A stretch of 64,000 nt of DNA from Rebecca billardiae RCC1528 (Eukaryota; Protista; Haptophyta): contig OZ251229.1 in assembly GCA_965240325.2 (NCBI GenBank), forward strand, positions 1,612,001-1,676,000. The letters run 5' to 3'. Made by a program: the position numbers and the translations under genes. Shown in pieces: positions 1 through 64,000 of this stretch. How positions within the stretch are numbered: position 1 is the first letter of the stretch; the number at the start of each line of letters is the position of its first letter. Under the pieces are notes generated by a model. That model searched no databases. It had not been told where the DNA came from and worked only from the letters and a program-made list of their open reading frames with translations.

Positions 1-539
1 GTGCGCACGCCGTGCAGCTCGCGGCGCGTGCGCATTGGCTAGCTGGCACACGTCTCCCGACGCACAAGGCAAATGACCGCAGCTGGGATGCTCTTTCGCG
101 CCGCAAGAACGCGTGCGAGGCCGGTCGCCGCGGCCGAGCGGCGTGGCCGTGCCGCCTGCACGCTGGGCGCCCATGGACGTGGCTTCGCCGCGCGCGCTGA
201 GGCCGGCGAGCGTCGCGACCGACTTCCACGACGCGTGCGACGCGCCATCTGCCCGCTTCCTTGCCTGTGACGCACGTCTTCTGCGGGAAATGGCGACTCC
301 GCGCCCATGCGGCGGCGAAGCCGCCATCCGCCGCGCTTTGCCGTTGGACAATGGACAGCGCGGAACATTTCTTTTTGAAAAGCGCCGATCTGAAAAGACC
401 GGAAGGCGTTTGTCCAGCTGGCGCAACGCCCCTGAGTGGTCTGCCTCGGCAGACCTGCGTGACGAATGAATTCGTCTCGGTCGTCACTCGTCACTGTCAG
501 CATCAGCCAGATCAGCTTGTCGATCTCAGAGAATCGTCG

Positions 540-3371
540 TCATCTGTGCGCCCGGCTCGGACCGTTGGCGGCAGAAGTGGCGGCAGCGCTCACCTGCCGC
601 GCTGGATGTGGCCCCAAGCCTCCGCCGCCGGGTTGGCGTGGGACAGCAGGGCTGCCACGCACCGCACCGCCGCCGTGCGCCGCGCCGCTGCCCGCGCCGC
701 AGCTCCCGGTCGCGTTGGATAGCGAGCGCTGAAGCTCAGCGTGCTCTGCTCGCTTCTGCTGCTCGCGCGCCGCTTTCTCCTGCCGCTGCCGCGCGAGCTC
801 AGCCTCGAGCTCGAGCTCCCACTGCCTGCGCTTGCTGTCGCGGTCCGCGAGGAGCACGCTGGCGTGGGCGCTCTCGCCGCCCCCGGCCTGGTGCGGGCCG
901 TGGCCGTGCGCCTCGGCAGGCGGTGGCAGCCACGCGCCCTCGACGGCAAAGGGCTGCTGCCTCGCGCCCGCGCGGTGCGCCTGCCACTGCTGCGGCGGTG
1001 CGTGCGCATAGCCCCCTGCTGGAGGAGGCCCGTGCTGCTGGCTCTGTGCCAGGTGCGCATGGCCGGCCTGTGGCTGCAGCTGCGGCGAGTAACCGACGGG
1101 CGCGGCGGCGCCGCCGCCGCCGAGGAACGCATCGCGCGCCGCCGCCGCGCGGCGAGGCGTGTACGCGTCGCCGCCGTCTGCGCCCCCGCCCCCGCCGACG
1201 CCTCCCAGCTGCAGGCCCAGTTGGCGCGAGCCGAGGTGCGGCTGGTGGCCGGGGGGCGCGTGCGCGCTCGCGTCTGCAGCCGCGCCGACGCCCGCGCCCG
1301 CGCCCGCGCGCGGCGCGTGCACGGATAGGTGCAGCGCGGGCACCGAGCTCGCCGGCGGCACGCCGGCCTTTGCGGGGACCACAGGGACGCGCACGCCGCC
1401 GGGCGCTGCATCTTGTGCGCGCGTGAGCAGCACCGTGCCTGCGGACTGGCTCGTCGTCTTCGAGACGAGCGCGGTCCGCCCCCCGCTGCCGCCGGCCCAC
1501 GAGTCCTGCCCGCCGTCGAGCAGCCGCGCCGACGACTCGTACGCCACCAGCCTCGGCTCACGCCCCGGCGCCGACGGTGGGCGCACCAGCTGTTGGACCG
1601 GTCCGGCCGGCAGCGCGCCCTCGGTGACTGTGAGCCACTCGTGGGTGAGCAGCTGCAGCGCGCTTGGCCGCTCCTTCGGGTTGCGCCGGAGGCACTGCTC
1701 GAGGAAGCTCTTGCCCTGCGCGCGCGCACGGGGGCACGCGCACACACCGCGCCGCAGCGCGTGAGGCTGCGCTCGCCCTCGCGGCCGCCCGCCGGCACCC
1801 CGCCGCGGCGCGAGCGCCGCCAGCCCGCGCCACCGCGCTCTCACGCGCGCGCGCGCGCGTACCATCGGTGAGAGGCAGTCTGGCAGCGGCGGCGGCGTCT
1901 TTGCAGACGCGATGTGGAAGAGCGCGGAGATCTGCGAGTTGAAGTGCGACCAGGGCGGCTTGCCTGCGCGCCGCGCGCGGGCGGGCACACGCGTGGCGCA
2001 CGACGCGTGCGTGAGCGCAGGGCGCCCGCGCTCGCGCCCGTGCGCTCGCAGGCCAGCCGCCGCCCGGCCTCCGCTCGCGCTCGCGCACGCACCCGTGACC
2101 ATCTCGATGAGCGTGCAGCCGAGCGACCAGATGTCCGCCTCCGGCCCGTGCCCCGTCTGCTTGATCACCTCCGGCGCCATCCAGAACGGCGTGCCCTTCA
2201 GCGAGCGCGCGTCATTCGACCCACCCAGAATGTCAGCAATCTTGCGCGACGCGCCGAAGTCGGCGAGCTTGCACACGCCCTGGTGGTCGACGAGCACGTT
2301 GGCGCCCTTGATGTCGCGGTGGACGATGCGGTGGGCGTGGAGGTACGCGACGCCCTGCGTGATGTGCCGCACGTACCGCCGCGCCAGCTTCTCGTTCAGC
2401 GCGCCGAACCGCGCGAGCAGCGCGTGGATGGAGCCGCCTGCCACGTACTCGAGGAAAATGGACAGGGTCCCCTCGGCCTCGTCGCGCTCGACGCCGAGGT
2501 AGGTGACGATGTTGGGGTGGCGGAGGCCCTGCAGCAGGGCGACCTCGCGCTGGATCGAGCTGAGCAGCTCGGCGCCGTTCTCGCCCATGTGCGGGCCGAT
2601 GTGAATCTGCTTCACAGCCATCATCTCGCCGGAGGAGAGGTTGAGGCCGAGGAACACCTTTCCAAACGAGCCCGACCCGATCATCTCCGCGCGCTGCCAG
2701 CGGAAGGGCGCCGCCTCGGCCTCGGCGGCGGGCGCGTCGGGCGAGGCGGGCGCGCGCGGCGAGGACTGCGCGTGCGCGCTCGCGCGCGAGACCGACGCGT
2801 GCTGCGCGTGCGAAGGCGAGCTGCCGTCCTGCGCGCGCACGCGCTCGGCCGGCGGCTGCGCAGGCTCGCGAGCTGCCGGCGCGCCCTGCTGCGTGACGGC
2901 GGACGGCGGCACGGCCGGCTGCCTTGGATTGAGCTGTTCGCTCCGGCTGCGCCGCGGCGCCCTCGGCTGCCTGCTGTCCGCGCCGGCGGAAGGCAGGTCT
3001 GTCGTCGAGCGCGTCTGCGCGACCGGTGGCTCGCGGCCGCTTTGTGGAAGCACAGAGCCGACCGAGGTGTTCATGATCTCGTTGGCGATGGCTTCGAGCT
3101 CGCTCTCCATCGCGTCGAGATCGATGCTCTCCTCGTGGTCCTGCACGGCGGCCACCGCCTGAGCCGTCGAAGTAGCAGGCGGCGACTTGTGTGGTGGCGA
3201 GAGGCGCTGCGTGGGAGCAGCGGCCCCAGCTGCGGCCACAGCGGCAGGCTTTGCCAACGGCTTGGCAGTCGGCCTGGGAGGGGTTGCACGAACCTCTGGT
3301 GTGCCGTCTGGCGAAGCTGTGTGTACCGGCGCGTCCGCCTCATCCCGGGCGACGCCAACACCTGCGCCCAT
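540..3371 (-). CDS. STE11/NPK1(ANP)-like MAP kinase kinase kinase; introns at 1964-2092 and 1716-1862
   Basis: Kinase motifs IGSGSFGKV, MAVKQI, HRDIKGAN, LADFG and GTPFWMAPE. Two in-frame GC-rich GT..CAG insertions interrupt subdomains IX-XI (MVTG|KPPW, SPM|GKSF). The start ATG at 3371 is a best guess. Confidence 0.9.
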   Translation of the reverse strand: MGAGVGVARDEADAPVHTASPDGTPEVRATPPRPTAKPLAKPAAVAAAGAAAPTQRLSPPHKSPPATSTAQAVAAVQDHEESIDLDAMESELEAIANEIMNTSVGSVLPQSGREPPVAQTRSTTDLPSAGADSRQPRAPRRSRSEQLNPRQPAVPPSAVTQQGAPAAREPAQPPAERVRAQDGSSPSHAQHASVSRASAHAQSSPRAPASPDAPAAEAEAAPFRWQRAEMIGSGSFGKVFLGLNLSSGEMMAVKQIHIGPHMGENGAELLSSIQREVALLQGLRHPNIVTYLGVERDEAEGTLSIFLEYVAGGSIHALLARFGALNEKLARRYVRHITQGVAYLHAHRIVHRDIKGANVLVDHQGVCKLADFGASRKIADILGGSNDARSLKGTPFWMAPEVIKQTGHGPEADIWSLGCTLIEMVTGACASASGGRAAAGLRAHGRERGRPALTHASCATRVPARARRAGKPPWSHFNSQISALFHIASAKTPPPLPDCLSPMVRARARVRARWRGLAALAPRRGAGGRPRGRAQPHALRRGVCACPRARAQGKSFLEQCLRRNPKERPSALQLLTHEWLTVTEGALPAGPVQQLVRPPSAPGREPRLVAYESSARLLDGGQDSWAGGSGGRTALVSKTTSQSAGTVLLTRAQDAAPGGVRVPVVPAKAGVPPASSVPALHLSVHAPRAGAGAGVGAAADASAHAPPGHQPHLGSRQLGLQLGGVGGGGGADGGDAYTPRRAAAARDAFLGGGGAAAPVGYSPQLQPQAGHAHLAQSQQHGPPPAGGYAHAPPQQWQAHRAGARQQPFAVEGAWLPPPAEAHGHGPHQAGGGESAHASVLLADRDSKRRQWELELEAELARQRQEKAAREQQKRAEHAELQRSLSNATGSCGAGSGAAHGGGAVRGSPAVPRQPGGGGLGPHPARQVSAAATSAANGPSRAHR

Positions 3372-3549
3372 GGCGTGTCGGCAGGGCCGGCGGAGCTCAC
3401 GGCCGCACGATGGAAGTCGAACAGCAGATGTGTTGTCAACCGTCACCGCAGTGGCAGCAGTCTCGAGGAAGCTTTCGTCAGGTACAAATACTGAGTTTTG
3501 GACGTTCCAAAACGGGACGAGTCCGCAACGGTCGCGACCATTGCCAGCC

Positions 3550-4743
3550 ATGCAACGACATCCAATCGACAATCGACACGATGGCGGCGGCGTGAGCGCG
3601 ATGGCAGGACCACTACATTCGTGGGGCAAAGCCAGCTCCCACAGCTCCCAGACGCGATGCTTCATGGGCCACCTGCTGCCGACAGTGCTTGTGATCGGTG
3701 CACAGAAGGCAGGGACCACGTCGTTGCACACCGATCTCGTCACCAACGTTGTGGGCCTGACGTCTGGCCATTCGCTCGCGTCCGAGCCCTCGTGGGGTGG
3801 CCAGCGTGATAAAGAGATCCACTACTTTGACATGAACTTCCGGGAGGGCCTCGCGTACTACGTTAAGCACTTCCAGCCGTGCCCAGCGCATCTGACCAAG
3901 CCCGGCCTCCTGGCCATCGACGCCACGCCCAACTACATGAGGGCGCCCGGCATCGCCCAGCGCGCACGCGCTGCGTTCATGCTGACAGGCGCGGTGAGGG
4001 CCGTGCGCATCATCGCCGTCCTCCGCTCGCCGACCGAGCGCGCACGGAGCTGGTATGATCACATGGGCAGGCAGGTGCACGGTGTCACGACAGCCATCAA
4101 CACGTGGGCCCTCCAAGCGCTTGACCACATGAGCGCGTGTGCCGAGCGGCACGGACTCCAGATCGAGTCGAGTCGGCTGTGGGGCTCGGCGTGCCACATG
4201 CTCGGCCGCGAGTACCAGGACGTGCTCACGGGCGGCATGTACGCCCCGCAGCTGTCGGCATGGATCCGCGCCTTCGGCGCCTCGCAGATCATCGTCAGCA
4301 CCTTCGGCGGATATCTGGACCACGCTGGCCGCGTGCTCGCCGACCTCGCCCGATTCGTGGGCAGTGAGCTGCACGCCCACCGCGCCAGCATGGCGCCCCG
4401 CAAGCCGCCGGTCCCCCGGCCGAAGGAGCGGCGAGGCCGCGCGGGCCCACGTCGGCGGGCGCATGCGCCCCGCGCTGTGGCCGACCTTGCACAGAACAGC
4501 AGCGTCGCCCTTCGTGCGCCCCCTGGTGCGCGTCGCGCGCTGCTGGAGGCCGCCCACCTCAACGCGCACAAGCGCAGCGCATCCGTGCTGGGCGACGCCG
4601 AGCGAGCGGCGCTCGACAACTTCTTCACGCCGCACGTGAACGAGCTGATCATGCTGTTGCGCGCGCCGAGCAGCAGAGGCCTCGCGAGCACGCCGTTTTC
4701 ACCCGCAAGCTCGCTGACGCCCTGGATGCTGATGGCAAAGTAG
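3550..4743 (+). CDS. PAPS-dependent sulfotransferase (heparan-sulfate 3-O/N-sulfotransferase-like fold)
   Basis: 5'-PSB loop VIGAQKAGTTSL, KEIHYFD, DATPNY and 3'-PB motif IIAVLRSPTERARSWY. Start codon uncertain (3550, 3601 or 3664). Confidence 0.85.
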   Translation: MQRHPIDNRHDGGGVSAMAGPLHSWGKASSHSSQTRCFMGHLLPTVLVIGAQKAGTTSLHTDLVTNVVGLTSGHSLASEPSWGGQRDKEIHYFDMNFREGLAYYVKHFQPCPAHLTKPGLLAIDATPNYMRAPGIAQRARAAFMLTGAVRAVRIIAVLRSPTERARSWYDHMGRQVHGVTTAINTWALQALDHMSACAERHGLQIESSRLWGSACHMLGREYQDVLTGGMYAPQLSAWIRAFGASQIIVSTFGGYLDHAGRVLADLARFVGSELHAHRASMAPRKPPVPRPKERRGRAGPRRRAHAPRAVADLAQNSSVALRAPPGARRALLEAAHLNAHKRSASVLGDAERAALDNFFTPHVNELIMLLRAPSSRGLASTPFSPASSLTPWMLMAK

Positions 4744-4843
4744 TAGCGCCCACACCACAGTCGGCAGTGTCGGCGGCGCCCGTCGGCGGCGCGGAATAAC
4801 GGATCGGTCGCGATCGAGGGGGCGCCTGGCGGCCTCACCTCGT

Positions 4844-4887
4844 CGGCATCCGGTCGTCCACGCCCCCGGCATCCGGTCGTCCACGCC
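4844..4887. repeat. 21-bp direct tandem duplication CGGCATCCGGTCGTCCACGCC x2
   Basis: Seen directly between the convergent 3' ends of two genes. Confidence 0.8.
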
Positions 4888-4993
4888 TGCTATATATATA
4901 TCGCGTCGTCATCGCCGGGCGGCGCCCCTAGTCGGGCGAGGGCCGCGCGAAAGGAGTCAAAGGACACAGTCTGACGGGGCGAGGCCGCTACGG

Positions 4994-6190
4994 CTAGCCA
5001 GCAGGCTGTCGTATGAATGAAGCCCCGAATTGTGTCACTGGGCCATCGACGCCCTGCGCCGCGCCGGCTGCCGACGCGGCTCCCGTGCGCATGGCGCTGA
5101 CGAGTGGGACACCAACAAGCGCGAGCATGCCCACGGCGGAGACGACCTCGCACGCGGCACGCACGTGCTGGACGAGTGCGCCCACGAGCTGTGCAGCCGT
5201 ACGCCGCGAGCGCGCCTCTCCGTTGCCGGGCGTGGGCGCAAGCGGCTGCGCGCCCAGGCAGACCGATGGGGAGCGCTGGACGAAATGCAGCATCGCGGCA
5301 CAGAGGTGCGCGCACATGTACCACCGCCGAGGGCAGGGCGGGAGCCGCGTGGCGAGCATGGGGCTGAGCGCGTGGCTGACGTGCGCGACGGCGTACGCGC
5401 CGAGTGGCGCCACCAGCCACGCCGCGTGCTTGCTCCAGCGGCGCCGCCAGCGCGCCCACGTGCCCGGCCGCCAGCATATGAGCGCGATCATCGTGGGCAC
5501 GGCGCGCGACGGATCGCGCGCGAGGAGCAGTGCGAGCGCGAGAAGGTTGAGCCAGAGCGACCACGCGTACACCGCGTGATAGGTCGACGCCGTCGCCAGG
5601 CCCTTCCGGACGAGTGTCATGAGCAGCGCGGCAATCTGAATCGGAAGCAGCGGCAGGAAGCACAGAGTGGGCTCGTCCGTGACGTGGGCGAGGCCCGTGG
5701 CGAGGAACTGCGCGCTGGCGTAGCTCATCTTCGTCGCCGCCACTTCCCCCTCGGGCACGTGTGCCGGGTACGGCATCGCGTTGGTGGTTCGCCGCTCGCG
5801 GTCGCCGTAGCGGCTGGTGACAAGCTCGGCGGCAGCGATGGTCGCGTGATTGAGCGCGACGAGGAGCAGCGGGTGCGAGAGGCCGGCGAGCGCAGCCGCG
5901 CAGGCGATCGCGTGGCGCGATGCAAAGAGCAGCGAGTGCAACCGCGCCTCGGGCCAGATCATGGGCTTTGCATAGTTGCGCTTCGCGGGTAGCGGCAGCC
6001 GCAGCGACGCAAGCGGCAGGGCCACGTGCAGTGCGACGCCTGCGATGCGCCACCACAGAGGCTCGCGGTCGAGCCACGCGCAGCCACGGATGAGGAGCAA
6101 CAGCCAGCGCCACGCAAAGTGCGCCAGCGCCAGCGCGCCCATCAGGGCGTGCAAGTGCTGCGGGTCGTGGTTCGTGAGCAGCCGCGCCAT
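4994..6190 (-). CDS. Uncharacterised multi-pass membrane protein
   Basis: ORF from MARLLTNHDPQHLHALMG with several hydrophobic helices and conserved-looking motifs (MIWPEARLHSLLFASR, PIQIAALLMTLVRKG). C-terminus uncertain. Confidence 0.65.
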   Translation of the reverse strand: MARLLTNHDPQHLHALMGALALAHFAWRWLLLLIRGCAWLDREPLWWRIAGVALHVALPLASLRLPLPAKRNYAKPMIWPEARLHSLLFASRHAIACAAALAGLSHPLLLVALNHATIAAAELVTSRYGDRERRTTNAMPYPAHVPEGEVAATKMSYASAQFLATGLAHVTDEPTLCFLPLLPIQIAALLMTLVRKGLATASTYHAVYAWSLWLNLLALALLLARDPSRAVPTMIALICWRPGTWARWRRRWSKHAAWLVAPLGAYAVAHVSHALSPMLATRLPPCPRRWYMCAHLCAAMLHFVQRSPSVCLGAQPLAPTPGNGEARSRRTAAQLVGALVQHVRAACEVVSAVGMLALVGVPLVSAMRTGAASAAGAAQGVDGPVTQFGASFIRQPAG

Positions 6191-6421
6191 AGAGTCGGAC
6201 GGGGCGGTGACCTTCACTAAAAACAAGTCCGGGCTGCTCAAGCAGCGAATCACCGCGAGGACAGCCGCCTCTGTCCGCGCTCTTGATCAGCACAGCTTGC
6301 GCCCTCCTCTTGGATCACCCGAGAGGGTGTTGAGCAAGTGCGGCGCCTTTTCGCCGACGAGCCCGCGCGCGCGGGCACGATCGACGCGGCGCGGCGGCAC
6401 AGCGCGTGAGGACCGGGTGCC

Positions 6422-7425
6422 ATGTCGGGCCTCCTTTCGCGCGGCATGTCCACCGCGCTCGACATCAAGAACCGAGTGACGCAGGTGACGCAGCAAGCGC
6501 TCGAGGTCTCCGGTCTGACCGACAAGTCGTCGGAGAGCCAACCTCCGGAGATCACGGCGCACGCGAAGCAGGACGAGCAGCTGCGCGCCCTGTACAAGTG
6601 CGCGGACGCCTACATCCAGCGCATGAACGCCATGTGCGAGGCGAGCACCAAGCTCGCCGAGGCTTTCAAGGACGCGTGCGCAGACTCGCCGCAGCTCGAC
6701 ACGGTCGCCACGGAGCTCGTGGTGATGCAGAGCTCGATCAACAAGGAGCACCTGGGCCTGCTGGGGCAGATGCTGCACCGCAAGATCTTCCGCCCCATCC
6801 GGCACGAGATCGAGGCGCGCAAGACCCTCGACGGCAAGATCGCCGAGTCGAAGCGCGCGCGCACAGAGTTTGACGCGTACAAGCGGCGCGTCGCGGCGGA
6901 GGCGGAGCGCGAGCCGGCGCGGCGCGAGCAGTTCGCCGCGGAGCTGCGCGCGCAGCAGGAGGCGTACGACCGGCGCACGCAGTCCCTGCTCGCCGAGGTG
7001 AGCGAGGCCGTCGAGACGCGCCACAAGATTTTGTGCAAGGGGCTGGTCTCGTGGGTGGCGATGCAGCACGTGTACACGCACGGCGTCGAGGAGGCGATGG
7101 GCGCGCTGCTCGAGCGGCTGCGCGAGAAGCTCGCGGCGGAGAACTTCCGCGGGATCGGGATGGTCGCGCTGCTCGACCAGGCGTTCGCCGACTGCAAGGC
7201 CGTGCGCGAGCATCTGGAGGCGAAGCAGGCAAGCCCGGCGCTCGGCGCGCAGCCGGCGCACTCGAGGGCGCCGCCCCCGCAGCAGGCGGCGCAGCAGCAG
7301 CCGCAGCAGGCGGCGCAGCAGCAGCGCCCGGCTGCCGCGGTGCAGCAGCCCTCGCTGCTCGACCCGCCGACTGCGGCACCTCCGGCGCCCAGCGGTGGCG
7401 CCAGCGAGCCAGACCTGCTCGGACT

Positions 7426-7482
<57 letters not shown>

Positions 7483-9322
7483 AGCTGCGACACCCTCGGC
7501 ACCATCTGGGCACATGCCGCCGCCCGGCGGCGACGGCTTCCCGCTGCCCCCGCCCCCGGCGATGGCACCGACGGGCGGCGCCCCGCCGCCGCCGGTGACC
7601 AGCGCGCAGTCGCACACCGGCGTGCTCCCGCAGCCGCCGCCGGGCGCGCCCCATCTGGGTAGCTCACACTCCGCGTCTCTCGCCGACCAGGGCTCCGTCG
7701 ACCTGCTGGGCTCGATGGGCTTCGGCCCGTCGGAGGACGAGATCTTCATGCAGCAGCTGGGCGGCGGCGGCGGCGGCGGCGGCGGCGCGGCAGCAGGGCA
7801 CGGCGGCGACGACCTGCTCGGCGGGATGGGTGACATGATGGGCGGCGGGCAGGGCAACGGCGGCGGCGGGAGCGGCGGCGGCGGCGGCGGCGGCGGCTGC
7901 GACATGCTCAACTTTGGCAACAGCCCGCAGCTGATGCCCACCGACGGTGGCTCCTCCGACCCGTTCGCCGAGTTCCAGGGCGGCGGGCCTTCCGCCATCC
8001 CCTCCGGGCTGCTGCCGCCCTCCGCCGCCGGCTACGGCTCGAACAGATCCGCGGGCTCCGGCGCATCTCTGCTCGACGAAGGCGGCGCGCCGCGCTCGCG
8101 CGAGGAGTTGAAGAAGCTGCGCGAGCAGCGCACCGCGGAGGCGATGAAGGCGACGGTGCGTGGGCGCGCGAGGGCGCCGCGCCTCGCGCGAGGGCCGCCG
8201 CGTGGCCCACGTGCGCGGCGCCGCCCCGCTCTCGAGCGCGCGCCGCACCCGCGCCTCGCACCGGAGGCAGCGGAAGGAAGCTGCCTGCGGCCGCGGCCGG
8301 ACCCCCGGGCGGAGTCCGGACCGCTGCCGCCGTGCGCGCCCTGCCGAGCTGGGCTTGCGCGCCGCACTGCGGCTCACCGCCGCGCGCGCGCTCCCTCCGC
8401 TGCGCCCCGGCGCCCGGCGCTCGCAGGTCGACCAACAAAGAGACAAGGTGGCACAGGAGGAGGCCGCGCGCGACCACAAGCGCGAGATTGCATCTGAGGT
8501 GAAGGCGGCCGTGGAGCAATGGCGGCAGGGCAAGAAGAACATGCGAGCGATCCTCTCGACGCTGCACGAGGTTGTGCCCCCCGGCCTCAACTGGGAGCCG
8601 CTCACGCTGGCCAAGCTCATCCAGCCGACCGACGTGAAGAAGGTGCGCGCTCCGTGCGGACACGGGTGGCGCGCCCTGCGCTGCGCGCGCGCGCCCGCTG
8701 CCTGCGAGTTCTCCTCAGCGCTGGGGGCGGCCAGTGCTGCCGTTGTGGGGCTGGGCCGTCCGGGCCAGGTGGCGCTGCCGACCGGCAGCGGCGCGCGCGC
8801 GTGCGCGGGGGCGCCGCGGCGCACGCGGCGCGGCACTGCCCGCCTCCATGCCGCGCCGCCGGGCCGCGTGTCGTGCGCCGCCCGCCGGCACGCGGCCATT
8901 CGCACCGCCGTGCCGCGGGCCGCGCGCTCACCCGCCCGTGTGCCTGCCCCCGGCGCCGCCACGCCCGTGCGGCCGTCCGCGGCTGCACTGCCGCCCGGCC
9001 GTGCTGCCGCCTGCCTGGCAGGCTTACAAGCGCGCGCTGCTCGTCATCCACCCGGACAAGCTGCCAGAAACGTCTTCGCTCCGGGTGCGCGCGCCCGCGC
9101 CCTCGCGCGCCCGCGCGCGAGCGCCGAGTGGCGAGGGCTGGCGGTCCGGACCTGGCAGTCCGGAGCGGAAGGCATGCTGAGCTCCTGCGCCCTCGCGTCG
9201 CGGTGCGCGCGCCCGCGTGACGCTGCGCGTGCGCGCGCGGCTGTGCGCAGGATCAGGTGCTGGCGCAGGAGGTCTTCGACGCCGTGCGCGAGGCATGGTC
9301 TCTCTTCCAGCACGAGCTGTGA
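6422..9322 (+). CDS. Auxilin-like J-domain protein with N-terminal BAR-like helical domain; exons 6422-8155, 8427-8642, 9022-9084, 9251-9322
   Basis: Spliced C-terminus NMRAILSTLHEVV..WEPLTLAKLIQPTDVKKAYKRALLVIHPDK..AQEVFDAVREAW is an auxilin-type J domain. The N-terminal ~260 aa are amphipathic helices. The linker contains DLL and DPF motifs. Confidence 0.85.
7427..7480 (+). repeat. Coding (GGC)n trinucleotide repeat (poly-Gly)
   Basis: About 18 GGC units within exon 1 of the auxilin-like gene. Confidence 0.9.
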
Positions 9323-10709
9323 GCCCGGCGGAGCCTTGGCGGAGCGCGTGGGACGACGCATCACCAGTGCTCAGGGGAGGAACGCGTTTTGGCCGCCGGT
9401 GGAGGCTACTTCGTATTACGTCATATTTGCTCGATATTCGCGCGAATGGCGATGTCACAAGCGGTGCGCGTCCAGTCCGGGCTGCATGACGACTCGTCCC
9501 GCGAGACGACCCGCAGCCGATGGCGATTGCTATTGCTGCGTTTCGAGTGCGCGCGCGCGCACGCTCCACGCTGCTGTCCTTGGCTCAGCGGCGTGCAGAT
9601 TCCTGACACCCTCCGAGCAAGACTGCGCTGTCAGCTGCTGTCGACTTTATCGTCTCTAATCTCTATCAACACATATGATGAATAGGCGCTACGGACTGTG
9701 AGTGAGTGACGAACTCTCCGCGGTTCGGCGTCTTCACGCCGCTGCGCTACGCCTGCTACGGAAAGCTAGCGCTTAGCCGAGGGCGCCAGTGGCAGTGCCG
9801 CTGTGACAGTGCGCCAGCAAACTGGCCCGCGGGCGCCTGGCCGTCCCTGGCGTCCTTCGATCACTGCGGTCACTCCCTAGCTCAGCTGCTCTGCTGATAA
9901 GTACTCTGCCGTCGGAGTAGTCCGTCACTCCGTGTCCACGAACAGTGCCGTACCGTGTATGAGCTATATATATATATATATATATATACTCTATGACAGT
10001 CTTAGCAGGGGAGCACTACAGCAGACAGGCTACGCAGTTCGGACTCAGATCACTTCGGTACCGCCTAGTACCGTAGTCCGTACTCCCGCTCCGACTCCGT
10101 ACATACGTTGTCTGTCCACGATGTCGATCTGTCTACACTCGACAGCGTACTCTCCGTAGGTAGGCGGCGTACTGAGCCGTATCTCATCGCCTGCAGCCTG
10201 CTGCTAAGCGCTGTGTGCGTGGCGGCCCGGGCGGGCTTTCTGAAAGTCGTCGTGGAATATTCTGGGCCGACTGAGGCTTATTTTAAAAATGATGATAATA
10301 ATATAGCGCTGTCGATCATCATCGTCAAATGACTACGAATAATCGATCTGATGATGAGTGATGACTCGTCGTCATGACTGACTGCTGATCGGATGACGAC
10401 GGTCATGACGACAGCCGGTAGACCTAATTGAGCAGATTATTGAGCTAGATACGCAGAGTGCTTGCTAGAAGTAGAACTGTGCGCACGGAATGTGGAATCC
10501 TCATATATCGTCATCAAAGTGCTAGTGAGTAGCAGTGCTCCGCGGACCACGAGTCACGAGACAAGCTGTCACGAGACACGACCACCGCCGACCACGTCCA
10601 CGTGGCGGCACGCGCGGGCACGTCATCCGCCACTTGCGGTGATATTTTCGGCTCGGACGACACGCCGGCCCACGCGTCGGACAGACCATATCGTGCGCCT
10701 CTGCGCGGG

Positions 10710-12035
10710 CTATAGCTCATCCTTGCCGTACCAGGCGGTCCAGGGGCCATCGTCCTCGGCGAGCGCGCCATCACCTTGCACCGCATCCGGGCCATCGCCA
10801 GCAGCGCGGCACTCGCCCGGCAGCACGCGCGCGCACACGCGCTGCTCGAGCTCGGTGCGCGCAGGCCACCGCCCGCCGCTCGAGTGCAGCACGCTGACGA
10901 CGGCGTCGCCGAGCGCGCGCTCGTGCGAGTCGACCAGCTCGTCGCAGCCCTCCTCCAGCCCCGCGCGCACGCCGCGGGCGTGCCGCTTCGGCACCGCGGC
11001 ACACAGCTCCGAGAGCTCGGCAAAGACGTGCCGCGCGGAGCCAAAGTCGGAGCGCCTGCGCTGCGCGTTGAGCGCCGAGTGCAGGTCGCCGACGAGCAGG
11101 CGGCACGTGGCGCACTCGCCGGTGGCGGCGGCGGGCGCACGCGGCTCGAGGGGCTCGCACCCGCGGTCGAGCGCGGCGCACACCTCCGCGGTGGCCGCGT
11201 GCACGCGCTCGGCAGTCGGGAGCTCTCCGCTGAATGCGCGCGCGCATGCGCCGAGCAGCCTGCCGTTCGCGCGCAGCGCGTGGCACGCGCGCCCAAACTC
11301 GGGGCTTGCCGTCGCGGCGTGCGCGTGCGGCCGCGTGGGCAGCGGGGTGCACACCGCCTCGAGCGCCTCGCCCACGTCGAACGAGCTCTCGCGGCTCTCG
11401 CCCGCCCTGATCGTGTGCCTCTCCGCCTCGGCCGCGGCGAACACGCGCGCGTGAAGCTGCTCAATCAACGAGCTGCATGCGTCGCACAGCGCCGGGCCCG
11501 CGGAGGCGCGCTCGCGCAGCGCGGCGCCGCCACCCGTGGGGCGCACGCACGGCGCCCGTCCGTTGCGGCAGAGCCACCGGGAGAGGTCGAGGTCGGCGCG
11601 CCAGCGAGCCGACGCAGCGAAGGCGCCCACGTCGACGCGCGAGGTCACGCGGTCGAGCAGCGGCGTGCAGTGCGCGCGCAGCTCCTCGCCGATCTTCGGG
11701 CCCATCTCGACGTTCGACAGGTTGGCCTCAGGGCGAGTGGCCAGGCGCTCGGGGCCGAGGGAGGATGCCATGTCCACGTACACCCGCTCGCCCACGGCGC
11801 CCGTGATGGCAATGTTTCGCCACCCGTCGCACGCCCGTCCCACGTGCGCGCGCAGCCACTGCGCGCTCGCATCGGGCGTGGCCGCACTCGCGGACGTGTC
11901 GTCTCGCAGGGCGCGAAGTCCCTCGGTGATGGCCTCGCTCACTAGGAAGCACGCGCTGCACGCCTTGTCTCGATCGGCAAGCGATGGGCTCGACAAGAGG
12001 ATGATTGGCGCGATCAGCGCGACGGCCGCCGCCAT
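10710..12035 (-). CDS. ER-luminal saposin-like/canopy(DUF3456)-like protein with KDEL
   Basis: Signal peptide MAAAVALIAPIILLSSPSLA, three CxxC-initiated Cys-patterned helical units (CSAC, CDAC, CATC), and C-terminal KDEL. Confidence 0.75.
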   Translation of the reverse strand: MAAAVALIAPIILLSSPSLADRDKACSACFLVSEAITEGLRALRDDTSASAATPDASAQWLRAHVGRACDGWRNIAITGAVGERVYVDMASSLGPERLATRPEANLSNVEMGPKIGEELRAHCTPLLDRVTSRVDVGAFAASARWRADLDLSRWLCRNGRAPCVRPTGGGAALRERASAGPALCDACSSLIEQLHARVFAAAEAERHTIRAGESRESSFDVGEALEAVCTPLPTRPHAHAATASPEFGRACHALRANGRLLGACARAFSGELPTAERVHAATAEVCAALDRGCEPLEPRAPAAATGECATCRLLVGDLHSALNAQRRRSDFGSARHVFAELSELCAAVPKRHARGVRAGLEEGCDELVDSHERALGDAVVSVLHSSGGRWPARTELEQRVCARVLPGECRAAGDGPDAVQGDGALAEDDGPWTAWYGKDEL

Positions 12036-12187
12036 CCTGCGGTGGACGATCGTTCCGGAGGAAGTCCGGGGAGGAGGCTGGAGATTCTGATCTCGCCAGG
12101 TGCCTCCGTGCAGCGCCTGCTTGAACAACGCGCGTGCGCTACTGGGGCCGCCCGCTCCCCGCGCTCGCGTCTGAGCCCGCGAGGATC

Positions 12188-13373
12188 ATGGCGAGCGGGC
12201 TCGCGGCGGCCGTGGCGCAAGCGCCGTCGATCGACGTGGACAGCATCATCGATCGCCTCCTTGACGTGCGCGGCAGCCGCCAGGGCCGGCTCGTCGACCT
12301 TGCCGAGGAGGAGATCCGCGGCCTGTGCCTGCTGAGCCGCGAGATCTTCCTGCGCCAGCCGATGCTGCTCGAGCTCGAGGCGCCGATTAAGATCTGCGGC
12401 GACGTGCACGGGCAGTACTTCGACCTTCTGCGCCTCTTCGAGTACGGCGGCTTCCCGCCCGAGGCGAACTACCTCTTCCTCGGCGACTACGTCGATCGAG
12501 GCAAGCAGAGCCTCGAGACGATCTGCCTGCTCCTCGCGTACAAGATCAAGTACGCGGAGAACTTCTTCCTGCTGCGGGGGAACCACGAGTGCGCGTCGAT
12601 CAACCGCATCTACGGCTTCTACGACGAGTGCAAGCGGCGGTACAACGTCAAGCTGTGGAAGACGTTCACCGACTGCTTCAACTGCCTGCCCGTGTGCGCG
12701 GTCGTCGACGAGAAGATCATGTGCATGCACGGCGGGCTCTCGCCGGACCTCGCGCAGCTCGGCGAGATCTCGCGGATATCGCGCCCGACCGACATCCCCG
12801 ACACGGGCCTGCTGTGCGACCTGCTCTGGTCCGACCCGGACAAGGACGTGCATGGCTGGGGCGAGAACGACCGCGGTGTGTCGTACACGTTTGGCGCAGA
12901 CGTCGTGAGCCGCTTCTTGCAACGGCACGACCTCGACCTGATCTGCCGCGCGCACCAGGTGGTCGAGGACGGGTACGAGTTCTTCGCCAAGCGGCAGCTC
13001 GTCACGATCTTCTCCGCGCCCAACTACTGCGGCGAGTTCGACAACGCGGGTGCGATGATGAGCGTCGACGAGAATCTCATGTGCTCGTTCCAGGTGCGCG
13101 GCCAGGCGGCGGCATGGCGGGCGCGGCCGGGCGGCGCGAGGGTTGACGCCGCAGCGCAGGGCTCTGTGATCGCACGCCCATGCCCGCGTGTGGGACGCCT
13201 CGCTGACGCGACCGCGCGTCGCCTGCGTGCTCGCGCGCCGCGCGCAGATCCTCAAGCCCGCCGAGAAGAAGGCGCGGCTGTCACACCAGGGGCCACCCGT
13301 CTCGGCAAACGGCCGACCGCTCACCCCAGGCGCGACGGGCAGGGGGCTCACGCCGCCGCGCGGCAAGAAGTGA
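12188..13373 (+). CDS. PP1: Serine/threonine protein phosphatase PP1 catalytic subunit; intron 13094-13247
   Basis: GDVHGQ, GDYVDRG, LRGNHE and SAPNYC motifs. Splicing CSFQ|ILKPAEKK restores the canonical C-terminus. Confidence 0.97.
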
Positions 13374-14107
13374 CGCTGGAGCCGCGGGGCAGGCCGGCCC
13401 GGCCGAGCACCGCTGATGACGTGGTGCGGCACTGCAAATGCTATGTGAGGCGGCTTCGACTAATTCGAGGGCGCCTGCTGGCGTGCTGCCAATGTCACCG
13501 GATCGGAGTGATCGGAGTCGGACGATCGCTTGCCCTTGCCAGGGACAGGGTCGTTCACTCGTCGACGGTCGAGCGACCTCGACTTACTTGCGAGCGCGAT
13601 CGGCAGAACGTCGCATCGGCAGATCGCGCAGCGGCTCGCGGCGGCGGTCGCTCAGTGTCACGGCCATCACGGGTACCCATAGATAGTAGTAGCAGTCGCT
13701 GTCACAGTCGCCCAGTCGGCGCTTGGCCGAGGCGGGTTTTAAATTCCCCTTTATAACGGGCTCCGGGTGATCAGGCTGCCCGAGGCTGGCGGCCGAAGCC
13801 TCCAGCCCTACCCTGGCCAGCCCCCAACCAACCACCACCCTCACCCAACCTCAAACCACTGACCGAGACACCGATGAGAAACTATCTAATAGTAAGTATC
13901 TACTACAGTTTATTACTATGTTTTTTTCAAAACAGACCGTACGCATGAGTTTCGAAACGGTACCGGTATGTATGGAGTACGAACGACGGCGGAACGAGCC
14001 GCCGAAAACATCAGTGCGCCGGCCATTCTTCACGCTCGCGCTCGCTCGCGGACGGTGTCGCCAAGCAGCCCCGCGGCCCTCGACGCTGGCCGTCAAGCGC
14101 TGCAAGC

Positions 14108-16026
14108 ATGATCGAGTATGGCAAGGACGCCATGTGCGACACGTGGCACTTCATGGGGTCCATCTTTCCGCGCGCGTTCCCTCAGGCGCTCATCTCGTCG
14201 CTCGTTGCGCTTGCGGCCATCTCGATAGCGGAGAACTCAGACGTGCCCGAGCTTCAGCGCGCGGACTCGTTCAGTTCAAACCGGGAGACCATTGTCGAGC
14301 TCATCACGCACCCGTATGTGCACCAGGTGAGTATGCTGTCCATCTCGTTTGTGCTTGCTTTTCGCGTGAGCCTCGCGTACAACCGCTACTGGGAGGGCAT
14401 CTCGAACGTGCACTCGATGCGCTCCAAGTGGATCGACGCGGTGTCGCAGCTGATTGTCTTCGACACGCCGCCACCGCCCGCGAAGGGCGAGCGCGCGGAC
14501 GTGCTCGCGAAGCGCGACGCGGAGGCGCGCGCGTTCAGGGCGTACCTCGGCCACCTCTTCTCCCTGCTGCACGCGGTCGCCATCCTGGAGATCAAGCGGT
14601 GCTGGCGCACGGACTGCCTCGTCGAGCTGAGCACCGCCCCGAACAATCGGCCCACCTGGCGGCAGATGCTCGCGTCCATGTTCCCCAACATGCGCGCGGT
14701 GCTGATTGACTCGGAGCGGCGCGCGGCCGCGCTGCACGTGGTCGTGCTGGGCGGGCTTCAGCCGGAGGAGGAGCGGCAGCTGCAGGCGATGGGCACGAAC
14801 GCGTGGGCGGAGGTGACGGCGCTGCGCATCCTCCACGTCATCTACGACCGCATGCGCCAGGGCGGCCTCCAGATCCCCGCGCCCATCCTCTCGCGCGTCT
14901 TCCAAGAGATCTCGACCGGCACGCTCGCGTGCACGTCTGCGCAGAAGATCTCGCAGATCCCCTTCCCGTACCCATTCGTGCGCGCGCGCGGCGGCGGAGC
15001 GGGCCGTGTGCGGCGGGAGGGGGACGGGGGCGCTTCGGCCGCGCCGCGCCGTCGCGCGCTCCCGCCCGCCCCGCACTGCCCCTCATCGCCCTCGTCCGCG
15101 GCGCGTGCCGCCCGCCCACGCGGGATGCGCGCTGCGCGCTCGGTCGTCCGTCGTCTTGTGCGTGTCGGCATCGCAGTACGAGCTGATGCGCTGGGTCAAG
15201 TGGTACTTCCTCATCTCGTGCCCGCTGGTGATTGTCTCGTTCACGCGCTTCTGGAGCATCGCGATCGGCGCGTCGTTCCTCTCCTCGCTGCTCGTGATCT
15301 CGCTGAACGAGGTGGCGGAGGAGCTGGAGGACCCGTTCGGGGAGGATGCCAACGACCTGCCGCTGCTCACCATCCACCGGGAGTTCAACGAGGTGGGCGG
15401 CGGGGCGCGCGCGGGGCGGGCGGGGGACGGGGCGCGCGCGCGAGAGAGAGAGAGGCACAGCGCGCGCGCCGGGCACACGCGCCGCGCGGTGTGTGCCACG
15501 GCAGCAGCAGCTCCAGCTCACTCGTGCCCCACACGTCGCGCCGCTGCGCCGCGCTGCCATCCGACGCAGGTGCTGCACCGGATGGTGTCGCAGCCCAAGC
15601 TGCAGCTGGACACGCCGGGCACGGAGTCCAACGCGGGGTTCATCGTGCGCGCGTGCGTTTGCGACGGCGCGCTGCGACCAGCGTCCGCCCTGCCGCTGGC
15701 CTGCCGCCCGACCGTGTACGTGCGCGTGTGCTTGAGCAGGCGCGCGGGCTGCGCGGCGTGTGCGCTGTCTCCCCGCCGCATCATCGCGCGTGCTCACGTC
15801 GCTGCGCGTCCCGCGCGCCGCCCCAACCCCCGCGGCCTGCCACGCTGACCGGACGCACTCGCGACGACCGCAGGAGAACATCTACAACGAGCTGCTCGTC
15901 CAGCATCGCAGGACCATGTCCACCGAGCTGGGGGCGGGCGGAGCGGATTCGGCGCTGCCCTCGGCTGCTGCAGGCCCCAAGCGCAAGCCCAACGTCAGGC
16001 TACAGCCTATGACTGTGCGCGCGTAG
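14108..16026 (+). CDS. Bestrophin-family (bacterial/algal type) anion channel; exons 14108-14977, 15177-15392, 15570-15644, 15874-16026
   Basis: Motifs FRVSLAYNRYWEG, IPFPYPF and EELEDPFGEDANDLPL. GT-AG introns join in frame. Confidence 0.9.
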
Positions 16027-16134
16027 GCTCGGCCGTCGCAGGCTTGCTGGAAGTGGCCCGGATGGGCCTCGCGGACTCTACTGGAGTTACTGTCAGTGAA
16101 CACTGTGACGAACTACAAGCTACTGTAGCGGCGA

Positions 16135-17856
16135 TAGGGGGGCCAAAGTGGCACTGTAGCGTTACTGACGGCCACGAGCGCGGGTCCTAGCGAGTGTTTA
16201 GAGCTGACTTTCGGGCTGGATCATTTGCCCTCTGGAGGGGTCTGGGCCGGCCATGTAAAAAAATCAGGTGCACATACCCTGAATATAGGGCGTAACGGCT
16301 AGCATATTTACTTATTAGAATGAGCCTGAACTTATTGGAAACGGCATGTAACGGTCGTCCTATATGTGACATATAGACCATGTCGACTGCTCACTTTGTT
16401 AGAGCATCTCAGCGAGATCGTTCTGAGTCCCCAGCAGCAGCAGGTCCCAACATGCGATATAGGCTGTGTACTGGCAGGCTGTCAAATATGTAGTTTCCTA
16501 GAAGCCACCGATCGTTACATGGTACCCACTGTGTATATAGGCGCCATGCTGATGAATACAGCCTCATCTGATCTCGAGCTGCGAGATACGTTTTCAGACT
16601 GTGTATACGGCCACGCGTACGGCGTATTGCAGACATATTAGACCCAAAGCACCGGCCCCACGTCCTCAGCCCGGGAGTGCTCTCGGTCATAGTCAAGGTT
16701 TAAAGTCACTCGAGCCAACCGTCACCGCTCCCTGGCCGAGACCTACGAGGCAGGTCAAATCTGTCGTCGTCGCAGTGCGGCACAGTGCCGAGCATGCGAT
16801 TCGGCAGCAAACGTCTGCTCCAGGCGGTGGCTGGCGTGTCTGCACCAAACCAGGCTGGATGGGATTGGTCCACATAGGTACGCACTACCCTGTTCCGCGC
16901 TATTTCTGGGCTTAGGGGCGGATATTCGGCCTACAGAGGCTGATCCGGCGCTGTTCGGCGCTCCTGGCTGGCTGCGCGGAGCCCAACGGCAAGCGCCGGC
17001 GTGTGCAAGGTGTCAAGATTGAGACGGTCTCTGACGCTCCCGCCGGTCTTGGGCGCACCAGGGTGCATGAGGGCCCATCTGCATCTGCTTCTGCAGGCAT
17101 GAGCGTCACAGGGGCGCGCTTGCAGGCACGGTCGAGTGCACGTCGGACCTGTCGAATGAGCCAACCGCTGCCTGCGAGCACGTCCGCGACGTCCTGAGAG
17201 GCGAATGGGAGGCGCCCAGACGCCATCAGAGGGCACACGTGACCCATACCCAACGTACTGACCATCGCAAGTGCCACGGCAGGTGCAAACACGGGCCCTA
17301 CAAGCGGAACATGACAGTTGCGAGCTCCGCGGAGGTGCTGTGCGCGAGCTCGCGCCGGTCTGCTGACGGCGATTCCGGCGCAGTAGGGCAGGTTAGGCGA
17401 GCTGGGCATTCACAGACATACATGGACGATTGGTCCGAGCATCGATCTCATTGGTCCGAGTTGATCATGCGCCACACCGTGCGGTAGCGTAGCGGGCGTA
17501 CGCAGCGCACCAATTCAAGCCGGCCGACGCGCGCCGCGCACGGCGCGAGGTGGCCAAGAAGCGGGTGGTGAGCCGCTGGTGGCGCAAAGGCACGGGTCAG
17601 TAGCGCCCACCAGCGTCACGCGCGCGCGCACCCGAGACCATCTCGGCGTCTCAGAGGTCGCGAGCGCGCGGCGGTCCACTGCCTCCGGCCGCTCGTCTGG
17701 AGCGGAACCGAGCTCTGAGCGCCCGAAGGCGTCGGAGCTCGATTTTCGAGCGAGGTCCGAGAAAAAGGCTCCGCGCCACCCTAAAAGGCCGAGGGCGGAG
17801 CGAAAATGCGACGCGACTTTGCTTTTCATTTTTAAATGGGCGGTTTGGCCCCCCTA
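16135..17856. mobile_element. Non-autonomous TIR DNA transposon (TAGG...CCTA family, copy 1), 7-bp TSD
   Basis: 13-bp perfect TIR TAGGGGGGCCAAA (16135-16147) / TTTGGCCCCCCTA (17844-17856). TSD GCGGCGA on both sides. The left ~500 bp and the right subterminus are homologous to 59560-61634. Confidence 0.85.
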
Positions 17857-18120
17857 GCGGCGAGGCTGCTACTTGCTGCGCGGAACCAGTGCTTTCTGGC
17901 TGACGCCAAATCCGCGCGCGCAATAAAAACGGCGAGAATTACGCGACGACTACTGAATATAAGAAAACCAGCAGAACTCGGAATCCGCCGCCGCGATCGA
18001 ACGAGAATCGGGCTCGAACCAACCGCCCTTGCTCGAACGGTCGACTTGTCGTGGACTGGTCTGGGTGCCTGCAAGCGGGCACGGCCCGGCCCGCCGTCCA
18101 AGACCTCCTCGCCGCCGCCC

Positions 18121-20244
18121 ATGCAGGACGAGGTCTGGACGATGGACGAGGACAACAACCCGCGCATCACGTTCGTGGACTCCGACGATAGCGAGCACAC
18201 GGCGCTGTCCAGCCGCGCGCGGCGCTTCTCCCCGGCGTTCAAGCTCTTCGGCATGGGCGGCGCGACCGCGCGGCGCTGGCCGTGGGCATCCGACTCGCAG
18301 GAGCTCTTCCTGTCGTGCTCCACGGCCACACGTCGACACGACTATCGGTGCTCGGGGTACACGTCCCGGCTCAACAACGAGGGCAAGCAGGACCTCGGCT
18401 TCTGCACGCCTGGCGACATCTCGCGGCCTCTGACTCGTGCGGAGCTTGAGCTCGGTCTGCCGATCAAGGATGACCCGATCACGATCAACAAGGATCGGCG
18501 ATGGGAGGCAATCGCTGAGCTCTTCGAGGGGGGCGCTGACGTCGAGGGCGACGACAACGTGCTGCACGCGACGCTCGAGCCGCAGGCCGCCCTCGTGCAC
18601 AGGATGGGCAGGGCTGAGCGCGAGCGCAAGGCCTTCGCCGCCAGCCTGCAGAGCACAATTTTCCTGCGGCCTCGGCACGTGCTCGGCGGCAGCGAGTGGC
18701 TCGAGCTGAGCGAGGGCGGCCGCCGTGGTCGCCGCGTGCTGCGCAAGCTCACCGTCCTCTACGACCCGAGCGCCCTCGAGCTTGCGCGCCACGCCCATCC
18801 CGCGGTCGGGCCCTCGCTGCTCGAGCTGCCTGCACTTGCTTTCAGCGCGTCGTCGTGCGGCGGCTCGTTCTCGTGCTCGCTCAGCTCCGTGACGACGGCG
18901 CGCAGGCACGACTCGCACTACAACGCGTGGGCCCCTACGGCGCCGACGCGTCTGCCGCGCGCCAACGCGGCGAGCACGCGCCCGCAAGCGTGGCTGCAGG
19001 TGGACCTCGGCGTCGACTGCGCCGTGAGCGCTGTCGGCACGCGCGGCCGCTTCCCTCGGGTTCGCCAATACCCGCCGGCAGATGTCATGCGCGAGATGGG
19101 CCTCGACCCGCGTCACTGCCGGCGTTGGGCGCGTATCATGGTGGGTGAGCCGAGCGGCGAGTGGGTCACCAAGTATGCGCTGTGGGCACGGCGCGACGGC
19201 GGCCGCGCGTGGACGCGCGTCGGCGTGTTCGATGCGAACACGGATGAGACGACTGAGGCGCTGGTCGACGTTGCGGCGCTCAGCGGGACGCGCGCCACGC
19301 ACGGGCTGCTCGCGCGCTACCTGCGCTTCGAGCCGCTCGAGTTCCACGGCCGCGTCGCGCTGCGCGTCGGCGTGTACGGCAGCCCCCTGGGCGAGCACCT
19401 CGCGCGCGGCGGCCGGAGCCGCGGCGCGCCGGATGACGAGCGAGCGGCGAGCACTGAGCTCAGCAGCGACGGCGTGCGGTACAGCCTCAGCGGCGGCGCG
19501 CTCACCGCATCTGCGCCTCGCACGTGCTCGCGCGCGGCTCTGGCGCAGATCCAGCGCTTCAAGCCGCGTGATGGCGGCGGCGAAAGCGCCCCTGATGGCG
19601 CCGCGCACGACGACGAGGACTCAGCCTCGGCCACGGCCGCCAGGGCCCGCGTGCGCGCCCGGCGGCGCCGGCAGCAGCTCTACCACCACTCGATCCGTGA
19701 CGATTACTCTTGGGGGTCGTCGTTGCCTCCGGAGGACTGGGCGAACTTCCTCTTTGAGCGCAGCGCGCGAAGGCGTCGCGTCTTTGCGCGTAACTTCTGC
19801 CGGCTGAGTGGCCGCCTGCTTCGCGACGAGCTCGACGACGTGTGCGACGGCGCGGGCGACGATGATGACGACGATGCCGGCGATCTTGTGATGGAGTGGT
19901 CTGAGCCCGGCTCGGCGCCGTCCTCGACCGAGCTTGATCTCGACGTGGAGCTCGCGTGGGCTCTTCAGCTCTCCCTGCTCGAGATGCAGGCAAGCGCGAC
20001 GCGTGACGAGGGCTGTGACGAGGCCGGCAGCACGACTGGCGCCAGCAGTTGCGCGGACTCGACAGTGGAGTCGGCGGCCTCGTGCGTCCTCGTGGATTGG
20101 CCGACGACGTCGACGATCACGACCCACGGCAGTGATGCTGATGGCGTGGGTGGCATTCCTCACGCCGACGATGCTTCCTCGTCGGCCAGCGTCGACGATG
20201 CGTGGTCGATTGTGTCGGGTGTGTCGTCTGCTGCCGCACCTTAG
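18121..20244 (+). CDS. Discoidin (F5/8 type C) domain protein with C-terminal UIM-like motif
   Basis: QAWLQVDLG..VSAVGTRGR..EWVTKY..ARYLRFEPLEFHGRVALRVGVYG is a discoidin signature. DVELAWALQLSLLEMQ resembles a ubiquitin-interacting motif. Acidic tail. Confidence 0.75.
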   Translation: MQDEVWTMDEDNNPRITFVDSDDSEHTALSSRARRFSPAFKLFGMGGATARRWPWASDSQELFLSCSTATRRHDYRCSGYTSRLNNEGKQDLGFCTPGDISRPLTRAELELGLPIKDDPITINKDRRWEAIAELFEGGADVEGDDNVLHATLEPQAALVHRMGRAERERKAFAASLQSTIFLRPRHVLGGSEWLELSEGGRRGRRVLRKLTVLYDPSALELARHAHPAVGPSLLELPALAFSASSCGGSFSCSLSSVTTARRHDSHYNAWAPTAPTRLPRANAASTRPQAWLQVDLGVDCAVSAVGTRGRFPRVRQYPPADVMREMGLDPRHCRRWARIMVGEPSGEWVTKYALWARRDGGRAWTRVGVFDANTDETTEALVDVAALSGTRATHGLLARYLRFEPLEFHGRVALRVGVYGSPLGEHLARGGRSRGAPDDERAASTELSSDGVRYSLSGGALTASAPRTCSRAALAQIQRFKPRDGGGESAPDGAAHDDEDSASATAARARVRARRRRQQLYHHSIRDDYSWGSSLPPEDWANFLFERSARRRRVFARNFCRLSGRLLRDELDDVCDGAGDDDDDDAGDLVMEWSEPGSAPSSTELDLDVELAWALQLSLLEMQASATRDEGCDEAGSTTGASSCADSTVESAASCVLVDWPTTSTITTHGSDADGVGGIPHADDASSSASVDDAWSIVSGVSSAAAP

Positions 20245-20816
20245 TGCCTGCTTCAGTGGACGACGCCAGTGCGCTGGCGCAGCGCCAGTGCTGGCAGTGG
20301 ACGAGTGGTGGTTCGGAATAAGGTTCGGATCGGATTATGACGACGAGCTCATTGATATGATTCAGCAGATCGAGCTCTATGATTGTCGTCGCGAGATGGA
20401 TGTCGCTTATACTAGTTAATAGTCGCGTGATGAATATGACTCTTGGAGCAGTGCGGCGACAGATGATTATTGATTGGCGCGTCGTGCTGTGAATATGTGA
20501 TCATAATGACGACATTCTAAGTCGTGGCAGCAGACTGTCTCCAATATACCAATTACCAGCTCGCCACAGCAGCTGGCTGCTCGGCCACAGAGACAGGCCA
20601 GACTCATTTGCGCGTATAGTACATGCTGAGACAGGATTCATGAAACCATTATACATGATATGATTATAAATGTTCATTGATATTCTGATGCTGGCTGCAG
20701 CTGCTGCCCATGCAGCAGGTCCAGCAGGACCAGGCCTGACGACTTGGCGATGACTGTCGGAGAGTACTGCTCAGTGCTCATGCCAGACGATCGACGAGAC
20801 CTGGCACGTACGTACA

Positions 20817-20853
20817 TTAGTTATTAGTTATTAGTTATTAGTTATTAGTTATT
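20817..20853. repeat. (TTAGTTA)n heptamer tandem repeat
   Basis: About 5 units seen directly. Confidence 0.85.
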
Positions 20854-21347
20854 ATATATAATAAAAATAATAATCTCCCTCACCCAAGTCAAAGTGCTCC
20901 GGAACGGGCGCTCGGCCGCGGCGGCATCTGCCGTTGCCGCCGCGCGCCCCAGGCCGAGGCGGTGCTCCATCCCGGCCCCGCTCCCGTAGGGAGGCAGGGC
21001 TGCGGGTGGCGCACTTAGTGACACTGTCTGACCTGGTCGGTATGAAAGGCTGCGGACGGCATTCTGATTCTATTAATATGCGTGTCTGCTGCACTGTCTG
21101 AGCGGCCTGACGCTTGCCGGTTACACTGCATACCACACTGTCGTTAAATATATATATATATACTAATAATCTGAATGATTAATGCTGCCGACGAATCGTT
21201 ATCTGCTGGTCGTCGGATTATGAATAACGTATAAACATAAACTACGGGCTCGTCAGACTGCAGCACTAGCAGACGGACTGGCGGGACTACAGCAGCTCGC
21301 AGGTGAGCCGTCGTCGTGAACGCACTCGCTGAGACTGCCTAGGCTAC

Positions 21348-21986
21348 TCATGGGGCGCGTGTATATGGCTGGTGGTGGTAGTACTTCGGCTGCGTGTCCA
21401 GCCGTACGTGCAGCCACGAGACACCCAATCCGTGGGTACTCACCCATGTCGGTGCTGACCCACGCGAGCGCAATGCGGAGTCGACGGCGGTGCCAACGGC
21501 CGACCAGAGCGCGGCGGCTTGTTCGTCCGTGCACGAGCGCACGAACACAGCAAGGTGGGCGTACATGTCCAAAGCGCCAGGCGCGTCGCTCCGCCTCACA
21601 GCCTCCTCATTCTCGCACGGCACCACGAGGTGAGCATCGCCGCGCAGATTGTCAAATGACACGGCGCGCCCGGTGCCACGACCGGGCGTGATAAATCGCG
21701 AGAACGGCCTGGGATCGGCAGAGATGCTGGCGAGGTGATGGCTGGGAACCGCCACGCATTCAAAAGGAATAGCATGCCGCTGTGCATGTGTCAGCGGCGG
21801 TGTCTCCCACAAGAATGCGGGGTGTGGCGCACCTGCCAGGGCCTTGGTGAACTGGAGCTGGAAGCTGCGGTCTGTGCGCCAGAGGTCGATCACGTCGGCC
21901 CACGTGAGCTGCATCGGCTTGTCGACGCAGAAGAAGCGTAGCCGCCACACGTCGCCGTCGGACGTGTCGACCTTAGAGTCGATCAC
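21348..21986 (-). CDS. DUF6940-like protein
   Basis: Motifs FLWETPP, FDNLRGDAHLVVP and WVSTHGLGVSWLHVRLDTQPKYY. First in-frame ATG is at 21914 (GTG at 21986). Intronless. Confidence 0.7.
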   Translation of the reverse strand: MIDSKVDTSDGDVWRLRFFCVDKPMQLTWADVIDLWRTDRSFQLQFTKALAGAPHPAFLWETPPLTHAQRHAIPFECVAVPSHHLASISADPRPFSRFITPGRGTGRAVSFDNLRGDAHLVVPCENEEAVRRSDAPGALDMYAHLAVFVRSCTDEQAAALWSAVGTAVDSALRSRGSAPTWVSTHGLGVSWLHVRLDTQPKYYHHQPYTRAP

Positions 21987-22105
21987 GCGCCAGCAGGCAG
22001 AGTTTGGGCAGGTGTGCTATCATCCCCCGACGACATCGCGGACCCCATCGTGCGTCCCGTGTCGTATCCGAGAAAAAAATAAAACCTCGGGCAAGGCGAG
22101 TTCCT

Positions 22106-23321
22106 CAGGGTTCGAGAATTTGTACCAAATGCTCCGGCGTTTGGTTTGTAGTACAAATATTTGTAGGAAACTTTGGGTCCAAAGATGTGCCCGGACCCAA
22201 AGTCCCAACACAGCTTTGGCCTTCCCGGACTTGGAACGTACGTAGCTGCGTAGTAGGCTCGAAGCGCTTTCGTGGAGCGGAGGCCGATTGTCGATCTACA
22301 CGCATCTGCGCCTGGTGGTGAACAAGCAGACCGGTGCCCGGTGCGCGGAGGAGGACGTGCTTAAGTCGATCGTGGAGCAGGTTGGCATCGACAAGCTCAA
22401 GTCCGAGGACTGGTCGACGGCCAGGGCTGCACACGACAAGCTCGTCGAGCTGCTGCACGCGGCGCGCGTCACGACGGAGCCGAGCCCCAAGACGAACCTG
22501 CGGGCTTGCTGCACGTGGTGCGGAGCGACGCGCACGCACAACGTGACCGAATGGTCGGCCCACGTCGCCTCGAACTGCTCGCCGTGCCATCCTCTCCGCC
22601 AGGAGTGCGCCTCGAAGATGGTGAACTCGAAGTCGGCGAACCGCAACCTGGGCAACGCGAAGAGGGAGAAGGTGCTCGCGATCAGCAACGAGGCGGAGGC
22701 CGAGGCGAACAAGGCCAAACAGGCAAGGCTGTCAGGCGCGGGCAGCTCTTCCGCTGAGCCGATCCGGCTCGATGGCTCGTCCTCGACGGCGCGCCAGATG
22801 CCGCTCGCGAACTTCCTCGACCGCCAGCTCACGGACGCGGAGGTCAAGGAGATCGACCTGGAGCTGGCGAGGTGGTGCTACGCGGAGGGCATCTCGTTCA
22901 ACGCGATGGCATCCGAGCGGCTTCGCAAGGCGCTCACCAAGCTCAACAGCACGTGGGTCGCGAAGACGCGGCTGACCGACTGGAACCTCCGCCACTCCCT
23001 GCTCGACGACATCGCGGAGGAGCAGGCGATCGCGGCGGCTTGTTGAGCAGCTCCGACGAGGCGCCGGCTCATGTCTCATGAGTAGGATGTCGACGATGGC
23101 GATAACTGACTCCGCTGATCGCGTCACGTCGCCTGACTCAGCGCTGGGCGCCGAGCCGGACCGGGCTGCTGTGGGAGTCCGGTTGCGACCGGATTGCGGG
23201 TGTGGCTCCCGGACCCAAGGCCAAAGATCGGCACCCCAAAGCCCACGGGGAATCTTTGTATTTGTATCATACAAAGTTTGTACCCCAAACGGTTTGTACC
23301 AAATCTTTGTCTCGAACCCTG
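22106..23321 (+). mobile_element. Internally deleted hAT DNA transposon, 8-bp TSD
   Basis: 12-bp TIR CAGGGTTCGAGA / TCTCGAACCCTG, TSD GAGTTCCT (22098-22105, 23322-23329), subterminal TTTGTA repeats at both ends, and a transposase fragment inside. Confidence 0.93.
22288..23046 (+). pseudogene. Truncated hAT transposase N-terminus (BED-like zinc finger plus start of DUF659-like region)
   Basis: CTWC..WSAHVASNC and LARWCYAEGISFNAMASERLRKAL..LRHSLLDD. Stops before the catalytic domain and has no ATG at the ORF start. Confidence 0.75.
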
Positions 23322-23468
23322 GAGTTCCTGCGACAGATTGCTGCGGGCGCGCAGCCGTGCGTCCGTTGGTCCCGGGACCTCTGAAGTCCCGTTGGTCGGG
23401 ACATGTCCAGGCGCGGCCGCCCAGGCAAGTATTCTGATCCCAATCCGATCCTCGTCACGTCCAACGAC

Positions 23469-24272
23469 ATGCCGGCCGTCGCCCCAACCCAGCTCGCTCA
23501 CGCAGCGGCGCGCATCGTCCTCGAGCGGGAGGAGACACTCGCGCCGGAGCGCATCGCGGAGGCGGACGCTCGTATCGAGTCTGCCGAGCGCTTTGACCCC
23601 GAGGAGGCCAAGCAGGCTCTCGAAACCGCAGCGGACTCACTCCAGTGCTTGAACGCTGCAAATTTCAAGGAGCTCGCTTCATACGCTCGGCCGCCGCGTG
23701 CGGTACGCGCCCTGGGCATGGCGCCGTGCGCGCGTGCTTGGCCTTGCCTCCATGCGCGCGCGCCCCGCTTCTCATCGCGTGCATGGGACTGACCGGGTGC
23801 GCGCGCGCTGCCACGCCACGACCCGCGGGCGCGCCTGGCGCAGGTGAAACTAGTGATGGAAGCTACGTGCGTGCTGCTTGGCGTCCCGCCGCGCGTCACG
23901 GTCACCGGAGCCTCGTCGAAGCAGACTGAGGACTACTGGTTCGTTGCACAGCGCCTACTCCGCCAGATGGGCATCCTCTCGCGGCTGGTTCAGTTCGACT
24001 GGCAAGCGGTCACTGAGGAGCAACTGGCACGCGTTGAGGCGATCATGGCGGATGAGGAGCTGCAGCCAGAGGCGCTCAAGAGGAAGTCCAAGGCGGTCGC
24101 TTCGCTGGCTACCTGGGTGCGTGGCATCGTCATGACCTCGCGGGTGCACGCCCAGATGGCGAGCGGGAAGGTGGCCAACAACGCCGCCATCGAGCTCGCG
24201 CGCGCGGAAAAGGAAGCCCTCTGCTCCGACCTCACACATCTGCGCGACGCTGTCACGGACACGGTGGTCTGA
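23469..24272 (+). CDS. Small protein consisting of a dynein heavy-chain microtubule-binding (stalk-tip) domain; intron 23703-23843
   Basis: Spliced LQCLNAANFKELASYARPPRA|VKLVMEATCVLLG..DYWFVAQRLL..LSRLVQFD..KSKAVASLATWVRGI matches the MTBD pattern, flanked by short coiled coils. Confidence 0.75.
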
Positions 24273-25271
24273 AACTGCTGGGCCTGAGGGCGATTCCCTC
24301 TAGCCAGTGTTTGGTACCCGGTTCCACTGGCCGACTGGATACATATCTCCGCCCGCCTCCGAGAGTGTCTCAGCAGTCCTCTAGCCTCTAGGGCTGACCG
24401 GGGCGGAATGTCGTAAGTTACGAGACTGTTCTCGCCTAGGCTGAACAAGCGGAGCGGCCTTGCGGCGGCGCCGCCGCCCGGGCGGCAGCCCCCAGGCGCC
24501 CCCGGCAGGTGCCGCAGACGACGTTGTCGTCAGTCAGACCGCGTCAGCGGTGCCACTGCGGCTAGACCCGTGCTGCCGGGCCAGCCCGCGCCGCAGCCTA
24601 CTACGGTAACGGTCGGAACGGTGATGCCCGATGGTCGGCCCGGGGTATCAACTCACTGCGCTGATGCTACACTTTAGATATAGGCACGCATCACGCATTG
24701 CGCGGAAGACCATGTGCATGGCAGGAAACATCCACATCGGAACCACGTTGTCAGACTTCAATTCCCTGGCTGTGTGATGAGCTTGCCTCGAGTGCTGCGT
24801 GCCCGAGGACTCCGAGGAGTGAGTGTGAGTGTTCATCCTGATGGTGTCCACCCCTCCAGACAGATTCAGGTACCTCTGACGATGCGGGCGCAAGAAGGAA
24901 GTACGCTAGCCTTTTGCTGGGCCTGCCGCAGGAAGCCCAGCCCTTTCCAAAGACGATTGGGAGTCAAGCCTCCAACGTCAGGTGCGCAACGGGCGGCGGA
25001 CGCGGCGGTGACACACAGAGCTTGAGCTCTTCCAAAGCAGCGCGCGACTATCTGTTATCACACACAGCCAACCCCACATGCCCCAGCGGTTCCGCGTCAT
25101 CGCCCGATCAAGCGGGACCGATGCCGAGGATCCAGATGCTCCCCCACCCAGGCCTGGCCACCACTGCACCACATCGATCGCTTTCGGGCGAGATGACCAA
25201 CAACCCATTTCAGGATTTGGGGTGGACCAACCATCAGACCGGACTCGAGTCCTGTGAAGCAGTGCCTCCGC

Positions 25272-26377
25272 CAAGGGAGGTCCGGGCCGGGAGCTCCCAG
25301 CGAGCGGCCAGCGCGACATCACCTCAAGGTTTTTTCCTGAGCGCCGGGCGGCAGCGGCGGCGAGGGCGGTGCTCCGCTGGCGGGGCGCGCACGGGGCACG
25401 GCGCTGCGGGCGCGGATGTGCCCGCAGAGCCGGCGCGTGCGGACGGGCTGTTGCGGGAGAGCATCTGGCGCCCTCCTGCGCCGCGCGCATTGCGCCACGC
25501 CTCTTTCGCCTTGACTCAGGGCAGCGCGCACATGCGCGCCGCGTCAAGGCCAGCCTTGCCGCGCCGCAGCCGACCGCGCGCGCGCCGTGCGCGGCGTGGT
25601 CGGGAAGGAACGGGCGTGGCTGCCGGGCGAGATGGCGACATCACGTGCGCACGCCATGCCGCCCCGCCACGCCTTGACGAGCGTGTCGCCGGTCCGTTTG
25701 CACGCCTCTTCGAGTTGTCTCAAATGGTCTGCACGGCCTCGCGGTCGCGACCCTTGTCGGGACGATCATTGAGACACAGAACAGTGCCAGACGGGCACGC
25801 GGACTACTCTTACATGAATGTCCATCACCACGTGGCCATGTAGAAGTGCTGGGTGCGACGCTTTCCTCGCGCTGATGCACTTTCATCATCTTTTTCGAGC
25901 TCAGGTCTGGCTTCAGGCACGGCAAGAAATCAGCACTCGTCAACAGCTGTGCGGATCCGTTATCGCGCCCTTTCGCGGCGCCGCGGGACGACATGGCGTG
26001 CGCACGTGATGTCGCCATCTCGCCCGGCAGCCGCGCCCGTTCCTTCCCGACCACGCCGCGCACGGCGCGCGTGCGGTCGGCTGCGGCGCGGCAAGGCTGG
26101 CCTTGACGCGGCGCGCATGTGCGCGCTGCCCTGAGTCAAGGCGAAAGAGGCGTGGCGCAATGCGCGCGGCGCAGGAGGGCGCCAGATGCTCTCCCGCAAC
26201 AGCCCGTCCGCACGCGCCGGCTCTGCGGACACATCCGCGCCCGCAGCGCCGTGCCCCGTGCGCGCCCCGCCAGAGGAGCACCGCCCTCGCCGCCGCTGCC
26301 GCCCGGCGCTCAGGAAAAACCTTGAGGTGATGTCGCGCTGGCCGCTCGCTGGGAGCTCCCGGCCCGGACCTCCCTTG
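25272..26377. mobile_element. Foldback non-autonomous transposon, CAAGGG...CCCTTG ends, ~390-bp inverted arms, 7-bp TSD
   Basis: Arms ~25272-25667 and ~25983-26377 are near-perfect reverse complements. TSD CCTCCGC on both sides. Confidence 0.9.
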
Positions 26378-26562
26378 CCTCCGCTCGGGCTGGGCAGGCG
26401 CTGATGCAGCCGCTCCGCTGGGCGCGAGATTTGAGATTATTGGACCCGCCCTTCCCGCTCGGAGATTCGGTGCCGCCCGCTCGCGGTCCGCGCATTCGGC
26501 ATTCATTGTCATCAACCTCCGTCTGGGGGTGCGAGCGTGCGCTGCATCAGCAGATACTCACG

Positions 26563-27753
26563 ATGGCAAGTGGCGGTGGCGTGCGTGACAGCGCGGACGA
26601 TGTGGACTCCGTGAACTACCCCACGCTTGGCCGCTTCGTCATGGCGAACACCAACGACCAGGAGCTCACCATCCTGATGAACGCGCTGGCGCTCGCGTGC
26701 AAGGCGACCGCGCGCGCGTGCCGCAAGGCGGGCATCGCCAATCTGTTTGGGCTGGCGGGCGAGCAGAACGTGTCGGGTGACGACCAGAAGAAGCTCGATG
26801 TCCTCTCCAATGACATCTTCATCAACGCCCTCGTCAACTGCCACGCGTGCGCCGTGCTCGTCTCGGAGGAGAACGACGATCCAATCATCGTGCCGGCGGA
26901 GAAGCAGGGCAAGTACTGCGTCGCATTCGACCCGCTGGACGGCAGCTCGAACATCGACTGCAACGTGTCGACGGGGACCATCTTCGGCGTGTACGAGAAG
27001 ACCACCCCTGGCCCGGGCATGACCAGCGACATCCTGCGCAAGGGCAAGGATCTCGTTGTCGCTGGCTACTGCATGTACGGCGCGGCGACCGAGCTCGTCA
27101 TCTGCTTCCAGGGGCGCGGTGTGCACCGCTTCGCGCTCGACCCGTCGCTCGGCGAGTTCATCCACACCGACGCGCTCCTCACCATCCCCGAGGGCGGCGG
27201 CAAGAAGATCTACTCGTGCAACGAGGGCAACGCCGCGCTGTGGGACGAGCCGTGCAAGCAGGCCGTCAACTTCTTCAAATCGGGCGACAAGCCATATGCG
27301 CAGCGCTACGTCGGCTCGATGGTGAGCGACGTGCACCGCACGCTGCTGTACGGAGGCCTCTTCCTCTACCCCGCCGACACCAAATCGCCCAACGGTGCGG
27401 CGCGAGCACGCGCCGTGGTCGCCGCCGCCGCCCGCTGCGCGCGCGTGCGCGCGCCGGGCGCGCGGCCGCCGCCTCTGCCGACGCGCACGCTCACACACCG
27501 CGCTGCGCACGCCCGCTCACCGCCCCGCTCTCGGCGCGCAGGCAAGCTGCGCGTGCTGTACGAGGGCTTCCCGATGGCCATGATTGTGGAGGCCGCGGGA
27601 GGTGTGGCGTCGACCGGCATGTTCCTGGGCAACATCCACCGCATGATGGACCTCGAGCCCAAAGACGTGCACGAGCGCTGCCCGGTGATCCTCGGCTGCA
27701 AGCGGGACGTGGACATCGTGCTCGACTTCTATGCCAAGGCGGCGAAGAAGTGA
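26563..27753 (+). CDS. FBP: Fructose-1,6-bisphosphatase class I, cytosolic type; intron 27395-27541
   Basis: Motifs GDDQKKLDV, VSEE, FDPLDGSSNIDCNVSTGTIF, RYVGSMVSDVHRTL and G|KLRVLYE. No targeting presequence. Confidence 0.96.
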   Translation: MASGGGVRDSADDVDSVNYPTLGRFVMANTNDQELTILMNALALACKATARACRKAGIANLFGLAGEQNVSGDDQKKLDVLSNDIFINALVNCHACAVLVSEENDDPIIVPAEKQGKYCVAFDPLDGSSNIDCNVSTGTIFGVYEKTTPGPGMTSDILRKGKDLVVAGYCMYGAATELVICFQGRGVHRFALDPSLGEFIHTDALLTIPEGGGKKIYSCNEGNAALWDEPCKQAVNFFKSGDKPYAQRYVGSMVSDVHRTLLYGGLFLYPADTKSPNGAARARAVVAAAARCARVRAPGARPPPLPTRTLTHRAAHARSPPRSRRAGKLRVLYEGFPMAMIVEAAGGVASTGMFLGNIHRMMDLEPKDVHERCPVILGCKRDVDIVLDFYAKAAKK

Positions 27754-28157
27754 GCGGCCGGGTCGGCGGCGGGCGCGCGCGCCCGTCCGCAATGCTGCGG
27801 ACGGGCGTGACGCGCGCCAGCGCGGCGTGTGGGCGAGGGGTGCGCCGTGCTTGGCTGGCCTGACATCTGGATGAATGAAACTCTACGCCTCCGGTCGTCA
27901 TGACGACGGAAGTCGGAATTGCCGCCTTCGTGTGGGGCCTCGCTGATTAGCCCGCCCGCAAGATGCGCGCCAAATTTCGTCAGTGGACGGCCTTCTGGAT
28001 ACCCGGCTTGTGTATTTGGGACACGTCGAACGTTGCAAGCTGAAAGCGCGGCTTTCAGGCTGGTCAGCAGCAGCAGGCCGCGCGCCCAAGCAAGCAGCGC
28101 GCCTTTCGGCTCGGCGCCGAGCTCGCTGGGCCGATCGCTGTCGCCGCGCAATCAGCG

Positions 28158-29621
28158 ATGATGCTCGCTCGTGCGCTCCTTGTGCTCGGCGCGGTGGCGC
28201 CGGCGGCGTGCTACTCGTCGCCACGCGCGCTCGGGCGCGTGCCGGTGGCCAGCGCCCTCGGCGTGCGCCCGCGCACGCACGTCGCTCGCCGCCCGCTCGC
28301 CGAGCTCGCGCCGGCGCCGGTGGCACGCGTGCACATGTCCGACGCGGCGGCGTCGTCGGACTCGAGCGGCGGGCTGGCGCAGACGCTCAAGGTTGGCGTG
28401 CTCTTCGGCGTGTGGTACGCGTTCAACATCGTCTACAACATCTCGAACAAGAAGATCCTCAGCGCCTTCCCGTGCGCGCAGCCGCGCGTCCGCGCGCGCC
28501 ACGCGCCGCGCGCCAGGCTTGTGCACAAAAGTTGACGGGCGTGCGCGCGCGTGCGTACATGCCCGTGGCTCGCGCTTCTGCGACGGCGCGGCACCCGACT
28601 CGCGCGCGTGCGGTGCAGCTTCCCGTACACGATGGCGGTTCTCCAGCTCTTCATCGGCCTCTTCTACCTCGTGCCCCTCTGGGCGTCGCGGCTGCGGCCA
28701 GCGCCCAAGCTGAGCGCTGACGACGTGAAGGGGCTGGTCCCGGTGGCGAGCATGCACGCGATCGGCCACCTGATGACGGTGATCTCGCTCGGCGCGGGCG
28801 CGGTCTCGTTCACCCACATCATCAAGGCCGCCGAGCCCTTCTTCTCCACCGTCATGTCCGGGATCTTTCTCAAGAGCTTCTTCCCGATCCCGGTGTACCT
28901 GACGCTGCTGCCGGTCGTCGGCGGCGTGGGGATCGCCTCGCTCACCGAGCTCTCGTTCTCGTGGCTCGCGTTCGGCACGGCGATGGGCTCGAACACCGCG
29001 TTCTCGATGCGCGCCATCTTCTCCAAGATGGCGATGGAGAAGCCCAAGGTGCGCGCGCGCGCACCCGACGCGGCGGCGGCAGCGGGGTGGCGTGCCCCTT
29101 GTGGCGCTGCGCCACGGCGCGCCCCGGCACGCGGTGCGCCGGGTGCGCTCACACCCCCTCGCTGCGCTGCCGCCGACGCCTGGCCCTTTGTCTCCCGCTG
29201 CGCGCGCGCGCGCACACGCGCACACCAGGGCGAGAACATGGGCGCGGCCAACCTGTACGCGGTGCTGACCATCATGTCCTTCATCGGCCTGCTTCCGGTC
29301 GCGCTGATTGCGGAGCCGCCGTCGGTGCTCAAGGCCGGCTGGGACGCGTCGATCGCCGCGGGCAACTCGGCCAAGTACCTGATCAACACGGGCCTGCTGT
29401 CGGGGCTGAGCTACTACCTGTACAACGAGGTGGCGTTCCTCTGCCTGGACAACGTGCACCCCATCACGCACGCCGTGGGCAACACGATCAAGCGCGTCGT
29501 GATCATCCTCGCGTCCGTTGTCGTGTTCGGCACGCCGATGACGCCGCTCAACAAGCTCGGCTCCTCGCTCGCCATCTTTGGCGTGCTGCTGTACTCGATC
29601 GCCAAGAACTATTTCAAGTGA
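28158..29621 (+). CDS. Plastid triose-phosphate/phosphate translocator family; exons 28158-28471, 28619-29048, 29229-29621
   Basis: Signal peptide plus transit-like leader. Motifs WYAFNIVYNISNKK, AVSFTHIIKAAEPFF and THAVGNTIKRVVII. Confidence 0.93.
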
Positions 29622-29941
29622 GAGCCTCGCAGACGGCTGCGTGCCGGCGCAGACGGTCCCCATGGGGGCGAGAGAGGGCGGCGCCGAGGCCGACGGCGGG
29701 CCGCGGACTCACCGGTCACCGACCGTGGCGCCGAGTGGGAATCCCGGGCCGCTGGCCACTGCCGCCGTGAGCGTGCGTGAAAAGTGCGTCGTCAATGTAT
29801 GGCGTTGCTGATTTGAATTAAATCTGTCTCTGTTCTGATGTTTGCGCGCGCGATGATGGCTACTCAGTGAGGTCTGATACAGACCGAGTACGTTCACAGA
29901 CTTCACGACAGTCACTCTGCCCGCCACTGGCAGCACGCATT

Positions 29942-30047
<106 letters not shown>

Positions 30048-30412
30048 ATGAATCTGTCATTGACGTACCCCGGTTACCGGTACCGTCGTACGTGACGTAC
30101 GTCAACGTGTAACGTGACCGTGTCACTCCGCACCGTGTCGTTCGACGAAGCGTCGTCGGACACGGGACAGACGTGAGACGCCAGAGACGGACAGTGTCAG
30201 CAGTGACACTGACAGTCGTGTCGTCAGTGAAACTCGTCATCACTCTCTGAGATCATATAATAAACTGACGACGAAAGTGAATTGCCCGATGAGCCCCCGG
30301 GCGCCCGGCAGGCCCGGGCGCCCCGAGCCCCGCCAGGGCGAGTCACTAGCTACGGAGTACGGGCTGAGCGCTGTGACTCAACAGTCTGAAGTCTTGGCAG
30401 TAGCCCACGCGG

Positions 30413-32606
30413 TCACTGCACGCAGCACAGCAATGCGCCCGCCGTCGCGCCGCCGAGTGCGAGCGCGCCCGCCGCGACCGCGCCGCGCGTCTGCTCGCGC
30501 GAGACGCGCGCGCGGTAGCCCTCGTCCTCGGCATAGCGGTGCGCGTCGATTGCCGCGTCGCTGCGCGCGCGGGCGAGCGGGAGCAAGGCCGCGCGCGCCA
30601 CCGCGCCGCCGCCACGGCGTGTGGCGGCGCCGGCCGCGCTGCCCGCCGGCGGCCACGGTATGCGCGTGCCCTGCGCCCCGAGCGCAGGCAGCGGGAGCAC
30701 GCGCGCCGGCTGTGAGCCCAGGTCGGTGGGAAACCCGCCAGCGTACGCGGGCGGCGCGTGGTGCGGCGCATCGCACGCGCCGGGCGCGGCGGCGGGGGCG
30801 GGCGCCTCCGGCGGCACGACGAGCGCGTCTGGCGCGGGGTGCGCCGCGCACGCCTGCGCGAGCGTCGGGAGCCGCGCCCAGCTGTCGCCGGCTGGCAGCT
30901 CGACAGAGCCGTCCAGCGCGCGCGCCGCCTCGCGCAGGCGCTCGAACGGCAGCAGGGACGCGGGGAGAGCGCGCTCGACGCGCGCGCGCGCCAGGACGTC
31001 GACGAGTGTGCGCACGTGCTGCGTGTCGTGTAGCGCGCGGAGAAACGGACGGTCGGCGCGCGGCCGGCGCGCGAGAGCCGCCTCGAGCGCGGCGGCTTCG
31101 GACTCGGTCCGCCGCCAGCCGCGCCGGGGCGCGTCTGTGCCGCCGCCGCCGCTCGCGCCGCCGCTCTGCGCTGGTGCGGGGGCCGGCAGCAGCGCATCCA
31201 GACCGCAGAGCAGGGAGGCAATGGCGGTTGCGACCAACCGCTGCACTCGCGCGTCGTCGGGCGGCGGCGCGCGCGGCGCGCCCGACGGCGACGGCGGCGC
31301 GTCCGCGGGGAGCAGCCGGAGCAGCTCGGCACGCAGCCACCTGCGCTCGCGCAGCGGCAGTGTCGACGGCGCGCCGCCGTCCACGCGGCCCCGGTCTAGA
31401 TGCACCCACACGCAGCCCTCGGCGCCGCCGCCGCCGTGAGGGATGATGGATCCGGCGCGCATCAGCTGCTCGAGCCTGCACGGCGCGGCGCACGCGGGGC
31501 ACGTGGCCGCCGAGCGGGCGTCAGCACCCGCGCCGTGCGCACGGCGCACCTCTCGCGCGCCGGAGCCCCCCACCACGCCCCCGCGCTCCGGCGCGCGCGC
31601 GCGCGCGCGAGCGCGCGGTGGCGTGGGCGCGCACGCCGCAGCACCTGAGGCCTAGGAGTGCAGGGAAGGGCGTGTGCAGCGTCTCGAGCATGCTGGAGGG
31701 GAGCAGCGGCACGAGCACGTTCTGCCACACCAGCGGGTACAGCAGCGTCTGCGCCGCGAGCACCGCCTTCGCCACGCGCTCGTGCCGCGCGCCCACCATC
31801 ACCACCTTCCGCTCCAGCAGGAGAGCGCCCAGCGTGGCGAGCAGCGCGTCTGTCGACAGGGCGCCGGTGAGGCAGGCGAGGTCGTGCTGCGGGGGCGGGA
31901 GGCAGGACGGGGGCACCCACGCGCCCAGCTCGATCGCCACGCCCGCCGCGTGCAGCACCACCGGCGGCGCGCCCGGCTGCGGCAGCGGCGCGTTCGCGCA
32001 GACGTGAGCGACCGAGCACGCGAGCGAGATTGCAATCTCGTGGGCCCAGCCGGCCGCGGTCGGCAGCGCGCCGCCGCCGGGGTCCCGCGCGGCGGCGAGG
32101 GCGTGCAGCGCGCGGAGGAGGCGCTCCATCGGCCGCGCGCACTCCGCGCGGCACAGGATGCAGATCGCCATCGGCGCCGACCAGCCGCCCGCGCCCTCCG
32201 CGCCCGCGCCCGCCGCCGTCGCGAGCGCGTCCGTCACTGCAGCCCAGAACGTGAGCACGTACCCGTGCAGGCGCGCAAAGTCGTCGCGCGTGAGGACGAA
32301 GGCGGCGAAGCGCGGCACGTGCAGCTCGCCCGCGCTCACGCGCGCCAGCCGCACGCCATCCGGGAAGCAGAAGAGCGGCAACGCAGCTGCGGCCTGCGCG
32401 CGCGCCGAGCCCGGCGCTGCCGGCGGGTGCGCGCCGAGCGTGCTCGGCGCAAAGACGCGGTCGGCGAGCGGCAGCGCGCGCGAGTGCGCCTCCATCGCAG
32501 CCACCTGCGCGGCGACTCCGTCGCGCGACACGCCCACCACCGCGAACGCCTCCACCAGCCGGCGCGCGTCCACCTCCGCGTCGGCCGCGCCGAGGTCCGC
32601 CGCCAT
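30413..32606 (-). CDS. DENN-domain protein (Rab GEF family); intron 31476-31644
   Basis: uDENN LVEAFAVVG..LPLFCFPDG..FAAFVLT; cDENN LLLERKVVMV..LLYPLVWQNVLVPLLP..TPFPALLG; dDENN-like PFLRALHDTQ in exon 2. Confidence 0.85.
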
Positions 32607-32816
32607 GGTTGTGGCCTCAGCGGGCAAATTCGACGAAGCCCCGCGCGGAAGATCCGTGACCTGCCGGTGCCGTGACGACAAGATTATTGAATGATGATTG
32701 ATGAGCCGACTGAAGGATCCCGCCTCATCCCGGCCTTCCCGGGCGCGAAGTCCGCCGCGAACCGTCGCGTTGGGTTCGACAATCGTGGCGGGCCGCTACC
32801 CTTCACAACCCGCACG

Positions 32817-34331
32817 ATGCGATCGGCACCGGCGACAGCGCGGCTCACGTTCGGCGATCTGCCAGTGGAGGTGATCGAGCGCATCCTGACGTTCCTGCCC
32901 CTGCGCGCCCTGCTGAGCGCCAACGCCACCGCGCGCCTCTTCCGCGGCACGCGCGCCCACGGCCGCTCGCCCGTCGAGCATGCGCTGCACGTGCGCGCGC
33001 GCCGCCGCGGGCACACGCGCGCGCTGCCGGTGGCGACACCTGCGGGCGCGTGCACGTACACGGAGGAGCTCTTCGCACGCGAGCGCGTGCTCCAGCTCGC
33101 GCGCGCCCACGCCCACCTCGCCGCGTGCGGCGGCGACGATGAGTACTGGTCCCGATCGTTGAGCGCTTTTGTCGGCGACCGCGGCGAGCTGTGCGCGTGC
33201 GGCGAGGAGCTCGTGTACCACGACGAGGGCGAGCCAACGGAGGAGCTGCAGCCTCCTGCCGCGCTCGGCCTCCCAGCGCGCCCCGCCGCGCGCGTGCCAA
33301 CGCCCGCCCCGTCGCTGTCCGAGGTGCGCGTGTGCGCGGTCGCCGCCGGCCGCAGCCACGTGCTCGCGCTGAGCGCCACCGGGATCGTCCACGCGTGCGG
33401 CGGCAACTACAACGGCGAGCTGGGCGTCGGTGACACCCGTGATCGCGCCGACTTCACGCCGCTCGCAGCCCTGCGCGGGGACGTCATCGTCGCCATCGCG
33501 GCGGGAGACGCCCACAGCGTCGCGATCGGCGCGGCGGGGTACGCGTACAGCTGGGGCTGCAACGACTTTGGCCAGCTCGGGCTCGGCCGGTGCGAGGGCG
33601 AGGAGGAGGAGGAGGAAGGAGACGATGGAGTCAGCAGCCTCGGCGACCAGCGCACGCCTCGCCGCATCCGCGCGCTCGCGGGCGTGCGCCTGGGCGCCGC
33701 CTCGGCCGGGAGCACACACTCGCTGCTGCTCGGCACGGCCGGCTCCGTGTTCGCTTGTGGCCAGGGCCTCTTCGGCAGGCTGGGGCACGGTGACCACAGG
33801 CAGCAGCGCGCGCCGCGGCGGGTGGAGGCGCTCGCGGGCGTGCGCGCCGTGCACGTGAGCGCGGGCGACGCGCACAGCCTCGTGGTGGACGGTGCGGGCG
33901 CCGTGCACGCGTTCGGCCACGGCCGGTGCGGCTGCCTCGGGCTGGGAGACGAGTCGTCGCGTCTCACGCCGAAGCGCGTCGAGGCGCTGAGCGCCGTGCG
34001 CGCCGTGCGCGCGAGCGCGGGGTTCTACATCAGCGCGGTGCTCGGCGCCGACGGCAGCGTGTACACGTTTGGCGCGAACGACTGCGGTGAGCTCGGGCTC
34101 GGGGACTCGGCGCCGCGCCGCACACCGGAGCGCGTGTCCGCCCTGGCGGACGCGCGCGTGGTCGGCTGCGCCCTCGGCCGCTGCCACGCGCTGTTCGTGA
34201 CGGCGGCGGATGGCGTGTACTCGTGTGGCGCGCAGACCGCGGCGCTCGGCCATGACGTGAGCGTGGCCGCCGACCTGCCTCATCTGCCCACGCCCACGCG
34301 CGTGCACCTGCCGGGGCGCGAGGCGTGCTGA
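32817..34331 (+). CDS. F-box plus RCC1-repeat (UVR8-like beta-propeller) protein
   Basis: F-box FGDLPVEVIERILTFL and multiple RCC1 repeats (IAAGDAHS..SWGCNDFGQLGLG). Confidence 0.88.
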   Translation: MRSAPATARLTFGDLPVEVIERILTFLPLRALLSANATARLFRGTRAHGRSPVEHALHVRARRRGHTRALPVATPAGACTYTEELFARERVLQLARAHAHLAACGGDDEYWSRSLSAFVGDRGELCACGEELVYHDEGEPTEELQPPAALGLPARPAARVPTPAPSLSEVRVCAVAAGRSHVLALSATGIVHACGGNYNGELGVGDTRDRADFTPLAALRGDVIVAIAAGDAHSVAIGAAGYAYSWGCNDFGQLGLGRCEGEEEEEEGDDGVSSLGDQRTPRRIRALAGVRLGAASAGSTHSLLLGTAGSVFACGQGLFGRLGHGDHRQQRAPRRVEALAGVRAVHVSAGDAHSLVVDGAGAVHAFGHGRCGCLGLGDESSRLTPKRVEALSAVRAVRASAGFYISAVLGADGSVYTFGANDCGELGLGDSAPRRTPERVSALADARVVGCALGRCHALFVTAADGVYSCGAQTAALGHDVSVAADLPHLPTPTRVHLPGREAC

Positions 34332-34696
34332 CACCGGCCGCGATGCTGCGGCCTGCCCCGTTTCCGTGAATGAGATTATTCTGAGACCGTCGCCGCTGAC
34401 TACCGTGGCCATCTGCGCGCACGCATCATTGCCAGCAAAGCTACACCTGCGCGTGGCACTGGTGAGCACTGGATTTGAGCAGCGCACCGCGGCTGCCGCG
34501 TTGGGGCCCACGATGGATCGTGACGACCCGTCGACCCGCGCACTATGGAGTATGGTAGTAGCGCTGCGCTTTATAGTTTTTTCATATAGCACGATTTTAC
34601 ATATCGTCGCTTTTTTGAGTTTTTTCGTGTTGGGGCGGATTTCCGGCTGCCCGCCGCTGTTTTCGGTTTCGCGTGCGATCGGGTGAGCGAGGGGCG

Positions 34697-36451
34697 ATGG
34701 GCGCGCCCGCCGCGGAGGACGTGGACGGGGCAGCGTCGCCCGCGAGCTCGATCTGGCGCGATGAGCGACTATTCCCGCCCATGTCTCCTGGCTCTACGCC
34801 GGCCAAGCCGGCCAAACTGAGTAAGCCGACGGCCGCGTCGACCACGCCGGCATCTCGCCTGCACTGGTCAACAGCGTCGAGCGCGGCTGCAGGTCGGTCG
34901 ACCTCGCCCTCGGCTCGCATGGGCGTCGCCGCGGCCGCCGCGCGTCGGCCGCGGCGTCCGACGCGCCCTTCGCGGCCGGTACTCGGTCCCGTGCACGCGG
35001 CCGCCAAATCGCCGCCCGTGCCCTACTCGGGCGAGCAGAGCGCGCGCAACGAGATCTCGGAGATTGTCAAGGACAGGCTGTACCTGTCCAATTGGCGCGG
35101 CGCGGAGGACGTGGAGGCGCTGCAGGCGCGCGGCGTGACGCACATCGTGTGCATCAACGACCAGGAGGAGCCCTTCCCCGAGCATTTCACCTACCTCGTC
35201 GTGCGCTCCGTCGAGGACCACGACGACGAGCGGATCGCGCCCACGTTTGCGCGCGTGCGGCGGTTTGTCGACGGAGCGCTCGGCGGCGGTGGCGCGGTGC
35301 TCGTGCACTGCGCGGGCGGGATCTCGCGCTCGAGCGCGGTGATGATCGCGATGCTCATGGAGCTCTACGCCATGCCGCTCCGCGAGGCCTTCGAGGCCGT
35401 GTACTCGCGCCGCCCCGTCACCTGGCCAAACGTGGGCTTCATGGCGCAGCTGATCGAGCATGAGCTGGCCCTGCAGCGGCGCGGCGCGCTGCCACACCTC
35501 GGGCCGGGGGGTGCCAAGCCGGGCACGTCGCTGGCGATGGAGGAGTACGCGGAGTGGACGAACAAGGGCGTGGAGGAGGTGGTGCGCCAGATCGACGTGA
35601 TGGCCGTCGAGCGCACGCTCTCGACGGGCGGAGGCGGCGCGCGGCGCGGCGGCATCGACGAGCTCAGCGCCCTCTCCGGACCTGCGGCTGAGGCTGAGGG
35701 CTCGGGCACGCACGCGACGCGGCTCGCGAGCGCGTCTCGGCTGACGAGCGTCTCTCGCTTCACGAGTGCATCGCGGCACACGAGCCTGATGCCCAGCGAG
35801 TCGGACGCTTCCGCGAACACCACGTTGACCATCGCGCGCGCCTTCTCCTCGCACGCGCGCGCCTCCTCCCTCTCGCACCGGCAGTCAGAGGAGCTGCACG
35901 CCGAGCTGAGCAGCACCATCCGCGAGCAGCGGCAGGCGCGCGTGGACGAGCAGATGCGCGCGATGCGCAAGATGCGGCAGGAGCAGGCGTCGATGTACAA
36001 CCTCTTCAAGGACGCCGCCGCGAAGGCCGCCGCGGACCAGGCCGAGATGGCGGCCGCCGACGCAGCGGCCGCGGAGAGCGCCGCCGCGGCCGCGCGCAAA
36101 AAGCGCCTGTCGAACGCAGGCGGCGACTCAGCTGCAACGCTGCGGCGCAGTGGCACGAATCGGCGCGCCGTCGAGAAGAGCGGGCGGTCGAACTGGCGCT
36201 CCGCGACGCTCGTCTCCACGGCGACGAAGCTGCCCTTTCGCTCGCCGCGCGTCTCCACGGCCTCCGCGCTGTCCACATCCTGGCGTTCCGAGAAGTCGGC
36301 GCCCAACGACGGCGACACTGGTGGTGGCGGCGGTCCCAGCCTTGCAAGGGACGAGTCGCTTGGCAGCGGCCTAGGGCTAGGCGGTGACGTGACTCGCGTG
36401 TCGAGCGAAGGTCTCGCGGGCCCCGCTGATGACGCTGACGTGTCGCAGTGA
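34697..36451 (+). CDS. Dual-specificity protein phosphatase with long Ser-rich/coiled C-terminal tail
   Basis: Motifs SEIVKDRLYLS, VLVHCAGGISRS (HCX5R) and PNVGFMAQL. Confidence 0.9.
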   Translation: MGAPAAEDVDGAASPASSIWRDERLFPPMSPGSTPAKPAKLSKPTAASTTPASRLHWSTASSAAAGRSTSPSARMGVAAAAARRPRRPTRPSRPVLGPVHAAAKSPPVPYSGEQSARNEISEIVKDRLYLSNWRGAEDVEALQARGVTHIVCINDQEEPFPEHFTYLVVRSVEDHDDERIAPTFARVRRFVDGALGGGGAVLVHCAGGISRSSAVMIAMLMELYAMPLREAFEAVYSRRPVTWPNVGFMAQLIEHELALQRRGALPHLGPGGAKPGTSLAMEEYAEWTNKGVEEVVRQIDVMAVERTLSTGGGGARRGGIDELSALSGPAAEAEGSGTHATRLASASRLTSVSRFTSASRHTSLMPSESDASANTTLTIARAFSSHARASSLSHRQSEELHAELSSTIREQRQARVDEQMRAMRKMRQEQASMYNLFKDAAAKAAADQAEMAAADAAAAESAAAAARKKRLSNAGGDSAATLRRSGTNRRAVEKSGRSNWRSATLVSTATKLPFRSPRVSTASALSTSWRSEKSAPNDGDTGGGGGPSLARDESLGSGLGLGGDVTRVSSEGLAGPADDADVSQ

Positions 36452-36938
36452 TGTAAGGAGACTTGGAACCACGGGGGCTCCCTGAGTACCCTGAGCCTGA
36501 GGAGTGACTGATGTGAGGCGGTCCGAGGGCGCGAGGCTGCGCACTGCTGGCTGGCACTCGTCTGCGCCATTCTCCGAGTCCGAGTCCGCTGGCCCGTGGC
36601 CGCGCACTCGCCGCACTCCGACTCAGTGGCATCAGTCACAGTGTCGACCTCAGGTAGCCTAGAGTGTCTCGGACTGATCATCACTACTGATTACTGTAAT
36701 TAGTGTAAAGCCGCGCGCTCGATTCTGTAGTCTTTGAATCGGCGCTGCTAAGCAGACAATAAGGTCGCGTCGACCATGAGTTGCATGACACTACGCTATA
36801 AACAATGCAGTGTCGATCATGCATGGCACCGCAGGTCCCAGTAGAAGTACTCAGACTGTGACATTCTCAACGCTGTAGTGCGCGGGCTGCGCACGCTCAT
36901 TCTCAAGTCTGTCTGGACGACTCTGGTTCAACGAACGC

Positions 36939-37556
36939 CTAGTTGAACGGCACCGGCGAGCCGAGGAGCGAGTTGATGATGTACGGGTTGCCGTCAAGCT
37001 TCTCGTGCACCATCAGCGCGAGGATGCCCATCTGCGCCGCGCGGCCGTTGTTCAGCTCGATCGCGCGCTTCTGCAGCTTGGTCTCCTCGTCGAACGAGTC
37101 CCAGCCAAAGTCAAGCGCGCCGTTGCGGAAGTCGCCGACAAACTCGCCGTCACCGAGGTCCTTCATGACCGCGAGCTCGAGGAAGCCAACGAACGCGAAG
37201 ATCTGCGCGAGGCCCGCCGCCGGCACGACCGAGAGCGCCGCCAGGCCGTTGGGCACATCAGCGAACGGCAGGCCGTACGCGAGCTCGCCCGGGAGGCGGA
37301 TGCCGGCCGACGTCACGACGTGGCCCAGCACGGCGAGCATGCAGATGCGGCCGTGCTTGATCTCGACGAAGCGGAGGCGGTCGAAGCGCTCCTGGTCCGC
37401 GCCGTCGAGGAGGTTGAGCGGGTCGATGAAGCCGAGGGGCGGCTGCGCGCCGAGCTCCGACTCGAAGCCCATCGACACCGCCGCGCGCGACGCCGTCGGC
37501 GCGCGCATGGCCGGGCCGTTGAAGGCGAGGGCGGACACGAGGATCTGGGCGAACAT
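36939..37556 (-). CDS. Lhcf: Fucoxanthin-chlorophyll a/c binding light-harvesting protein (Lhcf), copy 1
   Basis: Motifs GAQPPLGFIDPL, EIKHGRICMLA and ELNNGRAAQMG. Probable 5'UTR intron 37562-37673. Confidence 0.96.
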   Translation of the reverse strand: MFAQILVSALAFNGPAMRAPTASRAAVSMGFESELGAQPPLGFIDPLNLLDGADQERFDRLRFVEIKHGRICMLAVLGHVVTSAGIRLPGELAYGLPFADVPNGLAALSVVPAAGLAQIFAFVGFLELAVMKDLGDGEFVGDFRNGALDFGWDSFDEETKLQKRAIELNNGRAAQMGILALMVHEKLDGNPYIINSLLGSPVPFN

Positions 37557-37673
37557 GATGACTGCGAGACGTGGGATCGACGGCACGCGTCGCTGTGATC
37601 AGCGGGTGGCTCGGATCACGCAGGGAAAGCGCGCGGTCGCGGGACGGTCACGGGCGGGCCGCGATGCTTGCAC

Positions 37674-37824
37674 CTTTGGTTTGGCCGACGACGGAGATCG
37701 GCGGTTGAAAGCGCGCGCGTTATTAAAAACGCAATTATGGGGGCGGTCAGATTTTGGGTCAGCAAATTAACATCTGCTAAGTCTCAACGCCCGCCCGTCA
37801 TCGTGTCGACCAACCGCTTGCAAG
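37674..37824. promoter_or_regulatory. Putative bidirectional promoter of the Lhcf pair
   Basis: AT-rich patch (TTATTAAAAA, AAATTAA) between two divergent genes, bounded by AG|GTGC splice donors on both strands. Confidence 0.55.
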
Positions 37825-37939
37825 GTGCGCATCGCCGCCCGTGACCGCCCCACGACGCGCGCGCGTGACTGGCCGCCTGCGCCGCCGCGCTGACCGCCGT
37901 GACGCCCCAACGCGCGTCTCCCCGTGCTCCGCAGTCGCC

Positions 37940-38557
37940 ATGTTCGCCCAGATCCTCGTGTCCGCCCTCGCCTTCAACGGCCCGGCCATGCGCGCGCCGA
38001 CGGCGTCGCGCGCGGCGGTGTCGATGGGCTTCGAGTCGGAGCTCGGCGCGCAGCCACCCCTCGGCTTCATCGACCCGCTCAACCTCCTCGACGGCGCGGA
38101 CCAGGAGCGCTTCGACCGCCTCCGCTTCGTCGAGATCAAGCACGGCCGCATCTGCATGCTCGCCGTGCTGGGCCACGTCGTGACGTCGGCCGGCATCCGC
38201 CTCCCGGGCGAGCTCGCGTACGGCCTGCCGTTCGCTGATGTGCCCAACGGCCTGGCGGCGCTCTCGGTCGTGCCGGCGGCGGGCCTCGCGCAGATCTTCG
38301 CGTTCGTTGGCTTCCTCGAGCTCGCGGTCATGAAGGACCTCGGTGACGGCGAGTTTGTCGGCGACTTCCGCAACGGCGCGCTTGACTTTGGCTGGGACTC
38401 GTTCGACGAGGAGACCAAGCTGCAGAAGCGCGCGATCGAGCTGAACAACGGCCGCGCGGCGCAGATGGGCATCCTCGCGCTGATGGTGCACGAGAAGCTT
38501 GACGGCAACCCGTACATCATCAACTCGCTCCTCGGCTCGCCGGTGCCGTTCAACTAA
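37940..38557 (+). CDS. Lhcf: Fucoxanthin-chlorophyll a/c binding light-harvesting protein (Lhcf), copy 2
   Basis: Protein identical to copy 1. Probable 5'UTR intron 37825-37934. Confidence 0.96.
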   Translation: MFAQILVSALAFNGPAMRAPTASRAAVSMGFESELGAQPPLGFIDPLNLLDGADQERFDRLRFVEIKHGRICMLAVLGHVVTSAGIRLPGELAYGLPFADVPNGLAALSVVPAAGLAQIFAFVGFLELAVMKDLGDGEFVGDFRNGALDFGWDSFDEETKLQKRAIELNNGRAAQMGILALMVHEKLDGNPYIINSLLGSPVPFN

Positions 38558-38980
38558 GCGGCTAAGCGCCCTACTAGCTAAGCTTACCGTGTCGTTACAA
38601 CTTGAAACAAGTCAAGTTACGTACGGGTGCGGCCCACTGCACAGATTATGGGCCCTGCGTCGGCAGAGTAGGCCGTTGCGTGTGATGCATATATATATAG
38701 GAATGACTACGATGGTTGCATGATCCGCCATATGTAATCAGCGCAATAACGACGCTATAGCTGCTGAACGAATATATGGTCAATATGGAAGGACTCACTC
38801 ACCGCATCACTGCCACTGGGCAACTGGCCGCGACGCAAGGAGACTGGCTCACTAAGTCACTAGTCACTGCTCGTTCGCGCGTCCCGGATAATTTATCGTC
38901 GTCATAGCAGCTAGCTCAATCACGCCGGGTCAGGGTGTCCGGTGTGTCGTGAAGCGCGTGAGTCAGACTCTGCTACAGTG

Positions 38981-40647
38981 TCAGGACCCTGGCGACAAGG
39001 CCACGCGCACAACGTCCACGTGCGGCGACGAGGCCGACGGGCGCTGACAGTGTGGCCGCAGCACGCCGTCAGGCCCTGTCCCTCCGCTGTCCATTGCGAA
39101 TGGAGGGGTGCGTCGGTGGGCGCCGCCGTCGGATGGGTCGTCTAGGTCCGCGTCACTCGCGTCGAGCAGCGGCGAGGCCGGCCCCGGGCTCGGCCCCGGG
39201 CTCGGGTGACGCAGGCCGAGCTTGAGCAGGTAGCTCGCCCGGATCTGCTGCGGCGATCGGCCGATGTGCTCGAGCTGCGGAGATGTGACGATCACGTCGT
39301 CGATGAGGGTGTGCAGGCTCTCGATGGCGAAGATACCCGAGGGCGAGCCCATCACAACGGCGGCGCGGCGCGCCTTCTCTATCTGGTCCTGCGCCGTCTG
39401 ACGCGGCGGCGGCTCCAGCTGCCGATGCCGCTTGATCAGCTTGTCGAGGAATCGATAGAAGAAAAGGCCGAGCATGATCACCAACAGGCCGCTCAAATTG
39501 GACGCGGTCAGCGGCTGCGCATTCGGCATGAAGGGCAGCGCGAAGGCGACGTTGCCGAGCGGCACGAGCAGCGTCATCGCGAGGTACAGCAGGCTCGCCG
39601 AGCCGTACTTGAGCATCAGGATGATCAGGATGTTGTACATCTGGTTCGCTACCAGGTATGCGCTCGCGAACACCAGCGCGCTCGGCCAGCAATCGTCTGC
39701 CGGCCGCAGCGCGGTCGCCGCGCCCTCGGTGACCGAGTTGATGCCGATGTAGCAGCGCCAGCCGTCGACGGCGTTGCGCCCCACGTCGCGCACCGCCACG
39801 CCCGTGAACGGCGCCGCCGGAATCGACAGCGGGATGCTAATCATGAACTGGTACACGCTGACGAAACCGTTGAGGAAGATCGGGTCGATGTCGACCTTGG
39901 CGAGCGCGCGCTCCTTGTACACGGTCGACAAGCACATGGGCACGCACGAGAGGACGAGCACGGCGGACCAGAGGACGGGCGAGCACTGGATCGCGTGGCA
40001 CGCGTCGGTCGGGTCGCCTGCCCTGAACGACGGCATCAGGATCACCGCGATCCCCACCACCACCGTGACCGCGCCCGCCACCTGCGAGCGCGTGTACTTT
40101 GCGCGCAGCGCAAAGCGCGAGATGATCATCGTGATCGGGATGGAGGACTGCGAGAGCAGGATGAGCAGGCTGCCGGACTTGATGAAGTTGGTCGCGAAGA
40201 GCTGCATGATGCCCGCGAGCGCATCGAGCCCGCCCATCGTGAAGAACACCACCTGAGGGATGTTGCGCTCCGCCTTAGAGACGCGCCCCAAAAAGTACAT
40301 CGGCAAGATGTACGCGAAGCTGGTGGGGATGTAGATGAAGGACGACATGAGGTTGACGAAGACGGGGTAGTTGTACAACGGGAACGTCATCAGCTTGATG
40401 AACACCTTGTTGCACAGGCCTGTGGGCACACACAGCGCGCACGCACGCGCGCGCGTGCGCGATCAGGTACGACGAATGCGGTTTGCGTACATCTCGCAGC
40501 GGCACAAGGCCGCAACCCCGCCCGTGATAGCGCGCACGCACCCACGAACAAGAGCGCGCCGAACGTCAACGCCAGCCGCTGCCTCTTGGCCGCTCTCAAT
40601 GCGGCTGCTTCTGCATCTGCCGTGTGCAGGGCCGTGGAGACCAGCAT
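38981..40647 (-). CDS. CRT-like (chloroquine-resistance-transporter-like/CLT) drug-metabolite transporter; intron 40420-40541
   Basis: About 10 TM helices. Motifs G|LCNKVFIKLMTFPLYNYPVF, LSQSSIPITM, CLSTVYKE and paired Cys loop WRCYIG..DDC. Confidence 0.85.
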
Positions 40648-41071
40648 GTCTCCCGACGCCCGAGCGCTGCGGGTCGAGCTTTTGGTCAGTAGTGTCGTCC
40701 GATGCTTGTGAGCACCAGCAGGGCAGCCGAACTCACACAGTTTCCAGGCCGCTATCACGCCTTAACCAAGTGTGCACGTTAAAACATAGTAAACTGTACC
40801 CGTGCAAAGACCAGCCAGTCGTCGTCAGACGAAGCATACAGCATGATACAAGTACAGACAGTACCAGGTAGACGACCGAAACTGCTTTGACGAACGGCCC
40901 CGGCGAGCAGCTCGTATCTAGTAGTACTAACTAGTGGTACCCCCATAGCGTGCCATACTACTAGCACGGCCCTTGCTACTAGTAACTAGTATCAGTTTGA
41001 GGCCGACGGTGGTACGCACTGAGTAGCTTGCTCAACTGTACGGTGACGACGACAGGTGTCCGCGACGAGCC

Positions 41072-41722
41072 CTACGCCGGCGTGAGAGCGAGTACCACCT
41101 GGGTCACGAACGCCGCCCTCTCCGAATCAAAGTGCGGCCTCAGCGCCCAGAGTGCTGTCAGCTCGTCGACGTCCGCGGCGCTTGCAGCATCCGCGAGCTG
41201 GTCAGCGATGCTTGCCTTGAGAGCCACCTCGCGGCTGCACGCGTCGTGTATGGCGGCGAGGTCTTCGATGCACTGGACCACTGAAGGCACGCCCACGCGA
41301 GCGCGTGCCTCCATTCCGAGCGCGCCGATCGCACTGGCCGCAAGCGGCTGCGTGGCCGCATCGACAGAGGGTGACTGTTGCATCAGCCGGCGCCACGCAG
41401 CCGCATAGTTGGCGCCCATGCCATCTCGAACACTCTCAAAGCCGGCCAGCGCATCGCGCAAGGCCGCGAGCAAGTTGTGCACGCCAGCAACGTGCTTGTC
41501 CCGCAAGGCCCGCACTAGCCCAGCCCCGTGCGTCGCGAGCACGCCGAAGCGACGTGCGTCTGCGTCGGCGCCTGCGATGTTGTCGGCGCTAAGCAGGTGG
41601 AGACGCGAGTGGAAGTCGGCGAGGGTGCGAAGTAGCGGAGCACACTCGCGCTCGCTCGCCTCCCACCGCTTAAGCTGCGTGTCGAGGTCGGCGTACGACG
41701 ACACCACCCACTGCGCGTCCAT
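41072..41722 (-). CDS. Helical protein resembling the C1orf109/CA109-like family
   Basis: 216-aa all-helical ORF from MDAQWVVSS with FGVL..LRDKH, PSVVQCIEDL and LWALRPHFD. Family match is from memory only. Confidence 0.55.
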   Translation of the reverse strand: MDAQWVVSSYADLDTQLKRWEASERECAPLLRTLADFHSRLHLLSADNIAGADADARRFGVLATHGAGLVRALRDKHVAGVHNLLAALRDALAGFESVRDGMGANYAAAWRRLMQQSPSVDAATQPLAASAIGALGMEARARVGVPSVVQCIEDLAAIHDACSREVALKASIADQLADAASAADVDELTALWALRPHFDSERAAFVTQVVLALTPA

Positions 41723-41803
41723 CACCGCGCGGCAGCCATCGTCCCCGCTGCTCGGGCGACTGTCCGGTGACAGTCCTCGACCAACGGGTTGGGCACTTGG
41801 GCC

Positions 41804-43588
41804 ATGGGCAGCAGCGCCGACGGCGCCGGCACGGCGGCCGCTGCACTGCGCAGCATTATCGGGGCGGACGTCGACGACAGCACTGTGGCGGACCTGCTTC
41901 ACCGGGCACATGACGACGTGCAGGCCGCCGTGAACCTCCATTTTGAGGCACCGCCCACCGGCCCGGAGCCCCCTGCTCGCAGTTCGAGAGAGGCGCAGCC
42001 ACCGGTGCGGCAGAGTCCGTGGACAAGCAGTGCGCGAGGCGGTGCAGCGAAGCGTGCGAGCACGCCTGAGCCACCTGCGCCAAAGCGCGCGCGCACGAGC
42101 GATGCGGACACTCGGCCGGCGGATCCCTCGCCCGCGGCTTCTGCCGGTGCAGGGCCGCCACCAACTCCGTCGCCCGCGCCGCCCACGGCGGCCGCGAGCA
42201 AGGCCGCACCGGCTGGCAGGCCGCCGCCGCCGCCGAGGCCATCGTCCAAGCCACTCGCCGAGCGCATGCGCCCGTCCCGCCTTGACGAGCTCCTCGGCCA
42301 GGACGCCGCGCTCACCGATGTGCTCCGGCGGTGCGTCGCTTCTGACAGCCTTCCCAACCTGCTGCTGTGGGGGCCACCCGGCTGCGGCAAGACGAGCTTC
42401 GCGCACGTGATCGGCGCGACGACGGGGCGGCGGTTTCGCGCGCTCTCGGCCGCGAAGGCTGGCGTGAAGGAGCTGCGCGACGAGCTCTCGGCCGCGCAGG
42501 GCGCGCTCGCGCTGTGCGGCGGCGGCGGCGGCGGCGGCGGCTCGCGCGGCGGCGGCTCGCGCAGCGGCGGCGGCGGCACTGTCTTGTTCGTGGATGAGAT
42601 CCATCGCTGGTCCAAGGCGCAGCAGGACTCGCTGCTCTTCGAGACGGAGAAGGGGGTGATCACGCTGATCGGCGCGACGACGGAGAACCCCTCCTTCAGC
42701 CTGAACAACGCGATCCTCAGCCGCTGCCGGCTGCTGACCTTTGGCAAGATTGGCGCAGACCACCTTGTGCGCGTGCTCACGCGCGCGCTGGGCACAGACC
42801 GAGGCCTTGCGGGCGTGCGCGCGGAGCCGGGGGCGCTCGAGGCGGTGGCGAGCGCGGCGGATGGCGACGCGCGCGTCGCGCTGAACGCGCTGGAGCTCGC
42901 GGCGTCTGGCGTCGCGCCGCACGCCGACGGCACGCGCGCCATCGGCCTTGCGGACGTGAAGGCGGCGCTGCAGCGGCGTGCGCTATACGACCGCGCCGGC
43001 GACTTCCACTACGACCTCATCAGCGCGGTGCACAAGGCGCTGCGCGGCGGCGACGCGGACGCGGCGCTGTACTACGTGACGCGGATGCTCACGGCGGGCG
43101 AGGAGCCGCGGTACGTGACGAGGCGGCTCATCCGCTTCGCCGCGGAGGACATCGGCCTCGCCGAGCCGCGCGCGCTGCTGCAAGCGCTGGCGGCCGACCA
43201 AGCTGTCGCCGCGATCGGAATGCCCGAGGCGGGCGTGGTGATCGCGCAGGCGGTCGTCTTCCTCGCGCTCGCGCCCAAGTCGGTGGCGGTGTACGCGGCG
43301 TACAAGGCGGCGGTCAAGGCGTGCGAGGACGAGCCGCACGCGGAGGTGCCGCTGCACATCCGCAACGCGCCCACGCGCATGATGAGGAGTCTCGGCTACG
43401 CAGACGGTTACGCGTACAACCCGGCGGCGGGGTACGCGCGCGGGTGCGAGCAGGGGTACCTGCCGCGCGCGTTCAGCGGCCGCGCCTTCTTCGACCCGGC
43501 AGATTGCGAGGGCGGTCGCGACCTGCGATGTCAGCTCTTCGGCGAAGAGCATGCACATGTGCTCTCAGAGCCGTGCTCTCGGTGCTGA
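41804..43588 (+). CDS. WRNIP1/Mgs1/MgsA(RarA) AAA+ ATPase with N-terminal UBA-like domain
   Basis: PLAERMRP, Walker A GPPGCGKT, Walker B FVDEIHR, GATTENPSF, YDLISAVHK, EDIGLA and VPLHIRNAPT. Confidence 0.95.
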   Translation: MGSSADGAGTAAAALRSIIGADVDDSTVADLLHRAHDDVQAAVNLHFEAPPTGPEPPARSSREAQPPVRQSPWTSSARGGAAKRASTPEPPAPKRARTSDADTRPADPSPAASAGAGPPPTPSPAPPTAAASKAAPAGRPPPPPRPSSKPLAERMRPSRLDELLGQDAALTDVLRRCVASDSLPNLLLWGPPGCGKTSFAHVIGATTGRRFRALSAAKAGVKELRDELSAAQGALALCGGGGGGGGSRGGGSRSGGGGTVLFVDEIHRWSKAQQDSLLFETEKGVITLIGATTENPSFSLNNAILSRCRLLTFGKIGADHLVRVLTRALGTDRGLAGVRAEPGALEAVASAADGDARVALNALELAASGVAPHADGTRAIGLADVKAALQRRALYDRAGDFHYDLISAVHKALRGGDADAALYYVTRMLTAGEEPRYVTRRLIRFAAEDIGLAEPRALLQALAADQAVAAIGMPEAGVVIAQAVVFLALAPKSVAVYAAYKAAVKACEDEPHAEVPLHIRNAPTRMMRSLGYADGYAYNPAAGYARGCEQGYLPRAFSGRAFFDPADCEGGRDLRCQLFGEEHAHVLSEPCSRC

Positions 43589-44046
43589 GCCCGGAGTCTC
43601 CAAATGAAATATTGGACTCCAATGCAATCGGCGCAAGTCGCCGAGGCGCGCGGCGCGCGCGCGGTGGCGATCTCTCTCTCTACTCTCTCTCTCAAGATTC
43701 ATCATCAGCGCAATAATATAAGCGCGTATATTATATATATATATATATATATAAAACCACCTTGTCGTCAGGAGATCGTCGTCAGGCCATCGGCGAATAA
43801 GGCATCCGCGGACCGCGGGCGTCATCGCGCACAGTCAATGTCAGTGATGGACACGACGAGCAGTGCTGTCGTCGGAGTGATCAGTGAGTGCGATGCGCCA
43901 ACGACGGCCTTCCGACAACTGCTGCTACGAAAGCATGCGCAGGCGATCGGCCGGCGCCAAGCGCTCGCGGCGCATCTGCGCGTAGACAGAAGACAGCAGC
44001 ACTGGCCGTGCCGACGCTGCCGACGAGCCACCCGCGCAGCCCGTGA

Positions 44047-47000
44047 CTAGACAAACTTGCGGCGGCCGAGCGGCTTGGAGACGAAGTCGACGCTCGAGTA
44101 GGCCTCCGCCCAGCCGCGCGCCTGGAAGAGCGCGCGCTGCTCCTCCTCGGGCAGCCCAGTGACGCCCACGTAGATGCGCTTGCACATCTCCTGCTGGCCA
44201 CGGCCGTCGAGGATGTCGATCTGCTTCTCGATGTGCTGCGGGCCGCCGAGCGTCTTGCCGATGTGTATAAGCAGCGACTCGAGCCGCTCGTCCGCGTAGT
44301 GCCCGCCGTCCAGCAGCAGGCGCACCGCGGCGAGTCGCAGCGCGTTCTCGCCAAACGCGTCGCCCGACTCCCCGAACGGGAACGAGCAGTAGAGCTCGAC
44401 GGCTGCGAGGGGCTCGGGCGGCGCGAGCGCGCGCGAGAGGATGTACCCGAGCTCCTCATACAGTGAGAGGTCGCGCCGTGCCGCGGGATCGAGGCTGAGC
44501 GCCTGCTCAAGCAGGGGCCGCAGCGGCGCGCGCGGCTCGCCGAGCTCGCGCGCGGCGCGCACGAGGCCCAGTCGTGCGCCGACGGAGGGCTCGTTCGCTG
44601 GGCCGGCGGTTGGCGGGTCAGCGTGCGCGCGCGCGGCGCGCGCGGCCGCGACGGCGCGCGCCAGCGCGGCTGACGTCACACTCGAGGCGGCGTCGGCGGC
44701 GGCCTCCGCCGCGGCGCCGACGGCTGCCAGGAGCAGCGCGCTGCCGCCGTCATCACTCTCAGCGCCGCCCTCGGCGCCGCCCTCGGCGCCGCCTCCCGCG
44801 CTGGCAGCGGGCGCGGCAGGGACGGAGGTCGCGGCGGCTGCCGGTGCCGCGGCGGCAGCCTCCGGGCGTGTCGCCGCGGTGCCAGCAGACGCGGGCGACG
44901 CAACGACCAGCGTGGGAGCAACGGCCGGCTCAGAGCCCGTCATGGCAGGAGTGGCGGTGCCGCCCGCCTTGGGCGTAGCCCCCGCACCCGCGGCCGTGCG
45001 CCGCGCGCCCGCAGCCGCCGTCGATGCGCCTGGCTTGGCGGCCGCCGCCGCCGCCGCGGAGGTGGCAGCCGCGCCGCGCTTGGCTACGGTGGCGCCTGCC
45101 GCGGGCGCGCGTGGCGCGGGTGCCGCGCCCGCGCCAGCCTTGGCGGCGGTGGCGGTGGCGGTGGTCTTGGGCTTGGCCGGCGCAGCCCCGGCGGCGGCGG
45201 AGGAGGAGGACGTCGGCGGCGCCTTGCGTGCGCCAGCGACCGCGGCCGCGCCGGCCGCTCCCGCCTTTGCGGCCGCGCCGTCCGGCCCGAGCTTGCCAGC
45301 TGCGGCGGCACCGGCGCGCGCGGGCGGCGCAGCGGCGCGGGCTGCGGGCCGCGCAGCACTGGCGGTGCTGGCCGCCGCGGCGTTCGTGGGCTTGGGCGCG
45401 CAAGCGGCCGGCCTCGCGCCAGCCGCTCCGGTCGGCTTCTTCGCCGCCGCGCCGCCTGCGCCCGGCTTGGCACCGGCCGCGCCAGCGCCGCCTTTTGCGC
45501 CCGGCGGCCCGGCGGGCGGCGCCGCGGCGGCTGCCCTCGCCGCGGCGGCGGCAGCCAGCTCCGCTCGCGCGGTGGGAGCGCTCGCCTCGAGCGCGCCCCG
45601 CGGCCGACCCTCCAGCTCGATCGCGCGCTCGAAGGCGGCCTTGGCCCCGCGTACCAGCGCCGTCGCGTCGTCTGACGGCTCGGCGCCCGCGGTGCCCGGC
45701 GCCGTCGGCGCCGCCGCTGCGCCCGCCGTCTGCGCTGCCGAGCCCGAGCCGAGGTCCGCGCTGAGATCTGCGAGGGCCAGCAGCGCGTCCCCGTGGAGCT
45801 CGTGGCAGCGCGCGTCGTGTGGCGCGAGTGAGACGAGCAGCCGCGTGCTGGCGAGCACGGAGCGCGCGGCGTCGCGCGCGCGCGAGCCCGCCGCACGCGC
45901 GCCACTGCCCACCACCACCATCACCACGCCCTCCTCGCCGCGCGTCGCGCCGCCGCCGCTTGGGCCGCCGGCGAGCGCCGCGCGCGCTGCCGCGCCCGCG
46001 AGCGCGTACGCGGCAGGCTCTTCGCCAGCAGCCGCGAGCGCGTGCGCCCACTCTGCGCGCAGCGCGGCGCGGTCTGCGAGCACGGCGCGCACGAGCGGCG
46101 GCGGCGGCTGCGCGAGCGCGCTGTTGCCGAGCGCGAGCAGCAGCGCCGCCGCGCACGCCTCGCCGACCGCGCACGCCGCGCACGCCTCGCGCAGCCGATC
46201 TCGCGCAATCTCGGCACGAGCCAATAGGAGCGCGGCGCGCGGCACGTCCGCGCAGAGGTGTGAGCACGTGCACGTCAGGGCGAGCGGCGCGTGCGGCGCG
46301 GGGCCGGCGTCGGGCGCAGCGGCGGACGCCGGAGCGGCTGCGCCCGCCGGCGGACCCGCGCCACGCCAGTCGTGCGCGCGGGTGGGCAGCGCGGCGGCGG
46401 CGCGCGCGAGCGCCCGAGCAAGCCTCGCCGTCACCTGCGCCACCGGCGGTTCGGCCGGCGCCTGCGCTGAGCCCTCCGCGCCGCGCGCGAGCCGCCCGGC
46501 TGCGGCGGGGAGGTCGAGTGTCTCGAGCAGCGCGATGCCGTGGTACAGGCACGCGTCTTCGTACAGCACGACGGGGCTCGCCCAGGGCTCCACACGATGG
46601 TGCACCAGGTGGGCCGGGCGAGGGCCCGTGGCGCCAGCTGAGCGAGCAGCGCCCGAGGCGGCGGCGGCAGCCCCGGCAGCGCCGCCGTCCGCGTCCGGTG
46701 CGGCTGCTGCTGCCCCGTGCGCAGAGGATCGCCATGCGGCGCGGGGCGAGAGCAGCGTGCACGCGCCCACGAGAGGCGGCAGCGCGTCCGACGCCCTGCC
46801 GAGCGCGAGCAACGCCCGGCCGTGCAGCAGCAGGACGATGGGCGCGGCACGCGCCTCGTCTGCAGCCTTCAACGCGGCCTCAGCCGCCGCCTCCGCCTCC
46901 GACGCCTGTGCGCGGCAGGCCGCCTCGTCGGCCTCGTCGGCGCCAGCGCCGGCGGCGCCGCCCGCCGTGCCCGCACCCACGCCGCCGGCGCCCCGCGCCA

Positions 47001-48036
47001 CGCCGAGCCGCTTCGACTGCCACTCGTGCAGCCTCGCCAGCTCGTCCGCCTCGGCGCCGCCGCCGCCTCCCGCGGCGAGCACCGCGCGACGCTTCAGCTC
47101 GATTGCCCGGAGCGCTTGCGCGGGGTCGGACTGCTGCGAGGGCGGCACGCCGGCGGCGTCCATGAGCGCGCGGATCTCGTCCGCCTCCATGCTCTCGGCC
47201 CCATCGCCGGCCTCCTCGCCCGCGCCCGCGCGTGACGGCTTGGCGGGCGCCGCCGCCTCGCCGAGCCCAAGCCCCACCTGTAGCCGTGCCTCGAGGGCGA
47301 GGGCGGCCGCCAGCGTGTGCGCGCCCGCTGCGGAGGGCTCCTTCTTGAGCAGCGTCTTGAGCCGCTCGCGCGCGCGGCCGAGCCACCATGCCGCCGGATC
47401 GGAGCCGGGCGGCATCGACTTGCGCTCCTGCGCGCGCTCGGGCCGCGCGGCGCGGCTCGCAGGCCATGCGGCCTCTGCGCTCAGCGCGGCCTCGAGCCGA
47501 GCCGAGAGCAGGCAGACGCGCACAAAGAGAGGCATGCCCGGCTTGAGCGGCTTCCCGCCCGGCGCGGAGACCTCCGTGCTCGTCTGTAGCGCCTCGTCCA
47601 GCTTGCCGTCGAGGGCCTGCAGCTGCGCCAGCTCGAGCTTTTGCGTCGAGGGCGAGTTGAAGCGCTTCTGGGCGGTCTCTCGCGCCTCGCGCGCGCCGTC
47701 CGCGCACGCGGCGCCAAGGCGCGAGAGCGCGAGCGCGCGGCCGGTGGCGACGCGAATGGACTTCTTCGCCACCGCCTCATCCGGAAGCGCCGGCTCGAAC
47801 GCCGCGAGCGCGCCATCCACATCGCCTGCCTCCAACAGCAGCTCACCGAGCAGAGCGCGCGCATCCGCCGCGCCCTGCGCGACGGCGCGTCGGGCGAAGG
47901 GCAGCGCGCAGGGGAAGCTGGCGACGTGGTGGAGCTCGTCCGCACGGCTCAAGCTCTCCTCGCCCGGGAGCACTCCAGAGCTGTGCACGCTCTTCTCCAG
48001 TGCGTTCGCCGCTCGCTCGGCGGCGAGCTGAGCCAT
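44047..48036 (-). CDS. Large TPR-like helical-repeat protein with Ala/Lys-rich low-complexity insert
   Basis: Uninterrupted ~1330-aa ORF with TPR-like segments (LLGELLLEAGDVDGALAAFE, PHDARCHELHGDALL, AFERAIELE). Confidence 0.7.
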   Translation of the reverse strand: MAQLAAERAANALEKSVHSSGVLPGEESLSRADELHHVASFPCALPFARRAVAQGAADARALLGELLLEAGDVDGALAAFEPALPDEAVAKKSIRVATGRALALSRLGAACADGAREARETAQKRFNSPSTQKLELAQLQALDGKLDEALQTSTEVSAPGGKPLKPGMPLFVRVCLLSARLEAALSAEAAWPASRAARPERAQERKSMPPGSDPAAWWLGRARERLKTLLKKEPSAAGAHTLAAALALEARLQVGLGLGEAAAPAKPSRAGAGEEAGDGAESMEADEIRALMDAAGVPPSQQSDPAQALRAIELKRRAVLAAGGGGGAEADELARLHEWQSKRLGVARGAGGVGAGTAGGAAGAGADEADEAACRAQASEAEAAAEAALKAADEARAAPIVLLLHGRALLALGRASDALPPLVGACTLLSPRAAWRSSAHGAAAAAPDADGGAAGAAAAASGAARSAGATGPRPAHLVHHRVEPWASPVVLYEDACLYHGIALLETLDLPAAAGRLARGAEGSAQAPAEPPVAQVTARLARALARAAAALPTRAHDWRGAGPPAGAAAPASAAAPDAGPAPHAPLALTCTCSHLCADVPRAALLLARAEIARDRLREACAACAVGEACAAALLLALGNSALAQPPPPLVRAVLADRAALRAEWAHALAAAGEEPAAYALAGAAARAALAGGPSGGGATRGEEGVVMVVVGSGARAAGSRARDAARSVLASTRLLVSLAPHDARCHELHGDALLALADLSADLGSGSAAQTAGAAAAPTAPGTAGAEPSDDATALVRGAKAAFERAIELEGRPRGALEASAPTARAELAAAAAARAAAAAPPAGPPGAKGGAGAAGAKPGAGGAAAKKPTGAAGARPAACAPKPTNAAAASTASAARPAARAAAPPARAGAAAAGKLGPDGAAAKAGAAGAAAVAGARKAPPTSSSSAAAGAAPAKPKTTATATAAKAGAGAAPAPRAPAAGATVAKRGAAATSAAAAAAAKPGASTAAAGARRTAAGAGATPKAGGTATPAMTGSEPAVAPTLVVASPASAGTAATRPEAAAAAPAAAATSVPAAPAASAGGGAEGGAEGGAESDDGGSALLLAAVGAAAEAAADAASSVTSAALARAVAAARAARAHADPPTAGPANEPSVGARLGLVRAARELGEPRAPLRPLLEQALSLDPAARRDLSLYEELGYILSRALAPPEPLAAVELYCSFPFGESGDAFGENALRLAAVRLLLDGGHYADERLESLLIHIGKTLGGPQHIEKQIDILDGRGQQEMCKRIYVGVTGLPEEEQRALFQARGWAEAYSSVDFVSKPLGRRKFV

Positions 48037-48179
48037 GCTCCCAGTGATGAAATGACGATCGATGCCCGGCCAGGCCCACCCACAGAAGGGCGGGGCCGGG
48101 GCAAGAATCACGGTGCAAACAAAAGCATGGAGTCCGCACACGAGCAAGGGCGGGCCTTGTGGGGTGGCCAGGTCAAGGG

Positions 48180-50874
48180 CGGGGAACTTACAGTTTACTA
48201 AGAATAAGAGACGCACACAGCTCAGGCAGGCGAGATTCAGACCGTCTGAATCGGCCCCCTCATCGCTCAGACCGGTCTGAGCGAGGGCCCGATTCAGACG
48301 GTTTTTGGGCCCGCCCCACTGGCGAGCGCGCTGCGGGAGTGCGGGACGCACCTCGCACTGGGGGCGGTGCACACTGCACTCACGGCGCGCCGCGATGTGT
48401 TCGGGCGGTGGATGGGGCTGAATCGGCCGAGAGTGACGGTGCGATCGGCCGCGATGCGTCTGCCATCACCCAGTGAGCTCGTGCGGTGCCAGCTCGCCCT
48501 TCGCTTCGTCGCCACTCGCAATCGCACCAGTCGCGCGCGTCCATGGCTTGCCTTTCGCGCGCTGTGTTCTCGCGGAGTGTGTGCTTGGCAGCAGGGTGCT
48601 CGTGGCCGGTGGTTGCCGTCGCAGAGGATCGGAATGTGCGCAGCTACGCTACATCCCAGACACCATGTGCCCGTCCTCGTCGAGCGTTGGAGAGACACGC
48701 GTGTCGCGCATGCGCTCGCGGAAGCAGGCTGCACAGCGGCGCGCGGGCGTGGCTGCGCGCGCATGACAAGGTGCACCACACAGCTGCCCCCGCCATGAGC
48801 ACCAGCTGTGCACGCACCTCTTCCGTGTTGTCTGCTCCGCCAGGCCGCCACGGTGCGGAGACTGCGCGCGTCAGACACCGACAGTCAGCGGCCACAGCTG
48901 ACACGGTTGCGTGCGGCAGCAATCTGGCTCACAGCTTTCTCTCGGAAGCGATGGCCACGTCGACCGGCTGGCACCGTCGGTGCGCTCAGCGATGGCGCGA
49001 CATCGCTGCCACCTACCGCTGGGGACTCCTCGCGCAATAAAGCCCTCGTTCCTCGTCGGAAGGGCGGGCGTGATCGCTCCACGCATCGCTCACGCTGCTC
49101 GCCTTGCTCACGGCCACGCTTGCGCTCACGCTCGCGACATCGGCCGCGCCACCGCCCGTGGTCGTACTCTCGGTCACCACCGCCGTGGTGGTTTCGGGTG
49201 CTTACGTTTGACCTGGTCTACCGTGCGCCGGCAGCCGCCAGGCGAGTGCATTGGCCTCCGGCCGGCAGGGCGGCCGTTCTCACTCTGCGAGTGCGCGCGC
49301 TGGCGCGAACTGCTTCGGTACGCATGCCCGGCGTCCTGATTCAGACGGCAAGTGCATCTGCATCCGCCCGACACGCCGCCCACTGAGCGCCAGGCGCCGG
49401 ACCGATGGTGCTATTGCTGCAGCTGGGCGGATCAGGTGCCGAGCTTCTGACGCTGTGCACGTTGCGAAACCCATCGCCATTGCCGCACCCGTCCGCATGC
49501 GCATGGGACGGCGCTGCTTGAGGCGCTGCCATCAGGCGCGCGGCGGGCGGCCTCCGCCCTCGGCACCGCCGCCGAAGTGCGAGACGCGGAAGCGGAGGTC
49601 TCGCCCACGTACAGCGCTGCTCTGCGCGCCGCGCGGGACACGCCCACCACGCCCAGTTCTTCGGCAAACTCCCGAGGCTCCGAGCGCCGACGCTGTATGT
49701 GACGAGTTGAGCCCTGCTGCACAGCTTCTGACAGGCTAAGTCTCGGACTCTGCTGCAAGCTGCATTTAATAAAAACAAATGGCGGTGGGATAAAAAGTTA
49801 AAAGTGGCTGCAGCAATTCCCATTCCACAAGTCATCTCCCCTCATAACGCTAGTACGGCTGCGTTGAGGCTACCAACACGAGCAACAGCAGTTGCTGTCT
49901 CAGCCGCAACATCTGCAGCAGCTGCTGGTCCTTGGAGCAGCACTCCCGCGACAGCGCGCCCCCGAAGGAGCTGCGTGCGCGGCTGCTCGGACGACTGTGC
50001 CTATTGCTGCCGCTCAGCCGAGCATCGTGCCACAGCTGCCGGAGGTGCAAGGGCTGCGAGTGCTGTTGGCGAGTGCGGGTGTACCAGTGGCAGCGATTGG
50101 GGTGACTGCCACCGGCGCTGCTGCTGTTTCATCAATCGAAGCTGCAGCAACGGCTGCATCAGCTGCTGCACGCCATGGCATGTGCCAGTGACCTGTGTGC
50201 GCCGTGGCCGCTGACTGTCGGTGTCTCACGCGCGCAGTCTCCGCACCGTGGCGGCCTGGCGGAGCAGACAACACGGAAGAGGTGCGTACACAGCTGGTGC
50301 TCATGGCGGGGGCAGCTGTGTGGTGCACCTTGTCATGCGCGCGCAGCCACGCCCGCGCGCCGCTGTGCACTACCTGCTTCCGCGAGCGCATGCGCGACAC
50401 GCGTGTCTCTCCAACGCTCGACGAGGACGGGCACATGGTGTCTGGGATGTAGCGTAGCTGCGCACATTCCGATCCTCCGCGACGGCCACCACCGGCCACG
50501 AGCACCCTGCTGCCAAGCACACACTGCGCGAGAACACAGCGCGCGAACGGAAAGCCATGGACGCGCGCGACCGTGGTGCGATTGCGAGTGGCGACGAAGC
50601 GAAGGGCGAGCTGGCACCGCACGAGCTCACTGGGTGATGGCAGACGCATCGCGGCCGATCGCACCGTCACTCTCGGCCGATTCAGCCCCATCCACCGCCC
50701 GAACACATCGCGGCGCGCCGTGAGTGCAGTGTGCACCGCCCCCAATGCGAGGTGCGTCCCGCAGCGCGCTCGCCAGTGGGGCGGGCCCAAAAACATCTGC
50801 TGAATCGGGCCCTCGCTCAGACCGGTCTGAGCGAGGGGGCCGATTCAGATGACGGTCTGACTGTAAGTTCCCCG
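48180..50874. mobile_element. Foldback element A (2.7 kb), ~700-bp inverted arms, 9-bp TSD (Mutator-like by structure)
   Basis: Ends CGGGGAACTTACAG / CTGTAAGTTCCCCG. Arms ~48180-48908 and ~50191-50874. TSD GGTCAAGGG (48171-48179, 50875-50883). Confidence 0.88.
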
Positions 50875-50884
50875 GGTCAAGGGC

Positions 50885-53431
50885 CAGTGGTGCTAATCTG
50901 CCCTGAGGGCACCGTGCCCTCTGGAGGGCACCGTGCCCTCGTGGGGCTCTGAGGGCACGGTGCCCTCGCGGGACGCAGCCTCGCACTGCGCGGCGCGCCG
51001 CGATGAGTTCGAGTGGTGGACGGGGGTGCATCGGGTGCTAGTGACGGTACGATGGGCCGCGACGAGCCCACCATCACCCAGTGATCTCGTGCGGTGCCAG
51101 CTCGCCCTCCTCCTCGTCGTCACTCGCACTGGCACCACGTCGCGCGCGCGCGCATGGCTTGCCTTGCGCGCGCTGTGTTCACGCGCAGTCTGCTTGGCAG
51201 CAGGGCGACCGTGGCTGGTGGTTGCGGTCGCGGATGATTGGAGTGTGTGCAGCTGCGCTACATCCGCACGCGACCCGCCCGTCCTCGTCGAGCGCTGGAG
51301 AGACACGCGTGTCGCGCATGCACTCGAGTGGAAGCAGGAGAGCGGCACGCGAGCTTGGCTGCGCGCGCACGACAAGGTGCGCCAACACACAGCTCCTCCC
51401 GCCATAAGCACCAGCTACGCACACACCCCTTCCGCGCTGCCTGACCTGCGAGGCCGCCGCGGTGCGGACACTGCGTGAGACACCCACGGTCAGCGGCCAC
51501 GGCTGACACTGGTCAACAGCTCATGCAGCCGTTGCTGCAGCTTCGATTGCAACAGCAGCAGCGCTGGTGGCAGTCAACCCCATCGCTGTCGCTGGCGTAA
51601 CCACCCTCGGCGCCATAGCGCCCACGGCACCAGCAGCCCTTGCACGTCCAGCAGCTGCGGCACGTCGCTCGGCTGAGTGGCGGCAATACGGACTAGGTTG
51701 TCGTCCGAGCAGCCGCGCGGGCAGCTCCATGACCTTGGGGCGCCCTGTCGCTGCATGCCGCTCCAAGCGTCTGCTGTAGCTGCTGCGGCTGAGACAGCAA
51801 CTGCTATTGCTCGCGATGGCAGCTTCACCGCAGCTGTACCATCAGCATCATCAGTTGTGACTTACTTAGAACGCGATGTGGCAATAAATGGGATTTCCGC
51901 CGTTTTTTTCGCTCGATGGATTTGAATAATAAATGAAAATCCCGCTGTGACCTTGGAGACTTGGAGACTTGATGTGTGCACACACTTGACGTGGCGGCTG
52001 TGCTGCAGGGCTCACACGGGACGTCGGCGCATGGAGCCTGGGGAGCTCTTATCCGCAGAGGCGTGGTAGGCGTGCTCCACCCCGCACGCAGCCCAGCGCT
52101 GTAGCAGCCGCTTCCGCGTACTCGCACTTTGGCGGTGGTGCCAAGGCCGCGCGCCGCTCGCCTGACGGCATCGCCGCAGCAGCGCGGTCCCACGCGCATG
52201 CGGACGGGCGCGGCAATGGCGGTGGGGTTCGCAACGTGCAAGGCGTCAGCGGCTCGGCACCGGGTCCACCCGGCTGCAGCAGTAGCACCGTCGGCGCTCG
52301 CGGCGCATGCGGCGTCAGGCGCTCACCAAGCGGCGTGTCGGGCGGGTGCGGATGCAGCTGCCGGAACCAGGGCGCCGGGTATGCACGCGGCTGCAGCTCG
52401 CCCCAGCGCGCACTCGCAGGCAGTGAAGTCGGCCGCCCTGCCGGCCGGATTCGTAGGCGCTCGCTTGGCGGCTGCCGGCGCGCGACAAGCCAGAGCACGA
52501 GTAAAGCATCCGCACCGCCACGGCGGTGGTGACAGAGAGCACGACCACGGGCGGTGGTGCCGCCGATGCAGCGAGCGCGAGCTCGAGCGCGGCCGTGAAC
52601 GGTGCAAGCAGCGTCAGCGGCGCGCGGAGCGATCAAGCCCGCCGTTCCAAGAGGAACAAGGGCGGCATTGCGGGAGGGTAGGGGCACCGGCAGACAGCAG
52701 CGATGTCGCGCCATCGCTGATCGGACTGACATGGCTAGCCGGTCGATGTGGCCATTGCTCGCGAGAGTATGCTATGAGCCAGATTGCTGTGCAGCACGCG
52801 ACCGTGTCAGCCGTGGCCGCTGACCGTGGGTGTCTCACGCAGTGTCCGCACCGCGGCGGCCTCGCAGGTCAGGCAGCGCGGAAGGGGTGTGTGCGTAGCT
52901 GGTGCTCATGGCGGGAGGAGCTGTGTGTTGGAGCACCTTGTCGTGCGCGCGCAGCCAAGCTCGCGTGCCGCTCTCCTGCTTCTACTCGAGTGCATGCGCG
53001 ACACGCGTGTCTCTCCAGCGCTCGACGAGGACGGGCGGGTCGCGTGCGGATGTAGCGTAGCTGCACACACTCCAATCATCCGCGACCGCAACCACCAGCC
53101 ACGGTCGCCCTGCTGCCAAGCAGACTGCGCGTGAACACAGCGCGCGCAAGGCAAGCCATGCGCGCGCGCGCGCGACGTGGTGCCAGTGCGAGTGACGACG
53201 AGGAGGAGGGCGAGCTGGCACCGCACGAGATCACTGGGTGATGGTGGGCTCGTCGCGGCCCATCGTACCGTCACTAGCACCCGATGCACCCCCGTCCACC
53301 ACTCGAACTCATCGCGGCGCGCCGCGCAGTGCGAGGCTGCGTCCCGCGAGGGCACCGTGCCCTCAGAGCCCCACGAGGGCACGGTGCCCTCCAAGAGGGC
53401 ACGGTGCCCTCAGGGCAGATTAGCACCACTG
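50885..53431. mobile_element. Foldback element B (2.55 kb), ~630-bp inverted arms, diverged relative of A in opposite orientation
   Basis: Ends CAGTGGTGCTAATCT / AGATTAGCACCACTG. TSD GTCAAGGGC (50876-50884, 53432-53440); 7-bp or 11-bp readings are also possible. Arms and core align with A. Confidence 0.88.
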
Positions 53432-53461
53432 GTCAAGGGCCTTGGCCAGACGCTCGCCAGA

Positions 53462-54571
53462 CAAGGGTAGTAAGGGTGAGCAACTCCGCTGGCGACAGCC
53501 GCGAAGGTCGGCAGCCCTCTGTTTGCCGCGAGCGGAGCGGAGCGAGTGCTATCAGCGGCGGAGGGCGCTGAGGCCGCGCACGGCGTGAGGCGCGGCGTCG
53601 GCCGAGTCGGTCCGCGGAGGATGCGCGGCGCTCGGCCCGCTGCGCAGCGGCAGTGCGCCTCACTTTGCCCCGAGCGCCGTCCGCCGCGTCGCCTCCTTCC
53701 CGCCTTGGAGCAGCACGCATGTGCGCGCCGCCACCTTGAAGGCGGCACGGGCTTGCTCAGACGACCGCGCGCGCGTGGCGCGCGACTTGGTCGGCTGCGC
53801 GCGCGCGCCGCCGCGGTGCAAGGTAGCGCCGCCGCATGCGCGCGCCGTGCCAGCGCGAGAGCGTGTGCGCGGACCTGAGTGCGACCTCACACACATGTCG
53901 AATGCTGCTTGGCATCCGACTTGCGGACTGACGGGAAGCTGGAAAAGACAGCGGCGTGAGTGTTGGTACCATCGATGCGGAGCCTTAGCGTCCACTTGCA
54001 TTCGTGCTGAGAAGGAATAGACAAGACTAGGCCTTCGTCCTGGGTATCCAATGTCACTCAACACCTCGCTGATCGACCCGACGAGTGCCAGCGTGAGGCA
54101 CAGCAAATCATTCGTGAGAGCAAGCAGACAAGCGAGCACTACGCTCATGAGATGGCCGTGAGCAAAGGCTCGCGCGGGCACGGCGCGCGCATGTGGTGGC
54201 GCTACCTTGCACCGCGGCGGCGCGCGCGCGCAGCCGACCAAGTCGCGCGCCACGCGCGCGCGGTCGTCTGAGCAAGCCCGTGCCGCCTTCAAGGTGGCGG
54301 CGCGCACATGCGTGCTGCTCCAAGGCGGGAAGGAGGCGACGCGGAGGACGGCGCTCGGGGCAAAGTGAGGCGCACTGCCGCTGCGCAGCGGGCCGAGCGC
54401 CGCGCATCCTCCGCGGACCGACTCGGCCGACGCCGCGCCTCACGCCGTGCGCGGCCTCAGCGCCCTCCGCCGCTGATAGCACTCGCTCCGCTCCGCTCGC
54501 GGCAAACAGAGGGCTGCCGACCTTCGCGGCTGTCGCCAGCGGAGTTGCTCACCCTTACTACTGTACCCTTG
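53462..54571. mobile_element. Foldback element C (1.1 kb), CAAGGG...CCCTTG ends, ~395-bp arms, 7-bp TSD
   Basis: TSD CGCCAGA (53455-53461, 54572-54578). Arms ~53462-53859 and ~54169-54571. Confidence 0.88.
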
Positions 54572-54585
54572 CGCCAGACACGGTC

Positions 54586-55483
54586 ATTGACACTGGCCCA
54601 CAGGGGGGGGTTCCGAATTGGTCCCCCGACCTCGAGCTCGATGGCTGCCGCACGCGCGTGCCCAGCGTGCCTCGCGCGTGTACGTGCACGGTAGGGCGTC
54701 CCGACAGCGGCGGGGTGGCGTAGATGGTCGCATGGGAGGTGCATCCGTGTGTCGGAGACGTCTCGGCGCCTCGGTGGCGTGCCCACACCTCTCCTTGTCG
54801 CCGCTTGCCTGCTGCGTGCTCGGCCAGCCGTTTGGAGTGCACGCCTGCACGTGCACGGCCAGTGTCGGGCGGATCGAGCCGTAGCGAGTGTGCTTGCGGG
54901 TACTCCCACCCGATGCGGCTCTCTGCCGCCGTCGCAAGCCCTCGCGCGTGTCCTGGAACCTGCCGAATCTAGTCGGGCATGCGCCCAACATGCTCGCGAA
55001 CATTGCCCAGGAATCGCATCAGAAATGCGCTATTTGAAAATAAAACTGGACAGCATGTGGTGTACCACCATGACAACACTGAACACGTCGTGGGTTGGAG
55101 TGCACGGCTTGGGATTGATGCACGAGAGCTACTACGACGGCGGCAGAGAGCCGCATCGGGTGGGAGTACCCGCAAGCACACTCGCTACGGCTCGATCCGC
55201 CCGACACTGGCCGTGCACGTGCAGGCGTGCACTCCAAACGGCTGGCCGAGCACGCAGCAGGCAAGCGGCGACAAGGAGAGGTGTGGGCACGCCACCGAGG
55301 CGCCGAGACGTCTCCGACACACGGATGCACCTCCCATGCGACCATCTACGCCACCCCGCCGCTGTCGGGACGCCCTACCGTGCACGTACACGCGCGAGGC
55401 ACGCTGGGCACGCACGTGCGGCAGCCATCGAGCTCGAGGTCGGGGGACCAATTCGGAACCCCCCCCTGTGGGCCAGTGTCAAT
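54586..55483. mobile_element. Foldback element D (0.9 kb), ~350-bp arms, short ambiguous TSD (AT or ATT)
   Basis: Ends ATTGACACTGGCCCACAG / CTGTGGGCCAGTGTCAAT. Arms 54586-54934 and 55135-55483. Confidence 0.8.
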
Positions 55484-56114
55484 TGTGCCAGAGTGAGGGG
55501 ACCTTGCCCCTCACAAAGATGCCCCATGTCGGCGTGGCTGGCACGCAACTGCCAGCCACGCCGATCACAATGTGGCACGTGCTTGGTGAGTGCTCGACGA
55601 TGCAGCCGCGCTATTCGGCCGAACCGACGGTGAAATTGTGGCAATTGATCTCCCGTGCGCCGCACTCTCGTCCAGAGAGATTGGAGGGTGCCTGAGGCCT
55701 GAGCTGTGTGCGAGCCTTGTTTTGAGTAAACGTAACTGAGCCCTGCACGATTGCATGCCGAACGTCCCGCCGGCTACTCATGTGAGGCCCGAGTGCTGCA
55801 GGATGACTGCGTAGCTAGTGATCTCGCCTGCCTGAGCTGTGTGCGTCTCTTATTCTTAGCTAGTAAACTGTACCTGCTGATGATGATAGTTCGGTTTTAA
55901 AAACCGAATACTATCTTCCGGGCCGACGCTCTGGACACTACGCGGATGCGTCTCGTCGGACCTGCCGGCTGACCCGAGTCTGAGACGACTGTGCTGGCGC
56001 CCCGCGACTTTATTCGGGCCGTGCACTTCCCCTGCAGCTGGGAGTTTGATGGCGGACCGTATATGAACACATACGTAATGGTGCCGACGAAGCCGCCGGG
56101 GCACGGAGTCCCAA

Positions 56115-56305
56115 CTCATTCTATATGATATAGCAACACAGGTAGGACGGCGCAGGTCTCCTGATTCGTCGTCGGCCGTGCCCGATCGTCGATAAGTCGG
56201 CGTTGGTGGCAGAGCATATATAGCCTGCACGGTGCACCGCGCGATCGAAATTCGAATGGCTTCGGAGCGCGGCCTTGAGCTGCTGGGAGCGCGATCCACC
56301 TGCGC
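56115..56305 (-). repeat. ~190-bp dispersed repeat, inverted homologue of ~61405-61575
   Basis: Shared blocks GCAGGTGGATCGCGCTC, TGCTCTGCCACCAACGCCGACTT and CGACGAATCAGGAGACC. Confidence 0.85.
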
Positions 56306-56515
56306 TGCGCGACTCGCATTGACCTGCTGTGCCCCGAGCGAGGGCGAGGGTGCTAATTATTGATAAGTGATCTGACTCCGCCCCACGTTCGTGGGCTCCA
56401 TCCACCATTCCACCTGCGAGGCTGCGACCGGAATCATCGCCGCCAGCATCGGAGTCATCATCAGCACGACCAGTATTATAAAAGAAACTGGGGCTTGTTA
56501 TGTCAATATGTGTCT

Positions 56516-56635
<120 letters not shown>

Positions 56636-57426
56636 ATCTGGCAGCCTAGAAACTGAGATTAGCGATTGGCTGGTTTGCTATACACATAGTCACATTAATC
56701 ATTGACTCAAAACTGACCGGGACTACGTCGCGGCTCGTGCCGTGCGGTCCGAGGCGCGTGCCCGTGGGACGCAGCACGTGGCCCGACGGCGACTACGAAT
56801 TCGTACAGGCCAGGTCCACTTCTCCTGTAACTGAGTCCTGGCCAACGGTGCACAACCGGTATGCATGCAACATCATGGCATATTTGCTCGTCTAATGAAA
56901 AGGTGGCCCAATGTTTTCCTTCGGCCTCGCCGGCAGGGCCTATAGACTCGGACTCCGAGCGGGGGGCTCTGCCGACCTGTCGGGCCTGCGGGGCGGCCGG
57001 GACGGACCTAGGCCTAGCGGCAGTAGCGCTAGAAAGTGAAGTCGAATTGAGACTCCGTAGGCGACGCTCGGGCCGTCCCGAACGGCTACTACTAAGAAAC
57101 CGAGACTAGGCACTAGCCGTGATGGGCGGATCTCTGCTGACTTCCGAGTATCGCCTGACGCTGATTATCGCGGTCTAATCTGTAATAATAATTATAATAA
57201 TTAGTCGATATGACCGCGTTCCGCGGTCCTTTTTCCGTAGAACGAACGTAGTTCAGGGCCCGCGGTGGCGGTGCACCCTCCGTCGCAGTCGTCTATTGAC
57301 AGACCAGTTGCATATGCCCGTACAACTAGACTCCATCAGCGGCGCGCCGCGGCGCCGCCGCCCGCCGCGCCGGGCGGGCCCATTGCAGCCGCCGGCGCGG
57401 CGCCGATTGTGTACAGGCGGATGCGA

Positions 57427-57729
57427 CGAGGCGTGATCGACGCATGAGCGCGACTCCACGTGCACACCAGGCCACGCGGAGCTGACAGCCAGGGAGCACG
57501 GTGCGGGGCCGCGGATTCGTTCGGGCCGCTGCTGCTGACCGCTGTCCCCGGGGTCACCCCCCGCGCCGGCAGCGCCCGGGAGTAGGGCTGGAGGAGTAGG
57601 GTCCGAGTAGGGTTCGACCAGCGCCTGCGCGACGGCCGACAGGCGGGCGCGAGGCGTGATCGACGCATGAGCGCAACTCTACGTGCACGCCAGGCCACGC
57701 GGAGCTGACAGTCCGAGGGAGCACGGTGC
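57427..57729. repeat. ~80-bp imperfect direct repeat (57427-57505 and 57650-57729)
   Basis: GAGGCGTGATCGACGCATGAGCGC...CCAGGCCACGCGGAGCTGACAG...GGGAGCACGGTGC occurs twice. Confidence 0.85.
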
Positions 57730-58982
57730 CGAGGTGCGAGGGCACCGGTGATCCGGTTCGCGCACTCGCCGCGCGTGCACGGGCAGCTGACACACCTCGA
57801 TCAGGCTCGGCACGCGTTGCAGAGGCACGGCCAGCTCTGGGGACGTCACGCACCACCGTCGCCCGCGCAGCTCGTCCTCCTCGTAGAGTACCGTTCAGTT
57901 CCGAGGCGTAGCCCTCGCTCAGAGTCGACCGACGATGGACTCGGATCGTCGGCGCGCCTGCTCTCTCTCAATCAAGAAGAGTTCTGGGAGACCCCGGAAA
58001 GGCATGGCAAGGGCGGCGCGTGGTGAAGTCGAAGGCTCAGAGATCGATCAGTCCGGCATCAGGCGCCGCTGCCCCCGAGCTTGCGAGAGCCCGAACACAG
58101 GGCGGCGGCTGCGGCGCCGGCTCGCGGACACGCCGGGGCCGCGCAAGGCCGCGCCGAGGCATCGACAGGGCGGCAGGGGCGGCGGGGGCGCGCGGAGTGA
58201 GCGGGGGCACGACGAACGCGATGTCGACGGCAGTCGGGACCCGCCGCAGCCGCGCGCTCCAGGCGCCATTCGCCGCGCGCACCTGCCCATCGCCGTCCTC
58301 ACCCGAGTCGGTCGCTCGTGAGCCTCGTGCCCGTGGCTCGCCTCCAAACGCGGGCCGCCTCTGGTGGGCCGCCGCCCGGGGCCACGCGCGCGCCCAACCA
58401 AGTCCGTTCGCGTCAGATAGTATTGAGATTCGCCGAGGTTGGCCCATCGGCTACTGACCCTTGACTCGTCGGCTCCTGATACAGACACGGCGCGATTGAA
58501 TAGTTGATTCAACTGATTCAAGGGACGTACATGGTCACATCGGTTCGCGGCAATCTCTATATCTAGATACGTCATCGCTCCTTGGACCTTGCTGCAATCT
58601 CATTGGCCGGAAAAATCGCTTGTAACGGTTCGTTACGTTAGGGATCCTAAAGGGCGTGAAGTTTTTTGGACGGGCGTCACTCCACGCTTTACTATGAACT
58701 TGCCGTGGGCGCGACCTTTTTCGACGCTAATGCACCTGTAAGGGAGTCTCAAAATTCGAAACTCGGTCTCCTCCAGCCATGAAAATCGTCCCCCGTCCCT
58801 TTTTTCTTGATCAAAGATCTTTTTGAAACGTTGTTCGGGCCCGCTGGTGCGGGCTCCACGCTGCGCGCTCCGCCCTGCACCGCGGGCCATAATTCGATAA
58901 CTACGACCGCGTTAATAGCTATCGTCTGCTCATAACTACGACTAAAAAGTAGTTAAAATCTGATCAATCGAATGGACTGTAT

Positions 58983-59066
58983 ACACACACACACACACAC
59001 ACACACACATTACACTCACTCACACACACACACACACACACACGAGACACACATCAGATATTGTAG

Positions 59067-59099
<33 letters not shown>
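58983..59099. repeat. Compound (AC)n and (TA)n microsatellites
   Basis: Seen directly. Confidence 0.9.
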
Positions 59100-59102
<3 letters not shown>

Positions 59103-59559
59103 CGACGTGGTATGCAACGGGCAGGCGTCAAAGTCAGCAAGCTGTAGCAGCAGATCGAGTGTCAGCTGAGACAAACACCAGGATCAGCGCTCCTCGCCGT
59201 CGTCCCCCCCCCTCGTAGTCGCCCATCACTCCATCGCCGAGCGGAAGCTCGACGCACCGTCTGGCGTCGACGCGCGCGCGCCACCGCGGTGGTCGCGGTG
59301 CCACGCGTCGTCAGCCGTCGTCTCGAAGTAGTCGTCGTATGCAGCGCCCGCGCGGGCGCGTGCCCCCGCGGGCGCACGTGCGCCATGCGCGCGCTGGGCG
59401 ATGACTATGTCTGTCTATGAGCAATGAGCATCGTCTTGGCCTGGCCACATATGAAATAATAATAAGTATTATTATCATGCTTTTAGTGAATCTGAAATAG
59501 TTATCATTATAATAATAATAATAAATGAACTAATTAATTAAAACGGATCGGTCTAGTTC

Positions 59560-61634
59560 TAGGTGGGCCCACTGGCCACTGTGGGATTATAGTGACGCAG
59601 AGCGCGAGCTCATAGCGCGATGTTTACTTTCGTCTCGAGCTGGATTCCAGCCCCAGGAGATGGCCCCTGGCCTGCCTGGTTAAAAAAACCAGTGGTACAT
59701 GCTGTAAATATAGGGAGTAACGGTGGTCCTGTTTACTTATTGGAAATGGCCTGTGACCAATGTAACGGCCATGTAACGGGCGTCTTAAACGTGATATATA
59801 GGGTCGATAGACGTCACTTTGATATAGCACTTTGATGAGCTGATCATAGGTCTTCAGCAGCATGCACACCCATTGTCACATATACGGCGTATATGGGCAC
59901 TGTGAGAATACGGGATAACGGCCGTTACACCCGTGCGTTACATATACACCGCCATGCTGATCAGCATGGCTGCCATAGTATTTCAGACTGTTTCAGACTG
60001 CTCTCGTAGCAGCCGTACGGCGTGCATGTGACACCTAAGAATTTTTCCAACCCTTCTACCCTCGAAGGATGGGTCTTAAGGAGCCGTGGGCAAAGATTGA
60101 GCCGCACCGAGTCGCGGCGCCAGCCCGCCCGCCGTGGTCAAGGCAAGCAGGAGTGGTGCACGCGGCGCCGGGCCCATCCAGCAGCCCGCAGCGTAAACAC
60201 GGCGGACAAGGTTCGTCGAGAGCTCATCTGTGGCGTTCAAGGCAGGCACTGCTATGCATCGAACGCCTATTCTCATGCCCCGACCTAACCGTTGCTCTAC
60301 ACTGCGACCAAGCTGTGTCCGAGCTGTCCTCAGCTTGACCGTCCTTTGCCTAACTGTGCGCAACGGCCGCTTCGTCGCAGCGCCGAGCTGGCTCGCCGTG
60401 GTGCGCGCGCGCGCGTAGCGATGTGCACTCATCACCGCTTCCTGCGTGGCAGCAGGGCGAGACATGGCTCGCAGGTAAGCTGATACGCCTGCTGACCGTG
60501 CACCGGCGTCGGCGGCGCCACCAACGTCCTCGGGCAGGCTCACGAAGGGCTCAAATCACTGGTGAACGCATCAACTGTACTGTCCGCAGCGAGCACGGCG
60601 CACAGCGGATGACCAAGCAGAGGCGGGGCGACTGCTGTGCGGCCGCGCGGGGGGAGTAGCTGGGCTCTTGAGGTACGCGTAGAGCCACGACAGGGCTCAA
60701 CAAGCGCATCAGCTGCAATCTACCCGGCTTGACGCGCAGCCCGACCTCGTGCAATCGTGTGGCTCGAGGCCCTCCAAGGGGCTCGTAGCTTCCAAACACC
60801 TGAGGTGCGTCGGCACTGAGAGTTGAGTCGAGGCCGGGGAGGTAACAGACGGCACACGCATCCACTTTGACCGCTGTTTGACCATCAGATCCTTCCCCAA
60901 GTGCCCACGATCATGTGAATAGCCACAGCGTTCGGTCACACCGCGCAGACTTCCGGGGACCTGACCGACGAGGCGGGTCTCCGCAGGGCCACAGAAGTAG
61001 CTGGGCCTTGCCAGGATACCATGCATATGCTGTCCGAGTAACGCTCCGGAGTGTCCGAGTTGATTCGAGTGCGTCCCAAGCTCGCGTTGTGCACGCATTA
61101 CAATCCTCAAAGCTGTTCCGGTGTTTGAACGCGCGACTGTCGGCGAGAGATGGCGGACCGGGAAGATGACCCAGGGATGAACCGTTCGTATGGCTCGTTT
61201 CAGAGGGCTACGCAGTATGCCACGGGCGTGCGGCGCAGCGTGCCTCGCATGGTAGGCGGGCAAGCGCGGCGGACAACGCGCTGACGACGCGCACAGGTCG
61301 ATCCCGGTCATCGTTTTCGCGAGCGACCGGCTTCCCGGACCGGGAGTTTGGCGGCCTGGAAAAAAGGGACTTCAGCGCGAGAAAAAGAGCACGGCTGCAG
61401 CCGCGCAGCGCAGGTGGATCGCGCTCCAGCAGCTCAAGGCCGCGCTCAAGCTTTACGATCGCGGTGCAGGCTATGCTCTGCCACCAACGCCGACTTCGTG
61501 TCGACGATCGGGCACTGCCGCCGACGAATCAGGAGACCCGCGTCGTCCTACCTGTGTCGTTAAATCATAGAATGGGTCCGAAAAAGCCAGAGAGATTGTG
61601 TTTTCATTTTTATAAATGGCTGTGGGCCCACCTA
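59560..61634. mobile_element. Non-autonomous TIR DNA transposon (TAGG...CCTA family, copy 2), 7-bp TSD
   Basis: 13-bp perfect TIR TAGGTGGGCCCAC (59560-59572) / GTGGGCCCACCTA (61622-61634). TSD CTAGTTC (59553-59559, 61635-61641). Confidence 0.87.
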
Positions 61635-61733
61635 CTAGTTCAGTTATCGGCAGTAGAAGCGGGCGATGTATGATCGCGATCAATCATCATGATGCGGCGA
61701 CGGCGTCAGTGGGGCGGGCCGTGGCGCGCCGGA

Positions 61734-62973
61734 TCATTGGTACTGCGGATTCCAGCCCTGGCCCGAGCCCTGCGATGGCCCTGGCCCTGGCCCTGGACCC
61801 CAATCGTGCGGCGGTGGGTGGTCGCGTGGCTGCCGTGGCTCGTCACCGACGCCGTTGCCTGAGGCCGAAGGGTACGGCATGTGATGCACGTACGGCCCAC
61901 CTTGTGACGGCAGTGGGCCGGGCACGTACGGGACAGGATGCGGTGGCGGCGCCTGGTGATGCGGAGCTGGCACGTACACGCCGTGCTGCGCCGGCATCGG
62001 CTGCTGCGGCGCGTGCTGGGGCTGCGCCCAGGCAGGTTGAGGAGGCGGGGGAAGCATGTAGACGCCTTGCGCAGTGCGCGCCCCGTCGTAGCCCTTGTAC
62101 ATGGAGGGGTGGTCGTTTCCATACGTCCAGTGCCCGTGCGAGGTTAGGGACGGGTGCGACGATGCCGGATAAGCATGAGGTGGCGGTGGAGCCATGCCCA
62201 TCATGCCGGGGGCGTGTTGCAGCGGCGGCGGTGGCGCTGCCGCAACCGGCCACGGGCCACACGGCGGCGGTCCGAGTTGCGGCGGCCCGTGCGCGGGTGT
62301 CGGCGCGGCCCCGGCTGGCGGCAGATATGAGGGCCCGCAGGGCGCGGCCATCTGCCCCGCCGGCATTGGGGGCGCTCCCGCACCCTGCATGTACATCACC
62401 CACGTCGGCGGCTGCATCGCGCTGTCGCCCTCCGGCCGCTCGACCCGCCGGCGGATTGCTCGTGGCTTGTGACCGGCGCTGACGTCACGCGGCCCTCGCG
62501 CACGAGATGATTGCGAGCCTGAGAGGGCAAGCTCTCTGCGGTGGCCGCTCTGGTCCTGCGGAAGCGCGCAGGGAGCGACGGGCACGGGCCACGGGGCCAG
62601 GGTGAGGCCGCCGCAAAGGGGACGCGTCCACACGGCGCCTTGGTGGGGCCACGTGACTCGTGCGAAGTGGAGGGGGTGGGCGCGGGGCGCGAACCGGGAA
62701 CGTGCAGGGCAGCTTCAGTCGCTGACACCGTCGACACGGGTCGCCGTCGACGCAGGCCACCTTGGATCTGTGGCAATTGTCGCACGCCTGTTTCTTGCTG
62801 AACTCCGGCGCGAGCGACGTGAGGGGCGGCAGTCGGTAAAGCGGCGGCGCGCCGAGGGCGGCGGGGGCTGCGGCGGAGGGCGCATCGACAGCGTCCTCCC
62901 GCGCCAGCGTCTCGCCGCTCTCGCCCGCCGATGGCGCGCCAGCCGCTGCGCTCGCCGCCGCCTCGGCCGACAT
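61734..62973 (-). CDS. Zn(II)2Cys6 binuclear-cluster transcription factor with Pro/His-rich C-terminus; intron 62556-62694
   Basis: KQACDNCHRSKVACVDGDPCRRCQRLKLPC fits Cx2Cx6Cx5Cx2Cx6C. A GT..CGCAG intron joins it in frame to the 61734 ORF. Confidence 0.85.
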
Positions 62974-64000
62974 GAACGAGGGGCGAAAGGTGCGCCAACG
63001 CATGAAGTTCGGCCCGCTCGGGCCAGCTCGGGCCGCAAGCACCCCCTTTGCAGCTGAAAGCTGTCTCGCCTGGGAACTCGAGACTGAACACAAGCTCGAA
63101 AGCCGATACCTTCCACGGGGTTTCGTTTCAAATCCAACCTTTCACCAGAGTTTGAAGCTTATGGCCGCGATGTTTCGGCCAATCAGCTTGCAAGCTTCAC
63201 TTTTCGTCCGTGGATCGGAAGCACTTGATTCGCTTTGGTTGCTGTCACCGGACGACACGCTCTCACAAAGTAAGTAATTCTGCTCTTTGGAAACCCGCGA
63301 AGGCGGAGCGGGGAGTTCTTCACCGGTGCTTGTCCAAGTCTTGCGCCGAGATCTTTACCGAGCTATGATATTAGTATGATAATTGCTGTTGTATTCCATT
63401 CGATTTGTTCGTGGTGCTTACAAGCAAGCGGTTGTTGATTACCCGCTAGTTCAAGTTTGGGAAACTCGATCGCGCGGAGATCAATGATCTGAGCAACCAT
63501 TGGATGCGATCAGTGCGATCCCATCAATGGGCTATCCCATTAATTCGAGCGGGGAAGTGGATCCGGGCTCGTAGTCCGGACATGGAGACTGGTCCGGGCC
63601 CAGTCACCCGGCACTCCGGCTGGCCGACACCCGGTGGCTTTCTCCTAAACCCCTGGACGGGTAAAAACGCCCCCCCCCCCCCCCCCCCTGTGTATTCCGG
63701 GAGGCCGCGACCACTGTCGACGCTGAGTCCGGGCGGCGTCGCCAAGCGGCGGCTGGAGGAGCGACGGGCGCGTGAGCGTGGCGGCTCGCGGCTATCACCG
63801 GCCTTGTGGCACGTAGTCGCGCGTGTGCGCGCCGTCACATTGCGTGTACAACACCAGACGCTGACTCCCATGGCATTGCCACGCCCTGAAGACTGCCTCT
63901 GCACCTTGTGTCTGCGTTCAAATGCTCACGAAGCTGGCTCGCGGCGCTTGTGGCAGTGCCTAGCGTGCAAGAAGCTGCTACAAGTGGTGCCATAGCACTC

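Follow-up and report, generated by a model that had tools for sequence, protein, structure and literature searches.

A stack of four foldback transposons upstream of a TPR-like gene looks like an ordinary, repeatedly used insertion hotspot

Four transposons with long inverted arms, here called A to D, lie side by side upstream of a gene in a 64-kb stretch of DNA (the window). This raises the question of whether the elements were brought together by a targeting system that has not been described, or whether a hotspot of a known kind was simply used again and again. The first-pass annotation had described four adjacent elements, and both the coordinates and the geometry of this arrangement match exactly, with neighbouring elements separated by 10 bp (A and B), 30 bp (B and C), and 14 bp (C and D) (Table 1). 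The description of the elements as not nested held for A to D themselves, but not for everything within them, as the left tip of A contains a foreign unit of 43 nt. The insertion site, hereafter the pad, does lie upstream of the TPR-like gene, whose ATG is 144 bp from A. The codon-position GC content of this gene (0.82/0.66/0.87) is of the coding type and its translation looks protein-like; Atlas features assign TPR clusters to it with a very high score, and the search for relatives gave no Pfam match and no sequence homologue. On the other side of the ATG, the DNA from 48.04 to ~61.8 kb is without coding periodicity and consists mostly of repeats, including a 5.4-kb element at ~56.13-61.56 kb.

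All four elements are non-autonomous, non-coding DNA transposons with long inverted repeats. Eight of the longest internal frames, taken from across the four elements, matched no Pfam family at E<=0.01, and a search for RNA families in 47.9-56.4 kb returned sub-threshold chance matches only. Removal of the elements together with their duplications rebuilds a pre-insertion site of ~40 bp, and the earlier reconstruction of this site is correct. The target sequence is found three times in the stretch (at 48171, 50875, and 53432), and A and B used one target in registers shifted by 1 bp. Tandem duplication or recombination as the origin of the triple target was ruled out, since the A and B sequences diverge by 20% and their tips are unrelated. 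When the whole assembly was searched for the empty A/B site with a 31-nt pattern (<=3 mismatches), no match was found. A, B, and C each have their own duplication and D has its own ends, indicating separate events within tens of bases. B, C, and D all lie within 40 bp adjoining A, and ~560 bp of further unique, apparently free DNA follows directly to the right of D; by a rough estimate, this clustering is beyond chance (p ~0.001-0.01).

Table 1 Features of the insertion pad and its surroundings, with positions in the window
Feature	Position	Strand	Description
Neighbouring gene	44050-48036	-	1329-codon open frame, ATG at 48036; N-terminal part TPR-like
Footprint-like palindrome CAAGGGCGGGCCTTG	48145-48159		CAAGGG..CCTTG motif
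A, left target duplication	48171-48179		9 bp, GGTCAAGGG; right copy 50875-50883
Element A	48180-50874		2695-bp non-autonomous long-inverted-repeat transposon; tip CGGGGAACTTACAG; 9-bp duplication
44-nt unit, first copy	48194-48236	+	43 nt; 13 nt inside A left tip; missing from canonical A copies
A/B shared spacer	50875-50884		A right duplication (50875-50883) and B left duplication (50876-50884)
Element B	50885-53431		2547-bp relative of A; 9-bp duplication
B, right duplication	53432-53440		9 bp, GTCAAGGGC; left copy 50876-50884
Footprint-like palindrome CAAGGGCCTTG	53434-53444		Overlapped by A and B targets
C, left duplication	53455-53461		7 bp, CGCCAGA; right copy 54572-54578
Element C	53462-54571		1110-bp non-autonomous foldback; tips CAAGGGTAGTAAGGG..CCCTTG; 7-bp duplication
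Element D	54586-55483		898-bp non-autonomous foldback; ends ATTGACACTGGCCC..GTGTCAAT
44-nt unit, second copy	55821-55872	-	Variant with 4-nt insert, ~340 bp right of D

A is the oldest of the four elements. Its arms (~670 nt) are 94.9% identical, its subterminal region has TCAGACCGGTCTGA-type palindromes, and at least 15 siblings show identities of 89-98% (best sibling 98.0%). A perfect 9-bp duplication was present in all ten A-family copies compared, and comparison of these duplications revealed no sequence consensus; sequence preference alone therefore fails to explain the 9-10 bases that A and B have in common. B is young, with arms of ~630 nt that are 98.7% identical and at least six siblings at 96-99.8% identity (best sibling 99.8%). 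Its 9-bp duplication is clean in two of four family members, the pad copy and L009, and degraded in L008 and L010. The two had been taken for unrelated families, a view that does not survive comparison of their bodies: B positions 99-2448 align to A positions 196-2547 at ~80% identity, the middle part lying in opposite orientation, and the 9-bp signature is common to both. The tips of B, with CAGTGGTGCTAATC and three GAGGGCACCGTGCCCTC palindromes, are unrelated to those of A.

Both A and B are Mutator-like, as seen from their 9-bp duplications, which fall in the 8-11 bp range of such elements; arms of 630-670 nt and repeated subterminal palindrome motifs are further features of this kind. The genome has two loci with the PF10551 (MULE) domain, of which L051 has a 9-bp duplication and L052 has TCAGCCCGGGCTGA repeats in its ends. 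It encodes Mutator-type transposases in 9-bp-duplication elements with repeated subterminal palindromes, an architecture as in A and B. The tips at these two loci, where we sought an autonomous partner, match neither A nor B. Two other readings of the A and B sequences were rejected. An introner-like interpretation of the A tips (ACAG left, CTGTAAGT right) places the donor- and acceptor-like ends on the wrong sides for self-splicing, and the similarity that would make the A/B target a relic of an E-type tip stops at the 8 shared nucleotides, GTCAAGGG.

C is young and abundant. Its arms (393 nt) are 99.0% identical, its family comprises 292 candidate arms with siblings at 98.4-99.8% identity, and copies with exact CAAGGG-type tips number ~115 when C is pooled with the E family. 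A clean 7-bp duplication was found in 11 of 14 siblings and also at the pad copy. The target consensus of the family is palindromic, G-Y-Y-N-R-R-C, with a pyrimidine at position 3 in 13/13 cases and a purine at position 5 in 12/13, and the pad duplication CGCCAGA is a poor fit to it. Identical 7-mer targets recur at independent C loci, namely GCTCAAC at L012 and L022 and GCCTAAC at L019 and L020. From the 7-bp duplication, in a superfamily where 7-8 bp are usual, and the palindromic target preference, C is Galileo/P-like. The genome contains one P-type RNase H frame (PF21787, 1322 aa, contig 21) with a paralogue of 67% DNA identity on contig 38. As a candidate autonomous partner of C, this frame is without CAAGGG ends within 0.4-0.55 kb, and neither CAAGGG tips nor inverted repeats turned up in the 4.9 kb examined.

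D is likewise young. Its arms (349 nt) are 99.7% identical; the family has 82 candidate arms, and identities of 94.6-99.7% were seen for the full-length siblings, of which ten in 13 exceed 98.3%, the best reaching 99.7%. All copies start with ATTGACAC and end with GTGTCAAT in unrelated flanks, and the AT could belong to either the element or the duplication. ATT and AAT are not direct repeats, as the 2-bp TA or 3-bp TWA duplications of Tc1/mariner, PIF/Harbinger, or ISL2EU-type elements would be, and D is without a demonstrable duplication. Among the duplication classes given in the first-pass annotation (9, 9, 7, and 2-3 bp), the first three are backed by siblings, but the 2-3 bp assigned to D is unconfirmed. 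The pad elements come from three or four families and display no fewer than three integration signatures, one of 9 bp, one of 7 bp, and one with neither length, in agreement with the minimum of three transposases deduced earlier. The accompanying suggestion that unrelated superfamilies converged on hairpins stands in that foldback architecture recurs across families of the genome, but not for A and B, which are related.

Apart from the four elements, the pad carries two short palindromes built on a CAAGGG..CCTTG motif (Table 1). Both are probably excision footprints of C-type CAAGGG..CCCTTG elements; on excision, P-superfamily elements would leave behind some nucleotides from either end. The two are the only instances of the motif in the 64-kb window, compared to 0.10 expected, and CAAGGG(0-6 nt)CCTTG gave 659 strand matches genome-wide against 43 for the control (~15-fold), a count that includes the exact tip-to-tip form. 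In the rebuilt site, CAAGGGCCTTG is flanked by GCCAGGT and GCCAGAC, which are identical at 5/7 positions, and GCCAGAC fits the C-family consensus. The best 7-bp flank repeat at the three footprint sites that were checked was 5/7, and matching flanks are absent at the other pad footprint. With the four elements and the two palindromes read as C-type footprints, the pad would have received at least six transposon visits within ~75 bp.

The 43-nt unit in the left tip of A belongs to a dispersed 44-nt sequence, with 739 copies genome-wide at <=2 mismatches versus 0 in the control. Flanking duplications were seen for one of 13 copies.

It is fairly likely that the nest was built up one cut-and-paste insertion at a time, by elements arriving independently at a single, persistent hotspot of fine scale, which would originally have lain ~110-190 bp from the ATG of the TPR-like gene, on its upstream side. 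Taken with the directly observed elements, duplications, copy numbers, sibling-relative ages, and footprint motif with its genome-wide enrichment, the history would have run as follows, in an order that is likely but not certain. One or two CAAGGG..CCCTTG elements (7-bp, Galileo/P-like) would have entered at targets fitting G-Y-Y-N-R-R-C and later excised, leaving the CAAGG(G)..CCTTG footprints. A, a Mutator-like non-autonomous foldback, would then have entered GGTCAAGGG, overlapping one footprint, and much later its tip-swapped relative B would have entered the right-side target copy of A, 1 bp out of register. C would then have inserted 14 bp past this target, with D following another 7 bp along, and the 43-nt unit would have entered the left tip of A. 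Since a preferred target is duplicated with each insertion, one would expect it to be used again.

Mutator-type and P-type transposases favour open or protein-bound stretches at the 5' edges of genes. A sequence-encoded stretch of this kind at the 5' edge of the neighbouring gene may have been what attracted the elements, and the target preference of each family, together with the removal by selection of insertions that hit functional DNA nearby, would make the clustering tighter. Against this idea of an open site, the insertion of A had put 2.7 kb between the pad and the ATG, so that none of the three later elements arrived close to the start codon. For the idea to hold, the pad's own sequence would have to keep the site accessible.

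Alternatively, resident foldbacks might draw insertions to within tens of bases of their tips, so that the stack grew outward from A; this is possible, if unlikely. Such attraction could be mediated by transposase bound to subterminal repeats in a resident relative; stalled replication, or the structure of the DNA where a long palindrome begins, could also be the cause. The distances to the neighbouring tip are indeed short, but inconsistent (1 nt for B to A, 30 nt for C to B, and 14 nt for D to C), and the 43-nt unit also sits just inside a tip. Elsewhere in the genome, C copies lie 18 nt (L014) and 66 nt (L013) inside the tips of relatives and one (L022) exactly one duplication from a relative, and three loci have a satellite-bearing element next to an A/B tip, lying 21 nt inside, 54 nt inside, and ~20 nt outside it. 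Eighteen of 32 repeat-bearing flanks have a repeat within 60 bp of the element end, but the sample favoured canonical-length copies, so that tip and interior insertions are not fairly comparable. The genome-wide spacing statistics are based on ~35 sampled copies and on pattern counts. Arm identity increases from left to right (A 94.9% to D 99.7%), as outward growth would have it, although the differences among B, C, and D amount to 1-8 mismatches only.

Several observations speak against growth from the tips. The footprint under the A/B duplications shows that the site was used before B, and probably before A, so the base of a resident hairpin is not needed either, contrary to the earlier suggestion that the cruciform base of a resident element might have served as target. 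A tip-to-tip pair within 30 bp occurred once among ~115 CAAGGG-type copies. The co-occurrence of families that the first-pass annotation had put forward for checking did not materialise: among ~75 listed sibling loci, none adjoins a copy of another of the four families. More doubtful again is the wider notion that foldback ends, or the DNA structure or stalled replication that they bring about, guide the integration of unrelated superfamilies and thereby seed stacks and nests. A preference for element ends, if true, would account for the stacking and nesting of many foldback families in this genome.

That elements inserted at random and merely survived in a dispensable, old, transposon-rich gap of a compact genome is distinctly improbable. 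The non-coding-like, mostly repetitive stretch beside the gene would suit this idea, and repeats next to repeats are common at the sampled loci, but under random insertion one would expect neither the crowding of three young insertions and two footprints into ~75 bp despite ~560 bp of free DNA, nor a target that A and B share to within 1 bp, nor a measurable target consensus in the C family. Although long palindromes are hard to assemble, an assembly artefact, or a composite moved or duplicated as one unit, is very unlikely because all four families are multicopy with solitary copies elsewhere (full-length siblings of each element lie at unique loci), and the junctions follow the logic of duplication exactly, including the triple target, the assembly comprises 41 contigs for 72 Mb, and among the matches listed neither the block nor any pair of its elements recurred.

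Overall, the locus looks like an ordinary, repeatedly used insertion site rather than a new targeting system. The single hotspot proposed at the outset is borne out, and more strongly than claimed given the two footprint-like palindromes in the pad. The undescribed targeting system is not demonstrated, since siblings of the four families are not co-located and the known behaviour of Mu, P, and foldback elements is enough. For Mu, which creates 9-bp duplications, there are 324 hotspots in genes and a preference for transcription start sites, and the choice of site depends more on context than on sequence (PMC2774946). Promoters and origins of replication are the favoured sites of P elements (PMC7776569). 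In Galileo the inverted repeats are long and the 7-bp target is palindromic, and its sites turn into hotspots for secondary insertion (PMC2775673).

Among known systems, Galileo of Drosophila (P superfamily) is like C in its very long inverted repeats, non-autonomous copies of ~1-1.5 kb, 7-bp duplication, palindromic G.....C target, and middle segment in either orientation. The Galileo target is GTAGTAC, whereas that of the C family is G-Y-Y-N-R-R-C, and C differs further in its CAAGGG tips and its haptophyte-type algal host. In Drosophila, the accumulation of Galileo is ascribed to low recombination around inversion breakpoints, a situation of which the pad shows no sign. A and B have counterparts in Drosophila FB and in Tm1, a Mutator/Foldback element of root-knot nematodes; common to them are composite inverted repeats of the foldback kind in which internal motifs recur, consensus-free 9-bp duplications, mostly non-coding copies, and nesting with 7-bp-duplication elements (PMC3169594). 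Unlike in these elements, most of the arm sequence in A and B is unique, with a few subterminal palindromes instead of short-tandem-repeat arrays, and a same-tip autonomous partner was not found at the two Mutator-type loci of the genome.

Nested and adjacent MITE insertions in plants were reportedly described by Jiang and Wessler in 2001. Like the pad, plant MITEs involve short non-autonomous elements preferentially within or beside other elements, but they differ in being mostly truly nested, driven by short AT-rich targets inside the host elements. The hotspots of maize Mu and Drosophila P resemble the pad in their repeated independent insertions into one short stretch at the 5' edge of a gene, and in these genic hotspots the context of open chromatin outweighs sequence (PMC2774946, PMC7776569). 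Such hotspots are known as separate alleles in mutant collections, whereas the pad holds at least three families fixed side by side in one genome, and three of its insertions came after the site had moved 2.7 kb from the gene. The locus illustrates known hotspot behaviour and reveals no new system; as a clean natural record of base-exact target reuse, of scars probably left by excision, and of related elements whose tips have been exchanged, it is useful for studying the target choice of DNA transposons in a little-studied algal lineage.

The geometry of the four foldback elements in the first-pass annotation proved exact to the single base, with spacers of 10, 30 and 14 bp, and deletion of A-D together with one copy of each duplication recovered the 40-bp site (the pad) that it had reconstructed. 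The window (contig 12, bases 1612001-1676000, of a 72-Mb assembly in 41 contigs) has a G+C content of 55-79% in 2-kb steps and contains (TG)n microsatellites. The ATG at 48036, previously assigned to a TPR-like gene, indeed starts a minus-strand frame of 1329 codons whose codon-position G+C is of coding type and which has a protein-like translation and TPR-like language-model features; neither a Pfam match nor a homologue was found for this frame. Most of the remaining gene-free interval is occupied by a 5.4-kb element (~56130-61560), which has diverged inverted ends (..ACACAGGTAGGACG..), includes a (TG)n tract (~56520-56640) and recurs in pieces beside D copies at two other loci (L032, L035). 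Two more isolated foldback elements are present at 25262-26377 (arms ~400 nt) and 36936-38560 (631 nt), neither with an adjoining repeat.

Positions of the foldback elements, the dispersed 44-nt unit and the footprint-like palindromes (window coordinates, or handles of other loci in the genome)
Feature	Position	Description	Basis
A	48180-50874	arms ~670 nt, 94.9% identity	inverted-repeat and BLAST analysis
B	50885-53431	arms ~630 nt, 98.7% identity	inverted-repeat and BLAST analysis
C	53462-54571	arms 393 nt, 99.0% identity	inverted-repeat and BLAST analysis
D	54586-55483	arms 349 nt, 99.7% identity	inverted-repeat and BLAST analysis
44-nt unit	48194-48236 (+)		
44-nt unit	55821-55872 (-)		
44-nt unit	L001-L005, L017, L027, L030, L034, L041, L047, L053		
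Footprint-like palindrome	48145-48159	CAAGGG(0-6 nt)CCTTG pattern	
Footprint-like palindrome	53434-53444	CAAGGG(0-6 nt)CCTTG pattern	

A-D are real transposons, and the four-element block is not one unit. Genome-wide, we found at least 15 paired copies of the A family (~2.6 kb, 89-98% identity, A arm as query), at least six of the B family (96-99.8% identity), 292 candidate arms of the C family (siblings 98.4-99.8% identical) and 82 of the D family (full-length siblings 94.6-99.7% identical, 10 of 13 above 98.3%). Exact CAAGGG-type tips, as in C and related families, number 114+115 versus 2+2 for the control. Among the coordinates listed, siblings of different families never lay close together. 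No Pfam domain was detected in eight of the longest internal frames of A-D, indicating that all four elements are non-autonomous. Miniature A-family derivatives, barely more than two tips, exist at two loci (L044:1492-1563, ~72 bp; L046:1487-1676, ~190 bp).

The duplication lengths of 9 bp (A, B) and 7 bp (C) were upheld. Perfect 9-bp repeats without a consensus flank 10 of 10 A-family copies; for B, the 9-bp duplication is seen at the window copy and one other locus (L009) and is degraded at two more. The 7-bp duplication accompanies 11 of 14 C-family siblings, with a palindromic target preference (G-Y-Y-N-R-R-C) and the same 7-mer targets seen again at independent loci. The "2-3 bp" given for D was not verifiable: every copy begins ATTGACAC and finishes GTGTCAAT, with unrelated flanks, and its duplication is clearly neither 7 nor 9 bp.

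The elements had been described as unrelated, but A and B are relatives. Positions 196-2547 of A and 99-2448 of B match at ~80%, with the middle segment inverted, whereas the outermost 100-140 nt show no relationship and contain different sets of repeated palindromes. Two families with a common 2.3-kb body and the same 9-bp duplication length have thus exchanged termini. At this site the duplications, GGTCAAGGG for A and GTCAAGGGC for B, are one target shifted by one base, which is thus now present three times (48171, 50875, 53432). As A is more diverged than B, both between arms and among siblings, B most likely inserted into the target copy at the right side of A. Two loci in the genome carry a Mutator domain (PF10551): a 3.8-kb element (L051:2866-6631), which is bounded by 128-nt inverted repeats and the 9-bp duplication CCGCAGGCA and contains a frame of 1037 aa, and an older element of ~8.4 kb (L052:373-8782), whose ends of repeated TCAGCCCGGGCTGA palindromes share this architecture with A (TCAGACCGGTCTGA). 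The tips of A and B are absent from both loci, so that "Mutator-like" is supported by duplication length and architecture rather than by a matched transposase.

The left tip of A is interrupted by 43 nt (48194-48236) belonging to a dispersed 44-nt unit. With these bases plus one T as reference, 739 genomic copies were found at ≤2 mismatches (control, 0), and all of the first 100 listed are exact; Rfam gave no match. The unit is always preceded by (C)TTACAG or TACAG, on which side the DNA is often AT-rich with many ACTACT/GTAGTA words. Flanks are otherwise unrelated, and a direct repeat (12 nt, L027) borders only 1 of 13 copies. Possible identities include a very small retroposed RNA, a signal cassette and the terminal part of an as yet unrecognised element. 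One copy lies ~190 nt beyond the stop of the single P-type RNase H frame in the genome (1322 codons, PF21787 N-terminal domain; L053/L054, contig 21, 1532845-1536810, minus strand), and the 150 nt directly after that stop are unusually AT-rich. Neither CAAGGG ends nor inverted repeats occur in the 4.9 kb examined around this frame, which may represent either the only autonomous P-like element or a gene that has been domesticated.

The pad itself appears to record earlier visits. The rebuilt site holds CAAGGGCCTTG, and CAAGGGCGGGCCTTG is found 15 bp further left; besides these two, the 64 kb contain no match to CAAGGG(0-6 nt)CCTTG (0.10 matches expected). Across the genome the pattern occurs 330+329 times (659) versus 21+22 (43) for the reversed control, in forms that include two tips directly joined, or with three more letters of a related family's tip, as expected of excision footprints of CAAGGG..CCCTTG elements. 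The 659 motifs are probably hundreds of such footprints, and would then be a rare record of cut-and-paste excision across a genome. On either side of the second pad motif stand GCCAGGT and GCCAGAC (5/7 identical), of which GCCAGAC agrees with the C-family target consensus. Both pad motifs are likely to be footprints, which would mean at least six visits within ~75 bp. If so, the site had already been hit before B landed, and probably before A, as B's duplication spans letters of both footprint halves.

Close stacking also occurs elsewhere. In 35 sampled sibling copies, another repeat was present in 32 of 70 1.5-kb flanks, and in 18 of these 32 it was no more than 60 bp from the end of the element; the sample is skewed to canonical-length copies, and element tips and interiors are not comparable in it. 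C copies lie 18 nt (L014) and 66 nt (L013) within the tips of relatives. At one locus (L022:1501-3802; contig 19, ~1634205-1636506) a C copy stands tip to tip with a related CAAGGGAGTC-type element; the spacer is exactly one 7-bp GCTCAAC, which recurs after the second element, while the expected third copy, left of C, is degenerate. By exact pattern, this is the only place in the genome with two CAAGGG-type tips ≤30 bp apart. A satellite-bearing element (tip ~GAAGAGTCACTAC, CTCCGCYGGCGGAG palindromes, ~210-bp tandem repeats) abuts A/B tips at three independent loci (L039:4022-5521, L041:5128-7028, L045:4069-5562), 21 and 54 nt inside the tip and ~20 nt outside one.

How, then, did the pile-up arise? 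A stretch at the 5' edge of the gene that stays accessible would draw insertions, and the target preferences of the individual families, as well as selection, would add to this effect. Together these would explain the pile-up without the undescribed targeting system proposed in the first-pass annotation. By a rough count based on several thousand foldback copies in gene-proximal DNA, chance predicts ~0.02-1 four-element stacks per genome, a number that would be higher if promoters are unequal, so a single stack is not extraordinary. The assembly contains no empty-site allele. The main weakness of the accessible-site explanation is that B, C and D arrived after A had shifted the pad 2.7 kb from the gene; moreover, they took 40 bp of ~600 bp of free DNA (p ~0.001-0.01, a rough estimate). 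This late, crowded arrival requires either that the pad is kept attractive by its own sequence or that the ends of resident elements draw new insertions, the latter being rather unlikely in our judgement.

Known systems offer parallels to an accessible site. P elements insert preferentially at promoters and replication origins (PMC7776569), and Galileo sites turn into hotspots for secondary insertions (PMC2775673). C resembles Galileo in its long inverted repeats and 7-bp palindromic G.....C target (PMC2775673); by this analogy it is Galileo-like in behaviour and a candidate member of the P superfamily. For A and B, the nearest described parallel is Tm1 of root-knot nematodes (PMC3169594).
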